Part shown: one piece after another, positions 1 through 64,000 of the stretch
Position numbering within the stretch: the first letter of the stretch is position 1
How the letters are laid out: each line of letters starts with the position of its first letter
Notes under the pieces: model-generated
Told to the model about the DNA's origin: nothing
Seen by the model: the letters and a program-made list of their open reading frames with translations, nothing else
The model's database searches: none
Made by a program: the position numbers and the translations under genes
Assembly (NCBI GenBank): GCA_017613355.1
Contig: JAGAEA010000022.1
Coordinates: 6,209 to 70,208, forward strand
DNA: 64,000 bases
Source: Clostridia bacterium
Lineage (GTDB): Bacteria; Bacillota; Clostridia; Oscillospirales; CAG-272
Direction of reading: 5' to 3'

Positions 1-7
1 GCTCCGC

Positions 8-1126
8 ATGGCGGCGGCAGTCAACCCCGACGACGTTTGCAATATGCAGTACACCTCGGGTACCACGGGCTTTCCGAAAGGGGTCATGCTCACGCACCGC
101 AACATTGTGAACAACGGTAAGTGCATCGGCGACCGCATGGATCTTTCCACCGCCGATCGCATGATGATCCAGGTTCCCATGTTCCATTGCTTCGGCATGG
201 TGCTTGCCATGACCGCCTCGATGACCCACGGGGTCACGCTCCTGCCCTTGCCCTATTTTTCGCCGAAGCCCGCGCTCGCCTGCATCCATAACGAACACAT
301 CACGGCGTTCCACGGCGTTCCCACCATGTTTATCGCCATGCTCGGTCACGCCGACTTCCCGAAAACCGACTTCTCCTATATGCGAACGGGAATCATGGCG
401 GGCAGTCCCTGCCCCATTTCCGCCATGCGCGACGTGGTGGAAAAAATGCACATGACCGAGATCACCATTGTTTACGGGCAAACCGAAGCGTCGCCCGGGT
501 GCACCATGAGCTCCACCGACGACCCCATCGAAGTCCGTGTTGGCACGGTCGGCAGACCTCTGCCCGAGATCGAATGCAAGATCGTCGATCCCGAAACGGG
601 GAAAGAATGCCCCGACGAAGTGACGGGTGAATTCGTGGCGCGCGGCTATAACATTATGAAAGGGTACTACAAAATGCCCGAGGCGACCGCCGCCGCCATC
701 GACGCGGACGGCTGGCTCCACACGGGCGACCTCGCCTGCCGCACCCCCGAGGGCAATTTCCGCATTACGGGACGGCTCAAAGACATGATCATCCGCGGCG
801 GAGAGAACATCTACCCCAAAGAGATCGAGGAGTTTATCTACACGCATCCGAAGGTCAGCGACGTGCAGGTCATCGGCGTTCCCGACGAGCAGTACGGCGA
901 GGAGATCATGGCTTGCATCATCCTCAAAAAGGGCGAGACCATGACCGCCGACGAAATGCGCGCTTTCATTGCGGCAAGCATGGCACGGCACAAAGTTCCG
1001 AAATACATTGATTTTGTGGATTCCTTTCCGATGAACGCGGCGGGCAAGATCCTCAAATATCAGATGCGGCAAGATGCCGTTGAAAAGCTGGGACTTCAAA
1101 AAGCGAGCAAGGTGGTGACCGCGTAA
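8..1126 (+). CDS. AMP-binding acyl-CoA synthetase (5' end probably upstream of the window)
   Basis: QYTSGTTGFPKG AMP-binding loop, YGQTE, GWLHTGDL and RGGENIYP motifs; shorter than a full family member and the frame is open to the window edge. Confidence 0.9.
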   Translation: MAAAVNPDDVCNMQYTSGTTGFPKGVMLTHRNIVNNGKCIGDRMDLSTADRMMIQVPMFHCFGMVLAMTASMTHGVTLLPLPYFSPKPALACIHNEHITAFHGVPTMFIAMLGHADFPKTDFSYMRTGIMAGSPCPISAMRDVVEKMHMTEITIVYGQTEASPGCTMSSTDDPIEVRVGTVGRPLPEIECKIVDPETGKECPDEVTGEFVARGYNIMKGYYKMPEATAAAIDADGWLHTGDLACRTPEGNFRITGRLKDMIIRGGENIYPKEIEEFIYTHPKVSDVQVIGVPDEQYGEEIMACIILKKGETMTADEMRAFIAASMARHKVPKYIDFVDSFPMNAAGKILKYQMRQDAVEKLGLQKASKVVTA

Positions 1127-1944
1127 TGCGAAACGGATACGAAGTTTGGGACGCGCACTGCCACATTTACCCCGAAAAGATCGCGGAGCGCGCCGTGGCG
1201 GGGACCGACGCTTTCTACGGAACCGCCGCCGCCTGCCGAGGTACGGTGCGCGACCTGATCGACCGCGGGACTGCCGCGGGGATCGACCGCTTTGTGGTGC
1301 AGTCGGTTGCGACCACGCCGAAGCAGGTACGGAGCATCAATGAGTTTATCGCCGCGGCGGTTGCCGAAGGCGAGGGACGGCTGACAGGGCTCGGAACCAT
1401 CCATCCCGCTTCCGAGAACATGGAAGGAGACATCCGCCATTTGGTGGAATTGGGTCTGCGCGGGATCAAAATTCACCCCGACATTCAGAAATACCGCATC
1501 GACGACCCGTTGTTCTTCCCCGCTTTCGAATTGGCGCAGTCGCTCGATCTGCCCATTCTGATCCACACGGGCGACTACCGCTACGACTATTCCAACCCCA
1601 ACCGTCTCCTTCCCGTCCTGCGCGCGTTTCCGCGCTTGCGGGTCATCGGGGCGCACTTCGGGGGATGGTCGATTTGGGAAGAAGCCGCAGAACAACTCGC
1701 GGGCATTCCCAACCTTTGGGTGGATTGCTCGTCCACCATGCCGTTCATGCCCGCCGGCGAGGTGGCGGCGCGGGTCCCCGCGCTGATCCGACGCTACGGA
1801 GCCGACCGCGTCCTGTTTGGGAGCGACGCGCCCATGTGGGATCCCGCCGCCGAGCTCGACGCTTTCCTTGCGCTTCCCGACCTGACCGACGACGATCGCC
1901 GCTTGATCCTCTCCGAGAACGCGAAGGGCGTTTATGGGGGATAA
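1126..1944 (+). CDS. Amidohydrolase family (metal-dependent TIM-barrel) protein
   Basis: DAHCH, GIKIHP, ILIHTG, AHFGG and LFGSD motifs; start overlaps the upstream stop (TAATG). Confidence 0.85.
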   Translation: MRNGYEVWDAHCHIYPEKIAERAVAGTDAFYGTAAACRGTVRDLIDRGTAAGIDRFVVQSVATTPKQVRSINEFIAAAVAEGEGRLTGLGTIHPASENMEGDIRHLVELGLRGIKIHPDIQKYRIDDPLFFPAFELAQSLDLPILIHTGDYRYDYSNPNRLLPVLRAFPRLRVIGAHFGGWSIWEEAAEQLAGIPNLWVDCSSTMPFMPAGEVAARVPALIRRYGADRVLFGSDAPMWDPAAELDAFLALPDLTDDDRRLILSENAKGVYGG

Positions 1945-1953
1945 AGAAAAGGT

Positions 1954-2001
1954 CGCGAGGGGAAGGGAAACTTTTTGCAAGAAGTTTCCCTTCCCCTCGC
2001 G
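1954..2001. repeat. REP-like long palindrome
   Basis: cgcgaggggaagggaaacttttt-gc-aagaagtttcccttcccctcgcg, near-perfect 23-bp arms just after the stop codon. Confidence 0.7.
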
Positions 2002-2047
2002 CTCCCTTTCCTTTCAAAAACTCTCATAAAGGGAAACTAACAAAGTA

Positions 2048-2085
2048 TTTTCCACCCCGCCAAATTTTTGGCGGGGTGGTTTTTC
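2048..2085 (+). repeat. Terminator-like repeat, copy 1 (variant loop)
   Basis: ccaccccgccaaatttttggcggggtgg followed by ttttt; related to the copies at 2846 and 4403. Confidence 0.85.
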
Positions 2086-2095
2086 GTTTGCCAGA

Positions 2096-2292
2096 CTTGA
2101 CATTACAGGCGCGGTTGTGGTAAAATATAGGTACGATGCTTGGGGGAATGTGCCAGATGATTCCACAACTAACCATGAATGGGGACACAATCATATTCAA
2201 AAATATGGGAAAGAACCGCAGATATGTTGGGAGGAGTTGATAGAGAAAACTATGAGCCATTTTGGAATAAAGAAAATTTTAAATTTTGGTAA
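2096..2292 (+). pseudogene. Mosaic Rhs core / toxin C-terminal remnant
   Basis: In frame: LDITGAVVVKYRYDAWGN (Rhs-associated core), then VPDDSTT and HEWGH; in a shifted frame YSKIWERTADMLGGVDR...stop at 2290-2292. Confidence 0.7.
2097..2126 (+). promoter_or_regulatory. sigmaA-like promoter embedded in the Rhs core remnant
   Basis: TTGACA-N18-TAAAAT with an extended -10 TG. Confidence 0.55.
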
Positions 2293-2752
2293 ATCATTTC
2301 TTGCTCTTTTGATTTTAATACTATGTTTTTTTTCTTCATGTAGGGGTTGGGGGTATTCTTTGCCATATGAGAAGGATAAATTGCAGGATGAATTAGTATC
2401 TATAAGTATTATTTCCGATTTGCATGTAGAGGATGTTGACGGTAGTAATCGCCTTGTTTACTCTACGATTTATGAGGTTTTTGACACGAGCGAGATTGAA
2501 AAAATTATAGATTCATTGGCTTCTGCTATATCTTCCGGAAGGATAAGAGGATGGAAAGGCGCTCCACTTCCTTATGGAACCGATGGCTTGATTTTAATTT
2601 ATCCAAATTATAAAATGATTATCTCAACAAGCAGAATTATGTATGTGGATGTAGAGAAAGAACAACCCGATTTGGAAAATCGTCAAATACTTGATTCTGA
2701 TGATGTTATCAAAACAATTATCAAAAAATACACTCAATTAGAAACGGAATAA
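2252..2752 (+). CDS. Putative lipoprotein, candidate immunity protein
   Basis: AT-rich ORF with basic N-terminus, hydrophobic stretch and FFSSC lipobox-like motif; overlaps the toxin-remnant stop. Start uncertain (the ORF track extends it to 2117). Confidence 0.6.
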   Translation: MSHFGIKKILNFGKSFLALLILILCFFSSCRGWGYSLPYEKDKLQDELVSISIISDLHVEDVDGSNRLVYSTIYEVFDTSEIEKIIDSLASAISSGRIRGWKGAPLPYGTDGLILIYPNYKMIISTSRIMYVDVEKEQPDLENRQILDSDDVIKTIIKKYTQLETE

Positions 2753-2845
2753 TTCACAGCATTTTCCTCGTCAATTTTGTTGCATGTCAATAAGTGTATG
2801 AACCAAATAATAGAAATGCACAATCAAAATAAAATCGTTTAGATT

Positions 2846-2883
2846 TGTTTTCCCACCCCGCCAATTCGGCGGGGTGGTTTTTC
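2846..2883 (+). repeat. Terminator-like 38-bp repeat, copy 2
   Basis: tgttttcccaccccgccaattcggcggggtggtttttc, identical to 4403-4440. Confidence 0.9.
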
Positions 2884-2895
2884 TGTGTGTCAAAC

Positions 2896-2924
2896 TTGAC
2901 AAATTTTTGAAAAGCTGTTATACT
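2896..2924 (+). promoter_or_regulatory. sigmaA promoter
   Basis: TTGACA-N17-TATACT with an extended TG. Confidence 0.75.
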
Positions 2925-2959
2925 GTATATGCATAATATTTATTGAATGGAGTAGCGTA

Positions 2960-3472
2960 ATGAAATTTGGCTTGAAACACAAACGATTGTCAACTATATG
3001 TGCCATTTTGGTATGTGTGATTTTTTTGTCCGTTGCCATTGGTCATTTGGTTTATGCTCATCGCAATATTGATAGAAGTCTTTATATTTTTCAAGATATT
3101 GATGAGTGCAGAAACTTGGCTTCTTATGAAAGCGATGCGGAAGTAAAGAGTTATGACTCTCCCGAACAAGATAAAAACTATAAGGGGCAACCGCTCATAT
3201 CTTTCGTGGGAATGAACTATAAATCCAAAACCATGAAATATAAACTATTTGCTTATGAGTTTGAAAATAGCGATCAGGCAAAACAGTATTTTTCAAAAAT
3301 AACTGGGAAAAATTATGACAATGCATTATATGTATCGAAATCGTCGGGCATGAGTTCTTATAGAATCGTAGTTGCGTTTGAAAACAGAGCATATTGCATA
3401 GAAACAAGCAATCGTTATATTAAACAAGTTGACACAATGCTTGCAAGTCAAATTTCAAATAAACTGAAGTGA
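2960..3472 (+). CDS. Membrane-anchored/secreted hypothetical protein, candidate immunity protein
   Basis: GGAG RBS, N-terminal hydrophobic helix, AT-rich; function inferred from context only. Confidence 0.6.
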   Translation: MKFGLKHKRLSTICAILVCVIFLSVAIGHLVYAHRNIDRSLYIFQDIDECRNLASYESDAEVKSYDSPEQDKNYKGQPLISFVGMNYKSKTMKYKLFAYEFENSDQAKQYFSKITGKNYDNALYVSKSSGMSSYRIVVAFENRAYCIETSNRYIKQVDTMLASQISNKLK

Positions 3473-3605
3473 CAACAAAAAAATAAGCAGATGGCGCATG
3501 AGTGGTCATTTTGTGTTTGATATGCTTCCATATTTTGTGTGGGGCAATTCGCCGGAAGATTCTACTACAATTATTGAACGAATTGGAATGGGGTGGTTAT
3601 ATTAA
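3471..3605 (+). pseudogene. Orphan toxin C-terminal fragment
   Basis: Frame reads ...SRWRMSGHFVFDMLPYFVWGNSPEDSTTIIERIGMGWLY-stop; WGNSPEDSTT matches WGNVPDDSTT at ~2141-2170 in 8 of 10 residues. Confidence 0.55.
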
Positions 3606-4398
3606 AATCCAAAAACGCAAATTAAAAAGAATAATCGCATTGTCTATACTTTTTATTGTTGTATTTGGAATTATACTGCAATTCATGAGATATTTTATGG
3701 CAAACAAATTGGTTAATGCTATTGAAAAGAACGATACGAAAAAAGTAGAATCTCTTTTGAAAAGCGGGGTAAATCCCAATGTCGGTACTTTGCCCGATTA
3801 TGGAATTCACAGGGTATTTCGCATTATGACGGAAACCAGTCCTCAATATCCGTTAGCAGAAGCCTGTTGGCAAGGGAATTATGAAATTGTCAAGTTGCTG
3901 ATTGACCATGGGGCAAAGGTCGATTTCTCCAAGAAAGAGGTATGGTCTCCTTTATGGAATGCTATCCAATATTATCAGCCCGATACAATTCCGATAGTGA
4001 AGTTGCTATTGGAAAATGGCGCCGATATTTACCATGAGGAAGGCGGTGAGTTCCCCGCTCAAATTGCATCGCAAATGAGACCGAAAAAATATGATCCGGA
4101 AAGAAAGAATGGCACTGTATTTGAAGATGGCTATGACGAGGAAACTGCACAAGGCATCACAGAAGTAGTAAAGTTGCTGATAGGAGATAATGATATTAAC
4201 GAACCTGCGTATTGTGGCAGGACAATGTTAATGTGGGCAGCTTTTTATGAAAACATTCCTCTTACAGAATATTTGCTTTCAATTGGTGCAAATAAAAGCA
4301 TTAAAAATCATTATGATGGTAAAACCGCTTATGACTATGCGATTGACAATGACAACCAGAAACTTGCCGAACTGTTGAAGCCGTCAGCCGAAATCTGA
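3502..4398 (+). CDS. Membrane-anchored ankyrin-repeat protein (true start probably near 3601)
   Basis: Ankyrin repeats PLAEACWQGNYEIVKLLIDHGAKVD, PIVKLLLENGAD, GRTMLMWAA, GKTAYDYA; N-terminal TM helix. Confidence 0.8.
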   Translation: MVILCLICFHILCGAIRRKILLQLLNELEWGGYIKIQKRKLKRIIALSILFIVVFGIILQFMRYFMANKLVNAIEKNDTKKVESLLKSGVNPNVGTLPDYGIHRVFRIMTETSPQYPLAEACWQGNYEIVKLLIDHGAKVDFSKKEVWSPLWNAIQYYQPDTIPIVKLLLENGADIYHEEGGEFPAQIASQMRPKKYDPERKNGTVFEDGYDEETAQGITEVVKLLIGDNDINEPAYCGRTMLMWAAFYENIPLTEYLLSIGANKSIKNHYDGKTAYDYAIDNDNQKLAELLKPSAEI

Positions 4399-4402
4399 TC
4401 AA

Positions 4403-4440
4403 TGTTTTCCCACCCCGCCAATTCGGCGGGGTGGTTTTTC
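4403..4440 (+). repeat. Terminator-like 38-bp repeat, copy 3
   Basis: Identical to 2846-2883; marks the return to high-GC sequence. Confidence 0.9.
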
Positions 4441-4471
4441 GCCACACGCTCTGCAATTTTCGGGAAAGCTC

Positions 4472-4500
4472 TTGACAAACCGCGAAAAATAGGGTATGAT
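4472..4500 (+). promoter_or_regulatory. sigmaA promoter
   Basis: TTGACA-N17-TATGAT. Confidence 0.7.
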
Positions 4501-4549
4501 ACAAAGGTCCTACACCGTTTTCTTTGAAGTGAGGTTTCGGAATACCGTC

Positions 4550-5701
4550 ATGGAAGAACCGCAAGCATCCGTCAAGCCTTCCCGCGCCGCCGTTCGTTCG
4601 GCGATTCTGCGCTTTCCGCAGAGAAACCCCGTTCTCTGCATTTCGTTCGTTCTCGCGGTCGTCACGTCCTTCATCATCCCGCCCGACGCCGCCTACCGCT
4701 CCTATATCGACCTGAAAACCGTCTCCTGCCTGTTCTGCGTGCTCGCGGTCGTCTGTGCGCTCAAAAATATCCGCTTTTTCTCCCGCCTCGCCGAGGGTCT
4801 TGTGGTGCTCACGGGGAATTTGCGCCTTGCCACGGTCGCGCTTGTCTGCGTCACTTTCATCGGCTCCATGCTCATTGCCAACGACATGGCTCTCCTGACC
4901 TTCCTTCCGCTCGGCTATTTCGTCCTCGCTTCCACGGGGACAGAACGCTACATGGCGCCCGTTTTCATTCTGCAAAACATTGCCGCCAACCTCGGCGGAA
5001 TGCTCACCCCATTCGGCAACCCGCAAAACCTCTATCTCTATTCCCATTTCAACATCCCCGACGGCGAATTTCTGCGCATCATGTTCCCGCCGTTCCTGCT
5101 CTCCATCGCTCTGATCCTCGCTTGCTGTTTCCTGTTGCCGCGCTCACCGATCTCGCTGCAACGCTCCGAAAAATCGCCCTTGCCCCTACCGCGAACGCTT
5201 TTGTATCTTGCCCTGTTCGCGCTTGCGATCGTCATGGTGTTCCGCGTCATTCCCTATTGGATCGGGCTTTGCGTCATTCCCGCGGTTCTGCTCCTTGCCG
5301 ACCGTCGGGCGCTCGGGCAGGTGGACTACGGTCTGCTTTTCACCTTCGTCTGCTTCTTCGTTTTCGCGGGAAACCTCTCGCGCGTCGAGCCCGTCCGCGA
5401 GCTTCTCGGCAACCTGCTCGGCAAAAATCCGCTCGTGGTGAGCGCGCTGTCCTGTCAGGTCATCAGCAACGTGCCCTCCGCCATCCTGCTCTCCCGCTTC
5501 ACTTCCGACTACCGCAGTCTCCTGCTCGGCGTGAACATCGGCGGCACGGGAACGCTCATCGCCTCGCTCGCCAGCCTCATCACCTTCCGCGAATACGTCC
5601 GACACAACCCGAACCGCAAACGGTACTACCTCGGGGTTTTCTCGGCGTTCAATTTCTCGTTTCTTGCCGTTCTGCTCGTTTTTTCTTCCCTCGTCGGTTA
5701 A
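4550..5701 (+). CDS. CitMHS/ArsB/NhaD-type (ion transporter superfamily) permease
   Basis: Multi-TM protein with SMLIANDMALLTFLP, AANLGGMLTPFGNPQN, SNVPSA and GVNIGGTGTLIASLASLI motifs. Confidence 0.8.
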   Translation: MEEPQASVKPSRAAVRSAILRFPQRNPVLCISFVLAVVTSFIIPPDAAYRSYIDLKTVSCLFCVLAVVCALKNIRFFSRLAEGLVVLTGNLRLATVALVCVTFIGSMLIANDMALLTFLPLGYFVLASTGTERYMAPVFILQNIAANLGGMLTPFGNPQNLYLYSHFNIPDGEFLRIMFPPFLLSIALILACCFLLPRSPISLQRSEKSPLPLPRTLLYLALFALAIVMVFRVIPYWIGLCVIPAVLLLADRRALGQVDYGLLFTFVCFFVFAGNLSRVEPVRELLGNLLGKNPLVVSALSCQVISNVPSAILLSRFTSDYRSLLLGVNIGGTGTLIASLASLITFREYVRHNPNRKRYYLGVFSAFNFSFLAVLLVFSSLVG

Positions 5702-5768
5702 AACCCGTCATGTTTTTGACCGACGTTGGATATACTATCCCCGAAAGTCCTCGGAAAGGAGGTCTCCC

Positions 5769-6305
5769 GTGTTTTTCCAAAATCATTTACAGCTCGGTCG
5801 TGCGCTCGCTGCCGAATCGCGGGAATTAAACGCGCATTTTCTTCGCCGCGAACTCTTCCTGCTCGGTAACGTCCTGCCCGATTTTTTGTTTTATACCTAT
5901 CTGCGCGGCTACGGAAAAAGCCGCCGTTGGACGGGTCACAGTTTGCCCCATTCCGCGCCCGCCATCGAAAAAAATCTGAAAAAGCGTCTTTCGGTGGGTC
6001 TTCGCTCCTGCCACGACGCCTACCGCCTCGGCATTCTGATCCACTATCTTTCGGATTCCTTCACCTATCCGCACACCGAACGCTTCACGGGTCGCCGATC
6101 CGAACACACCCGCTACGAACACAAACTCCTCAAAATTTTTCCGCGTTTTCTGCATCTCGTCAAGGAAACGCCGCCCGCGCAATCGGCGGATTTTCTCGCC
6201 GAAGCGCGTCGCGCTTACCTTTCGCTCCCCCCTTCCCCCGAAACCGACGCGGAATGGATCGTTCGCGTCTGCTCGGCGATTTTCTTCGCGGTGGGGGAGG
6301 TCTGA
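5769..6305 (+). CDS. Zinc-dependent phospholipase C family protein
   Basis: N-terminal His, GNVLPD, GHS, HYLSDSFTYPH and HTRYE motifs; AAAGGAGGT RBS before GTG. Confidence 0.7.
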   Translation: MFFQNHLQLGRALAAESRELNAHFLRRELFLLGNVLPDFLFYTYLRGYGKSRRWTGHSLPHSAPAIEKNLKKRLSVGLRSCHDAYRLGILIHYLSDSFTYPHTERFTGRRSEHTRYEHKLLKIFPRFLHLVKETPPAQSADFLAEARRAYLSLPPSPETDAEWIVRVCSAIFFAVGEV

Positions 6306-6359
6306 ATTCATAAAAATACCGATTTTCAAATGTTTTTAGACCAAAAACAAAGATTTCTA

Positions 6360-6388
6360 TTGACACGGAAAGCGAAATCTGCTATAAT
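6360..6388 (+). promoter_or_regulatory. sigmaA promoter of the glm operon
   Basis: TTGACA-N17-TATAAT, perfect consensus with TG extension. Confidence 0.85.
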
Positions 6389-6491
6389 GATAAATGTTGA
6401 AGGTTCAACCGCACGGGTTTGGAAACTTTTCCAAGCCCGTATGTTATGCAATGGATGCTTTCATAAAAAACCGAGGGAGATTTTATCCGCT

Positions 6492-7868
6492 ATGGGAAAA
6501 TATTTCGGGACCGACGGCTTTCGCGGGGAAGCGGGCGTTACGCTCACTTCCGAACACGCCTACAAGATCGGCAGATTTCTGGGATGGTACTATTCGGAGA
6601 GCGGACGGCATCGCGTCCGCATTGTGATCGGCAAGGACACGCGCCGTTCAAGCTATATGTTCGAGTACGCGATCGTGGCGGGCTTGACCGCGTCGGGCGC
6701 CGACGCCTATATGCTCCACGTCACCACCACGCCGAGCGTTTCCTACGTTGTGGCGGGGGATGAATTCGACTGCGGCATCATGATTTCGGCAAGCCACAAC
6801 CCCTTCACCGACAACGGCATCAAGCTGGTCAACCGTCGCGGCGAAAAAATGGACGACGCGACCATTGAAAAAATCGAACTCTATCTGGACGGTCGTCTCG
6901 ATGCCCTCGGCGTCACCGCGCCCGACCTTCCCTTCGCCAAAGGCGAAGAGCTGGGGGAGATCGTGGACTACGCGGCGGGCAGAAACCGCTATATCGGTTA
7001 TCTCATCTCGCTCTCGCGCTATTCCTTCAAACCCTACCGCATCGGTCTCGACTGCGCCAACGGAAGCGCCTGGATGATCGCCAAAAGCGTGTTTGAAGCG
7101 CTCGGCGCGAAAGTTTCGCTCATCAACGCCTCGCCGGACGGTCTCAATATCAACCGCGGCGCGGGCTCCACGCATATCGGCGCGCTTTGCCGCCACGTGC
7201 AGGAAAACAATCTCGACGTCGGGTTCGCCTTTGACGGTGACGCCGACCGCTGTATCGCCGTAGACGAACGCGGAAACGTCGTCAACGGGGATCACATTCT
7301 TTATATCCTCGCCAACGTTCTCAAACAGAACGGCGAACTGACGAACAATACCGTGGTGACGACCATCATGTCCAATATGGGACTTTACCGCGCCTTGACC
7401 GACGCGGGGATCGACTACGCGCAAACCACGGTGGGCGACCGCTACGTGTGGGAAAACATGGCGGAAACGGGCAACTGCCTCGGCGGGGAGCAATCGGGAC
7501 ATATCATCATGAGCAAGTATGCCACCACGGGGGACGGCATTCTGACCGCCATTAAGATCATGGAAGCGGTCATTTCTTCCAAGCTCCCGCTCTCCAAACT
7601 CGCCGAACCCGTGAAAATGTACCCGCAGGTACTCAAAAACGTCCGCGTGGCGGATAAAGCCGCCGTGCGGAACAACGCCGCCGTGAAAGCGGCGGTCGAA
7701 AAAGCAAGTTCCGAGCTGAACGGAAACGGTCGCGTCCTGCTCCGCGAGAGCGGCACCGAACCCGTTGTCCGCGTCATGGCGGAAGCCGACACCGAGGCGC
7801 TTTGCGAGCGCGTGGTGAACGGTGTGGTCGCCGTCATCCGCTCGGAAGGGCTCGCGGAGGATCGATGA
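6492..7868 (+). CDS. glmM: Phosphoglucosamine mutase
   Basis: KYFGTDGFRG, ISASHNP phosphoserine motif, FDGDADR, GGEQSGH, RESGTEP. Confidence 0.95.
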   Translation: MGKYFGTDGFRGEAGVTLTSEHAYKIGRFLGWYYSESGRHRVRIVIGKDTRRSSYMFEYAIVAGLTASGADAYMLHVTTTPSVSYVVAGDEFDCGIMISASHNPFTDNGIKLVNRRGEKMDDATIEKIELYLDGRLDALGVTAPDLPFAKGEELGEIVDYAAGRNRYIGYLISLSRYSFKPYRIGLDCANGSAWMIAKSVFEALGAKVSLINASPDGLNINRGAGSTHIGALCRHVQENNLDVGFAFDGDADRCIAVDERGNVVNGDHILYILANVLKQNGELTNNTVVTTIMSNMGLYRALTDAGIDYAQTTVGDRYVWENMAETGNCLGGEQSGHIIMSKYATTGDGILTAIKIMEAVISSKLPLSKLAEPVKMYPQVLKNVRVADKAAVRNNAAVKAAVEKASSELNGNGRVLLRESGTEPVVRVMAEADTEALCERVVNGVVAVIRSEGLAEDR

Positions 7869-8555
7869 ATGCAAGGTTTTGAAGAACAGTTGCGCGTGAC
7901 CGCGCTTTACCGCTATCCCGAACACTCGATCGCCTATGACTACCTCGCGTCCTTCACCTATCCGTGGGAAGCCCTGGACGGTCTTGCCGATTTCATTCGC
8001 GGTCTGGGCGCAACGCTCTCCCCCGATGAATACGACCGCCCCGCCGACGACGTTTGGATCGCCAAAACGGCGAAAATCGCACCGACGGCATATCTCGGCG
8101 GACCTTTGATCGTTTGCGACGGCGCCGAAGTCCGCCATTGCGCGTTCATTCGCGGAAGCGCGATCGTGGGTGCGGGCGCCGTGGTCGGCAATTCCACCGA
8201 ACTGAAAAACTGTATTCTTTTCGACCGTGTGCAGGTTCCGCACTTCAACTACGTAGGCGACGCCGTCCTCGGCTACCGCTCGCACATGGGCGCGGGTACG
8301 GTGACTTCCAACGTCAAGAGCGACAAAACACCCGTCGTCATTCGTTGTGAAACGGAAGCTATGGCAACGGGGCGCAAGAAATGCGGAGCGATGCTCGGCG
8401 ACTTCGTGGAAGTGGGCTGCAACAGCGTGCTCAACCCGGGAACGGTCATCGGCGCCAACAGCACGGTGTATCCTCTTTCCTCGGTGCGCGGGTTCGTCCC
8501 CGAACGCCACATTTTCAAATCCCGCGAGGAGATCATTCTCAAACGGGAAGACTGA
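7869..8555 (+). CDS. Hexapeptide-repeat acyltransferase (stand-alone GlmU C-terminal-like domain)
   Basis: Left-handed beta-helix repeats, PHFNYVGD, VGCNSVLNPGT; lies between glmM and glmS. Confidence 0.75.
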   Translation: MQGFEEQLRVTALYRYPEHSIAYDYLASFTYPWEALDGLADFIRGLGATLSPDEYDRPADDVWIAKTAKIAPTAYLGGPLIVCDGAEVRHCAFIRGSAIVGAGAVVGNSTELKNCILFDRVQVPHFNYVGDAVLGYRSHMGAGTVTSNVKSDKTPVVIRCETEAMATGRKKCGAMLGDFVEVGCNSVLNPGTVIGANSTVYPLSSVRGFVPERHIFKSREEIILKRED

Positions 8556-8659
8556 CTTTTCCGAAATGCCGCTTTGCGGTTTTTCATAGTCTCTTTCCCG
8601 CCGACGAACGGCGGGCGGGAAAGAGGCTCGCCCTCTGCCGTTCCCCGCAAATCCGGGAC

Positions 8660-8845
8660 ATGATAGCGCCAGACCGCACCGGAAGAGACGCCGAAACGCC
8701 ACCGTTTCCCTTCTCCGCCGCGCGGTTGACGAGGTGAGAGGTGATCGAATTTTTCGGCGGATACCTCTCCGGTCGGGTCGTGCAACCCCGATCGTGAAAA
8801 CAGGTTCAAATATGCGGGCAACCGCAAAACAATCCCTGTTCGACA
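8660..8845 (+). ncRNA. glmS ribozyme (GlcN6P-activated self-cleaving riboswitch)
   Basis: AGCGCC core at 8665-8670, TTGACGAGG, ATCGAATTTTTCGGCGGATACCTC and a P4-like CAAA...GGCAAC...ACAA segment, directly upstream of glmS. Confidence 0.92.
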
Positions 8846-8939
8846 TTCGAAAAACCGTTCTTCCGAACGGTCTTTTGACGTTGCCGAATTCATGGAAAGG
8901 CGGGCAGAAAAAGGACTGCCCGAACAGGGTAAACGACAA

Positions 8940-10772
8940 ATGTGTGGAATTATCGGCTACACGGGAACGGGAAACGCCGTTCCGAAAATGATGAAAGGTC
9001 TTTCCGTTCTCGAATACCGCGGCTATGACTCGGTCGGCATCGCGGCGCAATGCGGAAAGGAAACCGACATTCGGAAATGCAAAGGACGCATCGGCGCGCT
9101 GGAAGAAAAACTGCGCGACTGCCCCATTGAGGGAAGCCGGTGCGCCATCGGGCACACCCGCTGGGCAACGCACGGCGGTCCTTCGGATGAAAACGCGCAC
9201 CCCCACCGCGCGGGCGAGGTCGTCCTCGTTCACAACGGGATCATCGAAAACTACAAGGAGCTCCGCGAGGAGCTTTCCGAAAAAGGCGCGACCTTCCTCT
9301 CCGAAACCGACACCGAAGTTGCGGCGGCACTCATCAACGATCGCTATGCCGCTCTCCGCGATCCCGTTGCCGCCATTCGCGAAGCAACGGCGCGCATGAA
9401 GGGCGCGTTCGCTTTCGGCATTCTGTTTGACGGTCACGAGGGCGAAGTTTACGTCATCCGTCGCGGAAGCCCGCTCATTCTGGCGCGCGGCAAGGACGGG
9501 TTCTATCTCGCGTCGGACATGACCGCGCTACTCCCCTTTACCAAAGAATACTGCGCGATGAAAGAAAACGAGATCGCCTGTCTCGCGCCGAATGATGCAA
9601 CGCTTTCTCTTGCGGACGGTTCCGAAAAAACACCCGATTGGAAGATCACCACGATGACGCCCGAATCGGCGCAAAAGGGCGGCTACGCGCATTTCATGCT
9701 CAAAGAAATTCACGAACAGCCCGCCGCCGTGGTCAAATCGGTCTCGCCCCGCGTCGGGAAGAACGGTTTGCCCGATTTCTCCGCCGACGGCATTGACGCC
9801 GCGTTCTGGCAGGGGATCAAAAACATTCAAATCGTCGCCTGCGGTTCCGCGATGCACGCGGGACTGGTGGGTCTGCGGTTGCTGGAAGACATTGCGCAAG
9901 TCCCAACTACGGTGCATATCGCGTCCGAATACCGCTACCACCCCCCCATCATGCCCGAGGGAACGCTTGTCGTCATCATTTCGCAGAGCGGCGAGACTGC
10001 CGACAGCCTTGCCGCGCTCCGCTATGCCAAGGAACACGGGGTTCCCACGCTCGGCATCGTCAACGCCGTGGAGACCACGATCGCCCGCGAAGCCGACCGC
10101 CGCATTTATACCTACGCGGGTCCCGAAATCGCCGTTGCCACCACAAAAGGCTACTGCACGCAGGCGTCGGTGCTCTGGATGATCGCCGCCGCCATCGCGC
10201 ACGCCACGGGTCGGATCGACGACGCGAAAGCCCGCAAAATCGTGAACGATCTGCTTTGCGACGTTCCCGCCGCCATGGAGCAAATGCTCTCGCGCGAAGA
10301 CCGCTACCGCAAGATCGCCCGCGGGCTGATCGACCACGAACACGTGTTCTACATCGGTCGCGGCATGGACTACGCGCTCTCCATGGAAGCCTCGCTCAAA
10401 CTGAAAGAGATTTCGTATATCCACTGCGAGGCTTACGCCGCAGGCGAACTCAAGCACGGAACGATCTCTCTCATCGAGCCGGGAACGCCCGTCCTCGCCA
10501 TTTCCACCGACCCCGCTCTCTTCGACAAAACCGAGAGCAACATTCGCGAAGTCCGCAGTCGCGGCGCACAGGTCACCCTGATCTGCCGCAGCGATCTTTC
10601 CGTTCCGCAGGAGACTGCCGACGAGCTGATCTCCCTTCCCGTCTCGTCGGACGCGGCAACGGTGTTCTCCGCGCTCATCGCCATTCAGTGCATCGCCTAC
10701 GAAACCGCCTCGCTTCTCGGTTGCGACATCGACCGCCCCCGCAACCTCGCCAAGAGTGTGACGGTTGAATAA
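8940..10772 (+). CDS. glmS: Glutamine--fructose-6-phosphate aminotransferase
   Basis: MCGIIG Ntn start, LEYRGYDS, GHTRWATHG, SQSGETAD, PRNLAKSVTVE. Confidence 0.97.
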   Translation: MCGIIGYTGTGNAVPKMMKGLSVLEYRGYDSVGIAAQCGKETDIRKCKGRIGALEEKLRDCPIEGSRCAIGHTRWATHGGPSDENAHPHRAGEVVLVHNGIIENYKELREELSEKGATFLSETDTEVAAALINDRYAALRDPVAAIREATARMKGAFAFGILFDGHEGEVYVIRRGSPLILARGKDGFYLASDMTALLPFTKEYCAMKENEIACLAPNDATLSLADGSEKTPDWKITTMTPESAQKGGYAHFMLKEIHEQPAAVVKSVSPRVGKNGLPDFSADGIDAAFWQGIKNIQIVACGSAMHAGLVGLRLLEDIAQVPTTVHIASEYRYHPPIMPEGTLVVIISQSGETADSLAALRYAKEHGVPTLGIVNAVETTIAREADRRIYTYAGPEIAVATTKGYCTQASVLWMIAAAIAHATGRIDDAKARKIVNDLLCDVPAAMEQMLSREDRYRKIARGLIDHEHVFYIGRGMDYALSMEASLKLKEISYIHCEAYAAGELKHGTISLIEPGTPVLAISTDPALFDKTESNIREVRSRGAQVTLICRSDLSVPQETADELISLPVSSDAATVFSALIAIQCIAYETASLLGCDIDRPRNLAKSVTVE

Positions 10773-10783
10773 AAAATAAGACC

Positions 10784-10833
10784 TTGAAGGGAGCCCCCTT
10801 TTCTTTGCGCAAAGAAAAGGGGGCTCCCTTCAA
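10784..10833. repeat. Perfect 50-bp palindrome (REP-like)
   Basis: ttgaagggagcccccttttctttgc|gcaaagaaaagggggctcccttcaa. Confidence 0.8.
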
Positions 10834-10890
10834 ACATCCTTCCCCGAAAAGAAAGGGCGCGTGATGGTCGCTTCATTGCCATTCAAGCGT

Positions 10891-10920
10891 AAAAAAACTC
10901 CGCCGAAGCGGAGTTTTTTT
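10891..10920. terminator. Bidirectional intrinsic terminator
   Basis: aaaaaaactccgc-cgaa-gcggagttttttt between convergent genes. Confidence 0.85.
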
Positions 10921-10927
10921 ATTTCCA

Positions 10928-11149
10928 TCAAAGCAAACGCCAAATGGATTTCTTCGTGATCATGCAAACAAGGTCAACAACCCAGATCACAAAGCCGAAG
11001 AAAGGAATGATGCGGAGCACGCCAGCAAGAATCTTCCCTTCCATGAAACGAGTTACAATGCCGCAGATCCAAGAGGTAAAGGGAATGATGGCAAGAATCA
11101 AGCTGATGATCCAATCCAAGCCGAAATAATCGTTCGCTTTCTTTGTCAT
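10928..11149 (-). CDS. Small hypothetical membrane protein (73 aa)
   Basis: AGGAGG RBS, two to three hydrophobic segments, terminator downstream. Confidence 0.75.
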   Translation of the reverse strand: MTKKANDYFGLDWIISLILAIIPFTSWICGIVTRFMEGKILAGVLRIIPFFGFVIWVVDLVCMITKKSIWRLL

Positions 11150-11359
11150 GGTATTTTCCTCCTATCAAATTTGCAAGATCACTCTTACATGGTTCATTAT
11201 ATCATAAAGACTTGTAAAAATCAATACTTCCCGCATATATTTTTTTCGCAAATCGAATTTTTTTGCCGAAAAAAGGGGAATGACTTTCCGACTTTCGTCA
11301 TAAGGAAAAATCTCTTCAAAAAAAGATGCTCCCAAAGGAAAAATCTTTGCCGTTTGCCC

Positions 11360-11388
11360 TTGCAAAGTCTGCCGGTGTATGCTATAAT
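11360..11388 (+). promoter_or_regulatory. sigmaA promoter of purA-purB-guaA
   Basis: TTGCAA-N17-TATAAT with TG extension. Confidence 0.75.
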
Positions 11389-11426
11389 ATATATGTATGT
11401 CTATTTTTATCCGGTCGGAGGATGTT

Positions 11427-12701
11427 ATGTCGAATTGTGCAATTGTCGGTATCAACTGGGGCGATGAGGGAAAAGGCCGCATGGTCGATCTCCTCACCCA
11501 ACATTATGACGTTGTCGTCCGCTACCAAGGCGGTGGAAACGCGGGACACACGGTTATCAACGAGCATGGAAAATTTGCGCTCCATCTGCTCCCTTCGGGC
11601 ATTTTCCGCCGCGGTGTGGTCAACATTCTCGGCAACGGTGTGGCGCTCGACCCCGAAAACCTTTGGAACGAGATGCAAACCGTGATCTCGCAGGGCATTC
11701 CGCTCACGCCCGAAAACTTGAAGATCAGCGACCGCGCGTCGATCCTGCTCCCTTGGCACCGCGATCTCGATTCGCTTGAAGAGGCTCGCCTCGCGGACAA
11801 GAAGTACGGCTCCACCAAACAGGGCATCGCGCCGTTCTATTCGGACAAGTATCAAAAGAAAACCGTCATGGCGGGCGAATTGTTCCATCCCGAACATCTG
11901 CGCGCGCATCTTTCCGACCTTTTGGAATGGAAGAACCTGACCCTCACGGGCGTTTACGGTGCAGAGCCCTACACCATGGAGCGCCTGATGGCTTGGGTCG
12001 ATAACTACTGCGAAAAGATCAAACCCTATGTTTGCGACACGGGAACCGTGCTCAAAGAGGCGAACAAAGCCGGCAAGAATATTCTGTTTGAAGCACAGCT
12101 CGGCGCGCTCCGCGACCTTGATTACGGGATTTATCCCTACACCACGTCGTCCAACACCACCGCCGCCTATGCGCCCATCGGTTCGGGCTATCCCGCCGCA
12201 AAGATCGACGAGGTGGTCGGCGTTGTCAAAGCGTATTCGACCTGCGTGGGCGAAGGACCCTTCACCTGCGAATGGTTCGGAGAGGAAGCCGAAAAGCTCC
12301 GCGAAGCGGGCGGCGAATACGGCGCCAAAACAGGGCGCCCCCGCCGCGTGGGACCTCTTGACGTCGTTGCCACGCGCTACGGTGTGGAAACGCAGGCGGC
12401 GACGACCATCGCCCTGACCAAGCTCGACGTGTTGAGCTACATGGACAAGATCCCCGTTTGCACCCATTACCTTCTGAACGGCAAACAGATCGACTGTTTC
12501 CCCTTCCCCACTCTGTTGAACAACACCAAACCCGTTGTCGAATACCTCGGCGGTTGGAAATGCGACATTTCCGGCATTCGCCGTTGGGAAGACCTGCCCG
12601 TTGCCGCGCAAAAGTATGTGGAATACGTCGAAAAGGCGATCGGCTGCCATATCGGTTACGTTTCGGTCGGTCCCGAACGCGACAGCATCATTCTGCGTTG
12701 A
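11427..12701 (+). CDS. purA: Adenylosuccinate synthetase
   Basis: WGDEGKG, GGGNAGHT, GIYPYTTSS, EYGAKTGRPRR; GGAGG RBS. Confidence 0.96.
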   Translation: MSNCAIVGINWGDEGKGRMVDLLTQHYDVVVRYQGGGNAGHTVINEHGKFALHLLPSGIFRRGVVNILGNGVALDPENLWNEMQTVISQGIPLTPENLKISDRASILLPWHRDLDSLEEARLADKKYGSTKQGIAPFYSDKYQKKTVMAGELFHPEHLRAHLSDLLEWKNLTLTGVYGAEPYTMERLMAWVDNYCEKIKPYVCDTGTVLKEANKAGKNILFEAQLGALRDLDYGIYPYTTSSNTTAAYAPIGSGYPAAKIDEVVGVVKAYSTCVGEGPFTCEWFGEEAEKLREAGGEYGAKTGRPRRVGPLDVVATRYGVETQAATTIALTKLDVLSYMDKIPVCTHYLLNGKQIDCFPFPTLLNNTKPVVEYLGGWKCDISGIRRWEDLPVAAQKYVEYVEKAIGCHIGYVSVGPERDSIILR

Positions 12702-12713
12702 GAGGTAACGTCC

Positions 12714-14129
12714 ATGAAAAACATTTACGAATCCCCGCTTTCTTCCCGCTATGCCTCTCCCTATATGCTGGGGCTCTTCTCCTCGGACACACGCTACCGC
12801 ACCTGGCGGCGCCTGTGGGTGGAACTTGCCCGCGCCGAGCATGAGTTGGGACTTCCCGTGACCGCCGAGCAGATCGCGGAACTGGAAGCGCACGTGAACG
12901 ACATCGATTACGACGTCGTTGCCGCGCGCGAGAAAGAAGTCCGTCACGACGTCATGGCGCACGTTTACGCCTACGGGCTGGTCGCGCCGAGTGCGGCGGG
13001 CATCATCCATCTGGGCGCAACAAGCTGTTACGTAACCGACAACGCCGACCTCGTGATCTATCGCGACGGTCTGCGCTATCTGCGCGGGGAACTGCTCAAA
13101 GCCATGAAAAACCTCGCCGCCTTCGCCGACGCGCACAAGGCGACCCCCACTCTCGGCTACACCCATTATCAGCCCGCTCAGCTCGTCACCGTGGGCAAGC
13201 GCGCAACGCTTTGGTTGCAGGATTTTCTTGCCGACCTGGAAGAGATTGATTTCGTGATCGACCACATTCCCTTCCTCGGCTGTCGCGGCACCACGGGCAC
13301 CGAGGCAAGTTTCATGGAACTTTTCGACGGCAACGGTGAAAAGATCGACGAAATGAACCGCAAAATTTCGAGTGCTTTCGGTTTTTCGCGGTGCTATTCG
13401 GTTTCGGGTCAAACCTACCCGCGCAAGACCGACAGCCGCATTCTGAACGTTCTTTCCTCGATCGCGCAAAGCGCCTACCGTATGGCAAACGACATTCGCC
13501 TATTGCAACACGACAGGCAGGTGGAAGAACCCTTTGAAAAGAACCAGATCGGTTCTTCCGCAATGGCGTATAAACGCAACCCCATGCGTTGCGAACGCAT
13601 CTGTTCACTCGCCCGCTATCTCATGGCGGACGCGCTCAACGCGCCCATGACCGCCTCGGTTCAATGGCTCGAACGGACGCTCGACGACTCCGCAAACCGT
13701 CGTATTTCGCTCCCCGAAGGCTTCCTCTGCGCGGATGCGATCCTGCGCATCGTGCAAAACGTGACCGACGGGCTTTGCGTGAATGAAAAGATCATCGACC
13801 GCGCCGTTCGCGAATACCTGCCCTTCATCGCCACCGAAAACCTGATGATGGAAGGCGTCCGCCGCGGCGGCAACCGTCAGGAACTGCATGAAGTCGTCCG
13901 CTCCTGCTCCATGGAAGCCACGGCGCGCATGAAGAACGGCGAGCCCTGCGATCTGCTCTCTTCCCTCGCAAAGCATCCCGAATTCGGAATGTCGAAAGAG
14001 GAAATGGAAGCGATCCTCGAACCTTCCCGCTATGTGGGTCGTTGCCCCGAACAGGTCAGTCGTTTCCTTGCCGAGCTTTCACCGTTGCTCGCCGACGTGG
14101 ACGCGAGCAAAGTCGAGCTTTCGATCTGA
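12714..14129 (+). CDS. purB: Adenylosuccinate lyase
   Basis: RHDVMAH, HLGATS, THYQPAQ and [11 protein letters not shown] signature. Confidence 0.96.
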
Positions 14130-14148
14130 AAAGGAGCACCCGACACCT

Positions 14149-15681
14149 ATGGAAAAAATTTTGGTTTTGGATTTCGGCGGTCAATACGACCAGCTCATCG
14201 CGCGCCGCGTTCGCGAGCATCACGTTTACGCCGAAGTCCGACCTTACAACAAAGTTACACTTGACGAGATCAGCGCGGATTACCGCGGCGTGATCTTCAC
14301 GGGCGGGCCGAACAGCGTCTATGATCCCACATCCCCCCACTATGACCCCGCCATTCTCAATACGGGCGTGCCGATCCTCGGCATTTGCTATGGCGACCAA
14401 CTCATGGCGTACATGGCGGGCGGCGAGATCAAGAGCGCCGAAAATTCGAGCGAATACGGCAAGATCGAGGTGAAAGTCGATCCCGCGTCGCCGCTCTTTG
14501 CAAACGTTTCCGAAACGAGCGTTTGCTGGATGAGCCATAACGATTTCGTCAGCACTCCGCCGAAGGGCTTCCGCACGATCGCGACCACCGCGAAATGCCC
14601 CTGCGCCGCCATGAGCGACGAGAGCCGCAACCTTTACGGCGTGCAGTTTCACCCCGAAGTGACGCACACCGCCTGCGGCAAACAGCTTTTGCACAACTTC
14701 CTGTTCGGCGTCTGCCGCTGTGCGGGCGACTGGAACATGGAAGATTTTATCGAGCAGTCGATCGCGAAATACCGCCGCGAACTTGCGGGCAAGCGTGTGC
14801 TTTGCGCGCTTTCGGGCGGCGTGGATTCCTCGGTTGCCGCCGTGCTGATGCACAAAGCGATCGGGGACAACCTCGTTTGCGTGTTCGTTGACCACGGTCT
14901 GCTCCGCAAAAACGAGGGCGACATGGTGGAAGACATCTTCCGCCGCCGTTTCAACATGAACCTTGTCCGCGTGAACGCCGAGGAGCGTTTCCTCTCCAAA
15001 CTCGCGGGCGTGACCGAGCCCGAGCGCAAGCGCAAAATCATCGGCGAGGAGTTCATCCGCGTGTTTGAGGACGAGGGCAAAAAACTCGGTAAAATGGACA
15101 TTCTCGCGCAAGGTACGATCTATCCCGACGTGATCGAGAGCGGCAAGGGCGACGCTTCGGTCATCAAAAGCCACCACAACGTGGGCGGGCTTCCCGACGT
15201 CATCGACTTCGAGGGCATTGTAGAACCTCTGCGCGACCTCTTCAAGGACGAAGTGCGCGCCACGGGTCTGAAACTCGGCATCCCCGAGGATCTTGTGTTC
15301 CGTCAGCCCTTCCCCGGTCCCGGGCTTGCCGTCCGCATCATCGGAGAGATCACCAAAGAAAAAGCCGACACGCTCCGCGAAGCCGACGCGATCTTCCGCG
15401 AGGAGATCGCCGACGCGGGACTTGACCGCTCGATCGCGCAGTATTTCGCCGTCCTCACCGACACCCGCAGCGTGGGTGTCATGGGCGACGCGCGTACCTA
15501 CGGCTACACAATCGCGCTCCGCGCCGTGACGACCGACGACTTTATGACCGCCGACTGGGCGCGCATCCCGTTTGAAGTTTTGGAAAAAGCAAGCAGTCGC
15601 ATCACCAACGAAGTGCGGAACATCAGCCGCGTGACCTACGACATTACTTCCAAACCTCCGGCGACGGTTGAATGGGAATGA
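14149..15681 (+). CDS. guaA: GMP synthase (glutamine-hydrolysing), full length
   Basis: GATase domain (GICYG, QFHPE) plus ATP-pyrophosphatase domain ([29 protein letters not shown]). Confidence 0.96.
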
Positions 15682-15711
15682 AAGGCAAAGCCTTTCATTC
15701 CCATTCAACCG
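15665..15711. repeat. 22-bp perfect inverted repeat including the guaA 3' end
   Basis: cggttgaatgggaatgaaaggc-aaa-gcctttcattcccattcaaccg. Confidence 0.85.
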
Positions 15712-15773
15712 AGTTCATAACTTATAACTCATAGTTCATAGTTTGAATATTCCACCAATGGAGAAATGATAAA

Positions 15774-16133
15774 ATGGAGGAAAGTCAACTTCGTACCCTA
15801 TCAAAAACTTTTGCAAGGCATATTATCCTTACCTGTCGGGATATGAAAAAGAGAAAAATCGAAAGTGCATTGGTTGACCAGCTTTTAAGAAGCGGCACCT
15901 CTGTTGGTGCAAATATACATGAGGCACAACACGCACAAGGAATAAAAGATTTTATCTCAAAATTTGAAATATCGCTGAAAGAATGTAATGAGAGTGAATA
16001 TTGGTTAGAGCTTCTATTTGAAACGGAAAGTATCAACGGAAAAACGTTTGCAACCTTGAAAAGCGAATGTGATTCCATCCGAAAAATGCTTATATCATCT
16101 GTTGTAACCTTAAAGCGAAAAACAGCCACTTAA
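15774..16133 (+). CDS. Four-helix-bundle protein (23S rRNA IVS / bAvd-like)
   Basis: QLLRSGTSVGANIHEA...DFISKFEISLKECNESEYWLELL signature; AT-rich; preceded by imperfect heptamer repeats (ttcataa cttataa ctcatag ttcatag). Confidence 0.9.
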   Translation: MEESQLRTLSKTFARHIILTCRDMKKRKIESALVDQLLRSGTSVGANIHEAQHAQGIKDFISKFEISLKECNESEYWLELLFETESINGKTFATLKSECDSIRKMLISSVVTLKRKTAT

Positions 16134-16191
16134 ATATGGTTTCTATATGCTTTAGCAATGAAAATCATACTACACAGAAGGAGAAACAACC

Positions 16192-17172
16192 ATGTCAAAC
16201 AACGTTCGTCCCGCCAACATGGAGCGCATCACCACACCCGCGCTCGCAAACAAATTCATTGAAGAACAACTTGCCGCCCTTCGCGCGCAGATCGGGAACA
16301 AAAAGGTCCTGCTCGCTCTTTCGGGCGGTGTGGATTCCTCGGTCGTCGCCGCTCTGCTCATCAAAGCGGTCGGGAAACAGCTCGTCTGCGTTCATGTCAA
16401 CCACGGTCTGCTCCGCAAAGGAGAACCCGAACAGGTCATCAAGGTATTCCGCGAGGAAATGAACGCCAACCTCGTTTACGTGGACGCGGTGGATCGTTTT
16501 CTCGACAAACTGGCGGGCGTCGCCGAGCCCGAACGCAAGCGAAAGGTGATCGGTGCGGAGTTCATCCGCGTGTTTGAGGAAGAGGCGCGCAAGCTCGAAG
16601 GCATCGAATTTCTCGCGCAGGGCACGATCTACCCCGACATTCTCGAAAGCGGTCCCGTTAAGGCGCATCACAACGTGGGGGGATTGCCCGAGGATCTGAA
16701 ATTCGAGTTGGTCGAGCCGCTCAAATTTCTCTTCAAGGACGAAGTTCGCGTGGTCGGCGAAGCGTTGGGACTTCCCAAAAACATGGTTTACCGTCAGCCG
16801 TTCCCGGGTCCCGGACTCGGCGTCCGTTGCCTCGGCGCGATCACGAGAGATCGTCTCGAAGCCGTGCGCGAATCTGACGCCATTTTGCGCGAAGAATTTG
16901 CAAAGAACGGACTGGAAGGCAAGGTTTGGCAGTATTTCACGTTGATCCCCGATTTCAAGTCCACGGGTGTGAAAGAAAACGTGCGCGCCTACGAATGGCC
17001 TGTCATCATCCGCGCGGTCAACACCAAGGACGCGATGACGGCAACGGTCGAGGACATCCCCTTCCCGCTCCTGCAACACATCACCGCCCGCATCACGAGT
17101 GAGGTCAAGGGCGTGAACCGCGTGCTCTACGACCTGACTCCGAAGCCCACCGGCACCATCGAGTGGGAATGA
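16192..17172 (+). CDS. GMP synthase ATP-pyrophosphatase/C-terminal subunit only (no GATase domain)
   Basis: [36 protein letters not shown]; AAGGAG RBS. Confidence 0.9.
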   Translation: MSNNVRPANMERITTPALANKFIEEQLAALRAQIGNKKVLLALSGGVDSSVVAALLIKAVGKQLVCVHVNHGLLRKGEPEQVIKVFREEMNANLVYVDAVDRFLDKLAGVAEPERKRKVIGAEFIRVFEEEARKLEGIEFLAQGTIYPDILESGPVKAHHNVGGLPEDLKFELVEPLKFLFKDEVRVVGEALGLPKNMVYRQPFPGPGLGVRCLGAITRDRLEAVRESDAILREEFAKNGLEGKVWQYFTLIPDFKSTGVKENVRAYEWPVIIRAVNTKDAMTATVEDIPFPLLQHITARITSEVKGVNRVLYDLTPKPTGTIEWE

Positions 17173-17235
17173 TAATCGGTATGCAGGTAAGCTAAAACAA
17201 AAAAGCGGGTTTCCCCGCAAAATTTCAAAAAACGA

Positions 17236-17353
17236 TTGACAAACATACACAAAGTGTGTATAATAAAAACAGAGGAAGCCGATTGACGGTTCTCCCCCGT
17301 GTTAAAGCAGATAACCGCTTAAACTTGTGAGGTGTGGGCGGTTATCTCTTTTT
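17236..17353 (+). ncRNA. Putative small RNA (type I antitoxin-like) with its own promoter and terminator
   Basis: TTGACA-N17-TATAAT, ~85 nt with no ORF, ending in an agataaccgc...gcggttatct hairpin and T-tract; homologous to 24750-24867 on the minus strand. Confidence 0.6.
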
Positions 17354-17375
17354 GTTGCGAAAACAAGCGATCATG

Positions 17376-17426
17376 AAAAACAACCTTTCTTGCTTCTTGT
17401 ATAAGGGGCAAGAAAGGTTGTTTTTC
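17376..17426. terminator. Terminator hairpin downstream of the aquaporin gene
   Basis: aaaaacaacctttcttgc...gcaagaaaggttgttttt. Confidence 0.75.
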
Positions 17427-17437
17427 CGATACTTTCG

Positions 17438-18157
17438 TTATTCCGTTTTCTCTTTGTTGTTGCCGGTCAGAATGCCGTAAACGATTGCGGCAAGGACGCC
17501 ACCACAGAGAGGCGCGAGGATCCAGATCCAGACCTGTTCAAGCGAAGCAGTCTCGCCTGCGATTGCTTGCAGAACGGCGGGAGCCAGTGAACGGGCGGGG
17601 TTGACCGAAGTCCCTGTGAAGCCCAGACCGATCAGGTGGACGAGCGTAAGCGCGCCGCCGATGACCAAGCCCGCGTGTTTGCCGTCATGGAATTTGGAGT
17701 CGGTCACACCGAGGATCGCCATGACAAAGATAAAGGTCAGCACCACTTCCACGAGGAATGCGGCGACATAGGACCATGCGTCCAACTTCAAGCCGCCGAG
17801 GGTGACTTCCTTTGCAAGCGTGGCTTGAATGGTGTTCCCGCCGAGAGCCGAGAAGTCGCGAAGGAATGCGCCGAGCAGCGCGGAACCGACGAACGCACCG
17901 ACGACCTGCGCGCAAACGTAGGCAATGAACTCATTGAGCGACATTTTCTTGCGAACGAACATGGCGATCGAAACGGCGGGATTGATATGGCACCCCGAAA
18001 CGTTCCCGATGGAATACGCCATGGCAACGATCACAAGACCGAATGCCAGCGAGGTCGCTACCCAGTTGACCCCCGAAACGACGGCAACGCCGCAAGCGAC
18101 GAATACCAGAACGGCTGTGCCGATACATTCGGCAAGTGCTTTTTTGAAAAGACTCAT
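17438..18157 (-). CDS. MIP family channel (aquaporin Z-like)
   Basis: Two NPA boxes (SGCHINPAVS, GTSVNPARS) and six hydrophobic helices. Confidence 0.93.
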   Translation of the reverse strand: MSLFKKALAECIGTAVLVFVACGVAVVSGVNWVATSLAFGLVIVAMAYSIGNVSGCHINPAVSIAMFVRKKMSLNEFIAYVCAQVVGAFVGSALLGAFLRDFSALGGNTIQATLAKEVTLGGLKLDAWSYVAAFLVEVVLTFIFVMAILGVTDSKFHDGKHAGLVIGGALTLVHLIGLGFTGTSVNPARSLAPAVLQAIAGETASLEQVWIWILAPLCGGVLAAIVYGILTGNNKEKTE

Positions 18158-18236
18158 TTTTCTTTTCTCCTTTCGTTTTTTATATTATAACGCGAACCGC
18201 AAGCACGGTATTCACGTTACCGACAAAAAATTTACG

Positions 18237-18578
18237 TCAAGCCAGAAGTGCGGACAGAGCCGCCCTTTCCTTTACGATCTCGTTATAAAGTGATTCATGG
18301 TCCCCCGGCGATTGATTGCGAAGCCGTTCGGTAAGTTCGCAGATCGGAATCGCGATCGGAGTGAGCGCCAGATTGCTTACTCCGCCTTTTAATTTGTGAG
18401 CAATCTCGAACGCTTTATCGAGGTCTCGGTTTTTCAGCGCGTCTCCCAGCGCGCAGGACGACAGTTCCCCTATGCATAATCCGACGAGACGAAGGTAGAG
18501 TGCCTCGTTGTTCGCGCAACGCGAGAGTCCCTTTTCGACGTCCGCGCCGTATTCCGCTAGTTTTTCAATGGTAAGCAT
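18237..18578 (-). CDS. Hpt (histidine phosphotransfer) domain protein
   Basis: AHKLKGGVSNL motif; downstream of a hybrid kinase and a REC protein. Confidence 0.85.
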   Translation of the reverse strand: MLTIEKLAEYGADVEKGLSRCANNEALYLRLVGLCIGELSSCALGDALKNRDLDKAFEIAHKLKGGVSNLALTPIAIPICELTERLRNQSPGDHESLYNEIVKERAALSALLA

Positions 18579-18590
18579 ACTAATCCTCCG

Positions 18591-20306
18591 TCAAGAACAG
18601 GCTGATATTTCCTTCTTTTCGGCAACGAATTTCTCAAATTCATTTGCGGGTACCGGACGCGAAAAATAGTAACCCTGTACGATATCGCATCCCATCGCTT
18701 TCAGCACAGATACCTGCTCGGCAGATTCCACACCCTCGGCGATCGTAGGCACGTCAAATGAATGCGAAAGATTGATCATCGCTTCCAAAAGTCTCGTATC
18801 CTTACGTTCCCTGAAAGCGCTTCGGATAAATTGCATATCCAATTTCAGCGCGTCGATGGGAAGAGCCGACAGCATGCTGAGCGACGAATATCCGGAGCCG
18901 AAATCGTCCATTTCGATCTTGAAACCGAGTTTGCGGAGTTGTTTCACATTTTCAACGATCATTCCGGCGTTTTCCGTATATGCCGACTCTGTGATCTCCA
19001 AAAGCAATTCATCGGGTTTCAAACCGTTTTTTTCGGTCATGTCAAGCAACTTGTCGATCAGCTTCGGATCGTAAAGGTCAACGCGCGAAACGTTGACCGA
19101 AATCGGAACGGAAACGCCGAACCGCTCCTTCCAATCGCGAATCTGTGCCGCCGCTTCCGACCAAACGCAGCGGTCGAGGGTTTGGATTAACCCGTTCTTT
19201 TCAAACAGAGGGATAAATACTCCGGGGCTTACCATGCCGAGCTTCGGATGTTTCCAACGCGCGAGCGCTTCCGCGCTGCACAAAACCGGCGTATCCCCCC
19301 GCACGTCGAATTTAGGCTGATAGAACACAACGAACTGTTTTTCTTTGATCGCGGTTGGGAAATCGTCGATCAGTTGCTCTTCCATCACCTCTGCATCATG
19401 CATGGAATTATCGTAAAACCCGATGGGGTTTGCGAGATTTCCTTTGACGGAATCCGCCGCCAGTTTCGCTCTGTCAAATCTGCGATCGACGTAAAGTGTC
19501 TTGTCGACGTCGGAATAAACGCCCATTCTCAACCTGACATGGTTCTCACCCGAATCGCCGCCTTTCGGAACAATCGACAGCTGATTGAGCATCTCTTCGT
19601 AATCGGAGCGGTGAGGGCAGTAGAACAGAAACATGTCCGGCTCGCAACGGCACACGACGCCCCCTGCCTCGTTGATCAAGCGCAGTGCGTTTCCGGCAAT
19701 GCATTTCAGAACCTTGTCGCCATATGCCTTTCCGTATCGGTCGTTGACCGTGTGAAAATGGTTGATGTCCACAACGATCGCGTCGGTAGGAACGTCCTTA
19801 TGATACAGGTCGAGCTGATCGGCGTAGTGATAAAAGAACTCCTTGTTGTAGAGCCCCGTCAAGTGATCGCGCTCCGTCCAGCGGATGGTGTTTTTGTCCT
19901 CGTAGAGTTCCACTGTCCGCAGGATGCGGGCAAGGATCACTTCTGAAGGCGGATATGGCTTTGGGATAAAATCGATGGCACCGAGCGTCAAACATTCCAC
20001 TTCCGCTTCGCTATCCGACGTCATGACGATGACAGGCAAGCCGGCATAAGCCGGATCGCTCTTGATCCGACGAAGAACCTCGATTCCTTTAATGCCGGGT
20101 AAATTCAGATCCAGAAGGACGATGCTCAGCGTTTCAAACCGTTCGCGCACGATCCTCAACGCTTCTTCGCCTGTTTCTGCAACGATAAGTTCGTAGGCGT
20201 TGCCGATGCTTTCTTTCAACATTTCTCGGTTGATGATGTCATCCTCGACCAGCAGAATTTGTCTTTTCTCTTCGGATATGCTGAATTTCATTTTCTTTTC
20301 CGTCAT
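18591..20306 (-). CDS. REC-GGDEF(degenerate)-EAL protein, probable c-di-GMP phosphodiesterase
   Basis: Receiver domain (LLVEDD, LLDLNLP, KP); GGDEF replaced by CEPDMF; intact EAL motifs AEALARW, EITES, DDFGSGYSS, AEGVE, QGYYF. Confidence 0.9.
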   Translation of the reverse strand: MTEKKMKFSISEEKRQILLVEDDIINREMLKESIGNAYELIVAETGEEALRIVRERFETLSIVLLDLNLPGIKGIEVLRRIKSDPAYAGLPVIVMTSDSEAEVECLTLGAIDFIPKPYPPSEVILARILRTVELYEDKNTIRWTERDHLTGLYNKEFFYHYADQLDLYHKDVPTDAIVVDINHFHTVNDRYGKAYGDKVLKCIAGNALRLINEAGGVVCRCEPDMFLFYCPHRSDYEEMLNQLSIVPKGGDSGENHVRLRMGVYSDVDKTLYVDRRFDRAKLAADSVKGNLANPIGFYDNSMHDAEVMEEQLIDDFPTAIKEKQFVVFYQPKFDVRGDTPVLCSAEALARWKHPKLGMVSPGVFIPLFEKNGLIQTLDRCVWSEAAAQIRDWKERFGVSVPISVNVSRVDLYDPKLIDKLLDMTEKNGLKPDELLLEITESAYTENAGMIVENVKQLRKLGFKIEMDDFGSGYSSLSMLSALPIDALKLDMQFIRSAFRERKDTRLLEAMINLSHSFDVPTIAEGVESAEQVSVLKAMGCDIVQGYYFSRPVPANEFEKFVAEKKEISACS

Positions 20307-20486
20307 ATTCTGTCTCCTGTCAATCACAATCTGTCTTCTGCAATTTTATTATTCTTTTCGGCAACCTCTTTCCCGGGATCGTTTTTTCGAGCGTTATATA
20401 CAAATAATCGTCCAATCGCTTTATCGTGTTCCAACTCGTTCAAACATCGACATTATTTCAATACGTTTTTTAAAGTGTTTTTTTCC

Positions 20487-21776
20487 TCATTTAAAGCTTC
20501 CATATTTTTCCACGGCTTCGTCAATTGTCAAAGTTCCCCTTCCGACCTGATAAGAAGCAAGCCTGATCTGAACCGCAAGCGTATCCTCAATTCCGAGCGC
20601 GGTCGGCGAGATAACAAGATCCGGTGCAACCCCGCCGATAGGAGCATATACCTTATCGAAGGAAAGGTCCTTCGACGGCGTGATCAAACGTTTTACGGAT
20701 GCCATTTGATTTAATTCCGTTTTTGAAATGAGGAACCGCATAAATTCATTCGTCATATCCAGATCGTCGCAGGAATTGTTGACCGAAAACTGAACGGAAG
20801 GACTGTCAAGAAAATATCCGCCCTTGTCCGTCACCGGTATCGGAGCGAAGGTATAAGTAAACGGATTCGCAGTAAAGGCTTCCGACTGGCTTTCGCGTTT
20901 CTTCGTTCCCGATACCGTATCCCCTGTGCAGATCATCATCGGAATGTCTCCTTCGAAGAAACGAAGGATGACCTTGGTATAATTATCGCCGATCTCATCG
21001 CATTTATCCAAATTGATGCATCCTTTGTCGATTAGTTGAGAGAGCGTTTCGAGCGCCGAGCGCATATAAACACCCGCTTCGGGATCCCCTTGATTGGCGC
21101 GCACGACCATTTCCGGATGCTCTGCCAACGTTCCCGCACAGATCGGATAAACGACGGTGTTCATCAGACAGCTGGACGCCTTTACGCTGTATCCCATCAT
21201 TGGGCTCGCATATCCTTTTTCTCGAAACGAAGCACAAACGTCAAGGAGCTCTTGCAGGGTCGTTGGCACCTTAAGCCCTTCTTTTTCAAAAAGATCGTTA
21301 TTGATCAGCATCCCGTAGGACGTGGAGAAGATCGGAACCGTCAGCACGCGGTCCTGTGAGTCACGGTTGAGAAGGCCGGGACGGATGCAGTCCAGATCCA
21401 AGCCGAGAGCGGCGTCGGCAAGGTTTTCCATATGAGCGAAAGCCTCATCGTAAGCAGAATTGCCGATCATCCAGCTGAACGAAAAGAAAATGTTCGGGGC
21501 GTCGTTCCCGTTCAAAACGGTGCCGATCAATTTGTTGTAGTCGTCGATTTTCGTGTAGCTCATTTCAACGTTCGGATAATACTCGTTAAAGCGGTCAAAT
21601 TCCGCTTCAAGAGCTTCGAAATTATCGTAAGTACCCGCTATGTTGATTTTACAGGCGGTGGATTTGTCCAATTTTGGTACAAAGCTTTCATTGTTTTTCT
21701 TCCGATTTCCGGAACTGCAGGCGGCTAAACCGAGAATCATGAACGCCGCCAGGATAATGCTTATGATTCTTTTCAA
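20487..21776 (-). CDS. Extracellular solute-binding lipoprotein (sugar-binding family)
   Basis: LGLAAC lipobox; TTG start overlapping the kinase stop; SBP-like INNDLFEKEGLKVPTTLQELLDVC. Confidence 0.8.
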   Translation of the reverse strand: MKRIISIILAAFMILGLAACSSGNRKKNNESFVPKLDKSTACKINIAGTYDNFEALEAEFDRFNEYYPNVEMSYTKIDDYNKLIGTVLNGNDAPNIFFSFSWMIGNSAYDEAFAHMENLADAALGLDLDCIRPGLLNRDSQDRVLTVPIFSTSYGMLINNDLFEKEGLKVPTTLQELLDVCASFREKGYASPMMGYSVKASSCLMNTVVYPICAGTLAEHPEMVVRANQGDPEAGVYMRSALETLSQLIDKGCINLDKCDEIGDNYTKVILRFFEGDIPMMICTGDTVSGTKKRESQSEAFTANPFTYTFAPIPVTDKGGYFLDSPSVQFSVNNSCDDLDMTNEFMRFLISKTELNQMASVKRLITPSKDLSFDKVYAPIGGVAPDLVISPTALGIEDTLAVQIRLASYQVGRGTLTIDEAVEKYGSFK

Positions 21777-24307
21777 TTTTTGCTTTTCCTTTCTTTTATT
21801 CTGCGAATTTCTTTTATTACGAGTTTGATATCCACGGGCTTGGCAATATGTCCGTCCATACCCGCGCTCAAACATTCCGCCACATTTTCGGAAAACGCAT
21901 CCGCCGTCATCGCGATAATAGGGATCGACGCTGCCCACGGGTTCTCCATTTTGCGGATCGTTCTTGTCGCGTCCAGTCCGTTCATTTCCGGCATTTGCAC
22001 ATCCATAAAGATCAGCGTGTAGCGTCCTTCCTCGGCTTTCCTCATCATATCCACGCAAACGCGACCGTTTTCCGCGCGCTCCGCGGTGATGCCGAACATA
22101 CCGAGCGTTGCCTGTATGACCTCCCAGTTGATATCGTAATCCTCCGCTACAAGGACGTGTACCCCTTCCATATCCGAATAATCGTCCTTCGGTTCGACGG
22201 ATTTTACTTCTTTTCCGAGAAGCTGATTGATTTTGTCATAAAGCGTGGATTGGAAAAGGGGCTTGCTGACAAAGCCGTTGGCTCCCGCCTTTTTTGCCGC
22301 ATCTTCGATTTCCGATCTGTCGTAGGCGGAAATCAGCAGGATCGGAATTTTCTCCCCGAAATCCGACCGAATCCGACAAACCGTTTCGATCCCGTCCATG
22401 TCCGGCATCTTCCAGTCGACTATGACAACGTCGTAGTTTCGTCCTTCTTGATGGCGTTTTGAAATCATTTCGATTGCCTCAGCGCCGCTCTTCGCGCATT
22501 CTGCCGTTGCGCCCATGGATTCGAGCGTATCCGCGGCCGTTCGGAGAAGCACCTCGTCGTCGTCAACGACCAGAACGTCGATCGGATCGAGCCGCATTTC
22601 GTCTCTTTGTCTGTCGGATACGGGAATATCTATGACGACGGTAAACGTTGTTCCTTTGCCTTGCTCGCTCCGGCAGTCGATTGTTCCGCCCATCAAATCA
22701 ACCATTTGTTTTGTGATCGCAAGACCGAGTCCTGTTCCCTGAATGCTGTTCACGCGGCTGTCCGTTTGGCGGGAAAACGGCTGATACATTCTTTCCATAA
22801 ACTCCGGACTCATACCGATTCCGGTATCGGATACCCGATAGGTCAGGCTCACGCAACCGAGAATCGGGCTTTCCTCTTCCCGCATATCTACGCTGACGCT
22901 CCCGCCAGGCTCTGTGTATTTGACGGCGTTGGAAAGAATATTGATATAAATTTGATTCAGCCTCAGTGGATCCGCATACAGATATTCTTTTTCCATCCGA
23001 TTGATGCGAAAATTGAAATCGATATTCTTTTCTTTGATCATCGGTTGAGACAGATTGACGAGATTTTCAACGGTTTCTACTACGGAAAACGTTACCGGGG
23101 TAAAATTCAATTTCCCGCTTTCGACCTTCGAGATATCCAGAATATCGTTGATCAGCGTCAGCAGATGATTGCCGGCAAGACAGATTTTGCGAAGATTTTC
23201 TTCCATCGCATCGGTATCGCCGAGATTCTTTTGCGCGATAGCCGTCAAACCGAGGATCGCGTTCATCGGAGTCCGAATATCGTGGGACATGGTGGAAAGA
23301 AAATCGGTTTTCGCTTTGTTGGCGGATTCCGCCGCCATTGCCGCAATTCGCAGTTTCTTGTTGAAATGCTGAATGAAGAGCAAATCAATAATGAACAATA
23401 CAAGCAGTCCGGCGGAAACGATTCCGATCAAAAGCCAGTTCTCCGTATTTGCGTTCAGGTCCGACGCTGGAATGAGGCTCAACAAGGTCCACTCGACCGT
23501 TTCCGCAACCGGAGTATAGGCAAGCAGCATTTTTTCTCCTCGGGAGTTAAGGATCGTAACAGATCCCGTGGAAGACGTTATTTCGGCGCGAAGCCTGTCG
23601 GAAGTAGCCGGATCCGAAGCATTATACGACTTATAAAACTCAAAAAAGTTTGAATTCTTGAATGTTTTGCTTTTAATGATATAGTCGCCGCCGGAATCGA
23701 TTAGGGTGAGTTCGACGTTCTCAAATTCCTCCTGTGGAAATATCCACTTCTGTTCCAGCTCGGATATGGGCAACACGCGTAGCAAAAGAGCCTGTTTTGC
23801 GGCACCGTCATCATATAGCATGATCTTGTTGCAAAAAGCGAGCGACTGTTCGCCGTTCATCGGATTTGTGTAGGCACGAGAAATATTGATGGACTCGCCG
23901 AGCTCCGATATCCACGACGTCTCATCAAGAAAATCCATTTTATCATAAGATACCGTATAGTTGTCGGTGGTACCCAGCTGAGGCCGTGTCGATACACCCT
24001 GCTTGCTGTCAAGATAGATAAGATGCGCGGAGACGTTCGGCAGTACATGAGAAATACGGATAAACGCCGTCGCTTCTTCCATGGACATCGCTCTGCTGTT
24101 GATATACCGTGCCCAGACGTCGCAAATACGCTGTTCGCCCTCCAGATAGTTTTCGGTGATGCGCTCAATCGTGACGGTGGTATTTTCGAAATGCTCGGTT
24201 TGCCTTTTCCGGATAATGCTGTTCTCAAACACGGTATAAACCGCAACAAAAGCCAGAATCGCGACCATAATGAGGATGTTGATGATGATGATTCTTGTTC
24301 TCTTCAT
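21773..24307 (-). CDS. Hybrid sensor histidine kinase with two receiver domains
   Basis: Two TM helices, MSHDIRTPMN H-box, N/G1/F/G2 boxes, two REC domains (DWKMP, DVQMP). Confidence 0.93.
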   Translation of the reverse strand: MKRTRIIIINILIMVAILAFVAVYTVFENSIIRKRQTEHFENTTVTIERITENYLEGEQRICDVWARYINSRAMSMEEATAFIRISHVLPNVSAHLIYLDSKQGVSTRPQLGTTDNYTVSYDKMDFLDETSWISELGESINISRAYTNPMNGEQSLAFCNKIMLYDDGAAKQALLLRVLPISELEQKWIFPQEEFENVELTLIDSGGDYIIKSKTFKNSNFFEFYKSYNASDPATSDRLRAEITSSTGSVTILNSRGEKMLLAYTPVAETVEWTLLSLIPASDLNANTENWLLIGIVSAGLLVLFIIDLLFIQHFNKKLRIAAMAAESANKAKTDFLSTMSHDIRTPMNAILGLTAIAQKNLGDTDAMEENLRKICLAGNHLLTLINDILDISKVESGKLNFTPVTFSVVETVENLVNLSQPMIKEKNIDFNFRINRMEKEYLYADPLRLNQIYINILSNAVKYTEPGGSVSVDMREEESPILGCVSLTYRVSDTGIGMSPEFMERMYQPFSRQTDSRVNSIQGTGLGLAITKQMVDLMGGTIDCRSEQGKGTTFTVVIDIPVSDRQRDEMRLDPIDVLVVDDDEVLLRTAADTLESMGATAECAKSGAEAIEMISKRHQEGRNYDVVIVDWKMPDMDGIETVCRIRSDFGEKIPILLISAYDRSEIEDAAKKAGANGFVSKPLFQSTLYDKINQLLGKEVKSVEPKDDYSDMEGVHVLVAEDYDINWEVIQATLGMFGITAERAENGRVCVDMMRKAEEGRYTLIFMDVQMPEMNGLDATRTIRKMENPWAASIPIIAMTADAFSENVAECLSAGMDGHIAKPVDIKLVIKEIRRIKERKSKN

Positions 24308-24396
24308 GGCTCTTAACCGCCTTTTATATCATCGCATTGAAAAATCGAAAAAAATTACATAGTGTATTGCGCGCCGTGAAGACGGTTTCTCATCCG

Positions 24397-24467
24397 CCCG
24401 TCGTCTGCTCCAAAGCAAAAGGGTGCGGGATATTCCCGCACCCTTTTGCTTTGGAGCAGATGACGGG
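24397..24467. repeat. 34-bp inverted repeat incorporating the tRNA 3' end
   Basis: cccgtcgtctgctccaaagcaaaagggtgcggga-tat-tcccgcacccttttgctttggagcagatgacggg (one mismatch). Confidence 0.85.
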
Positions 24468-24525
24468 AATCGAACCCGCGTTTTCGGCTTGGGAAGCGGA
24501 CGCTCTGCCATTGAGCTACATCTGC
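24452..24525 (-). tRNA. tRNA-Gly (CCC)
   Basis: GCAGATGTAGCTCAATGGCAGAGCGTCCGCTTCCCAAGCCGAAAACGCGGGTTCGATTCCCGTCATCTGCTCCA: cloverleaf, TTCGA T-loop, encoded CCA; TTGACA-N17-TATAAT promoter at 24542-24570. Confidence 0.93.
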
Positions 24526-24673
24526 ATTTCCAACCTCATTTATTATAGTATATTTTCGTCCGATTGTCAAGTATTTTCCCTGATTTTTTCTTGACAAACG
24601 TCGACAAAAATGCTATAACATCTCCGGTTCGACACAAATCCCCCTTTGATTTTCTCGAAAGGGTGATGCTCGC

Positions 24674-24756
24674 GTGGTATATCATGGAATGATTTGGTTC
24701 AAATCGCAACATTGGTGCTTGCAATCATCGCTTGCTTTTATGGCAAAGAAAGATAA
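24674..24756 (+). pseudogene. Frameshifted type I toxin-like peptide
   Basis: Promoter TTGACA-N17-TATAAC (24591-24619); RBS AAAGGG pairs with upstream CCCTTT; the GTG start is 2 nt out of frame with SWNDLVQIATLVLAIIACFYGKER-stop. Confidence 0.55.
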
Positions 24757-24867
24757 GCGCCTGCTCCTACCAAGATAAGGCGGTTATCTTTAACCACTTA
24801 CAGGCGAAGCAACCGTCATCGGTGTTCTCTCGTGCTCTTATGTAAAGCAAAACATTCGATTTGTCAA
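24750..24867 (-). ncRNA. Putative antisense antitoxin-like RNA
   Basis: TTGACA -35 (imperfect -10); ccgatgacggttgc and agataaccgcc...ggcgcttatct motifs shared with 17236-17353; convergent with the toxin-like ORF. Confidence 0.5.
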
Positions 24868-24893
24868 GTTTTTTCCCGATTATTTCAATCGGT

Positions 24894-24923
24894 TCCCCGC
24901 CCGAAACTCGGGCGGGGATTTTT
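24894..24923. terminator. GC-rich terminator hairpin
   Basis: tccccgcccga-aac-tcgggcgggga followed by ttttt, downstream of the surface-protein operon. Confidence 0.7.
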
Positions 24924-24937
24924 CGGTTGACGGCAGG

Positions 24938-25150
24938 TCAGCCGCCGGGGGTTGCCGCGATTGTGAATTTCACCGTTACATCCTTTGTTGTCAAAGCATT
25001 GGACGTGTTGACGGTCACGGCACTGATGGTTGTGGTAATGTTCTTTTGCTCGGTGTTCGTTTCGTCGCTGTTCTTGACCCAAACGGTTGCGACATACGGC
25101 TGCGAAATATCCTTCAAAAGCGTTGCATAAACGTCGATTGCCGCCGTTGA
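24938..25150 (-). pseudogene. Orphan C-terminal fragment of a surface protein
   Basis: Start-less Thr/Val-rich frame (TAAIDVYATLLKDISQPYVATVWVK...VKFTIAATPGG-stop) between the large gene's stop and the terminator. Confidence 0.45.
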
Positions 25151-25163
25151 CGGGAAAATGCGA

Positions 25164-28100
25164 CTACGAAGACGCGACGAAATTGATCTCGATTGTTTTA
25201 TCGTCCAGCGGGATATAATACTTTCGCATATAATCCGAGGGGTCAGCATTTCCGGTAACGGTAATGGTGATGGTGTCCCCCGCTTCCGTGCGGGTAAAGG
25301 TGACCTTGCTCACGTTGCCGGAAAACGCGTCTTTCAGAGCGAACGCCGCGGTTGGGTTGTTATCGGCAATGGCGGTGAGCAATGCTTCCGCAGTTTCCGG
25401 ATCGTTCGAGGTTACAAAATCCACGCCTTTGAGATAATCCATGACCGAGCGATCCACATCGCCGCTGTTCGCGGAAATATCGAGGTAAAGCAGGTAAGCG
25501 CCGGTACCGCCGTCAACCGAGCCGAGCGCGTACTCGCCGGAATCCGCGGGGATCTCAAAGTAGTAAATATAATTCTGTTTCAGCGCATTGGTCTTGATCC
25601 ACTCGGTTTCGAACAGGCAGGTATAGCGAGAATCATACTCCAAAAGCGCCGAAATGTTATCAAAAGTCCGGCTGCCATCCGAAAGCGCGATGGTTTCGCC
25701 CGTTTCGCCCGAATAGACGTAGGCATAGAACAGGTTTTCGTCGCCGTCAACGCCCCAAATCTCCTCGATCTCTTTAATATCGGTGATGTTGTGGGAGTTA
25801 TCCCGGAAAATGCGGTGGAGCGAGAAGAAACTGTTGTTGCCCGTAAAGTAGGTTCCTGCGAAGAAGTTGATATAGCCCTTATGTGCCAAGTTGAAGTCGA
25901 TGGAAGCGGCAGGCATCTCATAATTCGTATAGGAATCGCCGTTGATCGTGACCTTGGAGGCTTTGATCAACTGATTTTTGCTGATCTGCGCGTTCATGAA
26001 GTGCATACCGTATACATAGGTGTTATCCTTCGCCAAAATCGAGAGAAAATCGGAAGACGACGCAGAATATTTTTTGAATTTTTCCGTTCCGATGTTCGCG
26101 ATGGGATGTTCCCCAGTCCCGTTGATCGTGTAAATTTCGTCGGTCTTCAGCACACCGTCCGAATAGGAATTGTTAATGTTACCGGAGATCGAATAATAAG
26201 AAATACGAATGTCGCCGGCACGGTCAGGATACGTGCTCGTGGTAGTCGGATCGTAAGAACCGCCAACGATATAACCCGTGTTGGAGTTGCGCGCCAAGGT
26301 GCTGTCCTCCGGGTCGGTATTCAGAGGAAGATAGGTGGCGTATCCTTGCGTATAATCCACGTAATCCGGAAGCGTTTCCGAAGTATAATACTTTGCGGCG
26401 GCAGAAGTCCGCGCGATTCCCGCAAAACTTTGATCTTCGTTGCTCAAAGGCGTTCCTGCGGAAACAAATTGCAGAACAGGTGCTTCAAATGCCGAAATCT
26501 TTTGGAACGTGGAAGCGCTTCCGGCGGTCGTTGTCGTTTTCCAGCCGGAACTGTAATAGAGATAATATGAGGTTGTACTCCAGAAATTATTCCCAGAAAA
26601 ATATAGTCGGTTGGAATTGTCTAATTGATAACGATAGTCGGTAGAGTTGGAAATGTTGGGCGTGTAGGTGTAGTTCCAATTTCCCGATCTCGTGTTATTC
26701 AAGTAGTAAGTTGTTCGAGAAGCGGGCGAAAAATAATTTCCATTCTGGATCCACGTGGTTGCGGACGCCCGGGTGTTCGTTGCCGCCGGCGTACTGCTGT
26801 TGTTATAGTAAAGATAGCGGGTCCCGTCATAGAGGTAGAATTCACCCGAATCTTGCTGCAACGTCCAACCGCCGTTATAGCCGAGGTAATAATTGCCGCT
26901 GGAAAGCGTGTTACTATCCATCGTCCACGTGGTGCGGTTGTTTTCGGTGTTGCCACTGTAAAGCGTCAAAGTTCCGCCATTGTTGCGGAGATAATAGGTG
27001 GTGTTCCCCACAGTTGCATAAATCCGGTATCCGGTTCCGTTTGCGGCCAGCATCCAGACGGTGGCATTCGATGTGGACGTCCTGTTGCCGATCGCGTTGT
27101 TGTTCACAATGGAAAGATAGTTGGTTCCGTCCGTAATATAAATTCCGGTTTTTTCCGCTTTCCACGTGCCGCCATCGCAAACCAGAGAATAGCTGCCGTC
27201 GGTGATCCCGGAGGAGGAAACCGACCATTGCGTGGACGGCGTGGTGGTGATGGAAACGGTGGTGTCGCTCCGGTTCAGATAATAATGCGTGTTATTGACG
27301 ACCGTATGCAGATAGCCGTTCGTGTTGAGCCACTCGGCGGCGTTCCCCGCCGTTACCGCGGAGGTTCCCGAGGAGCCGAGGTAATTGGTTCCGTTGCTGA
27401 TCTGGATGATTGCACGATTATCCGTGAGTCCCCAACCGCCGTTCGCTCCGTTGACGTGAACGAGATATTGGCTCCCCGTATAGAGACTGCTCCCGTTCAA
27501 AGTCCAGTTGGTAGACGTGGTGGTGCAGGTCACGCGGCCGTAGGCGTCCGCGCCGAGATAATACTTAGTGGAAGAAGTTGCCTGCCCGGAAACCGTTTCG
27601 ATATAATAGGTGTTTCCGTTTTGGAGCCATACGGTTCCCGATTCCGTGGAATGGGTGATATTTCCCTCCGTGGTCCCTTGCAGATAGTAGGTCGCGCCCG
27701 CGTCGGAAAAGGTATAGCCGGTGGTATCTGCAAAGTAATATTTGGTATCGACTAAATGCACGCCTGCATTTAAATAATAAACACTTGTTTTTGTTGTTCC
27801 TGTTCCTTTGTAATTGGTAAACAGATAGGATCCGCCGGAGGAGTCGTAATCCTTATAATGAAAAACTGTTGTTGGAGATGAATTTGTTTGAACCGGATCT
27901 CCGACTTGGTTTCAATTGATATCATAAAACAGATTGCGGTATTTACGATAAACATAGGATGGGGTTGTTGACGAACTATACGCTGCTGTCAACCTCGTAT
28001 GCGCGTCGGTCATGCCAACGGAGCCGCCCCATTCATTCCCCGTTGGTCCCTCTTTGGCAACGTAGGCGTCCACGGCGACTTTGCTGTACCCAACGAGCGA

Positions 28101-28952
28101 ATAGCAGGAAATTTTATCGGTGATATTATCGGAATCGAGAGGCGACAACCCGCTTGCGACCTCGATAGACCCGTTATAAACGCCGACGCCCGACATTTTC
28201 CCGTTGACATATCCCGCGGCAATCCCGATCAGGGTTTTGTTACTCGCGGGAGTTTCGGTTTTTACGGTGACGGTATCCAGCAGGAAGTTTTTGACCTCGT
28301 TGACCGTGGAGGAATAGGTATAGGTAGTTCTTCCGATGGTAACCGACCCTTTGGCGGTAACGGTTCCTTCTCCGTTCACCGTGTCGTCCACCTGCGTCCC
28401 CGTGGTTCCGATGACGCCGAAAAAGCCGATGATCTGCGCACCGTTCGCCACTTCGGTTTCAATGGAACTGTCATACGTCGGTCTACCATAGAAGTCGCTG
28501 TTTTTGTTGGTTACCGTGAGATTGCTGATTTTATGGTTTTCCCCGTCAAAATTGCCGACGAACGGGAAGGTTTGCGTTCCGATGGGCGGGAGCTCGATAC
28601 CCGTCATATCCAGATCGTCACTCAAGCGGAAATAATACTGTTGGAGCGTTCCCGCGTTATCTTCCTCTTCGTGGTTGAACACGCCGAGCGCCTGCAGCCA
28701 CGCGAAATAATAAAGCTGCATCGGATATTTGATCTCAAACGGACTGTGAATGATGTTGCCTTCTTCGTCCCTCGTCTCGGGAAGCCCGTCCCCGCTCTCA
28801 AAATAGGATCCCTGCACGCTGGAAGTCAGGTTGGGAGCCTGCGAGCGTTTATCCGACAGCCATGCCAACGAGGATAATGCCGTTGCAATCATCACGGTGA
28901 GGGCAAGCAACAGCGCGCTTATTGCCAACAATTGCTGATAGGTCTTTTTCAA
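25164..28952 (-). pseudogene. Large secreted/surface protein (~1262 codons) interrupted by one in-frame TGA at 27912-27914
   Basis: ORFs 27912..28952 and 25164..27761 share a frame and the gap reads DIN*NQVGDPVQ...NAGVHLVDT with no other stop; SipW-type signal (SLAW), GLUG/M26-like N-terminal region, about four Y/W/G/T-rich beta repeats. Confidence 0.8.
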
Positions 28953-29036
28953 TTTTCCTGCCCTCCTTTTTTATGGAATAAAGTGAAGCACGGGATCGTC
29001 CGTTTGTATTCGCTCGTCTTCTCCGGCGGCAATTCG

Positions 29037-29870
29037 TCAATCCCTGCTGGATGTCAAAGTGATGCGCGAAAGGTCGTTCGCAAGTATTTTTTCGGTCATC
29101 AGAAGTCCTGCCGTCATATCCGCGGCAGCAAAACCGTCCGACACCACGCGCGACTTGTCATAGTTGATCATCAAATAGATGTTCAACTCATCCTCATCAT
29201 TCCAATCTCCCGCGGTATAATTCACCGGAATTTCCAGCGTATTGATTTTGGTGTTACCGCTCACAAAGGAATATGTGTTCACCGTGTCTTTGAAGATCGG
29301 CGTATTCGTCGTATCGTTGAAGTAGGTGCCGATAACGCCGCTGTAAAGCGCGTCATTGTCCGCATAGCCGCTGTATGTGGTCGGATTCTCCACCGCCGCC
29401 GCAAAAAGCATCAGGCTGGAAAAATAACTGGAAGTTTTTTCAAGGTTGAGTTCGGTTAACCCGTCCATGATATGAGCGCGGTCGAGAACCAGCGTCATCG
29501 TTCCGCTTTCCAACGCCTGCAAACGCGGACTTGTCAGCGTAATACGCACAATCACGGGGTTATCTTTATTCCGCGCGAGAAATATGGTATCATAGGTGCG
29601 GAACTTTACTTCGTCGCTGATCCGCTGGCTACTGTTGACGGTTTCGTCCTCCCCTTTGAGGTAAACGACGTAATCGACCTCCGCGTCATCGACGTTTGAA
29701 CGGATCGCCATATCGTTGGAGTTGGTCCTCCGGTTATTGGAGTACCATGCCATGGAAGTTGTTGCCGCGATCAGAATAGCTCCGCTCACGATCATGCCGA
29801 CAAACGCATACGCCAGCTTCGTGACCTTCGCTTTCGGCACTCTTTTGAACAGCTTGACCAATCCCTTCAT
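29037..29870 (-). CDS. Secreted protein with SipW-class-like signal peptide
   Basis: Basic N-terminus, hydrophobic helix, then TTSMAWY; AGGAGGT RBS. Confidence 0.7.
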   Translation of the reverse strand: MKGLVKLFKRVPKAKVTKLAYAFVGMIVSGAILIAATTSMAWYSNNRRTNSNDMAIRSNVDDAEVDYVVYLKGEDETVNSSQRISDEVKFRTYDTIFLARNKDNPVIVRITLTSPRLQALESGTMTLVLDRAHIMDGLTELNLEKTSSYFSSLMLFAAAVENPTTYSGYADNDALYSGVIGTYFNDTTNTPIFKDTVNTYSFVSGNTKINTLEIPVNYTAGDWNDEDELNIYLMINYDKSRVVSDGFAAADMTAGLLMTEKILANDLSRITLTSSRD

Positions 29871-29898
29871 GCGGCACACCTCCTTCCTTTCCGGTAAC

Positions 29899-29998
29899 AA
29901 AAAAACAGCCGATTGCAACATCTTGTTTGCAACCGGCTGTCTCTTTCGGGACCCTATGGCTTTGCGTCACAGCCTTGCGACTGTTTTGCCCTTTATTC
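29899..29998 (-). promoter_or_regulatory. c-di-GMP-I (GEMM-I) riboswitch with overlapping intrinsic terminator
   Basis: GGGCAAAACAGTC-GCAA-GGCTGTGACGCAAAGCCATAGGGTCC...GACAGCCGGTTGC, then gcaatcggctg-TTTTTTT; TTGACA-N17-TATAAT promoter at 30011-30039. Confidence 0.88.
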
Positions 29999-30064
29999 TT
30001 ATTTACAATTATTATAACAGCTCTTTCTCGGCTTGTCAACTCTTTTTTGAAAATTTGTAAATCG

Positions 30065-30955
30065 TCAACAAACAAGAGGCTCCGAATATGCCCCGGATTT
30101 GTGCAATTGTGCAAGTTCTTCTATGACGCTTTCGCGATCTTCCCGATAAGTAATCCCAAACCAACGGTCGGGGGACGCCTCGGCGCGAACGGTCAGTTTC
30201 CCCGCGTGAAGCAAGTCGTCAACCATGATGGGAAGCAAGCATTCGGCTTTCAGTTCATCGGGCGCGAGCGAGCGCAAAAAGTCCTCGAAATAGGTCTGCA
30301 TCACGGGAACGAACGCGGGATGAAAGCCCCAAACGTTCATGGAAACTACCTCGTCCGGCGAGAGCGCCCCCGCATCCGACGTAATGGAACCGTCGGCGGC
30401 GTATTGAATGTTTTTGGTCTCGTTCACCTTTTCGAGCAAACCGCCGCGGATCCGGCATACGCCGCGCGTCACACCGCCGTTTTTGCTCATCGTGTTTCCG
30501 AGCACGTAAGGCACCATGACCGCGTCGCCCGCGCCCTTCAATCCGTCGAGCAACGGAATGAGAATGCGATAGGCGTCCTTGCCGTAATAATCATCGGCGT
30601 TGATCGTGGCAAACGGAGAATCGAGATACTTTGCCGCCGCGAGGACCGCGTGAACCGTTCCGAGCGGCTTGACGCGGTCGGCGGGGACTTGATAGAAAGC
30701 GGGGATCGTGGTTTCGTCCTGCACGGCATAATCAAACCTCACCTTGCCGTACCGACCGTCAAAGCGTGCACGTACCGTTTCCACCATGTCCTGTTTGAGA
30801 ATGAACACAATATGGTCAAATCCCGCCGAAACGGCGTCATAGACCGAATATTCCATCAAAAATTCGCCGCGCGGTCCGACGTTGGAAACCTGTTTGTTTC
30901 CGCCGAAACGGCTGCCGAGCCCCGCCGCGAGAACCACCAAAGTCGCTTTACTCAT
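30065..30955 (-). CDS. Sugar-phosphate nucleotidyltransferase
   Basis: VVLAAGLGSRFGGNKQ, KPLGTVHAV, INADDYYG, RGVC, SMNVWGF, WFGITY. Confidence 0.88.
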   Translation of the reverse strand: MSKATLVVLAAGLGSRFGGNKQVSNVGPRGEFLMEYSVYDAVSAGFDHIVFILKQDMVETVRARFDGRYGKVRFDYAVQDETTIPAFYQVPADRVKPLGTVHAVLAAAKYLDSPFATINADDYYGKDAYRILIPLLDGLKGAGDAVMVPYVLGNTMSKNGGVTRGVCRIRGGLLEKVNETKNIQYAADGSITSDAGALSPDEVVSMNVWGFHPAFVPVMQTYFEDFLRSLAPDELKAECLLPIMVDDLLHAGKLTVRAEASPDRWFGITYREDRESVIEELAQLHKSGAYSEPLVC

Positions 30956-31157
30956 GTTGAAAGGGATCCTTTCGATTTTTTCTTCTTCCGTGTATTGACG
31001 GATTTTCTTGAAACACATTATACCACAAGTCGGGGAAAATGTCAAGAAGGTCGGAAGCCGAACACACATTTGCCCGTCTGTTTTTGCTTTTTTATTGACA
31101 AATCCGAAAGAAAGTGGTATAATAATTGTGTATTTGCATTTCAAGGAGGCGGCGGCT

Positions 31158-31739
31158 TTGGCAAAGGTACATTGGAAAGGAAGCACATTGCTTGCCCCCG
31201 TTCCGCCCGCAATGGTGACCTGTTCCCGCGGGGACGAGATCAACATTATCACCGTTGCGTGGACGGGGATCGTGAACAGCCAACCGCCCAAAACCTACAT
31301 TTCGGTTCGCCCCTCCCGCCATTCCCACGAAATGATCCGTGCATCGCGCGAGTTTGCAATCCACCTCACACCGAAAAAATTGGTTCGCGCCGCCGATTGG
31401 TGCGGCATCCATACGGGCGCAAAGGTAAACAAATTCGAGCGGTGTCACCTAACCCCCGAACCCGCGAGCGTGATTTCCGCGCCGCTCATTGCGGAGTGCC
31501 CCGTCGCTTTGGAATGCCGCGTGACCGACGTCATCCCGCTCGGCTCTCATGATATGTTCCTTGCCGACATCGTTGCCGTGGACGCGGACGAACGTTTGCT
31601 CGACGGCGAAGGCAAGCTCCGCATGGAACGCGCCGACCTCGTCGCCTACGCGCACGGCGACTACTATGAACTCGGTCGGCGCTTGGGCGCGTTCGGTTTT
31701 TCCGTTGCAAAAAAACGACCGGGATCCAAAAAATCCTGA
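31158..31739 (+). CDS. Flavin reductase family protein
   Basis: APVPPAMVTC, NIITVAWTG, PLIAECPVALEC, LGSHDMF; consensus promoter at 31095-31123. Confidence 0.9.
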   Translation: MAKVHWKGSTLLAPVPPAMVTCSRGDEINIITVAWTGIVNSQPPKTYISVRPSRHSHEMIRASREFAIHLTPKKLVRAADWCGIHTGAKVNKFERCHLTPEPASVISAPLIAECPVALECRVTDVIPLGSHDMFLADIVAVDADERLLDGEGKLRMERADLVAYAHGDYYELGRRLGAFGFSVAKKRPGSKKS

Positions 31740-31761
31740 CGCAGAAAAGGATAATACAGTC

Positions 31762-33192
31762 ATGCAACTATATAATTCGCTGACCCATACCAAAGAGGAA
31801 TTCGTTCCGAACGAGGCGGGCAAAGTCGGTATGTATACCTGCGGCCCCACCGTTTATCATTATGCCCACATCGGCAATCTCCGGACCTACATGATGGAGG
31901 ACATCCTCGACCGCTATCTCCGCTACATCGGCTACGACGTGACCCGCGTGATGAACATTACCGACGTGGGACACCTTTCCTCGGACGCCGACACGGGCGA
32001 GGACAAAATGCTCAAAGGCGCGCGCCGCGAACATAAGTCGGTCATGGAGATCGCAAAATTCTATACCGATCGTTTCTTTGACGACTGCCGCAAACTCAAC
32101 ATCCGACGTCCCGAGGTCGTCCAACCCGCAACGGGCTGCATCGACGATTTTATCAAGGTCATTTCTTCTTTGATCGAAAAAGGCTATGCCTACCTCTCGG
32201 GTGGAAACGTATATTTCGACACGTCCAAACTCAAACAGTACTATGTGTTCCACAATTTCGAGGAAGAAGATCTCGCCGTTGGCGTCCGCGAAGGCGTGGA
32301 AGAAGACGGCAACAAGCGCAACAAAGCGGATTTCGTTCTCTGGTTTACCAAGTCCAAATTCGACGACCAGGAACTCAAATGGGACAGTCCTTGGGGCGTC
32401 GGTTACCCGGGGTGGCACATTGAATGTTCCTGTATCAGCATGAAGTATCTCGGCGGGAAGTTGGACATTCACTGCGGCGGCATTGACAACGCCTTCCCCC
32501 ACCATACCAACGAAATCGCCCAATCCGAGGCGTATCTCGGGCATAAATGGTGCAATTATTGGTTCCATGTGCTCCACCTGAACACCGCAACCGGCAAAAT
32601 GAGCAAATCGAGCGGCGAATTTCTCACGCTCTCCCTGCTCGAAGAAAAAGGATACGACCCCATGGTCTATCGCTTCTTCTGCCTGCAATCGCATTACCGC
32701 AAATCGCTCGTGTTCTCCTACGAAAACCTCGACAACGCCAAAACCGCGTATGCCAAACTGCTCGCAAAAATCGCGCAGTTGAAAGATGACGGAGAGATCG
32801 ACCAAACGGTATTCGAGGCGCAAAAAGCAAACTTTGTCAAGGCGCTCGACAACGATCTGAACACATCGCTCGCCGTCACCGCGGTTTATGACGTACTCAA
32901 AGCGCCCGCCAACGACGCTACCAAGCTCGCGCTCCTGCGTGAATTCGACGTCGTGCTGCAACTGGACCTGATCGAAGGCGCGAAAGCGCTTCGATCGGAA
33001 CAGACCGTTCCGACATCCGCACCCGACAGCGATCTTGCCCGCGAAATCGAGGAGCAAATCGCCGCGCGCCGCGCCGCGAAAGCCGCGAAGAATTATGCCG
33101 AAGCCGACCGCATCCGAAACGAGCTCGCCGCGCGCGGTGTGACCCTGATCGACACCAAAGACGGTACCACCTACCGCATTGAACAGTCATGA
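31762..33192 (+). CDS. cysS: Cysteine--tRNA ligase
   Basis: MYTCGPTVY, HIGN, PGWHIECS, FPHHTNE, KMSKS. Confidence 0.96.
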   Translation: MQLYNSLTHTKEEFVPNEAGKVGMYTCGPTVYHYAHIGNLRTYMMEDILDRYLRYIGYDVTRVMNITDVGHLSSDADTGEDKMLKGARREHKSVMEIAKFYTDRFFDDCRKLNIRRPEVVQPATGCIDDFIKVISSLIEKGYAYLSGGNVYFDTSKLKQYYVFHNFEEEDLAVGVREGVEEDGNKRNKADFVLWFTKSKFDDQELKWDSPWGVGYPGWHIECSCISMKYLGGKLDIHCGGIDNAFPHHTNEIAQSEAYLGHKWCNYWFHVLHLNTATGKMSKSSGEFLTLSLLEEKGYDPMVYRFFCLQSHYRKSLVFSYENLDNAKTAYAKLLAKIAQLKDDGEIDQTVFEAQKANFVKALDNDLNTSLAVTAVYDVLKAPANDATKLALLREFDVVLQLDLIEGAKALRSEQTVPTSAPDSDLAREIEEQIAARRAAKAAKNYAEADRIRNELAARGVTLIDTKDGTTYRIEQS

Positions 33193-33767
33193 CACAGAAG
33201 CAAAAGAATTTTTGGAAAAACCTTTGGGAATTTCTCGTCTATTCGTGGGTAGGACTCGCAACCACGTTTGTCTCCTACGGCATCCGTTCGCTGATCCTCT
33301 ACACCTTCGCTTCCATGCAGGGCATCGATCTCAATTCCACCGACCCCGCCATGGTGGGAGCAAGCTCCGCGCTCCGATCCGCGGCGCAAACGGCGGGATG
33401 GGTCGGAGGCGTCCTTTTCGCCTTTCTGCCAAATAAAATTCTGGTGTTTCGCGATCGGAGATGGGGCGTCAAACATACGTTTTTACAGCTCGGTACGTTT
33501 GTGGTCTCCCGCATCGGAACCTATTTTCTCGAACTCGGGCTGGCGGTGCTTCTCCCGATCACACTCAACCACTTCCACTACAAAGCGTTCCGCTTCGTTG
33601 GCGTGGACTTCACCGCCGACATTCTGACCATGGTGATCTCGATCATCCTCGTGACGGCGATCAACTACCTGATCGGGAAACTGGTCGTGTTCCGCAAGGA
33701 CAAACAACCGCCCGTTGTCGAGAAAACGTTTGCGGAAATTCCAACCGAACGCGCGCAGGATCCGTGA
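33189..33767 (+). CDS. GtrA family membrane protein
   Basis: Four TM helices; FAFLPNKILVF and INYLIGKLVVF motifs. Confidence 0.75.
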   Translation: MTQKQKNFWKNLWEFLVYSWVGLATTFVSYGIRSLILYTFASMQGIDLNSTDPAMVGASSALRSAAQTAGWVGGVLFAFLPNKILVFRDRRWGVKHTFLQLGTFVVSRIGTYFLELGLAVLLPITLNHFHYKAFRFVGVDFTADILTMVISIILVTAINYLIGKLVVFRKDKQPPVVEKTFAEIPTERAQDP

Positions 33768-34030
33768 ACCCGAAAGCAAAGAAAAGGCAGCCCCTTTGAG
33801 AGAGTCTGCCTTTTCTTGTTTCGGTTTTTATTCCGTACGCTTTGCGCGGACATAAAAAAGTATTTATCGATCATATTCTCCGTATTGCCTGCTTTTTTGA
33901 CAAAAACTACAAATCGGGGAAAACCACTTGACAAAATATTATGATTACAGTATAATAGTAGTACGGTTTTATAGAAATATCATTTCGTGTCTGTTTGACT
34001 CGGCAATACCAATTTAAGAGAAGGAATGTT

Positions 34031-35926
34031 ATGTTAAAAATAATTCGGTTGCGTTATAGAAGAAAATTGATCCTGTTTGCTTTTGACTTTTTATGTTTTT
34101 CGGTAATTGCCGCGCTATATTACACCGCTACTCGTTTGATCGATCAAACGCTTCTGTACCAACCAAACAATTATATCATCAACTCCGCCATTCTGATTGC
34201 GTCCGTTCTCGCTTTTCGCATCGGGTTCGGGATCTATTTTAACATTTGGCGCTATACCAGCACCCGTTATAATTTGATGATAATTGTGGCGGACGCGTTC
34301 GGCGGCGTTTTTGCCATGCTGATCAGCAAAATTGCAGGGCAATATCGCGGAATTTGGTTTTTCGTTACCGTTGCGGCTTTAAATGCGCTTCTTGCACTTA
34401 CTTCTCGTTTTTGCTATCGCATTCTCTACAAACATCTCACACAGATCAATGATGTGGATTCCGTCGGAAACAAAATATCGGTCGCTATTGTAGGAGCAGG
34501 ACAAACGGGCGTTCTGTTGGCAGAAGAATTGTTATATCATAAGTCCTCCATTTACAAGCCGTTGTTCTTTATTGACCGAGATCATGCAAAAGTCGGAAAT
34601 CGGATCGCGGGATTAAAGGTATACTATGAGGATGGAAACATTTTAGATGTCATCCAAAAAAACGGGATTAGTGAAATATTTATTGCCTTGACCGATCTGG
34701 ACAAGGAAAAAACCGCCAATCTTTACCATCTTTACAGTAAAACCTCCTGCAAGATCAAGCTTTACGATATTCCGATCAAAAACATCGGCAGAAACGAAGG
34801 CGAAAACATCAAGCGCGCTTTGCGCGAAATTCAAATCGAGGATTTGTTATTTCGCAAGCCGATTGAAATCAACAACAGCGATACCTATGCGTTTTACCGT
34901 GATAAAGTCGTTTTGGTCACGGGCGGCGGGGGAAGTATCGGCAGTGAGCTTTGCAGACAGATTGCAAAGTGCTCTCCGAAACAACTGATCATTTTGGATA
35001 TTTACGAAAACAATGCCTATGAAATTCAACAGGAGCTTATTCGAAACTATAAAAGCGCCCTTGATTTGAAAGTGGTGATTGCCTCGGTTCGCGACAGAGC
35101 CCGTCTGGATGCAATATTCCAAGAATATCGCCCAGAAATCGTATTCCATGCTGCCGCGCACAAGCATGTCCCCATGATGGAAAACAACGCTTGCGAAGCA
35201 ATTAAAAACAATATATTCGGAACGGTTAACGCCGCAGATATGTCAGAAAAATACGGCGTTCAAAAATTCATTTTAATTTCCACCGATAAAGCAGTCAACC
35301 CGACCAACGTGATGGGAGCTTCCAAACGGCTTTGCGAAATGATCATACAAAGCCGCACTGATAGCTCCACCATCTTCTCGGCCGTTCGATTTGGTAATGT
35401 ATTGGGTTCCAATGGATCTGTTATCCCGCTTTTTCGAAGCCAAATTGAAGCCGGAGGACCCGTCACCATTACCGACAAGCGAATCGTTCGCTACTTTATG
35501 ACAATACCGGAAGCCAGCCAACTGGTGATCCGAACCGGTGCCATGGCAAAAGGCGGGGAACTCTATGTCCTTGACATGGGAAAACCGATCCTCATTTATG
35601 ATCTTGCCATCAACATGATCCGCCTTGCGGGACTGACCCCCAATATAGATATTCAAATCGAGGAGATTGGATTGCGACCGGGTGAAAAGCTCTACGAGGA
35701 GCTTCTGATCAAAGATGAAACTTTGAGTAAAACCGAAGACAACATGATTTTTGTTGAGCAGGACACCTCTCTTCCCCGCATGGAAATCCAGAAAAAGTTA
35801 AACATTTTATCCCGAGTGCTCAAAGAAAGCGAACAAAAAGTCGACTCGACCCCCATTAAGCTCGCTCTGCATGAGATCGTGCCGACTTTTCGCCCACCGG
35901 AAGAAATCAATTGCAACGTAAATTGA
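34031..35926 (+). CDS. Membrane-anchored UDP-sugar 4,6-dehydratase (CapD/PglF-like)
   Basis: N-terminal TMs, VTGGGGSIGSEL, HAAAHKHVP, STDKAVNPTNVMGASKR, RFGNVLGSNGS; TTGACA-N17-TATAAT at 33928-33956. Confidence 0.93.
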   Translation: MLKIIRLRYRRKLILFAFDFLCFSVIAALYYTATRLIDQTLLYQPNNYIINSAILIASVLAFRIGFGIYFNIWRYTSTRYNLMIIVADAFGGVFAMLISKIAGQYRGIWFFVTVAALNALLALTSRFCYRILYKHLTQINDVDSVGNKISVAIVGAGQTGVLLAEELLYHKSSIYKPLFFIDRDHAKVGNRIAGLKVYYEDGNILDVIQKNGISEIFIALTDLDKEKTANLYHLYSKTSCKIKLYDIPIKNIGRNEGENIKRALREIQIEDLLFRKPIEINNSDTYAFYRDKVVLVTGGGGSIGSELCRQIAKCSPKQLIILDIYENNAYEIQQELIRNYKSALDLKVVIASVRDRARLDAIFQEYRPEIVFHAAAHKHVPMMENNACEAIKNNIFGTVNAADMSEKYGVQKFILISTDKAVNPTNVMGASKRLCEMIIQSRTDSSTIFSAVRFGNVLGSNGSVIPLFRSQIEAGGPVTITDKRIVRYFMTIPEASQLVIRTGAMAKGGELYVLDMGKPILIYDLAINMIRLAGLTPNIDIQIEEIGLRPGEKLYEELLIKDETLSKTEDNMIFVEQDTSLPRMEIQKKLNILSRVLKESEQKVDSTPIKLALHEIVPTFRPPEEINCNVN

Positions 35927-36540
35927 CTTCAAAGTTTAGACAGATTAATTATTGAATTATTGACGAATGAGCTTGGAAATATACCAGGCTCATTTCTTAT
36001 GTAACCTAAGTAAAAACCACTTTAACAGCGCCAATCGTCAAAACATCTTAGACAAAAAATGAATAAAACAAATTTACCCACAGCTTTTTAATATAATTAT
36101 GTACTGTTCTAAAATCTTGTTTTCTCCAGCCAAAACTATGCATTCAATATAAAATTATTGAGCAATGCAGATAATTAGTTTTTTTAATGCAACATCTGTA
36201 AATGCATTTTGCGTACAAACATTGATGAGAACATCGCATTCATTTGCCAAATTTTTTAACTCTTGTTTATATTCCTTTTTTGCCAAGATCAAAACCATTT
36301 TTTGTCTTTCAAGTTTTATAGGGCATTCCGATTTTACCGGATTTTCGGGGACGCTGAAAGACGGCGAAAACCCGCACGGTTGAGCCGTTTCCAGCCGTTT
36401 TCACATTCGAACCGCTTCCCCACGTTTTTGCAAATCCCGCCAATTCTAATGGATTTTTCCAATGATTTTAGAAAAAGCGTTAGAAAGAGGAAAATTCGGA
36501 AAGTCGGGGCTATCCGCGCGGCGGCCGCGTCCGGAAAGGA

Positions 36541-36636
36541 TCAATCCGACTTGTGAACCTGAAACAAACACATGGTAAACACGCCAAACATACCGCCCAA
36601 CCACAGCCCGAGCAGAAAAACAAGCGCCAGTTTCAC
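36541..36636 (-). CDS. 31-aa membrane peptide (DUF3789-like), absent from the ORF track
   Basis: GGAGGTG RBS, GTG start, MKLALVFLLGLWLGGMFGVFTMCLFQVHKSD. Confidence 0.6.
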   Translation of the reverse strand: MKLALVFLLGLWLGGMFGVFTMCLFQVHKSD

Positions 36637-36728
36637 GAAACCTCACCTCCATCATTCGGTGGTGATTATTGTGCCCAGGTATCGACTGCGGCATACGTTC
36701 GGACGGTTTCGGATTTCATTTGTTTTTT

Positions 36729-37868
36729 CTATTTCAATCCCACAGCACGCAAAAGTTCTTCCGTGGAACGGATCTTGTTCGGATCCTGGTTCATTGTGGC
36801 TTTCCAACGCGAGCGCACTCGTTTGCGATTCTTTCCGAACAGTTTGGAGAAGAACCGATGAATGTAGCAGAACAGCAATAAAATTTTGTGCTTGCGCAGA
36901 CTGGGGTACAGCACCCGCATCGTCCGAAAAGGCGGAAAAGCCATGCTCCAAAGATAGCGGAATTTTCCTTTTTTCCGCACAGCCCCCGCCGCGTTGCTGT
37001 TTTCCGAGTTTCCGTAAACACCGCCGGAAAGGATATAGGATTCCATCTGCCGCGTCAAGTCGGTGTGTTCCTTCCCTTCCAGCCAGACGTCTGTCAGGTC
37101 ATTCACAGCAAGATAGAAGGAAATCAAATCGCATTTGCGTAACAACGGCAGGATCTTCTCGTCCACACAATACCCGTTTTTCCGCAGGATCCAAAGATCC
37201 AGAAACGGCTTGATCCCGCAACCGCCCGCAACAAAATGGTAACTCATGTGGGCAATATGGTGGAACAGGTAAAACTCCGGCGTTTCACGGTACTCCATAT
37301 CATCGATTTTTTCGATGTGTTTCCACACGTCGGAAAGCAAGCCGTCGATCTGCTCCATGTTCTCCTGAATATTGAAATGGAGTTCCAGATGTACACCACC
37401 GTAGAAGAAAGATTGATCGTGGTAGTTCCGTACTCCATCGGTCGTAAACCCGACGTCGGTCAATTCCTGTGACGCCTTTTCAAGATCGTCCTCGTGGATC
37501 AGAATGTCAATATCGCAACTGGTCCGCATCCACGGCTCCGGGTAAAACGAACGGATAACCGCGCCTTTGAGCGGCACAAACGGGATACGACCATGTTGTA
37601 GCGCCTCGCAAATGCGCTTGGTGGTCGTTGTCAGTTGGATCTCGCGGTAAACGGCCATCATGTGTGCGTTTTCAAATGCCGCACGAATTTTTTCGTCCTC
37701 CGACAACAGATGGTTCTTGGAGAGCGCATCCGCCGCTAAATGCGCCATGTCATGGTGCTTGGCGAGTCGGTAAAGCGCGACAGGGTCAAAGGAAAAGTCC
37801 CCCTCCGGCAACGACGTGCCGCAGATTTCATATTGTAACAGATGGAACAAAACTTGTTCGGTCGTCAT
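36729..37868 (-). CDS. Uncharacterised nucleotidyltransferase (NTP_transf_5-like)
   Basis: LKGAVIRSFYPEPWMRTSCDIDILI, LELHF, HFVAGGCGIKPFLDL. Confidence 0.85.
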   Translation of the reverse strand: MTTEQVLFHLLQYEICGTSLPEGDFSFDPVALYRLAKHHDMAHLAADALSKNHLLSEDEKIRAAFENAHMMAVYREIQLTTTTKRICEALQHGRIPFVPLKGAVIRSFYPEPWMRTSCDIDILIHEDDLEKASQELTDVGFTTDGVRNYHDQSFFYGGVHLELHFNIQENMEQIDGLLSDVWKHIEKIDDMEYRETPEFYLFHHIAHMSYHFVAGGCGIKPFLDLWILRKNGYCVDEKILPLLRKCDLISFYLAVNDLTDVWLEGKEHTDLTRQMESYILSGGVYGNSENSNAAGAVRKKGKFRYLWSMAFPPFRTMRVLYPSLRKHKILLLFCYIHRFFSKLFGKNRKRVRSRWKATMNQDPNKIRSTEELLRAVGLK

Positions 37869-37908
37869 CGGAAAAAGGACTCCTTTCTGCTGAAACTTTT
37901 CACCGATT

Positions 37909-39123
37909 TTATTCTTTTACAACCTCAAAAAACGTATCCGGTCGATCCTTGTTGAAAATCTCGTTACAGGTCATCACGGTCACGAGGTTTTCGGTTTCGG
38001 ATAGGTTGATGATGTTATGCGTCCAACCGGGGATCATATAAACCGCCTCGATCTTGTCACCGCTCACCTCAAACTCCACGAACTCGCCGGTGTTGATGTT
38101 CCGCTCCTGGATCAGCCCGTGTCCGCTGACAACGATGAACTGCTCCCATTTGGAGTTGTGCCAATGGTTACCCTTCGTAATGCCCGGCTTGGAAATGTTG
38201 ATGGACACCTGCCCGCAATCGAGCGTGTGGACCAGTTCGGTGAAACTTCCGCGGTCGTCTACGTTCATTTTCAGGACATACTTGAACTTCTCTTTCGGCA
38301 GATAGGAAAGATAGAGCGAAAACAGTTTCTTCGCAAAACTGCCGTCCGGCATTTTCGGGATCATCAAAGTTGCCGGCTGCGCCTTGAATTCCTGCAACAG
38401 GTCGACGATCTCTCCAAGCGTGACCTTGTGCGTGACCGGGACGAAACAGAACCTGCCGTCCGCCTGCGGGACGGTCTCCACGCCGTCGAACTCGCAATGG
38501 CATTCCTTCCCTTCCAGCAGGTCGAACATCCCTTCCACAAGGTCGTCGATGTAGAGGAGTTCCAACTCGGTGGAGCGGTCGTTCACCGTGAAGGGCTCGT
38601 CGTTGGCGACCGCCCAACAGAAGGTGGAAACCGCGCTGTTGTACTTCGGGCGGCTATGCCCCATCAGGTTCGGGAAACGGTAGACAGCGACCTTCACGCC
38701 GTTCTCCTTCCCATAGTCGAAAAACAGATCCTCGCCCGCCTTTTTGCTCCTGCCGTACTCGGAATTGCCGAACCGACCGGCGAGCGTCGCCTGAATGGAC
38801 GACGAGAGCATGATGGGGGCTTTGTTGCCGTGCTTTTTCAGCGTTTCCAGAAGCGTGGAAGCGAAGCCGAAATTCCCTTTCATGAAATCCTCGGGATTTT
38901 CGGGACGGTTCACCCCGGCAAGGTTGAAGACGAAATCGCACTTTGAGCAATACGCGTCCAGCATCTTTTCGTCGCCGAGGTCGTATTCAAAAATATCTTC
39001 AATACAGAGGTTCGGGCGAGTCTTGTTTTTGCCGTCGCGGATGTTTTTCAGGTTGTTGACCAAAGCGGTCCCGACCATGCCGCGAGCGCCTGTGACAAGG
39101 ATTTTCATTGATCTTTTCTCCAT
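37909..39123 (-). CDS. fnlB: UDP-L-FucNAc pathway reductase/epimerase (FnlB/CapF/WbjC-like)
   Basis: LVTGARGMVG, LAGVNRP, YGRSK and a C-terminal cupin (KGNHWHNSKWE). Confidence 0.88.
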   Translation of the reverse strand: MEKRSMKILVTGARGMVGTALVNNLKNIRDGKNKTRPNLCIEDIFEYDLGDEKMLDAYCSKCDFVFNLAGVNRPENPEDFMKGNFGFASTLLETLKKHGNKAPIMLSSSIQATLAGRFGNSEYGRSKKAGEDLFFDYGKENGVKVAVYRFPNLMGHSRPKYNSAVSTFCWAVANDEPFTVNDRSTELELLYIDDLVEGMFDLLEGKECHCEFDGVETVPQADGRFCFVPVTHKVTLGEIVDLLQEFKAQPATLMIPKMPDGSFAKKLFSLYLSYLPKEKFKYVLKMNVDDRGSFTELVHTLDCGQVSINISKPGITKGNHWHNSKWEQFIVVSGHGLIQERNINTGEFVEFEVSGDKIEAVYMIPGWTHNIINLSETENLVTVMTCNEIFNKDRPDTFFEVVKE

Positions 39124-39165
39124 ATTTTTTGTTGCACGGAATGGCCGCACCTCTCGACGGTCCGA

Positions 39166-40173
39166 TCAGGAATTGAAGATCAGTTCGTCAAAAGAACAGC
39201 CGCTCGCGCTTTTCACGATCCCGTATGCGGTCAGTAAAACCAACCGATAGAGCCGTTCACGGTCAATGCCGACACAGTTCGGGATCGATTTGAGCAGTTT
39301 TTCGGCAGACGGATGAAACGAACCGGACGTCAGAAAGATGCCGCGCGATCCGTTTTTGACGTTGACCGCACCCCAGAACTCGCGGATCTCTTTTTCGGTG
39401 GTTTGCGTGTTTTCCCTGCATTTTGTCTGGATCATCAGATGTTCCACAAAGCCGAGATCGTCAACGGTCACCATTTCAATATCAACGCCGCCGTCCATAC
39501 TCCCGCCGGTCACCTCGCAGGAAGAAACCGCGCGTCCCGTCATTTGATAATACTTTTCCAATAGGTTGGCGCAATAACGTTCAAAGAATGCGCCGCCTTT
39601 GAGGTGGATCCGCTCAAAGAACGCCTTTTGAAATTCCGCCTCTGGTCGGAACTCCTTCCAGACCGCGACCGAATCGGCTTCTTTCGGGAGAGAATACAGA
39701 TCCCCTTCCAGTTTCACTTTCTGTTCGGAGAGCATTTGGGTCAACAGTTGTCCGGCGATCCCTTTCAGTTCGTTATCATCCTTCAACGACTTTGTTTGAA
39801 CCGTTCCGAAGTGATTTTGCAACGCGGAATACAAGTCCTTCTTTTTCATCGGATTTCGTCCGAGTAAACGAAGGATCTCTTTTTTATATTGTTGCGTTCC
39901 CACAACAATCAATTTTTCTTTGGTCAGAAAATATTCGTCGTTTTGCTTGGCAACGTCGCCGGACGCGACCAGATCATTGAGCGCCGTTCCGATGTAACTG
40001 CGAATGAGACCATTTTTCGAGTTTGGACTTTTATTTGCCAGTTCCTTTTCGGAAAGGCCGTAAAGTTTTGCTGTCCCATCCAAGATCCGGGCGCGTGTGG
40101 CTTTCCCTTCCTGATCGATAAACGCGGTCAACTTCTCCACGACCGACTGTTTTTCCTTCTCGCTGATTTTCAT
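39166..40173 (-). CDS. Mrr-like restriction endonuclease domain protein
   Basis: FERYCANLL...DGGVDI...IQTKC...EIREFWGAV...GIFLTSGSF catalytic pattern; N-terminal helical/wHTH-like segments. Confidence 0.8.
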   Translation of the reverse strand: MKISEKEKQSVVEKLTAFIDQEGKATRARILDGTAKLYGLSEKELANKSPNSKNGLIRSYIGTALNDLVASGDVAKQNDEYFLTKEKLIVVGTQQYKKEILRLLGRNPMKKKDLYSALQNHFGTVQTKSLKDDNELKGIAGQLLTQMLSEQKVKLEGDLYSLPKEADSVAVWKEFRPEAEFQKAFFERIHLKGGAFFERYCANLLEKYYQMTGRAVSSCEVTGGSMDGGVDIEMVTVDDLGFVEHLMIQTKCRENTQTTEKEIREFWGAVNVKNGSRGIFLTSGSFHPSAEKLLKSIPNCVGIDRERLYRLVLLTAYGIVKSASGCSFDELIFNS

Positions 40174-40191
40174 TTTGATCTACCCGTGAAG

Positions 40192-41364
40192 TCAGTTTTC
40201 TTTTCTCCAAACCATCTTATTGACAACGCCCACGTAGGACTGGATGATCTTGACTACCTTCGAGGATACGTTCTCCTCGATATAGTCCGGCACGGGGATG
40301 CCGTAGTCGCCGTTGCGGTTCATCTCCACGGCGGTATCCACCGATTGGATCAAACCCCTCTCGTCAATGCCGGAGAGGATGAAACAAGCCTTGTCCAGCG
40401 CTTCGGGGCGCTCGGTGGACGTGCGGATACAGACCGCCGGGAACGGTTTGCCGATGCTCGTGAAGAAACTGCTCTCCTCGGGGAGCGTTCCGCTGTCGGA
40501 CACCACGCAAAAAGCGTTCATTTGCAGGCAGTTGTAGTCGTGGAACCCCAAAGGTTCATGTTGGATCACGCGTTTGTCAAGTTGGAAACCGCTCGCTTCG
40601 AGGCGCTTGCGGCTGCGCGGATGGCAGGAATAGAGGATGGGAAGGTCGTACTTCTCCGCCATCTTGTTAATCGCCGTGAACAGGCTGACAAAGTTCTTTT
40701 CGGTGTCAATGTTCTCCTCGCGGTGGGCGGAGAGCAGGATGTACTTCCCTTTTTTCAGTCCCAAACGCTTGTGGATGTCGCTTGCCTCGATCTCGGCAAG
40801 GTTGTTGCGCAAAACTTCTGCCATCGGGCTACCCGTTACATAGGTCCGCTCCTTCGGCAGACCGCATTCGGCCAGATAGCGGCGGGCGTGTTCGGAATAC
40901 GCCATGTTGACGTCGCTGATGATGTCCACGATCCGGCGGTTGGTTTCCTCGGGCAGGCACTCGTCCTTGCAGCGGTTTCCCGCTTCCATGTGGAAGATCG
41001 GAATATGCAGCCGCTTTGCGCCGATGACCGACAGACAGGAGTTCGTGTCACCCAGAACGAGGACGGCGTCCGGCTTGATCTCTGCCATCAACTTGTAGGA
41101 CTTGGAAATAATGTTGCCGCAAGTTTCGCCCAGGTCGGCGCCGACCGCATCCAGATAGACTTCGGGATCGGCAAGTTTCAGATCCTTGAAGAACACACCG
41201 TTGAGGTTGTAGTCATAGTTCTGACCGGTGTGGGCAAGGATCGTATCAAAGTAGGTGCGGCACTTTGTGATCACCGCCGCGAGCCGGATGATCTCCGGCC
41301 GTGTGCCGACGATGATGAGCAGTTTCAATTTGCCGTTTTCTTTCCACTTCACGTTTTCAAACAT
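40192..41364 (-). CDS. fnlC: UDP-N-acetylhexosamine 2-epimerase (FnlC/CapG/WbjD-like)
   Basis: VGTRPEIIRL, HTGQNYD, HMEAGNRC, PEETNR, SDSGT. Confidence 0.9.
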   Translation of the reverse strand: MFENVKWKENGKLKLLIIVGTRPEIIRLAAVITKCRTYFDTILAHTGQNYDYNLNGVFFKDLKLADPEVYLDAVGADLGETCGNIISKSYKLMAEIKPDAVLVLGDTNSCLSVIGAKRLHIPIFHMEAGNRCKDECLPEETNRRIVDIISDVNMAYSEHARRYLAECGLPKERTYVTGSPMAEVLRNNLAEIEASDIHKRLGLKKGKYILLSAHREENIDTEKNFVSLFTAINKMAEKYDLPILYSCHPRSRKRLEASGFQLDKRVIQHEPLGFHDYNCLQMNAFCVVSDSGTLPEESSFFTSIGKPFPAVCIRTSTERPEALDKACFILSGIDERGLIQSVDTAVEMNRNGDYGIPVPDYIEENVSSKVVKIIQSYVGVVNKMVWRKEN

Positions 41365-41365
41365 T

Positions 41366-42574
41366 TCATTTCTCCTCGGCAAGGCGGTCCTTGATATACT
41401 GCAAGGACGCGATTTTGGCTTTGGTTTCTTCCAAATTCAGGCGGCGGGTGTTATTCGAGTTGAATTCGGTCAGCGTATTCCGTTTTTCGTCGCCTTCCTT
41501 GAAATATTTATCGTAGTTCAAACCACGGTTGTCCGCCGGAACACGATAGAAATTGCCCATGTCGATGGCTTTGGCGCACTCCTCATTCGTCAAGAGCGTT
41601 TCATACATTTTCTCACCGTGGCGGATCCCGATGACCTTGATGTCCTCTTTCTTGCCGCCGAATAATTCGCAAACGGCTTCCGCCTGGGTCTGAATGGTAC
41701 AGGCAGGCGCTTTCTGGATCAGAAGGTCGCCGTTTTCTCCGTGTTCAAAAGCAAACAGAACGAGATCGACTGCTTCGTCAAGCGACATGATGAAACGGGT
41801 CATGGAAGGCTCGGTGAGAGTGATGGGATTTCCCGCCCGGATCTGGTCGATCCAAAGCGGAATGACAGACCCACGCGAACACATGACGTTGCCGTAACGG
41901 GTGCAGCAGATCCGGGTGTTGCCGCTGTTCCTGGATTTCGCAATGGCAACCTTTTCTTCGATTGCTTTCGTGATTCCCATCGCGTTGATCGGGTATGCGG
42001 CTTTATCGGTCGATAAGCAAATTACGCACTTTACGCCTTCTTCAATCGCGGCGGTCAAGATGTTGTCCGTTCCAATGATATTGGTTTTCACGGCTTCCAT
42101 CGGGAAGAATTCGCAGGAAGGAACCTGCTTCAACGCGGCAGCGTGGAAGATATAGTCCACACCTTTCATAACGCTGCGGCAGGACTCCAAAGAGCGAACG
42201 TCACCGATGTAGAATTTGATTTTTTGGAAATGCTCCGGGTATTTCGCCTGGTATTCGTGGCGCATATCATCCTGCTTCTTTTCGTCCCGCGAGAAAATGC
42301 GGATCTCACCGATGTCGGTCGTCAGAAAGCGGTTGAGAACGGCGTTTCCGAAAGATCCGGTGCCGCCGGTGATCAGCAACACCTTCCCTTTCAAGATGTT
42401 GGTGTCGTTGTCTGCGTATTCTTTCAGGAGTTCCTTGATTCTTTGAAGTTTGAGCTGATCGGCAAGGTCTTCATCACTTTCATAGGATACGAAGGAACGA
42501 AGCGAGGTCTTTGTGATCTCAGCAGCTTCCTTTTGCGTCAGATTGCACATTTTCCTGAGTTCTTTTAAGGTCAT
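41366..42574 (-). CDS. fnlA: XRE-HTH fused UDP-GlcNAc 4,6-dehydratase/epimerase (FnlA/CapE/WbjB-like)
   Basis: N-terminal LKELRKMCNLTQKEAAEITKTSLRSFVSYE HTH, then ITGGTGSFG, SRDEKKQDDMR, ALKQVPSCEFFP, RYGNVMCSRGS. Confidence 0.9.
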   Translation of the reverse strand: MTLKELRKMCNLTQKEAAEITKTSLRSFVSYESDEDLADQLKLQRIKELLKEYADNDTNILKGKVLLITGGTGSFGNAVLNRFLTTDIGEIRIFSRDEKKQDDMRHEYQAKYPEHFQKIKFYIGDVRSLESCRSVMKGVDYIFHAAALKQVPSCEFFPMEAVKTNIIGTDNILTAAIEEGVKCVICLSTDKAAYPINAMGITKAIEEKVAIAKSRNSGNTRICCTRYGNVMCSRGSVIPLWIDQIRAGNPITLTEPSMTRFIMSLDEAVDLVLFAFEHGENGDLLIQKAPACTIQTQAEAVCELFGGKKEDIKVIGIRHGEKMYETLLTNEECAKAIDMGNFYRVPADNRGLNYDKYFKEGDEKRNTLTEFNSNNTRRLNLEETKAKIASLQYIKDRLAEEK

Positions 42575-42797
42575 AACAAAATGCCTCCATAATATCTTAC
42601 AGAGGCATTATATCACAAATGTGCAAATTTTGCAAGTGCTTTGCTGTTTTTTTATCTGCTTTTTTCACTAATTTCTAAAAAAAGCCACCTCTGCCAGATT
42701 GTATGCATTAATGAAATCATCGAGATCTATAGGGCAGCAGGTTATCAGATTTTCATATCCAACGATAACGTCAATAATTACCACCAGGATACACAAC

Positions 42798-43862
42798 CTA
42801 GTGAATCCAATCACTCAAATCAATCTTTAATGGAGTTTTGTTCTTTAGGTGAATAGCGCCAATCGCAATGCCAATTGAACTTAGGCTTATAGAAGATGCT
42901 CCTTTATTCCACATATCTGAAATAGGTTTTAAATCTGGATATTTATCAATTAAGTGTTCTGCGGCTTTCTTTTGTTCGACACAGTGTTCCTTATAAAAAG
43001 AAATAATCCTATTTTTAACTGGTTCTGTTATATCAGTTCTAGCATTGACTTGTTTCAAAAACTCCGAATAACTATTTGCTTTGAATGTAAATGTATCCGA
43101 CCCATCAAAAGCAAAAACCTCAGGAAACCATTCATATAAACTCTTTCCATTAATCTGTTCCATTTTGAATAAGTTTGAAGAAAAAGGTATATAAAAGGCT
43201 GAAGTATATTTGTTCCACAAGACATCACACAAAGGATTTGACATAACGCTTTTAATTGAACATCTTGTGAAATCTAAATGGCCAAGGTCTAAATCATTTA
43301 TTGAACTAACATTTTGACATAGTGGCAAAGCAAACAAAACCAGTATTTGATGAAGCCCGGAAAGAAACCTGGCGCCAGATACACCAACGTGGCCCATAAA
43401 GAATCTTAGAGCTAAAATATCCAATTGCTTATCAAGAAGAATGGGTGCTGTTTTTATAGCTTCACTCAATACTATTTGTCCTATTGTTGCTTCTTTGCAA
43501 TTTACTCTTTCTGCAATCAATTCACCTAAGATATCTAAAAGCGACACACTTCCCGTCTTTATATAACCTTTTTCAGCTTCGACCAAATCAAATTGCATAG
43601 ATGGAGAAGATAGAGCTTCTTGTACTTTTTCTATTTTAGTGTCAAGTTGGTTTAGTTTATTGAATACAGATACGACAAACTCACCATCACGTTCAAGAGC
43701 AGTTTCCAAAGCCTTATTCTTATATTTTTCTAATTCACATCTAACAACTTCTTCGATATATGGTCTTAAACCTTCAAGAGTCAAAAGACCAACATTGATT
43801 GTGCCTGCATTTTCAGTGACTGCAACTCCGTTATTGTTTTCTATTTCACTTTTGTTGGACAT
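42798..43862 (-). CDS. LPO_1073/Vpar_1526-like protein with an N-terminal amyloid-like motif
   Basis: Pattern ALETALER...PSMQFDL...LDILGELIAER...QIVLSEAIKTAP...IGIAIG...LSDWI resembles that family (from recall); AT-rich; GAAGGTGA RBS. Confidence 0.65.
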   Translation of the reverse strand: MSNKSEIENNNGVAVTENAGTINVGLLTLEGLRPYIEEVVRCELEKYKNKALETALERDGEFVVSVFNKLNQLDTKIEKVQEALSSPSMQFDLVEAEKGYIKTGSVSLLDILGELIAERVNCKEATIGQIVLSEAIKTAPILLDKQLDILALRFFMGHVGVSGARFLSGLHQILVLFALPLCQNVSSINDLDLGHLDFTRCSIKSVMSNPLCDVLWNKYTSAFYIPFSSNLFKMEQINGKSLYEWFPEVFAFDGSDTFTFKANSYSEFLKQVNARTDITEPVKNRIISFYKEHCVEQKKAAEHLIDKYPDLKPISDMWNKGASSISLSSIGIAIGAIHLKNKTPLKIDLSDWIH

Positions 43863-44037
43863 GCATTTCACCTTCATTCACTCCAACTGCGACACCAGAG
43901 TTATCTTTTATTTCCATATGAGACTTAATAAACTGGTCACATTTCTTTTTTGTTTTAAAGCTGAAGGCAAAAGATAGAATTGCCACCAATGTACTTACAC
44001 CGGCTATAATGATTGATATTATTTCATAAACTGTCAT
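43846..44037 (-). CDS. 63-aa single-TM peptide with a C-terminal amyloid-like motif
   Basis: AAGGAGGAG RBS; MTVYEIISIIIAGVSTLVAILSFAFSFKTKKK...EIKDNSGVAVGVNEGEMHVQQK; overlaps the next gene by 17 nt. Confidence 0.75.
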   Translation of the reverse strand: MTVYEIISIIIAGVSTLVAILSFAFSFKTKKKCDQFIKSHMEIKDNSGVAVGVNEGEMHVQQK

Positions 44038-44065
44038 TCTTATCTCCTCCTTCATTAGATTTCAA

Positions 44066-44240
44066 AACCACACCACTTCACAGCTATCGGCTTGCTATGG
44101 CCTGAAGTGCTTTCTGGTTGTTCTTCCTTGCTTGCCGTTGATACCTAACCACTCACCAGGTTCCGATGAGGTTGCTAGGCATTTCCATCTTTTCAGCAAA
44201 ACCGCAGTTCAAAACCCGAGTCCGCTGATGCTCCTTCTTC
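44066..44240. mobile_element. Structured non-coding element, possible IS200/IS605-type end remnant
   Basis: Higher-GC stretch in AT-rich context with nested stems (cacttca...tgaagtg; cagc...gctg); no transposase adjacent; IS link is from recall only. Confidence 0.4.
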
Positions 44241-44256
44241 GATTGGGGGCGGGGTG

Positions 44257-45282
44257 TTATTCTTTGCTATATCCGTAAGGATTTTTAACTTGCCAATTCC
44301 AAGAGTCCCTAGCGCAGTCCTCGTATGTATATTCAGCTTTCCAGCCTAAAATCTTGTTGGCTTTTTCAACCGATGCAAAAGATAGAGGAACATCACCAGG
44401 TCTGATATCCGTAATTTGGTAAGGAATCTTCTTCCCCGACACTTTTTCGAAAGCAGCGACCAATTGCAAAACGGTCGTTCCCTTTCCTGTGCCCAAATTG
44501 AAGACATCAAATTTCACATCTGTGTTATTCAAATAATTTAGCGCGGCAAGATGGCCTTTTGCGAGATCAACAACGTGAATATAATCCCTTAATCCGGTTC
44601 CATCGACAGTATCGTATGAATTGCCATAGACCTTCAAATAAGGAAGTTGCCCAAGCAAAACTTTCGTGATGTAAGGCACCAAGTTATTAGGAATGGATTG
44701 TCCATCATCCTCGCCAATCAAACCAGATGGATGTGCGCCAACCAGGTTGAAGTATCTAAGCGCAATAAACTTGAAATCCTTTCTTTGGCTAGCGAAATCC
44801 TTCAAAAGCAATTCAATAAGATATTTGCTCAAGCCATAAGGAGAGCAAACCTTACCAACCAAATCTATTTCATAATCAGGCACTTCTTCTGGGGTACCAT
44901 AAACCGTAGCACTGCTGGAAAACACTAATTTATAAACATTATGCTTTTCCATAGCGTTCAGAAGATTAAACGTGGAAATGATGTTTGTATTCAAGTATTT
45001 GCCAGGTTCGAGTATAGATTCAGCACCGCTCTTTAAACCTGCGAAATGGATGATTGAATCTATTTTATTCTCACTGAAAACTCTTTCAACAAGTTCAACA
45101 TCCAACAAGTCACCCTTATAAAACTTTGGCGTTTTGCCTGTGATTGCAGTAATTCTTTCAAGAACCTCAATCCTTGAATTGCACAGATTGTCAACGATGA
45201 CGACATCCTCGCCAACATTTAATAATTCTACCACAGTGTGGGAACCGATAAACCCAGTTCCGCCTGTAACTAATACGCTCAT
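44257..45282 (-). CDS. galE: UDP-glucose 4-epimerase
   Basis: VTGGTGFIGSHT, IHFAGLK, FSSSATVYG, YGLSK, LRYFN, RDYIHVVDLA. Confidence 0.93.
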   Translation of the reverse strand: MSVLVTGGTGFIGSHTVVELLNVGEDVVIVDNLCNSRIEVLERITAITGKTPKFYKGDLLDVELVERVFSENKIDSIIHFAGLKSGAESILEPGKYLNTNIISTFNLLNAMEKHNVYKLVFSSSATVYGTPEEVPDYEIDLVGKVCSPYGLSKYLIELLLKDFASQRKDFKFIALRYFNLVGAHPSGLIGEDDGQSIPNNLVPYITKVLLGQLPYLKVYGNSYDTVDGTGLRDYIHVVDLAKGHLAALNYLNNTDVKFDVFNLGTGKGTTVLQLVAAFEKVSGKKIPYQITDIRPGDVPLSFASVEKANKILGWKAEYTYEDCARDSWNWQVKNPYGYSKE

Positions 45283-45362
45283 TTTATATTCCTCCTGGTA
45301 TCACAAAACATTATTTGTTAAAACATCGACGATTGTTGGTTTTAAGCAACCATCAAATCTAA

Positions 45363-46172
45363 TTATCTATCAATATATAAATTCCCAGAGCCGCCCGTAA
45401 CATAAAATGTCTCTCCAACAACCAAATCAGAAATACTTGAGCATAATAAAACCGCCCAATTCGCAATTTCTTGTGCGGTGGCCATTCTTTTAGAAGGATT
45501 CTCCTCGCAAAAAATGTCATTATTATCTCTTCCGAGCATTTTTGTAGCAACTGGTCCAGGGCCTAATCCGTTCACAACAATTCCATAAGGAATTAATCTT
45601 TGTGCAGAACCTTTAATCAAACTCTCTACAGCATTCTTCGATATTTCATATGGTGTAACTCCATTTTTTAGCGCACTAGCAGAACTTATATTCAATATGT
45701 GGCCTTTTATTGCATGAGATTTCATTAAATTCCCTACACATTGATTAACGAAAAACATCCCTTTGAGGTTCACAGAGATTACGTCATCGAAATCCTTTTC
45801 GGTAATTTCAAAAAAATTAGATGGGCCGTGTATGCCCGCTGCATATACAACTATATCGATATTATAATCATGCGATGAATAAATGTGATCTAGTGAATGA
45901 AGCATAGATGTGATATGGTTGCAATCAATCTCATAAAACTCACAATTGTTCAATTGGGCATAAGCCTTTTCCAATTTTTCCTTATTCGTCCCAGTAATCA
46001 TTATATTACAATCCGATTTTTGAAAAGCTTTTGCAATTTCAAATCCAATGCCACCACATCCACCAATTATTAATGCTCGATGCCCAGAAAGAAGATTAGT
46101 CATTAATACCGGAGTATTAATTGCTCTAAGCTCGACTTTTTTGAATCTTTTTAAAAACGACTTAATGCTCAT
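45363..46172 (-). CDS. SDR family oxidoreductase
   Basis: GGCGGIG, NISS, YEISK, VNGLGPG. Confidence 0.88.
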   Translation of the reverse strand: MSIKSFLKRFKKVELRAINTPVLMTNLLSGHRALIIGGCGGIGFEIAKAFQKSDCNIMITGTNKEKLEKAYAQLNNCEFYEIDCNHITSMLHSLDHIYSSHDYNIDIVVYAAGIHGPSNFFEITEKDFDDVISVNLKGMFFVNQCVGNLMKSHAIKGHILNISSASALKNGVTPYEISKNAVESLIKGSAQRLIPYGIVVNGLGPGPVATKMLGRDNNDIFCEENPSKRMATAQEIANWAVLLCSSISDLVVGETFYVTGGSGNLYIDR

Positions 46173-47920
46173 TTTTTAAACCCCTTCAAAAAAGATAGTA
46201 TTTTTTTAATTCTTTCTTTTTGTTTAGAACTAAATAGTTTAGAGAGCGAGTTCACAACAGGATTACCAACTTGATTTCTATTTTGATTGTAGAATTTATT
46301 AGTGTTGTTTGCTTCGAATTCCATATCGGTAAAGACTTCTAAAAACATCGGTTTGTCACTTTCGTGTGAAAACTTTTCTATAGCGTTATCAAACTCTTCT
46401 TTGCAAGTGGCAAAATAATAATCATAGCCCAATGAAACAACCCACCCAGCCGCAATCTTTGAATGCTTTGCTGAAATATAATCATTTATTTCAGGAATTT
46501 TCTCTTTGCCAACAAAAAAATGGAATTCCCCACCGCCTCCATTATTAATTAATATAATTCTCACATTCTTTGAAATGTTCCTTAAACCGGCGGCATTCAT
46601 ATCGTAAAAAAAGCTCAAATCACCAATCAACAAATACGCCAATTCGTTTGTTGATGCCGCCTGGCCAGCAAAAGTCGAAAGGCATCCATCTATTCCTAAA
46701 GCGCCAACGTTGCTATATGCCATAACGTTATTATTTAAGTTGAAGAACTGCATGACTCTCGTACTATTTAGAATAGCAGTATGCAAAACAGAATTCTCAG
46801 GAACGATTTGCGATAGTCCTTTTGCAACATAAAGATTTGAAAACTCAAATTCTGGCAGAATAAACTTGTCTATTTGCGATTTCCAGAGGTTGTAATAAAG
46901 CATATCGTTTTTGTCGTTCTTTTCTAGGGACATTAGACCATCGAAGAATTCAGCAACGCTGCACTCATAAATGCGCGTTAAACATTTATATGCATCACGA
47001 ACATTTCCATTTTCCGATATTAGCCAGTTACAAATACTTTTATACCCATTTCTCAAAAATGGTTTTAATCCATACGCTGCTAAGTTGTTGCCAATAGAAA
47101 TCACTAGATCCGGAAGAAGGTTTGAAGACAAACGCGTTTCAGTAAGTGGATAGGTATTTATGCATCCTTCACAATTTATATTTGACAAAGTCTCGATTGA
47201 AAAAAAGCATTTATATCTGTTAAAAAACTTTTCAAAATTAGATATCATCTTTTTGTCAAAGTTAACATTTTGACCAACAACAACCATAATTCTTTTATAA
47301 CCAACTAAGTTTTCATGAATTGAGTTAAAGTCAATTTTTGAGAACGAAATTAGATCAATTTTTCTTTCAGTAGGCAATTTTTCGCAATCGTAAATATCGT
47401 ATCTTTGTGTAATTGGAACATTTATGTGACACGGGCCACTACCGTGATGATCGAGTTCAAGAAGGGCCTCGTTAATAAGTCTATTACATAACCACTCATC
47501 CTCTTCATCTTTTATAACAGGCAGAGATACAGATTTCTTAACAACGCCATCAAACACTTTTGTTTGTTCAATTTTTTGTGTTTCTAATTGATTTTGATAA
47601 TATGGATTTTTATCGCATGTTATAGCAAGAACGGGCCTACTTTGGTACCATGCCTCTGTAATACCTGGCAAATAATTACAAACAGCAGTGCCAGATGTAC
47701 AAATGCATGCAACCACACATTGTTTCTGCAGCGAAACACCTAGAGCGAAGTATGCAGCGCTTCTTTCATCAACTACTGAATAACAGTTAAAAAAGGGATC
47801 TTTTTCTATAGAATGAATTAAGGGAATATCACTTCCACCTGGAGAAATGACTATTTCTTTAATGTCATTTTGTTTCAACAAAGATACCAAAATTTGAATG
47901 CTCCTAATATTGCTATACAT
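46169..47920 (-). CDS. MenD-like thiamine diphosphate-dependent enzyme
   Basis: ISPGGSD, VDERSAAYFALG, CTSGTA, GIDG, GDLSFFYD...INNGGG ThDP motif. Confidence 0.85.
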   Translation of the reverse strand: MYSNIRSIQILVSLLKQNDIKEIVISPGGSDIPLIHSIEKDPFFNCYSVVDERSAAYFALGVSLQKQCVVACICTSGTAVCNYLPGITEAWYQSRPVLAITCDKNPYYQNQLETQKIEQTKVFDGVVKKSVSLPVIKDEEDEWLCNRLINEALLELDHHGSGPCHINVPITQRYDIYDCEKLPTERKIDLISFSKIDFNSIHENLVGYKRIMVVVGQNVNFDKKMISNFEKFFNRYKCFFSIETLSNINCEGCINTYPLTETRLSSNLLPDLVISIGNNLAAYGLKPFLRNGYKSICNWLISENGNVRDAYKCLTRIYECSVAEFFDGLMSLEKNDKNDMLYYNLWKSQIDKFILPEFEFSNLYVAKGLSQIVPENSVLHTAILNSTRVMQFFNLNNNVMAYSNVGALGIDGCLSTFAGQAASTNELAYLLIGDLSFFYDMNAAGLRNISKNVRIILINNGGGGEFHFFVGKEKIPEINDYISAKHSKIAAGWVVSLGYDYYFATCKEEFDNAIEKFSHESDKPMFLEVFTDMEFEANNTNKFYNQNRNQVGNPVVNSLSKLFSSKQKERIKKILSFLKGFKK

Positions 47921-47921
47921 A

Positions 47922-49457
47922 CTAATTCTTCTCCTTTTTCCTAAAGAACCTCTTGAATATATTTACAAAGAACAAATAATCATCGTTTTTTATGTTAAAT
48001 AAAGTAAATAAAACGATAAAAACTGTCAAAATTATCACTGCTTTGATGCAAAAATATAACAAACCATTTGGGATAAAACTAATTGCTAATAAAGAAAGAG
48101 AAAAACCTAAGACGGAAATCATGAAATGTTTTAATTGTTTGAACCAATATAGGCATACTTTTTTATTAAAGCACTTTTTGAATAGTATTATGGGCTCGAT
48201 TATGAAGCTTGTCATTAAGAGACTAACGGCAGTAGCCAAAAGAATACCAAAAGTACCCCATAATATTCCTAATACGATGGATAAAAATAGGTTAAGGAGC
48301 GCTCTAAATATAATCAGCAATTGAACTTCTTTAAATAAGCCGTTAGCTTCTCTATACATCCATATTGGCGTTATAGCGGTTGTAATATAGAAATTAATTG
48401 AAATCATCCAAACCGTATAATTATCTAAAACATAAACACTCCCTAGCCAATAAGAAATAAGATTGTTGAACAATAATATAAATCCTGTTCCACCAACGGA
48501 GCCTATAAAATGGTAAAAGAGCAGAAAACTGTTGAACAATTTGTATTGTTTTTCAGCATCCCCTTTAGCATTTAAATTACCTATACCAGATACTAATGAC
48601 ACAGTAATAATAACAAGAAACGAGTTTACGGCGCTAATTATTGATAAATAATTCGAGTACAACCCCACTGCGGCTGTGCTCACAAGTACAGATATTAGAA
48701 TATTATCTGTATTATTAATTGCAACCGTACATATTTTGTAGATAAAAGTGGCTGATATCCTTTTATAAATTGGTTTTTTATCAAATGAAACGGTTTCTTG
48801 CTCTATCAGAACATCTTTATGTAATTTGTTACAAGCAAAATTAAGTAATAGATTTCCAGCAATAGTAACAATGACGATAGAATAAAGATAGAATAAATAG
48901 TTTCTCGTCAGTGTCAAAACAACAATACAAACGATTTGCAAAGCCAATTTTGTTATCAGTGCTATTATTCTAGACACCCTTTGTTGCTGATAGGCTGACA
49001 GCAAAGCGTTCTTGTGAGCAACAAAATAACTAAGGACAGTGTTCAACACAAAAATAAGAAAATAATACTGTAATTCCCCTATGGCAATATTGCTATTAAC
49101 TAAATATTTTAAAAAAGGCAGTAATGCAACGCCAATCAGAAAAATTATAATGGCTAAAAATATATATATTTTCTTGAAAAATTTTAGAAGGGAATGAATT
49201 AATGGCTTATTATCATCGGCAACCGGTTTATATAACGAAAATAACACCGCGGTATCTAGCCCCAGTTCCGCTAGAGATAATACGGTTAAAAGATTACCAA
49301 ATAGACCATCAATGCCAAGATAGTCTATGCTAAGATACCTTAGAAAAATCTTCCTACCGATAAATGTTGTAATCAGAATTCCTATTTGGCAAAAATATCC
49401 GATCACAATATTTAAGACAGCATTCTTAGAACGCGAATCATTTTTATTACTTAACAT
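47922..49457 (-). CDS. Wzx-type oligosaccharide flippase
   Basis: About 12-14 hydrophobic segments; LSLAELG, NTDNILIS, VGLYSNY. Confidence 0.85.
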   Translation of the reverse strand: MLSNKNDSRSKNAVLNIVIGYFCQIGILITTFIGRKIFLRYLSIDYLGIDGLFGNLLTVLSLAELGLDTAVLFSLYKPVADDNKPLIHSLLKFFKKIYIFLAIIIFLIGVALLPFLKYLVNSNIAIGELQYYFLIFVLNTVLSYFVAHKNALLSAYQQQRVSRIIALITKLALQIVCIVVLTLTRNYLFYLYSIVIVTIAGNLLLNFACNKLHKDVLIEQETVSFDKKPIYKRISATFIYKICTVAINNTDNILISVLVSTAAVGLYSNYLSIISAVNSFLVIITVSLVSGIGNLNAKGDAEKQYKLFNSFLLFYHFIGSVGGTGFILLFNNLISYWLGSVYVLDNYTVWMISINFYITTAITPIWMYREANGLFKEVQLLIIFRALLNLFLSIVLGILWGTFGILLATAVSLLMTSFIIEPIILFKKCFNKKVCLYWFKQLKHFMISVLGFSLSLLAISFIPNGLLYFCIKAVIILTVFIVLFTLFNIKNDDYLFFVNIFKRFFRKKEKN

Positions 49458-50565
49458 TGTTAGCTAAACCTTTATTAAAATAATCCGCTAATTTGTCGTA
49501 ATATTTTTTTTCAAAATAATTATCAATAGCGCAACTGTAGCTGTTGTAATAAAGTTTATGAATTAACTCAAAAGCAGAGTTTAAATCTTCTGCAACAAAC
49601 ACATATTCATCTAGCACGCCTTTAAACCAGTCAGCGCCAGTAATAACTTTATGATCTGTTGTTTTTAATATAACGACCGGGGTATTTGCAGCCAAAGCGA
49701 AGATTGTACCGTGGTAACGATCGGTAACAATAAGTTTATAATTGGAATAATTTGAAATTTCATCTAGAATATGCTGTTCGGCATTGAAATTAATACGAGC
49801 TATTCTTTTAGTAGTATCAGTTCTTTCAATTCTATCAGTGATGCTTTTGCATTTAGAGATTAATAATTCGAGTTCGCTATCAGGATAGAATTTTTCTGTG
49901 TCATCTCTAAGGCAAAATAATATTCCTTCTCTTTTATTTGAAAACGTTAGGGTTCCAATAAGAGTAGTCACAATATCAGGAAACAACATAACATTAATAT
50001 CAGGAAACATTTCTAATGCAGTATGATAAGAAATACTATCTCTTGCTAAAAATAAGAGATTCTTATCGGCATTAAGAATTGAAGCAGTTAGCATTTTATT
50101 TTTTTCATTTTTAAAAAAAACGGTTTGTGGCATCATCAACTTTTTATTGTTGGGAAACTCCAAACAAATTGTTCTATGCATTAAATCAGCATACCCTCCT
50201 AAATCAGTTGTGGTATAACCACTTTGAAAAACAAAAAAATCATCATCTTTTATTAAATGTTTCAATTTTCTAATTATTGGAAACATAGTGTTAACGACAG
50301 CATTTGTTTCTATTTCAACGATTGGAATATTTATATAATGTTTTTTTAACCATTTTCTAATGCACACACCTTGAGCTTGGTCTCCTAAATTATTGTGTAC
50401 AGGAATGCCAAAATAAACTATTTTTTTTTCCTCGGAATCAATTCTCAAATGATTTAAATAATGCAAGGCTCTACAATATGTTTTAAAATTCCAATAAAGC
50501 TTTCTAATCCACAGTAACGGAAAGAAAAATTTTTTATTTTTTCTTATAAAATTTGATAAACTCAT
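49447..50565 (-). CDS. Polysaccharide pyruvyl transferase family protein
   Basis: NLGDQAQ, PQTV, ARD, PDIV, TDRYHG motifs. Confidence 0.8.
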   Translation of the reverse strand: MSLSNFIRKNKKFFFPLLWIRKLYWNFKTYCRALHYLNHLRIDSEEKKIVYFGIPVHNNLGDQAQGVCIRKWLKKHYINIPIVEIETNAVVNTMFPIIRKLKHLIKDDDFFVFQSGYTTTDLGGYADLMHRTICLEFPNNKKLMMPQTVFFKNEKNKMLTASILNADKNLLFLARDSISYHTALEMFPDINVMLFPDIVTTLIGTLTFSNKREGILFCLRDDTEKFYPDSELELLISKCKSITDRIERTDTTKRIARINFNAEQHILDEISNYSNYKLIVTDRYHGTIFALAANTPVVILKTTDHKVITGADWFKGVLDEYVFVAEDLNSAFELIHKLYYNSYSCAIDNYFEKKYYDKLADYFNKGLANNVK

Positions 50566-51742
50566 TAGGCAATATCTCCTCATATGCTTTCAAATAGTCG
50601 TTTGCCATTTCAAACGGGCGTTTCACATGATAATCAACTTTTTTTCTTCCTTTGTTTGCCCACTTTTTGAGCGCATCAGCAAACATATCTAAATCATAAG
50701 GTTCTACACATTCTCCCATATCAAAAGGGATAGTCTCTTTAATACCTCCCGAATTAAAACCAACAATATTCAAGCCACATGACGAAGCTTCTAAACACAC
50801 TGTTGGATAATTCTCTCTGTAACTAGTCATCGCAAGACAATCAGCATTTGAATAGTAATTTGCTAATTCTTCTTTACTATCAATATGACCAACAAAGTAT
50901 AAATTTGGAATATTAATTTTCGCATACGACCCAACAACAACAAAATTATAATCAGGCATTCTCTTAGCCAATTCTATAATAAATCTTCCGCCTTTAATTG
51001 GGTGATCAAAATTAGGAGTAACGTGAAGAATTATTTTTTTGTTGCAATCTAAGTTAAATCTTTCTCTTATAATGCTACTTTCAATATATGAGAATGAAGA
51101 AACATCAATACCGTTCTTAATAGTTATACATTTGTGGTTTTTAAAAATTAGGGACTCTTCACATCTATTTGTAATCCATTTGGAACATCCAACAACTAAC
51201 AACGAATCAAAGCCCTTGATGGATTGGCGCATTTTTTCAAAGCAATACTTTGCGTCATCGCGAAAAACCTGAGAAATCAGCCCCTTTATTACGGGACAAT
51301 GATTGCACCCTGTTTTCCATTTATTACAATCCATTGCATGTTCACATCCGGCAGTGTGCATATTTTCTGCATGAATTGTAATAATAGTTTTTATCTTATT
51401 CTTCTTAAGATAATTGATTAGTCTGTATGCATTTATATAATGAGCATTCAAACAATGTAAATGAACGATGTCTGGCGAGACTTTTTTGATCATTTTAATG
51501 GCGTTTTTAGTGGAAAGAGGTGAAAAAGCCAAATCAACCCCAAATAAAAGAGATAAAAAACTATGTATTTTTGCCTCTAGCTCTGAACTGATTTTGTAAA
51601 CATTAGCCTCTTTTATTTTTTTGCCGCGTCCATATAAGACATATGAGGAGTAGCCCTTGCTAATGTAACAGTTATGCAAATCCGATACAATTTTGCCAGT
51701 GCTTCCTGTTTTATATACACTATTAATCTGCAGTATTTTCAT
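50534..51742 (-). CDS. GT4 glycosyltransferase (WcaC-like)
   Basis: MKILQINSV...GSTGKI, PDIVHLH, KGG, ENYPTVCLEA. Confidence 0.85.
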   Translation of the reverse strand: MKILQINSVYKTGSTGKIVSDLHNCYISKGYSSYVLYGRGKKIKEANVYKISSELEAKIHSFLSLLFGVDLAFSPLSTKNAIKMIKKVSPDIVHLHCLNAHYINAYRLINYLKKNKIKTIITIHAENMHTAGCEHAMDCNKWKTGCNHCPVIKGLISQVFRDDAKYCFEKMRQSIKGFDSLLVVGCSKWITNRCEESLIFKNHKCITIKNGIDVSSFSYIESSIIRERFNLDCNKKIILHVTPNFDHPIKGGRFIIELAKRMPDYNFVVVGSYAKINIPNLYFVGHIDSKEELANYYSNADCLAMTSYRENYPTVCLEASSCGLNIVGFNSGGIKETIPFDMGECVEPYDLDMFADALKKWANKGRKKVDYHVKRPFEMANDYLKAYEEILPNEFIKFYKKK

Positions 51743-52013
51743 ATAATCTATAATTAATCATGGTGAATTTTATATTGCTAAACAAAAATCCACTTATTCC
51801 TTTCATATCCTTCTAAAGCCCTGCTAATGCCTTGCGCCTAAAGATAACAGTACATCTATTAGCAAATATACATAACAAAATATACAAGGTGCTATAGTTC
51901 CCTATATATTTTTTCTGCATATAAAATAAAAAGCTAATAGCCTTTTCTCCAAGGTTCTTATAAATAATATTTCAAAATAACCGTCTTCGACTCAAACCGA
52001 AAAAGTATTTCAT

Positions 52014-53123
52014 TTATATTTCTTTCCAAAATGGAACGTATGGGATTGTATCCAAAAACCCAGAGCCATTTTTGAAGGAAGAATAAACTGCATATACGAA
52101 ATAAATAGTAAAAAAAACAGATAATACTAATTCGCCAATTTTTGCCATTTGATAATTAACTTTACTAGCATTTTTCACGGCATTACCAACCGCTAATGGA
52201 ATTAATAAAATAAAATAATAATTCATTCTCATAGCCAAATCATTTACAAATGCAAAAGATTGTAATACAACTGCAAAAACCAAAATATTTCTTAGTGCAT
52301 ATGCATCATTGTCCATTGTTTTTTCGTCTTCTACAAGAAAACAAAAAGTAGCAAATAATGCAAATAGAACAAAGCTCATGAATGCGCCTGTTTCGGTAGC
52401 TTGAACGCCATACTTATCGTTAAAACTCCCAGCAAGGGAAGACAAAAAATTAAAGATGGGTTTATTAAAAATAAAAACAGTCATAATTGAGGAAATAATC
52501 CACCACAAATCTTTTGTCTTAAATCTAAAGAAAAACAAAGGAAACAATAAGAAAACCATAAAGCCAGTATGATGAGTAAAGGTTGCTAATATTGAAAGCA
52601 ATATAAACAATATATATTTTTTATCTTTTAAAGTTTGATATGCAAGTAATCCTAGAGCCATCGCAAGTCCTTGCCTGATCCCAGAAAAAAGCATTACATA
52701 TGTAGACATATTAACGAAAATTGCTATTTTTAGATAACCATGCGTTTTGTCTTTGCAATACACATACATAATTGGAATGACCGATAAAATAGCTGTAATT
52801 GAAACAAAAAGTTGATAATTGTTTGATATATGATTATAAAAAAACCAACAATAAAAACGGTAAACGATTTCAGACCACGATGAAAAGACAGATCCCAAAG
52901 AAGAATTGCCAAATTTTATAAATAAATGTTCGTAATTTACCAAATCTCTTCCTAAATATTTATTTCTTAACGACAAAACGAGAAGGAATAAAATAAAAAA
53001 TAGTGGTAGAATAGCGCGATTAAATTTTATTGATGTTTTTTTTAATCTTAAACTATTATAATTGAAAACAGAAAGTATTTGAAATGATAAAGGTATTAAC
53101 AAAAGCGATATGTATGGCAACAT
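52014..53123 (-). CDS. EpsG family polysaccharide polymerase
   Basis: Multi-TM; LR...GRDLVNY, SGIRQGLA, HHTG, RMNYYF, PY near the C-terminus. Confidence 0.82.
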   Translation of the reverse strand: MLPYISLLLIPLSFQILSVFNYNSLRLKKTSIKFNRAILPLFFILFLLVLSLRNKYLGRDLVNYEHLFIKFGNSSLGSVFSSWSEIVYRFYCWFFYNHISNNYQLFVSITAILSVIPIMYVYCKDKTHGYLKIAIFVNMSTYVMLFSGIRQGLAMALGLLAYQTLKDKKYILFILLSILATFTHHTGFMVFLLFPLFFFRFKTKDLWWIISSIMTVFIFNKPIFNFLSSLAGSFNDKYGVQATETGAFMSFVLFALFATFCFLVEDEKTMDNDAYALRNILVFAVVLQSFAFVNDLAMRMNYYFILLIPLAVGNAVKNASKVNYQMAKIGELVLSVFFTIYFVYAVYSSFKNGSGFLDTIPYVPFWKEI

Positions 53124-53430
53124 AGTTTTTCATTTCTCCTTTTTCTATCTTAAAACGAGCCTTCTAAATATATTAATATATTGAAGCTATGAGATGTTAG
53201 ATATTGACCATTGTTTAATAATTAATGTAATAGAGTGGATACATAAAAACGCCATAATGGATGATTAATAAAAAGAAAAAGGTAATACGGACTTAATTTT
53301 TAAACAATCAATGTAATGAGTATAAGAAATACATGACAATTATTTTACATATAAAAAAATACTTAGGACCGAGCCAAAAGAATAAGCAATTGTTAGCAAG
53401 CTTTCATAAGTGGATAATCACATTTGAACA

Positions 53431-54366
53431 TCACTTCGTTTTGATATGCCTGAATATTCTATAATACATTTTTCTTATCGTAGGTCTTATTTTTCCATAT
53501 GAAGACAACATAGTGATTCTAAACCTTTGAAGTAATGAAAATTTGCCTTTTTTTCGATATAATTCAAGTGCTTCAGTACAGTTATTTTTTGCAAAATACA
53601 AAGTCATGTAATAAATATAGTTTTCTCTGCGCGACGAAACCAATTCTAACGGATTAAACATCAATTTCCCAAATATTGAAGAGTCTTTAATAAACACATC
53701 TTTTGCTGTTTGAGTACCTTGTTTTGAGTGTATCCTACTTTGGACACATTCGTCTTGAACATATAAAACGTTATATTCTTTAAGCAACACTCTCATCCAC
53801 ATTAAGAAATCTTGAGCAAACTTTAATTGCTCGTCAAAGAAGCCAGCATCAATAAATGCTCTTTTTGGTATCAATAAAGCGCAGCCACTAAAGCAACTAC
53901 TTCTAATTAAAGCAAGTAGAGCTCTATTCCAAGGATTTATGCCACTATTTAAAAATTTGTTTTTCTTACTATGTTTGATAACGTTGTTATCTTTATCTAT
54001 TTGAGCTGAATTACAATAGCAAATCAAATCCTCCTCTTCACAAGCAGAAACAGCACTAATTTGCGCTTCTATTTTATTAGGAGTGTATCTGTCATCATGA
54101 GAAAGCCATGAAAAATATTCTCCTCGCATTTCCTTTATCCCGAGGTTCAAGGCAGATGACACCCCGCCATTTTCTTTTTTAAAATAGCGGATTTGGTTGC
54201 CGTATGACATTGCTATTTCGTCTGTGTCATCAGCTGAACCATCATTTACAACGATAATTTCAACGTTTTCGTATGTTTGAGCAAGAGCGCTATCAATTGC
54301 TTCTCTCATATAATTTGATCCGTTGTAAACTGGAATAATTATTGAAACTAAAGGTTTTTTATCCAT
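53431..54366 (-). CDS. GT2 glycosyltransferase
   Basis: VSIIIPVYN, VNDGS, NGGVSSALN, WLSHDD. Confidence 0.9.
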   Translation of the reverse strand: MDKKPLVSIIIPVYNGSNYMREAIDSALAQTYENVEIIVVNDGSADDTDEIAMSYGNQIRYFKKENGGVSSALNLGIKEMRGEYFSWLSHDDRYTPNKIEAQISAVSACEEEDLICYCNSAQIDKDNNVIKHSKKNKFLNSGINPWNRALLALIRSSCFSGCALLIPKRAFIDAGFFDEQLKFAQDFLMWMRVLLKEYNVLYVQDECVQSRIHSKQGTQTAKDVFIKDSSIFGKLMFNPLELVSSRRENYIYYMTLYFAKNNCTEALELYRKKGKFSLLQRFRITMLSSYGKIRPTIRKMYYRIFRHIKTK

Positions 54367-55459
54367 TTTTATCACCACAAATGTTTTTATAAATATCGAG
54401 CATTTTATTAGCTACCAAAGATAGTTCAAATTGTTTCAGCCTACGATAATTGTCATCGGAATTGTTAAAACCACCAATACATTGTTTAATTACCTCGGCA
54501 ACCGATGAAGTTATGTGTGGATCAAACAATCCCTCACGAACCAAATCTGAACAACCTCTTATATTGCTACAAACCACCGTCGTTTTGGCTGCCACCGCCT
54601 CCATAACAGAAACAGGCAAGCCTTCTCTGAAAGAGGGGTGGACAAACAAATCCGCCGCCTTATATAATTCTGCAACATCTTTTCTATAGCCAAGCAAATG
54701 TAGATTTACTTTTAGTTCCTTAGCAAGTTTTTCAAGATTCTCTTTCTGATCTCCAACTCCTGCAATCATGTAATGAATATTTGAATCGTTTAATTCGGCT
54801 ATCGCTCTAATAACTATTTGATGGTTTTTATTTTGATTCAATTCACCAACAGAAAAAATTAAATATGCGTCTTTTGGAATACCAAGATCCTCTCTTTTTT
54901 TATCTCTATCGACTACTGTATTAGCAAATTTCTTTGTATCCATGCCTACGCCAGGAACATATTCGATACGTTTTGCCTTCATTTTCTTTTTGGCTAGATC
55001 ATAATCCTCTTTATTAATTGTAATTAAAACATCTGTCCATCTTGAGCATAGTTTTTCGATAGGATAATAAATAATCCAATTTTTCTTTGGAGCGCCTTTA
55101 TAGAAATGGAAGCCATGAGCAGTGTATATAACTTTAAGCCCTTGCTTCTTTCTTAGTTTCCTACACGCAATGCGTGTTGACATACCAGCCAATGGCGTAT
55201 GACAATGAACAATATCATATTCCTTAGCAAGATTCCTTATTTGCTTTATAGCCTTAATATTGTCGAAACTAAGTGGGGAGCGAGAACAAGAAATATCAAA
55301 TATTTTACATCCCCATTTTGAATAATAATCCGGGACCTTCGAAGATGATTGATTAGCAGCAAAATCAACAACGTGCCCATCGTCAATAAGTTGTCTAACC
55401 AAGTCTTTAAAAAACGGCATAAAGCCACCAACAGTAGCCACATATAATATTTTCATCAT
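54359..55459 (-). CDS. GT4 glycosyltransferase (EpsD-like)
   Basis: HCHTP, YTAHGFHF, VGELNQNKN, REGLPVSVMEA. Confidence 0.9.
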   Translation of the reverse strand: MMKILYVATVGGFMPFFKDLVRQLIDDGHVVDFAANQSSSKVPDYYSKWGCKIFDISCSRSPLSFDNIKAIKQIRNLAKEYDIVHCHTPLAGMSTRIACRKLRKKQGLKVIYTAHGFHFYKGAPKKNWIIYYPIEKLCSRWTDVLITINKEDYDLAKKKMKAKRIEYVPGVGMDTKKFANTVVDRDKKREDLGIPKDAYLIFSVGELNQNKNHQIVIRAIAELNDSNIHYMIAGVGDQKENLEKLAKELKVNLHLLGYRKDVAELYKAADLFVHPSFREGLPVSVMEAVAAKTTVVCSNIRGCSDLVREGLFDPHITSSVAEVIKQCIGGFNNSDDNYRRLKQFELSLVANKMLDIYKNICGDKNG

Positions 55460-56493
55460 TCACCTCTATATTCAGGAAAGAAATGCGAGTGATCAATATT
55501 CCCTCTAATGCCCACTAATTCTTTGTATACTTTTTTAACAAATATTTTCTTTCCGATATAATACCTATACAGTTCACCCCGATAAAAGGCCCTCTTGAAC
55601 TTAAACAAGCTATCCTCACCACTTCCGACTCCACCACCAAGATGGAACGTAGAACAACCAATCTCATTTCCCCATTCGGCAGCTTTCCATAACAACAAAT
55701 TTGATGGAGCTAAATTTTGGTATTCTCTTAACGATCCTGAAAGATGATAGTTCAATTTACCATTAGCAAAGATCATTATAGAAGTGGCTATTATTTTTCC
55801 TTCCAATTCTGCATAGAAGATTGTGGCGTTGTCCTTTAAATCTTCTTTAATACTTTCGTAGAAATCTTTTTTAAAATAATAATATTGATCAGCGTTATCT
55901 TTATTCATCGTGCCATTATAGATTTCTATAAATATATCTATCAACTCTTCTGATAACCCTTGTTTAATTTGAATTCCATTATTAATTGCTTTTCTTATGA
56001 CGTTTCGATTTTTTGGATTGAAATTGTTCCATATTAGCTCCTTATCCGTTGTGTCGATAGCAACGGTTTCACCTAGAGGGACAACCTCGTAGTGTCCATC
56101 TGAAAAAACATGGTTTTTTAGAACAGGATGAAATCTTACGAATTCCGAAACAATATTGTGTTCCTTGCACCACTTCTCATATTCGTTGAAAAGATTGTCG
56201 AAATTCTCACCATCAATTAGCCATCCTCCATAGCCATAAGGAGTTGCAAAATCAAATAATTTATTATGTTCAATAACGTCTGCGAAATGAGGATCTAAGG
56301 CAATATCTCGTTTCATGACAACATTTATGCCTCTGCATTTATCGTCAGAATAAAAAAACAGCAAAGGCTCACCGTCGCCATGTATTTTGAATGCTTTAAC
56401 ATACCCGCTTAAATAGTAAACATCATAGTCCTTAAAACTTTTTACTATTTCGTCCCATTTATTCGATTCATTAAGTGTTATAACTTCAAGCAT
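55456..56493 (-). CDS. GNAT/FemAB-like acyltransferase
   Basis: TPYGYGG, SEFVRFHP, YHLSGS, HLGGG, LFKFK. Confidence 0.8.
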   Translation of the reverse strand: MLEVITLNESNKWDEIVKSFKDYDVYYLSGYVKAFKIHGDGEPLLFFYSDDKCRGINVVMKRDIALDPHFADVIEHNKLFDFATPYGYGGWLIDGENFDNLFNEYEKWCKEHNIVSEFVRFHPVLKNHVFSDGHYEVVPLGETVAIDTTDKELIWNNFNPKNRNVIRKAINNGIQIKQGLSEELIDIFIEIYNGTMNKDNADQYYYFKKDFYESIKEDLKDNATIFYAELEGKIIATSIMIFANGKLNYHLSGSLREYQNLAPSNLLLWKAAEWGNEIGCSTFHLGGGVGSGEDSLFKFKRAFYRGELYRYYIGKKIFVKKVYKELVGIRGNIDHSHFFPEYRGE

Positions 56494-57505
56494 TCTTATT
56501 TATCTCCATAAATTCTCTTACAGTTGAAACAATCCTTTTCATATCGTTTGTAGAATATCTTTGATCACAAACTAGTGATAATTCCCTTTCGTATAAATCA
56601 TCCGATTCATTTTGATCCTTGTATGGTTTAGGCCAATGAATTGGACAGTATATGTTACGATCGATTAGATATTTTCTTAATTTCTCTCTTTCATCAATAA
56701 CAATAGGAACAAATAGAGGACAGTCGTTTGGATTTAATGATGTAATAAGGCAAATGTCTGCCAATCCATCAATTAAAACAGCTGCATTATTTCTCCTCGT
56801 CACCTTAATAAATTCAATGTCGAGATGCTTTGCGTTTTTTATATCATTAGAATCGCTAATTGCGATATCACAATTCTCAAGCAAGTATTCGGCACCACGA
56901 TAAACATTTAAGTAATCTTTACTACTTGTTTTTTCATCAATATAATCGCTCTTCAAATCCATAGCCTTTTTTCGTAGGGCAATGTAATCGCTTGCAATTT
57001 CGGTCGGTTCAAAAATTCTTCCTTCTCTATTCCAGGCAAAACCTCCACTTAAAAAACCAGCCCACTTTCGCATTGATCCGAAGTAATAATCTGCATCATT
57101 ATAATTTTTGGTGAAGATAGAGTGCGTTAAATCCCTGATAATTGTTTTGTTAGATCTTGGAAAATCATTTGATAACGCATCATATCCAAAGTAATCAATA
57201 ACCAAAATAATATTACAGTCGTCGATATTGGAATAATTGCACCGAAAAAAGCCATCTTTAAACGAAACGGAGTAGAATTTATATTCAACATCCTCTTTGA
57301 TCAACGGCTCAATCATCGATTCACAAAGATATGATGGAAGCGCAACTTTTAAAGGTTTAAGCCCAGCATTTTCAATCTTAATTTGTTGAAGAATTGAACG
57401 AAAGGCAGCTCTTCCAGAAACGAACCACGTTGCTTTATCAAAAATATGATTTTCCTTTTCCGTTAATGGTACATCCCAAAATTCACTGCCAATTTCAGTT
57501 CGCAT
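56486..57505 (-). CDS. Divergent DegT-like PLP-dependent protein
   Basis: SGRAA, LPSYLCESM, DYFG, DLTHS, SMRKW (Lys retained), PIHWP, CDQRY. Confidence 0.65.
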   Translation of the reverse strand: MRTEIGSEFWDVPLTEKENHIFDKATWFVSGRAAFRSILQQIKIENAGLKPLKVALPSYLCESMIEPLIKEDVEYKFYSVSFKDGFFRCNYSNIDDCNIILVIDYFGYDALSNDFPRSNKTIIRDLTHSIFTKNYNDADYYFGSMRKWAGFLSGGFAWNREGRIFEPTEIASDYIALRKKAMDLKSDYIDEKTSSKDYLNVYRGAEYLLENCDIAISDSNDIKNAKHLDIEFIKVTRRNNAAVLIDGLADICLITSLNPNDCPLFVPIVIDEREKLRKYLIDRNIYCPIHWPKPYKDQNESDDLYERELSLVCDQRYSTNDMKRIVSTVREFMEINKNA

Positions 57506-58503
57506 TATTTTCCTCTCAAAGATTCAAATCTATTAATTTTAGCTTCTTCTTTATAATCTTCGAACAATTTATGAACATCCATTACAGGTTCATAGCCCAA
57601 TTCATCTTTAGCATTCTGAATATCCATTAAGAAACCGCCACCAGATTTGCCAGGATGGTATTCAATCTTCGATGGATGATCTTTAGGTGAGAAAACATCA
57701 ATGATAGCTTGGCATTGTTCTTGCAATGTAACCGGGATTCCAGTACCAACATTGTAGAATCCAGTTTCTCTATTAACTAAACATGCTTTGCAAAGCATTT
57801 GGGCACAATCGTAAACATGGACCATGTCTTTGGCATAATTAGGATCACCCCATAATTCAAGAGGTTCGCCTTTTATAGCCCTATTTATTTGTTTATATAA
57901 TGGGCGCATTGTCTTAACGCCATTTGGATAATAATATTGGAATGTGCTGTATTCGTAGATTGTTGGAAATCTGAAAACAAAATATTTCAAATGATATTCC
58001 GCATAATAGTGTTTCAACATTTCAATAGCCGTATTTTTTGAAATGACATACATGGCATGGTCACCACTATAACTAAAATAAGGAGGTAAATCTGGTTTCA
58101 AGACAACATTTGGATTCTCTTGTGGGTATAGCGAAATATCAAAAACAGTTTGGCTAAACAAAATTCTGTCAGCCTTTACCGCTCTGCAATATTCCAAAAC
58201 ATTGTATGTGCCCATGACGTTTGTTTGCAGATACTTTTCACCACTATATTCATTCATATAAGAAGGAATCGTAGCTGCCAATAAAATAACTGCATGTACA
58301 TCTTCTCTAGGAAGTCTTTCAAAATCAGGCTTATTTAACATATCAACTTGAACGAATTTGACTCCAAATTGATCAAAAACGTCCGTGTTTCTTCTGCCCG
58401 AAGCAATAACCTCATATTTTGTTCTATCGAAGAATTCAGATGCATACTTCGTTACGTAGGAACCGACATTTCCGGTGGCACCAAAAATGATGATTTTTTT
58501 CAT
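57505..58503 (-). CDS. NAD-dependent epimerase/dehydratase
   Basis: FGATGNVG, NVMGT, YVISK, YNVGTG. Confidence 0.85.
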   Translation of the reverse strand: MKKIIIFGATGNVGSYVTKYASEFFDRTKYEVIASGRRNTDVFDQFGVKFVQVDMLNKPDFERLPREDVHAVILLAATIPSYMNEYSGEKYLQTNVMGTYNVLEYCRAVKADRILFSQTVFDISLYPQENPNVVLKPDLPPYFSYSGDHAMYVISKNTAIEMLKHYYAEYHLKYFVFRFPTIYEYSTFQYYYPNGVKTMRPLYKQINRAIKGEPLELWGDPNYAKDMVHVYDCAQMLCKACLVNRETGFYNVGTGIPVTLQEQCQAIIDVFSPKDHPSKIEYHPGKSGGGFLMDIQNAKDELGYEPVMDVHKLFEDYKEEAKINRFESLRGK

Positions 58504-58556
58504 TTGTTCAACTCCTTTTTAATAATTTAGCAAGCAACACAACACGTGAACAGCCA

Positions 58557-59318
58557 TTACCTATCTTTGACAACTTCTCCGTTATCCCACTCTCTTTGTC
58601 TAACGACATTGAAAGACTCCGGCCTTTCATTTCCTTGGCCTATATCACTTCGTTTAAAAACAACTAAAATTGTATCGATTAAAATCTTAATATCACCAAA
58701 CAAAGAATACTTTTTCACGTATTTTAAATCGTATTCAAATCTTTTTTCCCACGATGCGGTATTTCTTCCATGTACTTGAGCTAATCCCGTTAATCCAGGT
58801 CTTACATCGTGCCTATGAAATTCCTCTTTGGAATAGTATGGCAAATAAATGGTAGCAAGTGGTCTTGGACCAACAATACTCATATCACCTTTGAAAATGT
58901 TCCAAAGCTCAGGCAATTCATCAAGACTTAATGCTCTTAATAATCTACCAAATTTGGTTAATCTTTCTTCATCAGAAAGAATATCAATTCCTTTTTCAAC
59001 ACACTCGAGTCTTTCTTTATCCGTCAACACTTTCCCATCTCTCGTTTGTGGAGGGAGCATGGAACGGAATTTGCACATTTTGAATATTTTCCCGTCTTTA
59101 CCAGGACGCTCTTGCCGAAAAATAACTGGACTGCCTAATTTCGCACGGACCAGTAACGATAGAATAAGTAGTGGAATAGAAAAAACTATCAAGGCAATCC
59201 CCGATAAAAAAACGTCATAAAATCGCTTAAAAAAATGCCTATATAATAATGCCGATAACAAAACCCAAAGCAAAACAGAACCAAGAACTATTGCTAATAT
59301 CCAGTACCATTCCATCAT
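58557..59318 (-). CDS. Priming phosphoglycosyl transferase (bacterial sugar transferase)
   Basis: KRFYD, FRQERPG, KFRSM, SLDELPEL, VGPRP, RPGLTGLAQV. Confidence 0.92.
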   Translation of the reverse strand: MMEWYWILAIVLGSVLLWVLLSALLYRHFFKRFYDVFLSGIALIVFSIPLLILSLLVRAKLGSPVIFRQERPGKDGKIFKMCKFRSMLPPQTRDGKVLTDKERLECVEKGIDILSDEERLTKFGRLLRALSLDELPELWNIFKGDMSIVGPRPLATIYLPYYSKEEFHRHDVRPGLTGLAQVHGRNTASWEKRFEYDLKYVKKYSLFGDIKILIDTILVVFKRSDIGQGNERPESFNVVRQREWDNGEVVKDR

Positions 59319-60592
59319 TCAAAACACCTTCTGATAACTTCTATGATTCTGTCTTGTTCCTCTGGGGTCATTTTATTGTCAGATGGTAAACAACATCCTC
59401 TAGCAAAGATATCTGCACCAACATCCTTAACTCCACCAGCTATATAAGCATTTGTTTTCGCTCTGATTGAGCCATCTCTGCCAACACATTCATGCATCCG
59501 GTACATCGGCTGCATATGCATCGGCTTCCAAATCGGTCTGCCCTCGGCATTCAGCGCGGAGATCTTTTCGAGAATCTCCGTTGGACAAGTTTTCCCCTTT
59601 CCCTTGATGTAAAGCGCGGTGCTGTCGTCCCGCACCTGTTTGCACATATAGTCGGGTTCAATGATCAACGCGGAAAGCCAATAGTTCGGTACCGTTCCTT
59701 CGGTAATCGGGTTCATCTGTACGGGCAAGTCTTTCAGCCCTTCCTTGTAGCGTTCATAAATCGCCTTTTTCTGCGCGATATGCGCTCCCAGATAGGGGTA
59801 CTGTCCGCGAATCACTCCCGCGATAACATTGCTCATGCGGTAGTTGTATCCAACCTCTTCATGCTGATACCACGGAGCCGCTTCCCTTGCCTGCGTACTC
59901 CATTTTCTCGCTTTATTTGCGACTTCCAGATCATTGGTCAAAAGGCAACCGCCGCTGCTTCCGGTGATGATTTTATTGCCGTTATATGAAACAGCGGCAT
60001 AGTCACCGAAACTACCACAGGGTTGTCCATTCAGGTACGCGCCCATTGCTTCAGCGGCATCTTCAATTAAAAGCGCACCATGCTTATGGCAAATTTCTCT
60101 GATTAAATCAATTCTTCCCGGAAATCCATACAATTCGGCACAGACCACCAATTTGACATCCGGATATAATTCAAAAGCCTTTTCAAGAGCGACCGGATCC
60201 ATATTCCATGATTCTCTTTCGGTGTCAATGAAAACAGGAATGCCGCCTTCATAAACGACCGGATTAAGCGTTGCGCCGAATGTCATATCAGAGCAGAATA
60301 CTCGCTTGCCTTCTAAAGAACCATGGGAAACAGCAGGTTTGCCGTATAATCTTTCACCGGCGAATTTCACGCATAAATGGAGAGCGGACGTACAGTTACA
60401 TAAAGCCACCGCATATTTGACACCGGCTTGTTTTGCTGCCAGTCTTTCAACTTCGTTTATGTTTTCGCCAACGGTTGACATCCAATTGGTGTTATATGCC
60501 TCAGTCATGTATTTGAGTTCTTCACCGTGCATGGTAGGAGAAGCCAGATAGACCTTTTTCTCAAACGGTTTTAACTCTTTCCCTTCAAACAT
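59315..60592 (-). CDS. DegT/DnrJ family sugar aminotransferase (PglE/EpsN-like)
   Basis: IEDAAEAMG, SYNGNKIITGSSGG, GYNYRMSN, RPIWKPMH, CLPS. Confidence 0.92.
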   Translation of the reverse strand: MFEGKELKPFEKKVYLASPTMHGEELKYMTEAYNTNWMSTVGENINEVERLAAKQAGVKYAVALCNCTSALHLCVKFAGERLYGKPAVSHGSLEGKRVFCSDMTFGATLNPVVYEGGIPVFIDTERESWNMDPVALEKAFELYPDVKLVVCAELYGFPGRIDLIREICHKHGALLIEDAAEAMGAYLNGQPCGSFGDYAAVSYNGNKIITGSSGGCLLTNDLEVANKARKWSTQAREAAPWYQHEEVGYNYRMSNVIAGVIRGQYPYLGAHIAQKKAIYERYKEGLKDLPVQMNPITEGTVPNYWLSALIIEPDYMCKQVRDDSTALYIKGKGKTCPTEILEKISALNAEGRPIWKPMHMQPMYRMHECVGRDGSIRAKTNAYIAGGVKDVGADIFARGCCLPSDNKMTPEEQDRIIEVIRRCFE

Positions 60593-60763
60593 CCTGCAGC
60601 GTTCTCCTTTTGGGATTACTCTTTTCCATTCTCTCAATTCATCAAAAAAGCGGCAAAGACCGATTGTTCCTGTCAAAACTGCGTTGAAATGGTGTAAAAG
60701 TGCTTTTCGTTCAAATCAGACATCGGGGATTTCCGCAAAGTATAGAATTGATAATTATTCCTA

Positions 60764-60808
60764 TATATTATACACTTATATTATACACTCCAAGCAAGTA
60801 AAAGTCAA
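60764..60808 (-). promoter_or_regulatory. Capsule-locus promoter with tandemly duplicated -10 region
   Basis: TTGACT-N17-TATAAT; the 13-mer tatattatacact occurs twice in tandem (60764-60789). Confidence 0.7.
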
Positions 60809-61512
60809 TAGTTTTATGACTTTTTGTAGGTTCGGACATTAGAAATTGGGGGAAATCCGTCAGTTAGCTTTTAACATATCGCGTATTGGATGCGTCGATC
60901 AGCTTTTTCGGTCGGAAAGGGCAAATAAAACGTAATTAAGAATATGCGGGAAAACATTTTTTGAATGTAGCGGTTTTCGTTGCATTCTTTTGTTATGAGC
61001 GAGTTACACACAAAATATGAATAAATTGTAAATCCTGAACTTTTTTGAAATTAGTTTTTGAAAATGCCGTTTTTTTCGGCTATAGAAGTGAAGGATCCAG
61101 TAAAATGGAAGGGACAAAAAATCATTTATTTTCAAGCCCGTTTTTTCTCCTTTTCTTTTCGTTCAACCGTTGATCGGTTCTTTCAGCTCGTCAAAATAGT
61201 AGTATCTCGTATATGCGTGATATTCAACTTTGAAAAACGTCCCCGTTTCGGGCAACAGATATTGTTTCATAATGTCTCCTTCTTTTTCCCATTCCTGTCC
61301 GTTTTTTATATTCTCATATTCTTTTTCCAAAAAAATCAATAGATAAATCTGTGCAATTTCCCTTTATTAGCACAATATAATTCTCTTTTTCGTGTTTTTG
61401 CGCCGCAAGAAAGAGAAAACCTCCGACGGAAGTCGGATGGCATTGATAACGACCGCTCTCTGTGCGATATACTTGCGCGCGGCATAAGTAAAAACGAGAT
61501 CGAACCGATAAC

Positions 61513-61549
61513 AAAAAACCTGCTTTTGTTTGGTAAAAGCAGGTTTTTT
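61513..61549. terminator. Intrinsic terminator after the MgtC-like gene
   Basis: aaaaaacctgctttt...aaaagcaggtttttt. Confidence 0.8.
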
Positions 61550-61567
61550 GTTTGTAAACGTCCGACG

Positions 61568-62269
61568 TTAAGTACCCGGCAAAATCGAAACGGTTTTGAC
61601 GACTTCTTTCCCCATCAAATATTCGGTAATGTCTTCCACCGACACCTGACGAGGGACGCGCAAGATCAGATCGTATGTAATTTCCCCGTTTTCCTTTGCT
61701 TCCATTCTGGTTTCGGCAATTTGCGTTTTATGTTCTTTCAAATAGTCCAAAAACGGTTGCCGGAACGCGGAGTCATTCAGTACGGTAAATTGCAGATGCG
61801 AAACGGAAAAAGCATCCACGCCCACCTGCACCTTGTGCATAATGAACTGCAACAGCACGATCACAACCGTTGCAAAGCCTCCGATGACATACATCCCGGC
61901 GCCAACCGCAAGACCGATGCCGGACGTTGCCCAAATGCCTGCCGCCGTTGTAAGTCCCTTGACGGTTGCTCCGTTCCGGAAAATAACGCCCGCGCCGAGA
62001 AAGCTGACGCCGGTAACGACCTGCGCCGCAATACGGGCGGGATCCGCTTTGTTATCAATGTCGCCAAAGGCATATTTGGAAACGATCATCATCAGCGCGG
62101 CGGCAAAACATACCATAATGTGGGTGCGAATACCCGCTTCCTTAAATCGTTTGCTGCGTTCAACGCCAATGCAGGCGCCGCAAATGCAAGCAAACACGAT
62201 GCGCAGGAAAAACTCCCCCATTTGCAGCCATGAAAACTGATTGTGCAAAACTTCCGCCAATGTGTTCAT
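61568..62269 (-). CDS. MgtC/SapB family membrane protein
   Basis: IGVER, AGIRTH, DPARIAAQVVTGVSFLGAG, GLTTAAGIW. Confidence 0.92.
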   Translation of the reverse strand: MNTLAEVLHNQFSWLQMGEFFLRIVFACICGACIGVERSKRFKEAGIRTHIMVCFAAALMMIVSKYAFGDIDNKADPARIAAQVVTGVSFLGAGVIFRNGATVKGLTTAAGIWATSGIGLAVGAGMYVIGGFATVVIVLLQFIMHKVQVGVDAFSVSHLQFTVLNDSAFRQPFLDYLKEHKTQIAETRMEAKENGEITYDLILRVPRQVSVEDITEYLMGKEVVKTVSILPGT

Positions 62270-62519
62270 AATAATCTCCTCTCTTTGGTTCACGAAACCG
62301 CCCGACAGCGGTGAAAAACAAAACCGCGTGTCTCAACAGAGGCAAGCCCACGCAGATATATTATATATTATATGGCACGAAAGGTGAATTGTCAAGTCAT
62401 TTTGTAATAAAATACAATTTTTCAGACAAAATCTTGCTTTTTTGCCTTTTTGCTTCGATCAACAAGGGCAGCCACCGCGAAAGCGGTGGCCGTTCCCGTT
62501 ATAAACCTTGGTTGCATTC

Positions 62520-63998
62520 TTATTCCAGCTCGAATGCGCCGGTGTAGAGTTGATAATACTGTCCCTTTTCGGCGATCAGCTTTTCATGGTTGCCCCGCTC
62601 GATGATGCGCCCGTGGTCAAGAACCATGATAACGTCCGAATTGCGGACAGTGGAAAGCCTATGCGCAATGACGAACACCGTTCTTCCCTTCATCAAAGCG
62701 TCCATTCCCTTTTGCACGATGGCTTCGGTGCGTGTGTCGATCGACGACGTTGCTTCGTCGAGGATCATGACGGGCGGGTCGGCAACCGCCGCTCGTGCGA
62801 TGGCAATGAGCTGTCTCTGCCCCTGCGAGAGATTGGCGCCGTTGTTGGTCAGCTCGGTGTCGTATCCCTTCGGCAGTCGGGTGATGAAGTCGTCCGCGCC
62901 CGCGAGCTTCGCGGCGGCGACACATTCCCCGTCGGTCGCGTCGAGTTTGCCGTAGCGGATGTTGTCCATGACCGTTCCCGTGAAGAGATTGGTCTCTTGC
63001 AGAACGATGCCGAGCGAACGGCGCAAGTCGGATTTTTTGATCTTATTGATGTTGATCCCGTCGTAGCGGATCTTGCCGTCGGCGATGTCGTAGAAACGGT
63101 TGATCAGGTTGGTGATCGTCGTTTTGCCTGCGCCAGTGGCTCCCACGAACGCCACCTTCTGCCCCGGCTCCGCAAACACGCTGACGTCATGCAGAACGGG
63201 TTTTCCCTCTTCATAGGCAAAATCCACGTTCGTCAGGCGCACGTCGCCTTTGAGCTCGGTGTAGGTCAGAGTTCCGTTCTCGTGCGGATGCTTCCATGCC
63301 CATCTGCCCGTGTGTCGATCGGTTTCGGTCACGGTTCCGTCCGCCGCGATCTCGGCATTGACAAGGGTCACATAGCCGTTGTCCGCTTCGGGCTTTTGAT
63401 CCACGAGCGTGAAAATGCGGTCGGCTCCCGCCATTGCCATCACGACCGAATTGATCTGCTGGGTGACCTGGTTGATGTTCCCCGTGAACTGCCGCGTCAT
63501 GGAAAGAAACGCCACCACGATACCCACGCCGATCACAGGATCGGCTTTGCCGAAGAGAACGCCGACGCTCGGATTATACGCGCCGCCCACCAGAAGCAGG
63601 CACCCGATCATGACGATAATGACGTAGAGCAGATTTCCGATGTTCATGATGATCGGCGCCAGCATATTGGCGTAACCGTGGGCGCGGTAGGTGTTCTCAT
63701 AGAGCTCGTTGTTGATGCGGTCGAAGTCTTCCATCGCCTCGCCTTCGTGGTTGAACACCTTGACCACTTTCTGCCCGTTCATTATCTCCTGCACGTAGCC
63801 TTCCTCGGCGCCCACCGATTTCTGCATGCGGATAAAGAACCTTGCGGAACCGCCGCCGAGCTTGCCCGAAACAAGGAACATCAAAAGTACGCCCGCAACC
63901 ACGATCAGCGTCAGCCACGCGCTGTACCAAAGCATGATGAAGAACACGCTGACAACAATCGTCCCCGCACGGATCAGCGTTGGAAGCGATTGCCCAAT
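62520..63998 (-). CDS. ABC exporter, fused permease and ATPase (5' end beyond the window)
   Basis: TM domain, GATGAGKT Walker A, LSQGQ signature, ILDEATS, IAHRL. Confidence 0.93.
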   Translation of the reverse strand: MGQSLPTLIRAGTIVVSVFFIMLWYSAWLTLIVVAGVLLMFLVSGKLGGGSARFFIRMQKSVGAEEGYVQEIMNGQKVVKVFNHEGEAMEDFDRINNELYENTYRAHGYANMLAPIIMNIGNLLYVIIVMIGCLLLVGGAYNPSVGVLFGKADPVIGVGIVVAFLSMTRQFTGNINQVTQQINSVVMAMAGADRIFTLVDQKPEADNGYVTLVNAEIAADGTVTETDRHTGRWAWKHPHENGTLTYTELKGDVRLTNVDFAYEEGKPVLHDVSVFAEPGQKVAFVGATGAGKTTITNLINRFYDIADGKIRYDGININKIKKSDLRRSLGIVLQETNLFTGTVMDNIRYGKLDATDGECVAAAKLAGADDFITRLPKGYDTELTNNGANLSQGQRQLIAIARAAVADPPVMILDEATSSIDTRTEAIVQKGMDALMKGRTVFVIAHRLSTVRNSDVIMVLDHGRIIERGNHEKLIAEKGQYYQLYTGAFELE

Positions 63999-64000
63999 GA

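Follow-up and report, generated by a model that had tools for sequence, protein, structure and literature searches.

A strain-variable AT-rich islet with an Rhs relic, an orphan ankyrin gene and recurring terminator-like hairpins: a probable polyimmunity locus in a Clostridia bacterium

We suggest that positions 2031–4440 of the analysed DNA (the window, meaning the whole 64-kb stretch, which lies on contig C18 of the assembly) form a small, strain-variable polyimmunity islet made from pieces of Rhs modules, in which a recurring hairpin is the module terminator and turnover proceeds without a dedicated site-specific recombinase. We put the probability of this reading at roughly 60%. Derivation from Rhs modules is proposed because 18 codons of a former Rhs core survive here and because of the family to which the third gene, ORF3, belongs. 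The islet, placed between two housekeeping genes, opens with this defunct piece of Rhs core, followed by a short leader, and its three envelope-anchored proteins might protect against toxins from neighbouring cells, the ORF3 family being the likely cognate partner of a family of Rhs C-terminal toxins in the genus. An earlier note on this DNA had described an orphan-immunity-like cassette array; hairpin distribution, strain variation, the ORF3 family and the Rhs relic all support that description.

The AT-rich island and its host flanks

The island (2031..4440, plus strand) has a GC content of 0.366, versus 0.597 for positions 1–2030 and 0.568 for positions 4441–8000, in agreement with the AT-richness between hairpin copies and the return to high GC after the third copy that had been noted before. 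Its left border at 2030/2031 is common to two other strains, whose metagenome contigs (X3 record 9 and X4 record 16) leave the window sequence at 2030, and on the right the island stops where the T-run of hairpin 3 ends. Upstream neighbours are genes for an AMP-binding enzyme and an Amidohydro_2 protein; downstream lies a CitMHS-type transporter gene, whose promoter-like site (4472..4500, plus strand) is in GC-rich host DNA outside the island. Just 3′ of the amidohydrolase stop there is a 48-nt palindrome (1954..2001, no strand assigned; 20 pairs, T-run on the minus strand), which by its sequence is host DNA, a bidirectional terminator-like element outside the island. Around single genes of this genus, a terminator is usually followed by a promoter.

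The island has three ORFs that point the same way, and in each a single hydrophobic segment lies at the N-terminus. ORF scanning and Pfam revealed neither a toxin domain nor a full-length Rhs gene at the locus, and a TIGR03696 search gave no match on contig C18. An Rfam scan of 1800–4700 returned nothing above any gathering score, and the island had no blastn match in plasmid and phage collections. The host carries CotJB and is a Gram-positive-type gut bacterium, probably a spore-forming member of the Bacillota.

The Rhs relic, the three ORFs and the Rhs arrays of the genus

The island begins close to an Rhs core relic of 18 codons (LDITGAVVVKYRYDAWGN; 2096..2149, plus strand). Sixteen of its 18 residues agree with the first residues of an orphan Rhs from another genome of the genus (G010), which then runs on as a normal Rhs core; at the DNA level identity is 89% over 54 nt, and the YDAWGN motif of the relic occupies the same position as in the Rhs cores of this genome (TIGR03696 matches). 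A conserved leader of 34 codons (2150..2251, plus strand) follows in frame with both the relic and ORF1. It has no toxin domain and no Pfam match, and is possibly a collapsed toxin C-terminus. The search for longer proteins with this leader yielded none and a single match, P0005, which is again a leader plus lipoprotein: 44 of 48 residues are identical, as against ∼32% identity in the mature protein. P0005 is a mosaic allele of ORF1.

ORF1 itself (2252..2752, plus strand; 166 aa) is a predicted lipoprotein or signal-anchored protein and, from its position, a candidate immunity protein. It has no relative in the 77 other genomes of the genus, and the Atlas gave one DUF family for it, at rank 13. 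Behind it lies the 3′ end of a relic gene, consisting of the last 14 codons and the stop (2791..2842, plus strand); the corresponding small gene is intact on contig C44. The small ORFs of contigs C44 and C16 have no Pfam match above cut-off.

ORF2 (2960..3472, plus strand; 170 aa) is N-terminally anchored, belongs to a very small family, and may likewise be an immunity protein. Neither ORF1 nor ORF2 has a Pfam family at the curated cut-off, and ORF2 occurs in the Atlas in unnamed clusters only. A promoter-like site with a TG (TTGACA-17-TATACT; 2896..2924, plus strand), conserved in contigs from two other metagenomes (X3, piece 2895–2929; X4, piece 2791–2928), probably serves ORF2 and ORF3.

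ORF3 (3502..4398, plus strand) encodes a membrane-anchored ankyrin-repeat protein (Ank_2, E 3e–24) whose true start is probably downstream of 3502. With hydrophobic N-termini in all three products and ankyrin repeats in one, the previous description of membrane-anchored or lipoprotein ORFs holds. ORF3 and the ankyrin gene directly behind an orphan Rhs-CT on contig C38 share 29% identity over 291 aa (E 4e–22), and anchored ankyrin homologues come directly after a full-length Rhs in genome G044 and an Rhs in genome G019. In three arrays of the genus a member of this family comes immediately after the Rhs toxin, and the toxin C-termini of these arrays form one family (28–34% identical). On this homology, ORF3 belongs, as an orphan, to an immunity family linked to Rhs. 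The expected linkage of the ORFs to Rhs toxins holds for the ORF3 family; the two loci in which ORF2 homologues were found are toxin-free, and ORF1 lacks relatives in the other genus genomes. Of the three mutually unrelated ORFs, it is only ORF3 that is tied to an immunity family.

One could suppose that the three ORFs are ordinary horizontally acquired envelope proteins with no immunity role, the Rhs relic being debris and the hairpins and promoters normal punctuation. The missing family assignments of ORF1 and ORF2 are compatible with this view, as is the setting of the ORF2 homologue, which was found alone between folD-like and S21-like genes in 2/2 metagenome loci, with no toxin beside it on those two contigs of 2.0–2.8 kb. 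The closest relatives of ORF3 (47–48% identity) also stand alone, in genomes G001 and G058, each with its own terminator and promoter, the layout that is usual around single genes here. However, more distant ORF3 relatives sit immediately downstream of Rhs toxins in the three arrays, an Rhs core relic marks the start of the island, and the ORF1 leader is conserved while the body has strongly diverged. Identical (100%) hairpin copies confined to two AT-rich islands and strain-variable content also argue against it, and the traits of the island are those given for polyimmunity loci in the portion of Zhang et al. (PMC3482391) used here. We therefore regard the explanation by ordinary envelope proteins as unlikely.

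In this genome TIGR03696 has three matches over cut-off, two on C38 and one on C16. At 5/5 junctions of the C38 and C16 arrays, a module ends with the relic 3′ end of an ankyrin gene, a GC-rich hairpin and an Rhs core fragment, an arrangement that hairpin 1 and the Rhs relic behind it repeat in the window. Each examined Rhs array keeps one hairpin family at all its module ends (two families in this genome, one in G044 and one in G019). Module-end hairpins of the C38, C16 and G044 arrays have no U-tract on the sense strand, so such hairpins cannot all be simple terminators, and the loops of the G044 hairpins are flipped between copies (TGTTGATT versus AATCAACA). Array-specific hairpins at the module ends of other Rhs arrays of the genus are a small new detail; a shallow check of the literature on orphan immunity turned up no account of module-end hairpins. 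Common descent of the two hairpin families of this genome was also considered, as their 5′ arms look alike, but the alignment is too short for such a claim.

These palindromes may offer a testable handle on cassette movement, termination and stabilisation. In a speculative extension, to which we assign a low probability, the array-specific palindromes would be both punctuation and crossover points of Rhs cassettes in the genus; through a DNA hairpin or cruciform, or a trans-acting recombinase, cassettes would leave Rhs arrays and re-enter toxin-less sites, of which the island would be one. If that were true, it would amount to integron-like capture of immunity genes in Gram-positive gut bacteria.

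Hairpin anatomy, distribution and strain variation

The three hairpin copies reported earlier at 2052, 2853 and 4410 were recovered by a pattern search: CCACCCCGCC-N3-9-GGCGGGGTGG has three sites in the window (2052–2079, 2853–2877 and 4410–4434), all on the plus strand, and 0/100 shuffled sequences match. A 36-mer around copies 2 and 3 has exactly two matches in the window and 0 in shuffles. These copies are identical over 38 nt, as had been stated (2846–2883 = 4403–4440), and have in common the hairpin plus 7 nt per side and nothing more; copy 1 is 68% alike to the 38-mer in the same register. Copy 1 (2052..2084, plus strand) has a 12-bp stem with a loop of 4 as folded, followed by TTTTT; in this strain there is no gene ahead of it. 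Copy 2 (2846..2883, stem 2853–2877, plus strand) precedes the putative ORF2 promoter, and copy 3 (4403..4440, stem 4410–4434, plus strand) is the predicted ORF3 terminator, with which the island ends on the right. All three are terminator-like, with 10–12 pairs and then TTTTT, and RNA folding gives –27.5, –23.4 and –23.6 kcal/mol (z from –5.5 to –4.5; 0/200 shuffles as good). A GC-rich stem-loop, a direct U-tract and location at a gene 3′ end, which together define an intrinsic terminator, are found in the three window copies and in a further copy on contig C44.

Promoter-like sites scoring 11/12 start at 2097, 2896 and 4472, that is 17, 18 and 37 nt past the stem ends. The three promoters proposed before are thus present as promoter-like sites, at a spacing slightly different from the 11–31 bp that had been given. 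Likewise, of the repeated terminator-plus-promoter modules only the 38-mer is a repeated module, since the three promoter regions are mutually non-homologous; the first (TTGACA-18-TAAAAT, 2097–2126) is inside the relic Rhs coding sequence and the third belongs to the host.

The genome contains four hairpin copies, all after AT-rich ORFs in two AT-rich islands (the one in the window and one on C44). Among 78 genus genomes the pattern was found in this one only and is absent from the 77 other species. Upstream regions of the transporter at 11 loci have no such hairpin, and the collection of metagenome contigs gave 0 matches to a 30-mer of the hairpin. The earlier note had raised the concern of a generic terminator strewn behind ordinary genes, and the hairpin is no such element. 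A scan of the genome contig collection with the bare palindrome returned at least 120 stretches; the 80 inspected have one site apiece, come mostly from unrelated high-GC genomes and lack the loop and flanks of the island hairpin, so the bare stem is generic and uninformative.

Could each hairpin be a small mobile palindrome of the REP or MITE kind that inserted on its own behind a gene of an AT-rich island? This lineage does have repeated palindromes that spread, since the host palindrome at 1954–2001 recurs across the genus (many 26-nt matches at 96% in genus genomes), and both the discreteness of the 38-mer and the flipped loops of the G044 hairpins would suit such elements. However, there are only four copies, in one orientation, 3′ of co-directional island genes, with no target duplication visible. 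One copy shares 92 nt with C44 (2791–2882 = C44:26026–26117, 91%), a homology that runs through hairpin 2 and starts 62 nt upstream, inside the gene tail, so this copy moved together with coding sequence. An origin from a Y1 transposase (REP/IS200-like) was set aside, as no Y1 or RAYT-type match exceeded the cut-off. We find mobile palindromes very improbable. The hairpin is most likely, by structure and position, a canonical intrinsic terminator carried along with each gene module. Under this preferred reading it would close each module as a Rho-independent terminator and would recur because the modules share descent and were recombined with their 3′ ends attached.

Strain comparison relied on assembled contigs of other animal-gut metagenomes. 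Bridging contigs from X3 and X4 have flanks 94–99% identical to the window and different content between them. A 21.7-kb X3 contig matches positions 1–2030 and 2957–7000; ∼1269 other letters replace 2031–2894, and 293 letters lie between 2929 and 2957. In an X4 contig 632 other letters replace 2031–2790. Island content thus differs between strains at the same site, as had been predicted for this interval, but the empty site that was expected alongside was not seen: in relatives having both the amidohydrolase and the transporter homologue, the two are on separate contigs. For X4 over 3043–3276 (ORF2) and X6 over 2107–2574 (ORF1) there is no bridging contig, so these gaps are no evidence of absence.

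The earlier note took the hairpin for an insertion or recombination site. In its full form this means a site-specific recombination site like attC or the rAID repeats, served by a recombinase encoded elsewhere, with promoter-gene-hairpin cassettes moving in and out at the hairpins. The geometry has some appeal: copy 1 is near the left end of the island and copy 3 at its right end, and the discrete 38-nt unit sits on unrelated upstream genes, as expected of a portable recombination site. In X2 a joint resumes at 2845, where the 38-mer begins. Beyond hairpin 3, one X4 contig changes to different sequence with another TTGACA, a promoter-like module, as if a further cassette had been inserted, and X3 retains ORF2 and ORF3 with a variable left end, as in arrays that grow at one end. 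The module ends of other arrays in the genus carry hairpin families of their own, some of which lack a U-tract, and above the curated cut-off the assembly has four genes for tyrosine recombinases and five for large serine recombinases.

However, no recombinase is linked to the hairpins. Six-frame profile searches of the whole assembly (PF00589, PF00239 and PF01797) gave no match on C18 (the four PF00589 matches lie elsewhere), and a scan of 30 window ORFs found no recombinase among them, in line with the earlier statement for the window; an unlinked recombinase could be missing, because the assembly is 76% complete. Nor does any integrase, resolvase or Y1 transposase lie beside the C16, C44 or C38 arrays, which leaves all four arrays without an adjoining recombinase. 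The nearest one, an integrase, lies at a distance of 4.6 kb from the C38 array; it adjoins a type I methylase gene (HsdM) and was set aside as a candidate for array linkage. The stems are perfect and the U5 tail is typical of terminators. Homology borders between copies and strains (2030, 2209, 2791, 2895, 2929 and 2957) are scattered outside the stem-loop, and relic gene tails of 30–60 nt precede the hairpins, in contrast to precise cassette borders. The genome has just four copies, and the 30-mer has no match among metagenome contigs. The site-specific reading is not supported and appears quite unlikely. As for the polyimmunity islet, its cassettes might instead turn over by homologous and homology-facilitated illegitimate recombination, with exchange via short conserved stretches (the Rhs core relic, the leader, a gene tail with its hairpin, the promoter piece) as well as the flanking core genes.

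Relation to known immunity arrays

Orphan immunity genes are thought to shape survival of contact-dependent killing in the gut, with evidence mostly from Bacteroidales and Proteobacteria. The island would extend this logic to an animal-gut bacterium that is uncultured and probably forms spores, and its content differs between strains that several independent metagenome studies recovered. Integron cassette arrays and CALINs consist of co-directional cassettes, each followed by a hairpin-forming repeat, and vary between strains; their attC sites are long imperfect palindromes with conserved core sites. The island resembles them in its co-directional cassettes followed by a hairpin repeat and in its strain-variable content. 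However, it has no intI, its short perfect stems of 10–12 bp with a U5 tail are unlike attC, its cassette borders are imprecise, and some of its cassettes appear to own a promoter.

In Vibrio cholerae T6SS clusters, immunity gene arrays arise from sequential effector displacement and, in the relevant part of that report, are compared to integrons without an integrase (PMC5361080). Old immunity genes are kept there while toxins are lost, as we suppose for the island, and homologous and homology-facilitated illegitimate recombination are proposed in the same part. Those arrays lie at the 3′ end of a secretion cluster, whereas the island is detached from toxin and secretion genes. The rAID-1 arrays (Ross et al.) are defined, in the sections drawn on here, by a 5′ XerD-like recombinase, and comprise at least two co-directional downstream genes with GC of 41% or lower and conserved repetitive intergenic motifs. 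The island shares the short co-oriented genes, the low GC (0.366, under 41%) and presumed orphan immunity with them, and it has an intergenic repeat of its own. It differs in having no 5′ XerD-like recombinase and in a host that is not a member of the Bacteroidales; its 38-nt repeat is a predicted terminator hairpin.

Orphan rhs-CT/rhsI modules are found downstream of main rhs genes in Salmonella and E. coli, according to the part of the source considered (PMC3967940). As described in that part, they too begin with an Rhs core fragment without a start signal, carry co-directional small genes, are AT-rich relative to the host, and have short homologous pieces that permit recombination between modules. 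Unlike them, the island has no upstream main rhs and no toxin C-terminal domain, its relic is reduced to 18 codons, and it lies between housekeeping genes in a Gram-positive-type host.

The closest parallel in content may be the heterogeneous polyimmunity loci, with Imm-ank among their immunity families in the portion of the survey used here (Zhang et al. 2012, PMC3482391). Differences are the size of the island (only three genes), the place of ORF1 and ORF2 outside the immunity families described in that portion, and one shared hairpin that would end each transcription unit. What the same portion describes may be paralleled in the island by tandem unrelated genes without a toxin, ORF3 being tied to an immunity family and ORF1 and ORF2 being candidates; strain-variable content and an ankyrin member are present. 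Overall, the island as it stands adds a member to a known class and not a new mechanism.

Hairpins and genes of the AT-rich islet

The earlier note had described three AT-rich, membrane-anchored immunity-like genes punctuated by a repeated hairpin. Both the feature and the observation hold up, as borne out by the hairpins, GC content, promoter-like sites and ORFs of the window. The GC-rich stem-loop lies at 2052–2079, 2853–2877 and 4410–4434, with no further site in the window and matches in 0/100 shuffles. Copies 2 and 3 share an identical 38-mer (2846–2883 and 4403–4440); copy 1 has the same stem and a different loop. All three are terminator-like (10–12 pairs, then TTTTT), with predicted RNA folding energies of –23.4 to –27.5 kcal/mol that beat 200/200 shuffles. 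GC content is 0.366 across 2031–4440, compared with 0.597 on the left side and 0.568 on the right. A promoter-like site (score 11/12) follows each hairpin, at 17, 18 and 37 nt past the stems of copies 1, 2 and 3, slightly different from the approximate 11–31 bp of the earlier note.

Between an amidohydrolase gene and a CitMHS-type transporter gene, the islet holds co-directional ORF1 (2252–2752), ORF2 (2960–3472) and ORF3 (3502–4398), each with one N-terminal hydrophobic segment; ORF3 has ankyrin repeats (Ank_2, E = 3e–24). The three proteins are anchored, their bulk probably outside the cell. Such a location would be compatible with toxins that act on the envelope, in line with the argument made for a Listeria Rhs immunity protein (10.1101/2023.02.17.528482). 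Directly 3' of the amidohydrolase stop is a near-perfect 48-nt palindrome (1954–2001). Its family has many near-identical 26-nt cores in genomes of the genus, hence it appears to be a REP-like repeated terminator.

We found four copies of the window hairpin in the genome, whereas a search of the other 77 genomes of the genus gave none. Judged by this distribution, it is not a generic terminator, the outcome against which the earlier note had set its reading. Among the matches listed, the bare palindrome occurs at single sites in many unrelated genomes, with neither the loop nor the flanks of the window copies. The fourth copy closes a second AT-rich, toxin-less islet on another contig (C44:24700–26115, loci L004 and L022; GC ∼0.35), between a host gene and CotJ-type genes. 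The three small ORFs of that islet run in one direction and encode an anchored protein of 195 aa, a tiny membrane protein and a third protein of 90 aa. The C44 hairpin and copy 2 have 92 nt in common at 91%, a stretch that takes in the final 14 codons of a small gene, complete on C44 but reduced to a relic in the window (2791–2842).

Strain variation and genomic setting

The two flanking genes are not kept together in other species, and we therefore compared conspecific strains, using metagenome contigs of at least 90% likeness and not counting stretches merely without cover as evidence. By record, the locus occurs in animal gut or bovine gut metagenome runs (20 rows, 13 studies, one a possible source). 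A 21.7-kb contig from sample X3 matches 1–2030 and 2957–7000 at ∼98–99%; by record coordinates, ∼1269 other letters replace 2031–2894, 2895–2929 is kept, and 293 letters separate 2929 from 2957. A contig from sample X4 matches 883–2030, has 632 other letters in place of 2031–2790, keeps 2791–2928 and continues with 26 other letters and a piece resembling 2209–2242. Past hairpin 3, X4 contigs carry different DNA with another TTGACA, and another X4 contig reaches the transporter gene. In sample X2 the match leaves at 2292 and picks up at 2845, where the 38-mer starts, consistent with an allele of the P0005 type. P0005 is the single ORF1 relative (leader identical at 44/48 residues, mature lipoprotein ∼32% identical), a mosaic that looks typical of fast-evolving, recombining genes. 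Taken together, these contig joints indicate a strain-variable first cassette, with a fixed left border at 2030/2031 and with ORF2–ORF3 also present in X3. The interval is thus not invariant among relatives, in keeping with the earlier expectation.

The window covers C18:6209–70208 of an assembly that comprises 1.37 Mb in 49 contigs (estimated completeness ∼76%, overall GC 0.527). On a contig other than that of the window, a CotJB gene adjoins a Mn-catalase-type gene, which suggests a spore-forming Bacillota host. Elsewhere in the window, a 15-kb AT-rich block (44257–59318, GC ∼0.33) of co-directional minus-strand genes appears to encode polysaccharide biosynthesis, with epimerases, glycosyltransferase-like proteins and a flippase-like protein, and was probably acquired horizontally. 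The polysaccharide region also holds a Mrr-type restriction endonuclease gene (39166–40173), and a small AT-rich patch contains a gene of the '23S rRNA-intervening sequence protein' family (15774–16133).

Association with Rhs toxins

Directly 3' of hairpin 1, bases 2096–2149 (LDITGAVVVKYRYDAWGN) are relic coding sequence. An orphan Rhs fragment in another genome of the genus, G010, begins with nearly the same sequence (16/18 residues identical; DNA 89% over 54 nt) and runs on as an ordinary Rhs core. Within the window relic lies the first 'promoter' (TTGACA at 2097, TAAAAT at 2121), which is kept as such in G010 and may or may not fire. An in-frame 34-codon leader and then ORF1 follow, and no Pfam match to a toxin domain is left between relic and ORF1. 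The same layout, hairpin followed by Rhs relic, is found at the module junctions of two Rhs orphan arrays of this genome (C16:7650–10700 and C38:1–3300; loci L018, L024, L017 and L019), the contigs that carry its three TIGR03696 matches over cut-off. There, a relic ankyrin-gene tail (...ELAELLKP, stop), a hairpin of a second family and an Rhs core fragment succeed one another at 5/5 junctions. Downstream of the C38 array (C38:3930–10400, L152) are a Fic-domain gene, a phage-type integrase, a type I restriction-modification methylase and a DUF4238 gene, a defence-type island whose tie to the array is not obvious.

ORF3 homologues (E of 1e–10 or better) occur in 6/78 genus genomes, this one counted. 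On C38, a membrane-anchored ankyrin gene sits directly 3' of an orphan Rhs C-terminal toxin; its product is 29% identical to ORF3 across 291 residues (E = 4e–22). Homologues also lie directly 3' of a full-length Rhs gene in G044 (more than 2200 codons) and 3' of an Rhs gene in G019. The three toxin C-termini that have ankyrin partners are related, at 28–34% identity. The nearest relatives (47–48%) are solitary genes flanked by housekeeping genes in G001 and G058; the contig in G062 is too short to judge neighbours. We therefore favour reading ORF3 as an orphan from an Rhs-linked family of ankyrin immunity proteins. The predicted toxin linkage holds for ORF3; for the other two genes the immunity case is weaker. 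A search of 5.8 billion proteins gave only 4 homologous clusters for ORF2, and a homologue from another organism (57% identity; L158:623–1165, L159:1384–1926) stands alone in 2/2 metagenome loci, between folD-like and ribosomal protein S21-like genes (named from their translations). ORF1 lacks any homologue in the other 77 genomes of the genus.

Origin of the hairpins and comparison with known systems

The earlier note had taken the hairpin for a recombination site that accretes cassettes. In favour of this, the 38-mer is a discrete unit joined to unrelated genes, hairpins bracket the islet, and array-specific hairpins recur at module ends in G044 (C24:38329–41557, L156; 3 copies, all inside the Rhs array) and G019 (C62:2483–3625, L157; 3 copies, 2 inside). 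The GC-rich second family of this genome (arms CCCGACAA / TTGTCGGG, one stem position A-T versus G-C among copies) and the G044 family have no sense-strand U-tract, hence neither is a plain terminator. The loops of two G044 copies are exact reverse complements, so that hairpin is flipped from one junction to another. A shallow literature search returned no description of hairpins at module ends of such arrays. However, the window hairpins are predicted to be textbook intrinsic terminators, and the homology borders are scattered (2030, 2209, 2791, 2895, 2929, 2957), none of them inside a stem-loop. Relic gene tails precede hairpins in the window, C38 and C16 arrays, the trace expected of imprecise homology-guided exchange. 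No integrase, resolvase or Y1 transposase came up in six-frame searches, either on the window's contig (as had been noted for the window) or adjoining the C16, C44 and C38 arrays; the closest integrase is 4.6 kb away from the C38 array and adjoins a type I methylase gene. Site-specific recombination at the hairpin is unproven and, in our view, unlikely; the wider idea of palindromes as functional cassette punctuation we regard as improbable.

A terminator with shared descent is the likelier account. In its simplest form, each module would formerly have ended a transcription unit of a related array and retained the terminator. Homologous and homology-facilitated illegitimate recombination, as already proposed for Rhs orphans and for Vibrio immunity arrays (PMC3967940, PMC5361080), may then have stacked, truncated and moved the modules.

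The locus is not an integron, nor is it an orphan Rhs array proper, since both a main rhs gene and a toxin domain are missing. With rAID-1 (10.1101/471110) it shares low GC and short genes in one orientation, and it too carries a repeated element between genes, but it differs in having no 5' XerD-like recombinase and in lying outside Bacteroidales. It works like a polyimmunity or orphan-immunity islet and so belongs to an already known kind: loci without toxins that vary among strains have been described as a class, 'polyimmunity loci', with ankyrin repeats among the listed immunity families (PMC3482391). Overall, the orphan immunity reading is largely right, and what we add is its tie to Rhs via the relic and the ORF3 family.

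Follow-up and report, generated by a model that had tools for sequence, protein, structure and literature searches.

A small membrane peptide and an LPO_1073/Vpar_1526 family protein share a co-evolving motif in a candidate two-gene bacterial defence cassette

Why would a short membrane peptide end, and the protein encoded beside it begin, with the same kind of motif, and what would such a pair be doing inside a polysaccharide locus? The question is raised by a window of 64,000 nucleotides from a Clostridia bacterium (assembly GCA_017613355.1, contig JAGAEA010000022.1, positions 6,209 to 70,208), for which a preliminary description had proposed a two-gene amyloid-signalling system. As read from the ORFs of the window, the two genes are adjacent and co-oriented on the minus strand. 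The smaller one (43846..44037, with its stop codon at 43846-43848) encodes a single-pass membrane peptide of 63 amino acids, laid out as a short acidic N-terminal flank, a transmembrane (TM) helix, a basic patch, a 19-residue motif and a final QQK. Its open frame extends over 43846-44055, and the ATG at 44037 was taken as the likely start because a GGAGG ribosome-binding site, read from the minus-strand sequence at 44046..44050, precedes it with a spacing of 8 nt. A single strongly hydrophobic segment (KD18 2.55) is present in the peptide, with a net charge of -1 ahead of it and +3 over the 15 residues behind it, and its tail is therefore predicted by the positive-inside rule to lie in the cytoplasm. 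The strong ribosome-binding site, single TM helix and basic patch of the preliminary description were thus all seen. Orthologous peptide ORFs occur at six homologous loci (L003-L008), and other assemblies have homologues annotated as genes (P0159, 78% identity; P0160, 68%).

The larger gene (42798..43862, minus strand) encodes a protein of 354 amino acids, counted from MSNKS, that belongs to the LPO_1073/Vpar_1526 family (NF045477 / PF28206). Its open frame (42798-43877) would give 359 amino acids from an alternative start at 43877; the ATG at 43862 is the likely start, since AAGGTG lies 6 nt upstream, the homologues P0003 and P0004 begin with MSNK, and the Atlas record has the same start. Read from this ATG, the gene shares its first 17 nt with the end of the peptide ORF, in a different frame. 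The large protein has zero TM segments, and this topology, with a predicted cytoplasmic peptide tail, fits a module in which the two products would be coupled through their motifs. An Rfam search of 41000-46000 gave no match to an RNA element. From each of two RNA-library runs came a single short contig, at 43497-43745 in one and at 43369-43574 in the other, both within the large gene, and the peptide was left uncovered; they were not counted as evidence of expression because contigs cannot show transcription.

The peptide motif, EIKDNSGVAVGVNEGEMHV (43858..43914, minus strand), and the N-terminal motif of the large protein, EIENNNGVAVTENAGTINV (43791..43847, minus strand), are identical at 10 of 19 residues (53%) without gaps and at 35 of 57 bases. 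When the peptide was shuffled and compared with the whole large protein, none of 300 shuffles reached 10 of 19, the maximum being 8, and both the position of the two motifs and their ungapped identity stand as first described. So do the synonymous differences between them: six of the 10 identical residues are encoded by different codons. The motif is of low complexity and rich in N, G and V. No Pfam motif family was found for either protein among matches up to E=1.

Profile searches identified the large protein with confidence. It matched NF045477 at 164.9 bits (cut-off 45, E=2.6e-48) over residues 41-358 of the 359-residue ORF (42804..43757, minus strand), which places the N-terminal motif outside the profile, and PF28206 is annotated on all seven of its close homologues and on the nearest Atlas clusters. 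The family call made in the preliminary description was therefore right, as was its view that the putative sensor is not an NLR: neither an NTPase nor a repeat domain was found in these searches. For the peptide, no Pfam family scored above threshold and no HeLo/Bell-type helical domain was found. PADLOC models matched neither window protein and gave no consistent match over 30 family members; a likeness to AbiLii in one of the 30 (E=0.0074) was dismissed as noise. Weak coiled-coil matches to proteasome ATPase in a profile search of PDB sequences (best E=0.004) were judged spurious. The Atlas held no model for the large protein, and peptide matches there were generic single helices. A protein search for the family returned 1038 cluster representatives, and its hosts include gut Bacillota, E. 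coli prophages and many environmental bacteria. Close relatives were absent from metagenome contigs searched with a single protein as query, from viral contigs searched with alignments A2 and A5, and from phages searched with P0046; a search of plasmids gave two E. coli records only.

The pairing itself recurs. Of 101 homologous loci, 13 with short flanks were dropped before counting, which left 88 with 300 nt or more of upstream sequence; 80 of these have a distinct small TM ORF whose C-terminal motif resembles the N-terminus of its partner. The pair was present in all six loci from genome contigs, in the additional locus L112 and in an E. coli P2-like prophage, and the recurrence expected from the preliminary description is thus borne out. 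Peptide tails and protein heads were then scored against each other in 52 dereplicated pairs. The mean score was 50.2 for cognate and 37.1 for non-cognate combinations, and none of 10,000 permutations reached the observed sum, in agreement with the earlier proposal that the two motifs co-vary. The cognate excess was also seen when comparison was restricted to the main motif class (n=48) or to pairs of one GC quartile (0/10,000 each), and 42 of the 48 main-class pairs exceeded z=3 against composition-preserving shuffles. As the PF28206 body diverges the cross-score drops steadily (50.4, 43.4, 39.3, 37.8, 30.7, 21.6). An HMM built from peptide tails alone was run against 155 family proteins and hit 78 of them at the N-terminus (E<=0.01), with no hit among 310 shuffled or reversed controls; heads of the window class are missed by this HMM, and the evidence in the window sub-clade is pairwise only, from four independent pairs. 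In a column-wise comparison cognate identity was higher in 18 of 20 columns, a result that is illustrative only because the register was chosen for maximal cognate identity. Across the 52 pairs the two motifs are homologous and co-evolving.

It may be asked whether the likeness is an artefact that arose by chance, by recent duplication in place, or by a frameshift that split a single gene. The low complexity of the motif and the overlap of the ORFs speak for such an origin. Chance is countered by the shuffles and by recurrence at 80 of 88 loci. Duplication was examined through codon usage: among 547 identical residues in tail and head, 239 positions use the same codon, compared with 258 expected from codon usage. 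Synonymous sites are therefore saturated, which argues for co-evolution without recent duplication, as the preliminary description had supposed. With no DNA repeat detected either, recent duplication and gene conversion were excluded, and the likeness of the motifs is, on this codon evidence, maintained by selection and not by gene conversion. A possible exception is L009, in which nine of 11 identical residues use the same codon. The two genes stand in all three relative frames (35, 12 and 5 of the 52 pairs), and the distance from stop to start varies from -32 to +10 nt, most commonly -11, -8 or -4. The pair therefore encodes two proteins and is not one frameshifted gene, and a fusion by frameshift or readthrough was ruled out. 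Taken together, these results refute the artefact reading, to which we give hardly any credence.

The surroundings of the cassette were examined next to those of its homologues. The window pair had been described as an AT-rich insert inside a capsule locus. The second half of that description stands: contigs from another metagenome (DNA run X4) match 42798-43637, 43613-43945 and 43916-44131 and continue into unlike sequence beyond 42798 and 44131, so the cassette is an insert, and its transferable unit (42798..44131, minus strand) includes a leader of about 94 nt upstream of the peptide. The first half does not stand, since the GC content of the cassette (34.7%) is close to that of the adjoining 18 kb or so of polysaccharide locus (34.8%), the other side being at 51.7%, and composition is consequently no mark of insertion. 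A type IV restriction-like gene has likewise been inserted in the polysaccharide locus of the window. The cassette was not found above cut-off among 60 relatives searched, and its distribution is sparse and patchy (1/61, 6/401 and 2/399 genomes).

Elsewhere, gpA and gpQ of a P2-like prophage flank the E. coli pair (L015, 4746-5858), with PADLOC Hp1-3 alongside, and the gpA-gpQ interval is reported as the P2 defence hotspot in the consulted part of PMC9122126. An Old nuclease gene adjoins L009, AbiH and DpdB-like genes adjoin L003, ThsA (Thoeris) adjoins L017 and Drt3b (DRT) adjoins L103; eight of 10 neighbour ORFs sampled in nine further loci had no defence match. Twelve loci are on IMG/VR viral contigs, and a mobilisable element with MobA/MobL carries the pair, which is also found next to TraG and in prophages. 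These settings (defence islands, hotspots in prophages, mobile elements) agree with a role in defence. At L003 an epimerase-like remnant lies just upstream of the pair.

The same contexts bear on whether the pair has a function outside defence, as a membrane accessory of polysaccharide or envelope biogenesis whose position in a capsule locus would be meaningful. Its place in the polysaccharide locus here and the epimerase-like remnant at L003 would suit such a role, as would a divergent Veillonella-type branch of the family, whose members are membrane-anchored, conserved within the genus, 500-725 amino acids long with a TM segment plus an acidic linker, devoid of the motif and found among housekeeping-looking genes; Vpar_1526 is entered in the membrane-fraction table of a V. 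parvula proteome paper. At other loci, however, homologous pairs stand away from sugar genes, in the P2 hotspot, near Old, AbiH, ThsA and Drt3b, or on plasmid-like or conjugative elements. In another metagenome the cassette is flanked by different sequence, the 60 relatives lack it at the cut-off used, and the restriction-like gene indicates that the locus receives other inserts. An envelope function is accordingly considered very improbable.

From these observations, and from sequence alone, the reading that we favour is that the cassette may be an abortive-infection-type defence module of two translationally coupled proteins that are coupled again through the shared motif; we give this about an even chance of being correct. 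The PF28206 domain would act as a cytoplasmic sensor or regulator that opens with a diverged copy of the effector motif, and the 63-residue peptide would be the effector, a single membrane helix with a cytoplasmic tail carrying a beta-prone, N/G/V-rich motif of about 20 residues. On being triggered the sensor would self-associate and its N-terminal motifs would build a beta-sheet nucleus, to which peptide tails would be recruited by homotypic pairing, in the strong form of the proposal by amyloid-like templating; the clustered TM helices would then breach the membrane. Motif-mediated binding, the direction of signalling, the cross-beta structure, membrane damage and phage defence are steps that we infer. 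Of the two-gene amyloid-signalling idea in the preliminary description, the pair, the recurrence of its motif, the co-variation and the non-NLR sensor have held up, and the compositionally distinct AT-rich insert has not.

Fused members of the family offer a further view of how the parts may work. In-frame fusions with the order TM, motif, motif and PF28206, and thus with a tandem motif, were found in L030, P0031, P0125 and P0162, and single-motif fusions (TM, basic patch, motif, domain) in P0015, P0029, P0056, P0146 and others. Other members carry at their N-terminus a TM helix, an HNH endonuclease (PADLOC PDC-M68A, 1.8e-27) or a Schlafen AlbA_2 domain (3.2e-13). Such N-terminal variety is what would be expected of a sensor whose effectors can be exchanged. 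A copy of the motif survives in most fused forms, and where a TM helix is fused it sits between helix and domain; a motif retained in this way suits a permanent linker, beta-zipper or oligomerisation element as well as a prion-like switch.

The fusions, together with the architecture of the pair, bear on a toxin-antitoxin or addiction system, in which the holin-like TM peptide would be the toxin and the PF28206 protein an antitoxin that sequesters its tail through the motif. Loss of the antitoxin would free the peptide to self-assemble and kill, and the system would stabilise mobile elements or serve as backup abortive infection. A toxin-first, overlapping two-gene layout would be expected of it, the pair does occur on the element with MobA/MobL, beside TraG and in prophages, and the peptide resembles Hol_Tox (PF16935) weakly (14.7 bits, E=0.029). 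This score, however, falls below the gathering cut-off of 23.3 bits, in-frame joining of "toxin" to "antitoxin" and the HNH and Schlafen fusions fit a sensor with its effector better, and a protein of 354 amino acids with many conserved positions is big for a purely sequestering antitoxin. We regard this explanation as quite improbable.

A different account of the shared motif is that the pair forms a constitutive hetero-complex, the peptide being a detachable membrane anchor of the PF28206 protein, held by a permanent beta-hairpin or zipper without templating. The split form would then be equivalent to the fused TM-motif-PF28206 form and any switch would lie elsewhere, and the complex might still serve in defence. 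The existence of single-motif and tandem-motif TM fusions suits this account, translational coupling suits stoichiometric partners, and tail and head keep signatures of their own, as complementary halves of one structure would. This is seen in the largest sub-clade, in which each has its own conserved signature, tail and head score 24-34 against each other, and the cognate combination ranks 31-40 of 52. Against it, HNH and Schlafen fusions point to an N-terminal partner that kills and has to be restrained until a trigger arrives, and length, pair identity, the occurrence of both split and all-in-one forms and, in part, composition are the same as in pairs for which amyloid signalling has been shown by experiment, as far as the sources consulted describe them. 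In the 52 pairs the motif core has a median of 21 residues and pair identity a median of 0.50 (range 0.29-0.79). N, Q and G each make up 12-14% of the motif, compared with 4-6% in the domain, L 1-4% compared with 12%, and P 0.3-0.4% compared with 3%; K, at 10.8% of the tails, shows no depletion, and there is no enrichment of V or I. Motifs of bacterial amyloid-signalling (BASS) pairs, in the parts of the Dyrka preprint that were available (bioRxiv 10.1101/2020.01.06.895854), are alike in length, identity, N/Q/G enrichment and L/P depletion and differ in that lysine is depleted there and V and I are enriched. The peptides of L005 and L008 appear to contain two pseudo-repeats, with one in the partner, as described for HET-s-type effectors in the same preprint. 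A constitutive complex is on balance judged rather unlikely.

If the defence module reading is true, motif-templated immune signalling of an amyloid-like kind would be in common use among bacteria, extending beyond fungi, filamentous bacteria and one E. coli system. It would give a function to a family with a placeholder name (LPO_1073/Vpar_1526, PF28206) and to hundreds of small ORFs, those checked being mostly nameless. A peptide of 63 residues and a protein of 354 would make a minimal, easily engineered pair for the study of a 20-residue death-signal tag, the natural co-variation would provide a ready-made specificity code, and the E. coli P2-hotspot homologue would make the idea directly testable. 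A broader claim may be put forward tentatively, with clearly less than an even chance: that PF28206 proteins and their mini-peptides constitute a very large, unrecognised class of amyloid-like defence in unicellular bacteria, plasmids and prophages, with the smallest known effector, a new sensor fold, a cross-beta tag that acts as an oligomerisation switch, and tag co-evolution that insulates co-resident systems. Tag assembly as an oligomerisation switch would explain why the tag is kept in fused forms.

The logic proposed here is that of the fungal pair HET-S/NWD2, in which the receptor, through its N-terminal motif, acts as template for the motif at the C-terminus of an executioner that targets the membrane, as outlined in the two preprints cited here. 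That eukaryotic system has a HeLo domain, a NACHT-WD receptor and demonstrated prion behaviour, which for the cassette is hypothetical. Hol_Tox-type and type I membrane toxins are also short single-TM peptides followed by a basic patch, but lack a C-terminal motif in common with a neighbouring protein. The PADLOC candidate PDC-M43A was matched by 16 of 25 main-clade partner peptides and by the fused P0015 (best E 3.8e-10). These matches fall on the N-terminal TM part of PDC-M43A and therefore indicate a membrane module in common with a defence-island candidate; PDC-M43A is a profile of 203 positions, of which only the first 50 or so are matched. The window peptide did not match PDC-M43A, and no PDC-M43 partner matches the PF28206 protein.

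The Bell/NLR systems BASS1-10 share more features with the cassette. According to the available text of the preprint (bioRxiv 10.1101/2020.01.06.895854), their two genes are likewise adjacent, and the motif that ends the effector also opens the receptor; the motifs are about 25 residues long, with G, N and Q conserved and P and L depleted, and pair identity is 43-56% in the tested pairs. Some of the effectors have pseudo-repeats, and all-in-one architectures exist, although TM-fused PF28206 forms retain the motif, unlike the "all-in-one" NLRs described there. The receptors are NLRs (NOD plus repeats) found almost only in multicellular Actinobacteria and Cyanobacteria, whereas PF28206 has no NTPase.

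No description of the pair was found in the literature, where hotspot lists in two supplements (PMC9122126, PMC13586616) may hold it as an unnamed candidate, and no publication mentioning PF28206 or WP_000490525/WP_000687980 was found. The only relevant amyloid and antiphage literature found concerns Bab/Agp (BASS11), an abortive-infection system of E. coli ECOR25 (bioRxiv 10.1101/2024.11.07.622273), and LPO_1073 occurs 0 times in the text consulted. Bab/Agp is the closest published system, and the general idea of a non-NLR sensor in antiphage amyloid signalling has thus already appeared in print; since its sensor is not an NLR, an NLR receptor is not obligatory for an amyloid-signalling pair. 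As described in the portion of the preprint that was available, Bab/Agp resembles the present cassette in its adjacent genes, in a small effector that starts with a hydrophobic helix and finishes with a motif of about 20 amino acids, in a non-NLR sensor that opens with the motif of the effector, in its location in prophage defence hotspots, and in a motif family that is also joined to other effector domains. [quoted passage not shown] The motif persists in fused PF28206 forms, unlike in Bab/Agp as described there.

The cassette consists of two overlapping genes on the minus strand of the window. The small open reading frame (ORF), found in both the ORF listing and the raw sequence, occupies 43846-44055. 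The ATG at 44037, with a GGAGG 8 nt 5' of it, is the best candidate start; read from there, the predicted product is a 63-residue peptide. The overlapping large ORF of 359 amino acids (42798-43877) likely starts at the ATG at 43862 (MSNKS), because AAGGTG lies 6 nt upstream, the homologous proteins P0003 and P0004 begin with MSNK, and the Atlas record begins at the same position. By hydropathy, the peptide has a single strong hydrophobic segment (KD18 2.55), with a net charge of -1 ahead of it and +3 over the 15 residues behind it, so that the C-terminal tail is predicted by the positive-inside rule to be cytoplasmic. No transmembrane (TM) segment was found in the large protein (KD18 maximum 1.58). 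This protein belongs to the LPO_1073/Vpar_1526 family (NF045477, 164.9 bits; cut-off 45), and the profile match spans only residues 41-358, which places the N-terminal motif, or head, outside the family model. Neither Pfam nor PADLOC returned a match naming the peptide or the large protein. Homologues of the peptide, at 78% and 68% identity, are annotated as genes in other assemblies. Evidence for expression of the two genes is negligible. The preliminary description had reported matching 19-residue stretches in the two proteins, and these were confirmed, with 10 of 19 residues identical, a value against the large protein that none of 300 peptide shuffles reached. The two stretches share 35 of 57 bases and use different codons at six of the ten identical residues.

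The cassette lies within a polysaccharide locus, with a GalE-like epimerase gene upstream and FnlA-like, 2-epimerase and FnlB-like genes downstream, at the boundary between a low-GC part (about 18 kb, 34.8%) and a part with 51.7% GC. It had been taken for an AT-rich insert in a capsule locus; the location stands, but a distinct composition does not (34.7% GC in the cassette, 34.8% in the adjoining sequence). Contigs of another metagenome run match 42798-44131 and differ on both flanks, and this same sequence in different surroundings indicates that the cassette is movable. The cassette is bracketed by an 18-nt direct repeat whose imperfect copies (42634-42651 and 44105-44122) are 78% identical, on the upstream side roughly where those contigs diverge; the repeat may be the scar of an insertion or a coincidence. 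About 19 kb of the polysaccharide locus (42600-62000) has 29-42% GC, compared with 50-60% over most of the remaining window, and GC is 35% in another, 2-kb patch at 2001-4000; both tracts are probably horizontally acquired, serotype-specific parts. A second defence-like, non-sugar insert sits between the 2-epimerase and FnlB-like genes, a 335-residue Mrr_cat restriction-endonuclease protein on the minus strand at 39166-40173 (Pfam 2.2e-16; PADLOC mREase_IV 2.6e-12). In the FnlA/CapD-like dehydratase (41366-42574, minus strand), the Polysacc_synt_2 match begins only at residue 66, and the first 60 or so residues resemble a helix-turn-helix extension, unusual for such an enzyme. Just upstream of this gene are a promoter-like TTGCAA-17-TATAAT with a TG (42635-42607) and a 13-bp hairpin (42580-42609).

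A protein search (E<=1e-3) gave 1038 family representatives of 50%-identity clusters, nearly all with an N/Q/G-rich stretch at the N-terminus. The commonest pattern there is Q-x-x-G-D-x-S-x-N-x-Q followed by alternating hydrophobic residues; in nearer relatives of the window protein it is N-N-G-x-A-V-x-x-N-x-G-x-I-x-V. All six loci from species genomes (gut Bacillota MAGs; 68% and about 30% identity) have a same-strand, overlapping upstream small TM ORF, whose tail in every case resembles the N-terminus of its own partner. Main-clade loci were added from viral contigs (12) and metagenomes (80), and of the 101 loci 88 were counted; the 13 excluded ones had under 300 nt of upstream sequence. A pair was scored where a separate upstream ORF had a TM segment and a local BLOSUM62 score of at least 24 between its tail and the cognate head, that of the same locus. 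The expected recurrence of a small TM ORF with a partner-like tail was borne out in 80 of the 88. The other eight comprise one weaker TM score, two frameshift-broken peptide ORFs, two in-frame TM fusions, one HNH fusion and two loci with nothing. The pair was also present in a further genome match (L112) and in an E. coli P2-like prophage. In L082 and L084 a frameshift puts the TM and motif parts in different frames, which is either effector decay or assembly error; the ORF is intact in the near-identical L083. In another locus, L004, the PF28206 gene, which encodes the large protein, has an in-frame stop within the N-terminal motif.

Dereplication to less than 75% identity across tail plus head left 52 pairs. 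Relative to the large gene, the peptide ORF uses all three frames (35, 12 and 5 of 52), with stop-to-start distances from -32 to +10 nt and modes at -11, -8 and -4. These three frames and the varied spacing disfavour programmed frameshifting, and the arrangement looks like translational coupling. Both genes are fused in frame, with tandem motif copies, in L030, P0031, P0125 and P0162. Some family members carry a single TM helix N-terminal of the motif, others an N-terminal HNH endonuclease (PADLOC PDC-M68A, 1.8e-27; also CBASS-type endonuclease effector models) or Schlafen AlbA_2 domain (3.2e-13). Defence sensors and their effectors are usually built in this way, with membrane or nuclease modules swapped at the N-terminus of a fixed C-terminal domain. 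Forms without the motif were also observed: a 283-residue protein (L010, 1450-2301) whose hydrophobic N-terminus runs straight onto the domain, and Veillonella-type proteins of 500-725 residues that have a TM helix plus a long acidic linker (L011-L013). The neighbourhood of the Veillonella-type branch looks housekeeping, a warning that the PF28206 domain extends beyond defence. A table in an outer-membrane proteome study of V. parvula (PMC5491611) includes Vpar_1526 itself.

Tails co-vary with the heads of their partners. Over the 52 pairs the mean score was 50.2 for cognate and 37.1 for non-cognate combinations, and none of 10,000 partner permutations reached the observed cognate sum; the same held (0/10,000) with the analysis restricted to the main motif class (n=48) and with partners permuted only inside GC quartiles. 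The cognate head ranked first in 9 of 52 cases and among the top three in 14, and 42 of 48 cognate pairs exceeded z=3 over composition-preserving shuffles. Of 155 family proteins, 78 had an N-terminus matched at E<=0.01 by a profile HMM built from peptide tails alone, and no match came from 310 control sequences, shuffled or reversed. The profile failed to reach the motif class of the window, from which it contained only four tails. The comparison within that class draws on four independent pairs, namely those of the window, L003, L008 and the L004-L007 element. Recent duplication or conversion as the cause of the likeness is ruled out by the codons, which are the same at 239 of 547 identical tail-head residues against 258 expected from codon usage, and by the absence of a detectable DNA repeat; the likeness is thus maintained by selection acting at the protein level. 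Had an ancient duplication been followed by independent drift, the cross-score would be flat, but the score fell steadily with divergence of the PF28206 body between loci (50.4, 43.4, 39.3, 37.8, 30.7, 21.6). The largest sub-clade does not favour this idea: tail and head each have their own signature there and cognate scores are only 24-34. A 62-residue homologue of the window peptide, P0160, reads GVAIRTNNG where others have GVAVGVN, and P0005, a PF28206 homologue at 61% identity, has GVLIRENKG at the same place; the common I-R would be a clean compensatory change if the two are neighbours. Peptides of L005 (3781-3993) and L008 (3748-3960) apparently contain two motif pseudo-repeats (SG.VSVSNSG and G.ISGV.SGEIN.) to one copy in the partner, resembling the two-repeat effectors of HET-s-type systems.

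The family is patchy and accessory in its distribution. Matches above the cut-off occurred in one of 61 genomes (the window's own, among 60 relatives), in 6 of 401 genomes sampled from the phylum and in 2 of 399 from a Clostridia-side class sample. The E. coli pair, carried by 7 of the 5426 complete genomes of this species, sits between a replication gene and a portal gene beside full-length PADLOC Hp1-Hp3, an interval defined as a P2 defence hotspot in Rousset et al. (PMC9122126). Elsewhere, neighbours include an Old-family nuclease (L009), AbiH and a DpdB-like gene (L003), TraG (L008), ThsA (L017) and Drt3b (L103); of ten more neighbours sampled, eight gave no defence match. In L005-L007 the pair has a type II methyltransferase on one side and a MobA/MobL relaxase on the other. 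A near-identical element of methyltransferase-like gene, pair and MobA/MobL gene (L004-L007, about 2500-7200) is shared by MAGs labelled Dialister, Catabacter, Ruminococcaceae and Lachnospiraceae, which suggests that a mobilisable element has recently spread between families. Of 25 main-clade partner peptides, 16 matched the membrane part at the N-terminus of the PADLOC candidate PDC-M43A; the window peptide did not.

The best-supported reading is a putative two-component module of abortive-infection type. The PF28206 domain would act as sensor or regulator and the peptide as membrane effector, and the shared, co-evolving, beta-prone tag would couple them in the cytoplasm. This tag is about 21 residues long, N/Q/G-rich and L/P-poor, with a median pair identity of 0.50, all of them hallmarks of bacterial amyloid signalling motifs as described in the preprint by Dyrka et al. 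(bioRxiv 10.1101/2020.01.06.895854); lysine, however, is not depleted. Such systems are likewise recognised by a split versus all-in-one pattern like the one seen here. The coupling might be a triggered, self-propagating cross-beta assembly or, possibly, a permanent beta-zipper, and the fused forms that retain the motif do not clearly favour either. The pair could also follow toxin-antitoxin logic, the PF28206 protein sequestering the peptide instead of activating it.

Searches by family names, Pfam accession, E. coli accessions and topic terms, with supplementary tables outside their reach, found no published description of the peptide/PF28206 pair. The principle of the candidate module is already published; the family, its size and the minimal effector appear undescribed. 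The closest known system is Bab/Agp of E. coli ECOR25 (bioRxiv 10.1101/2024.11.07.622273), in which the BASS11 motif is common to a non-NLR sensor and a small effector that targets the membrane, and which provides Abi defence against T5. In contrast to Bab/Agp, the predicted sensor here is PF28206, the putative effector consists of a bare TM helix, the motif probably belongs to another family, and it is retained in fused forms.
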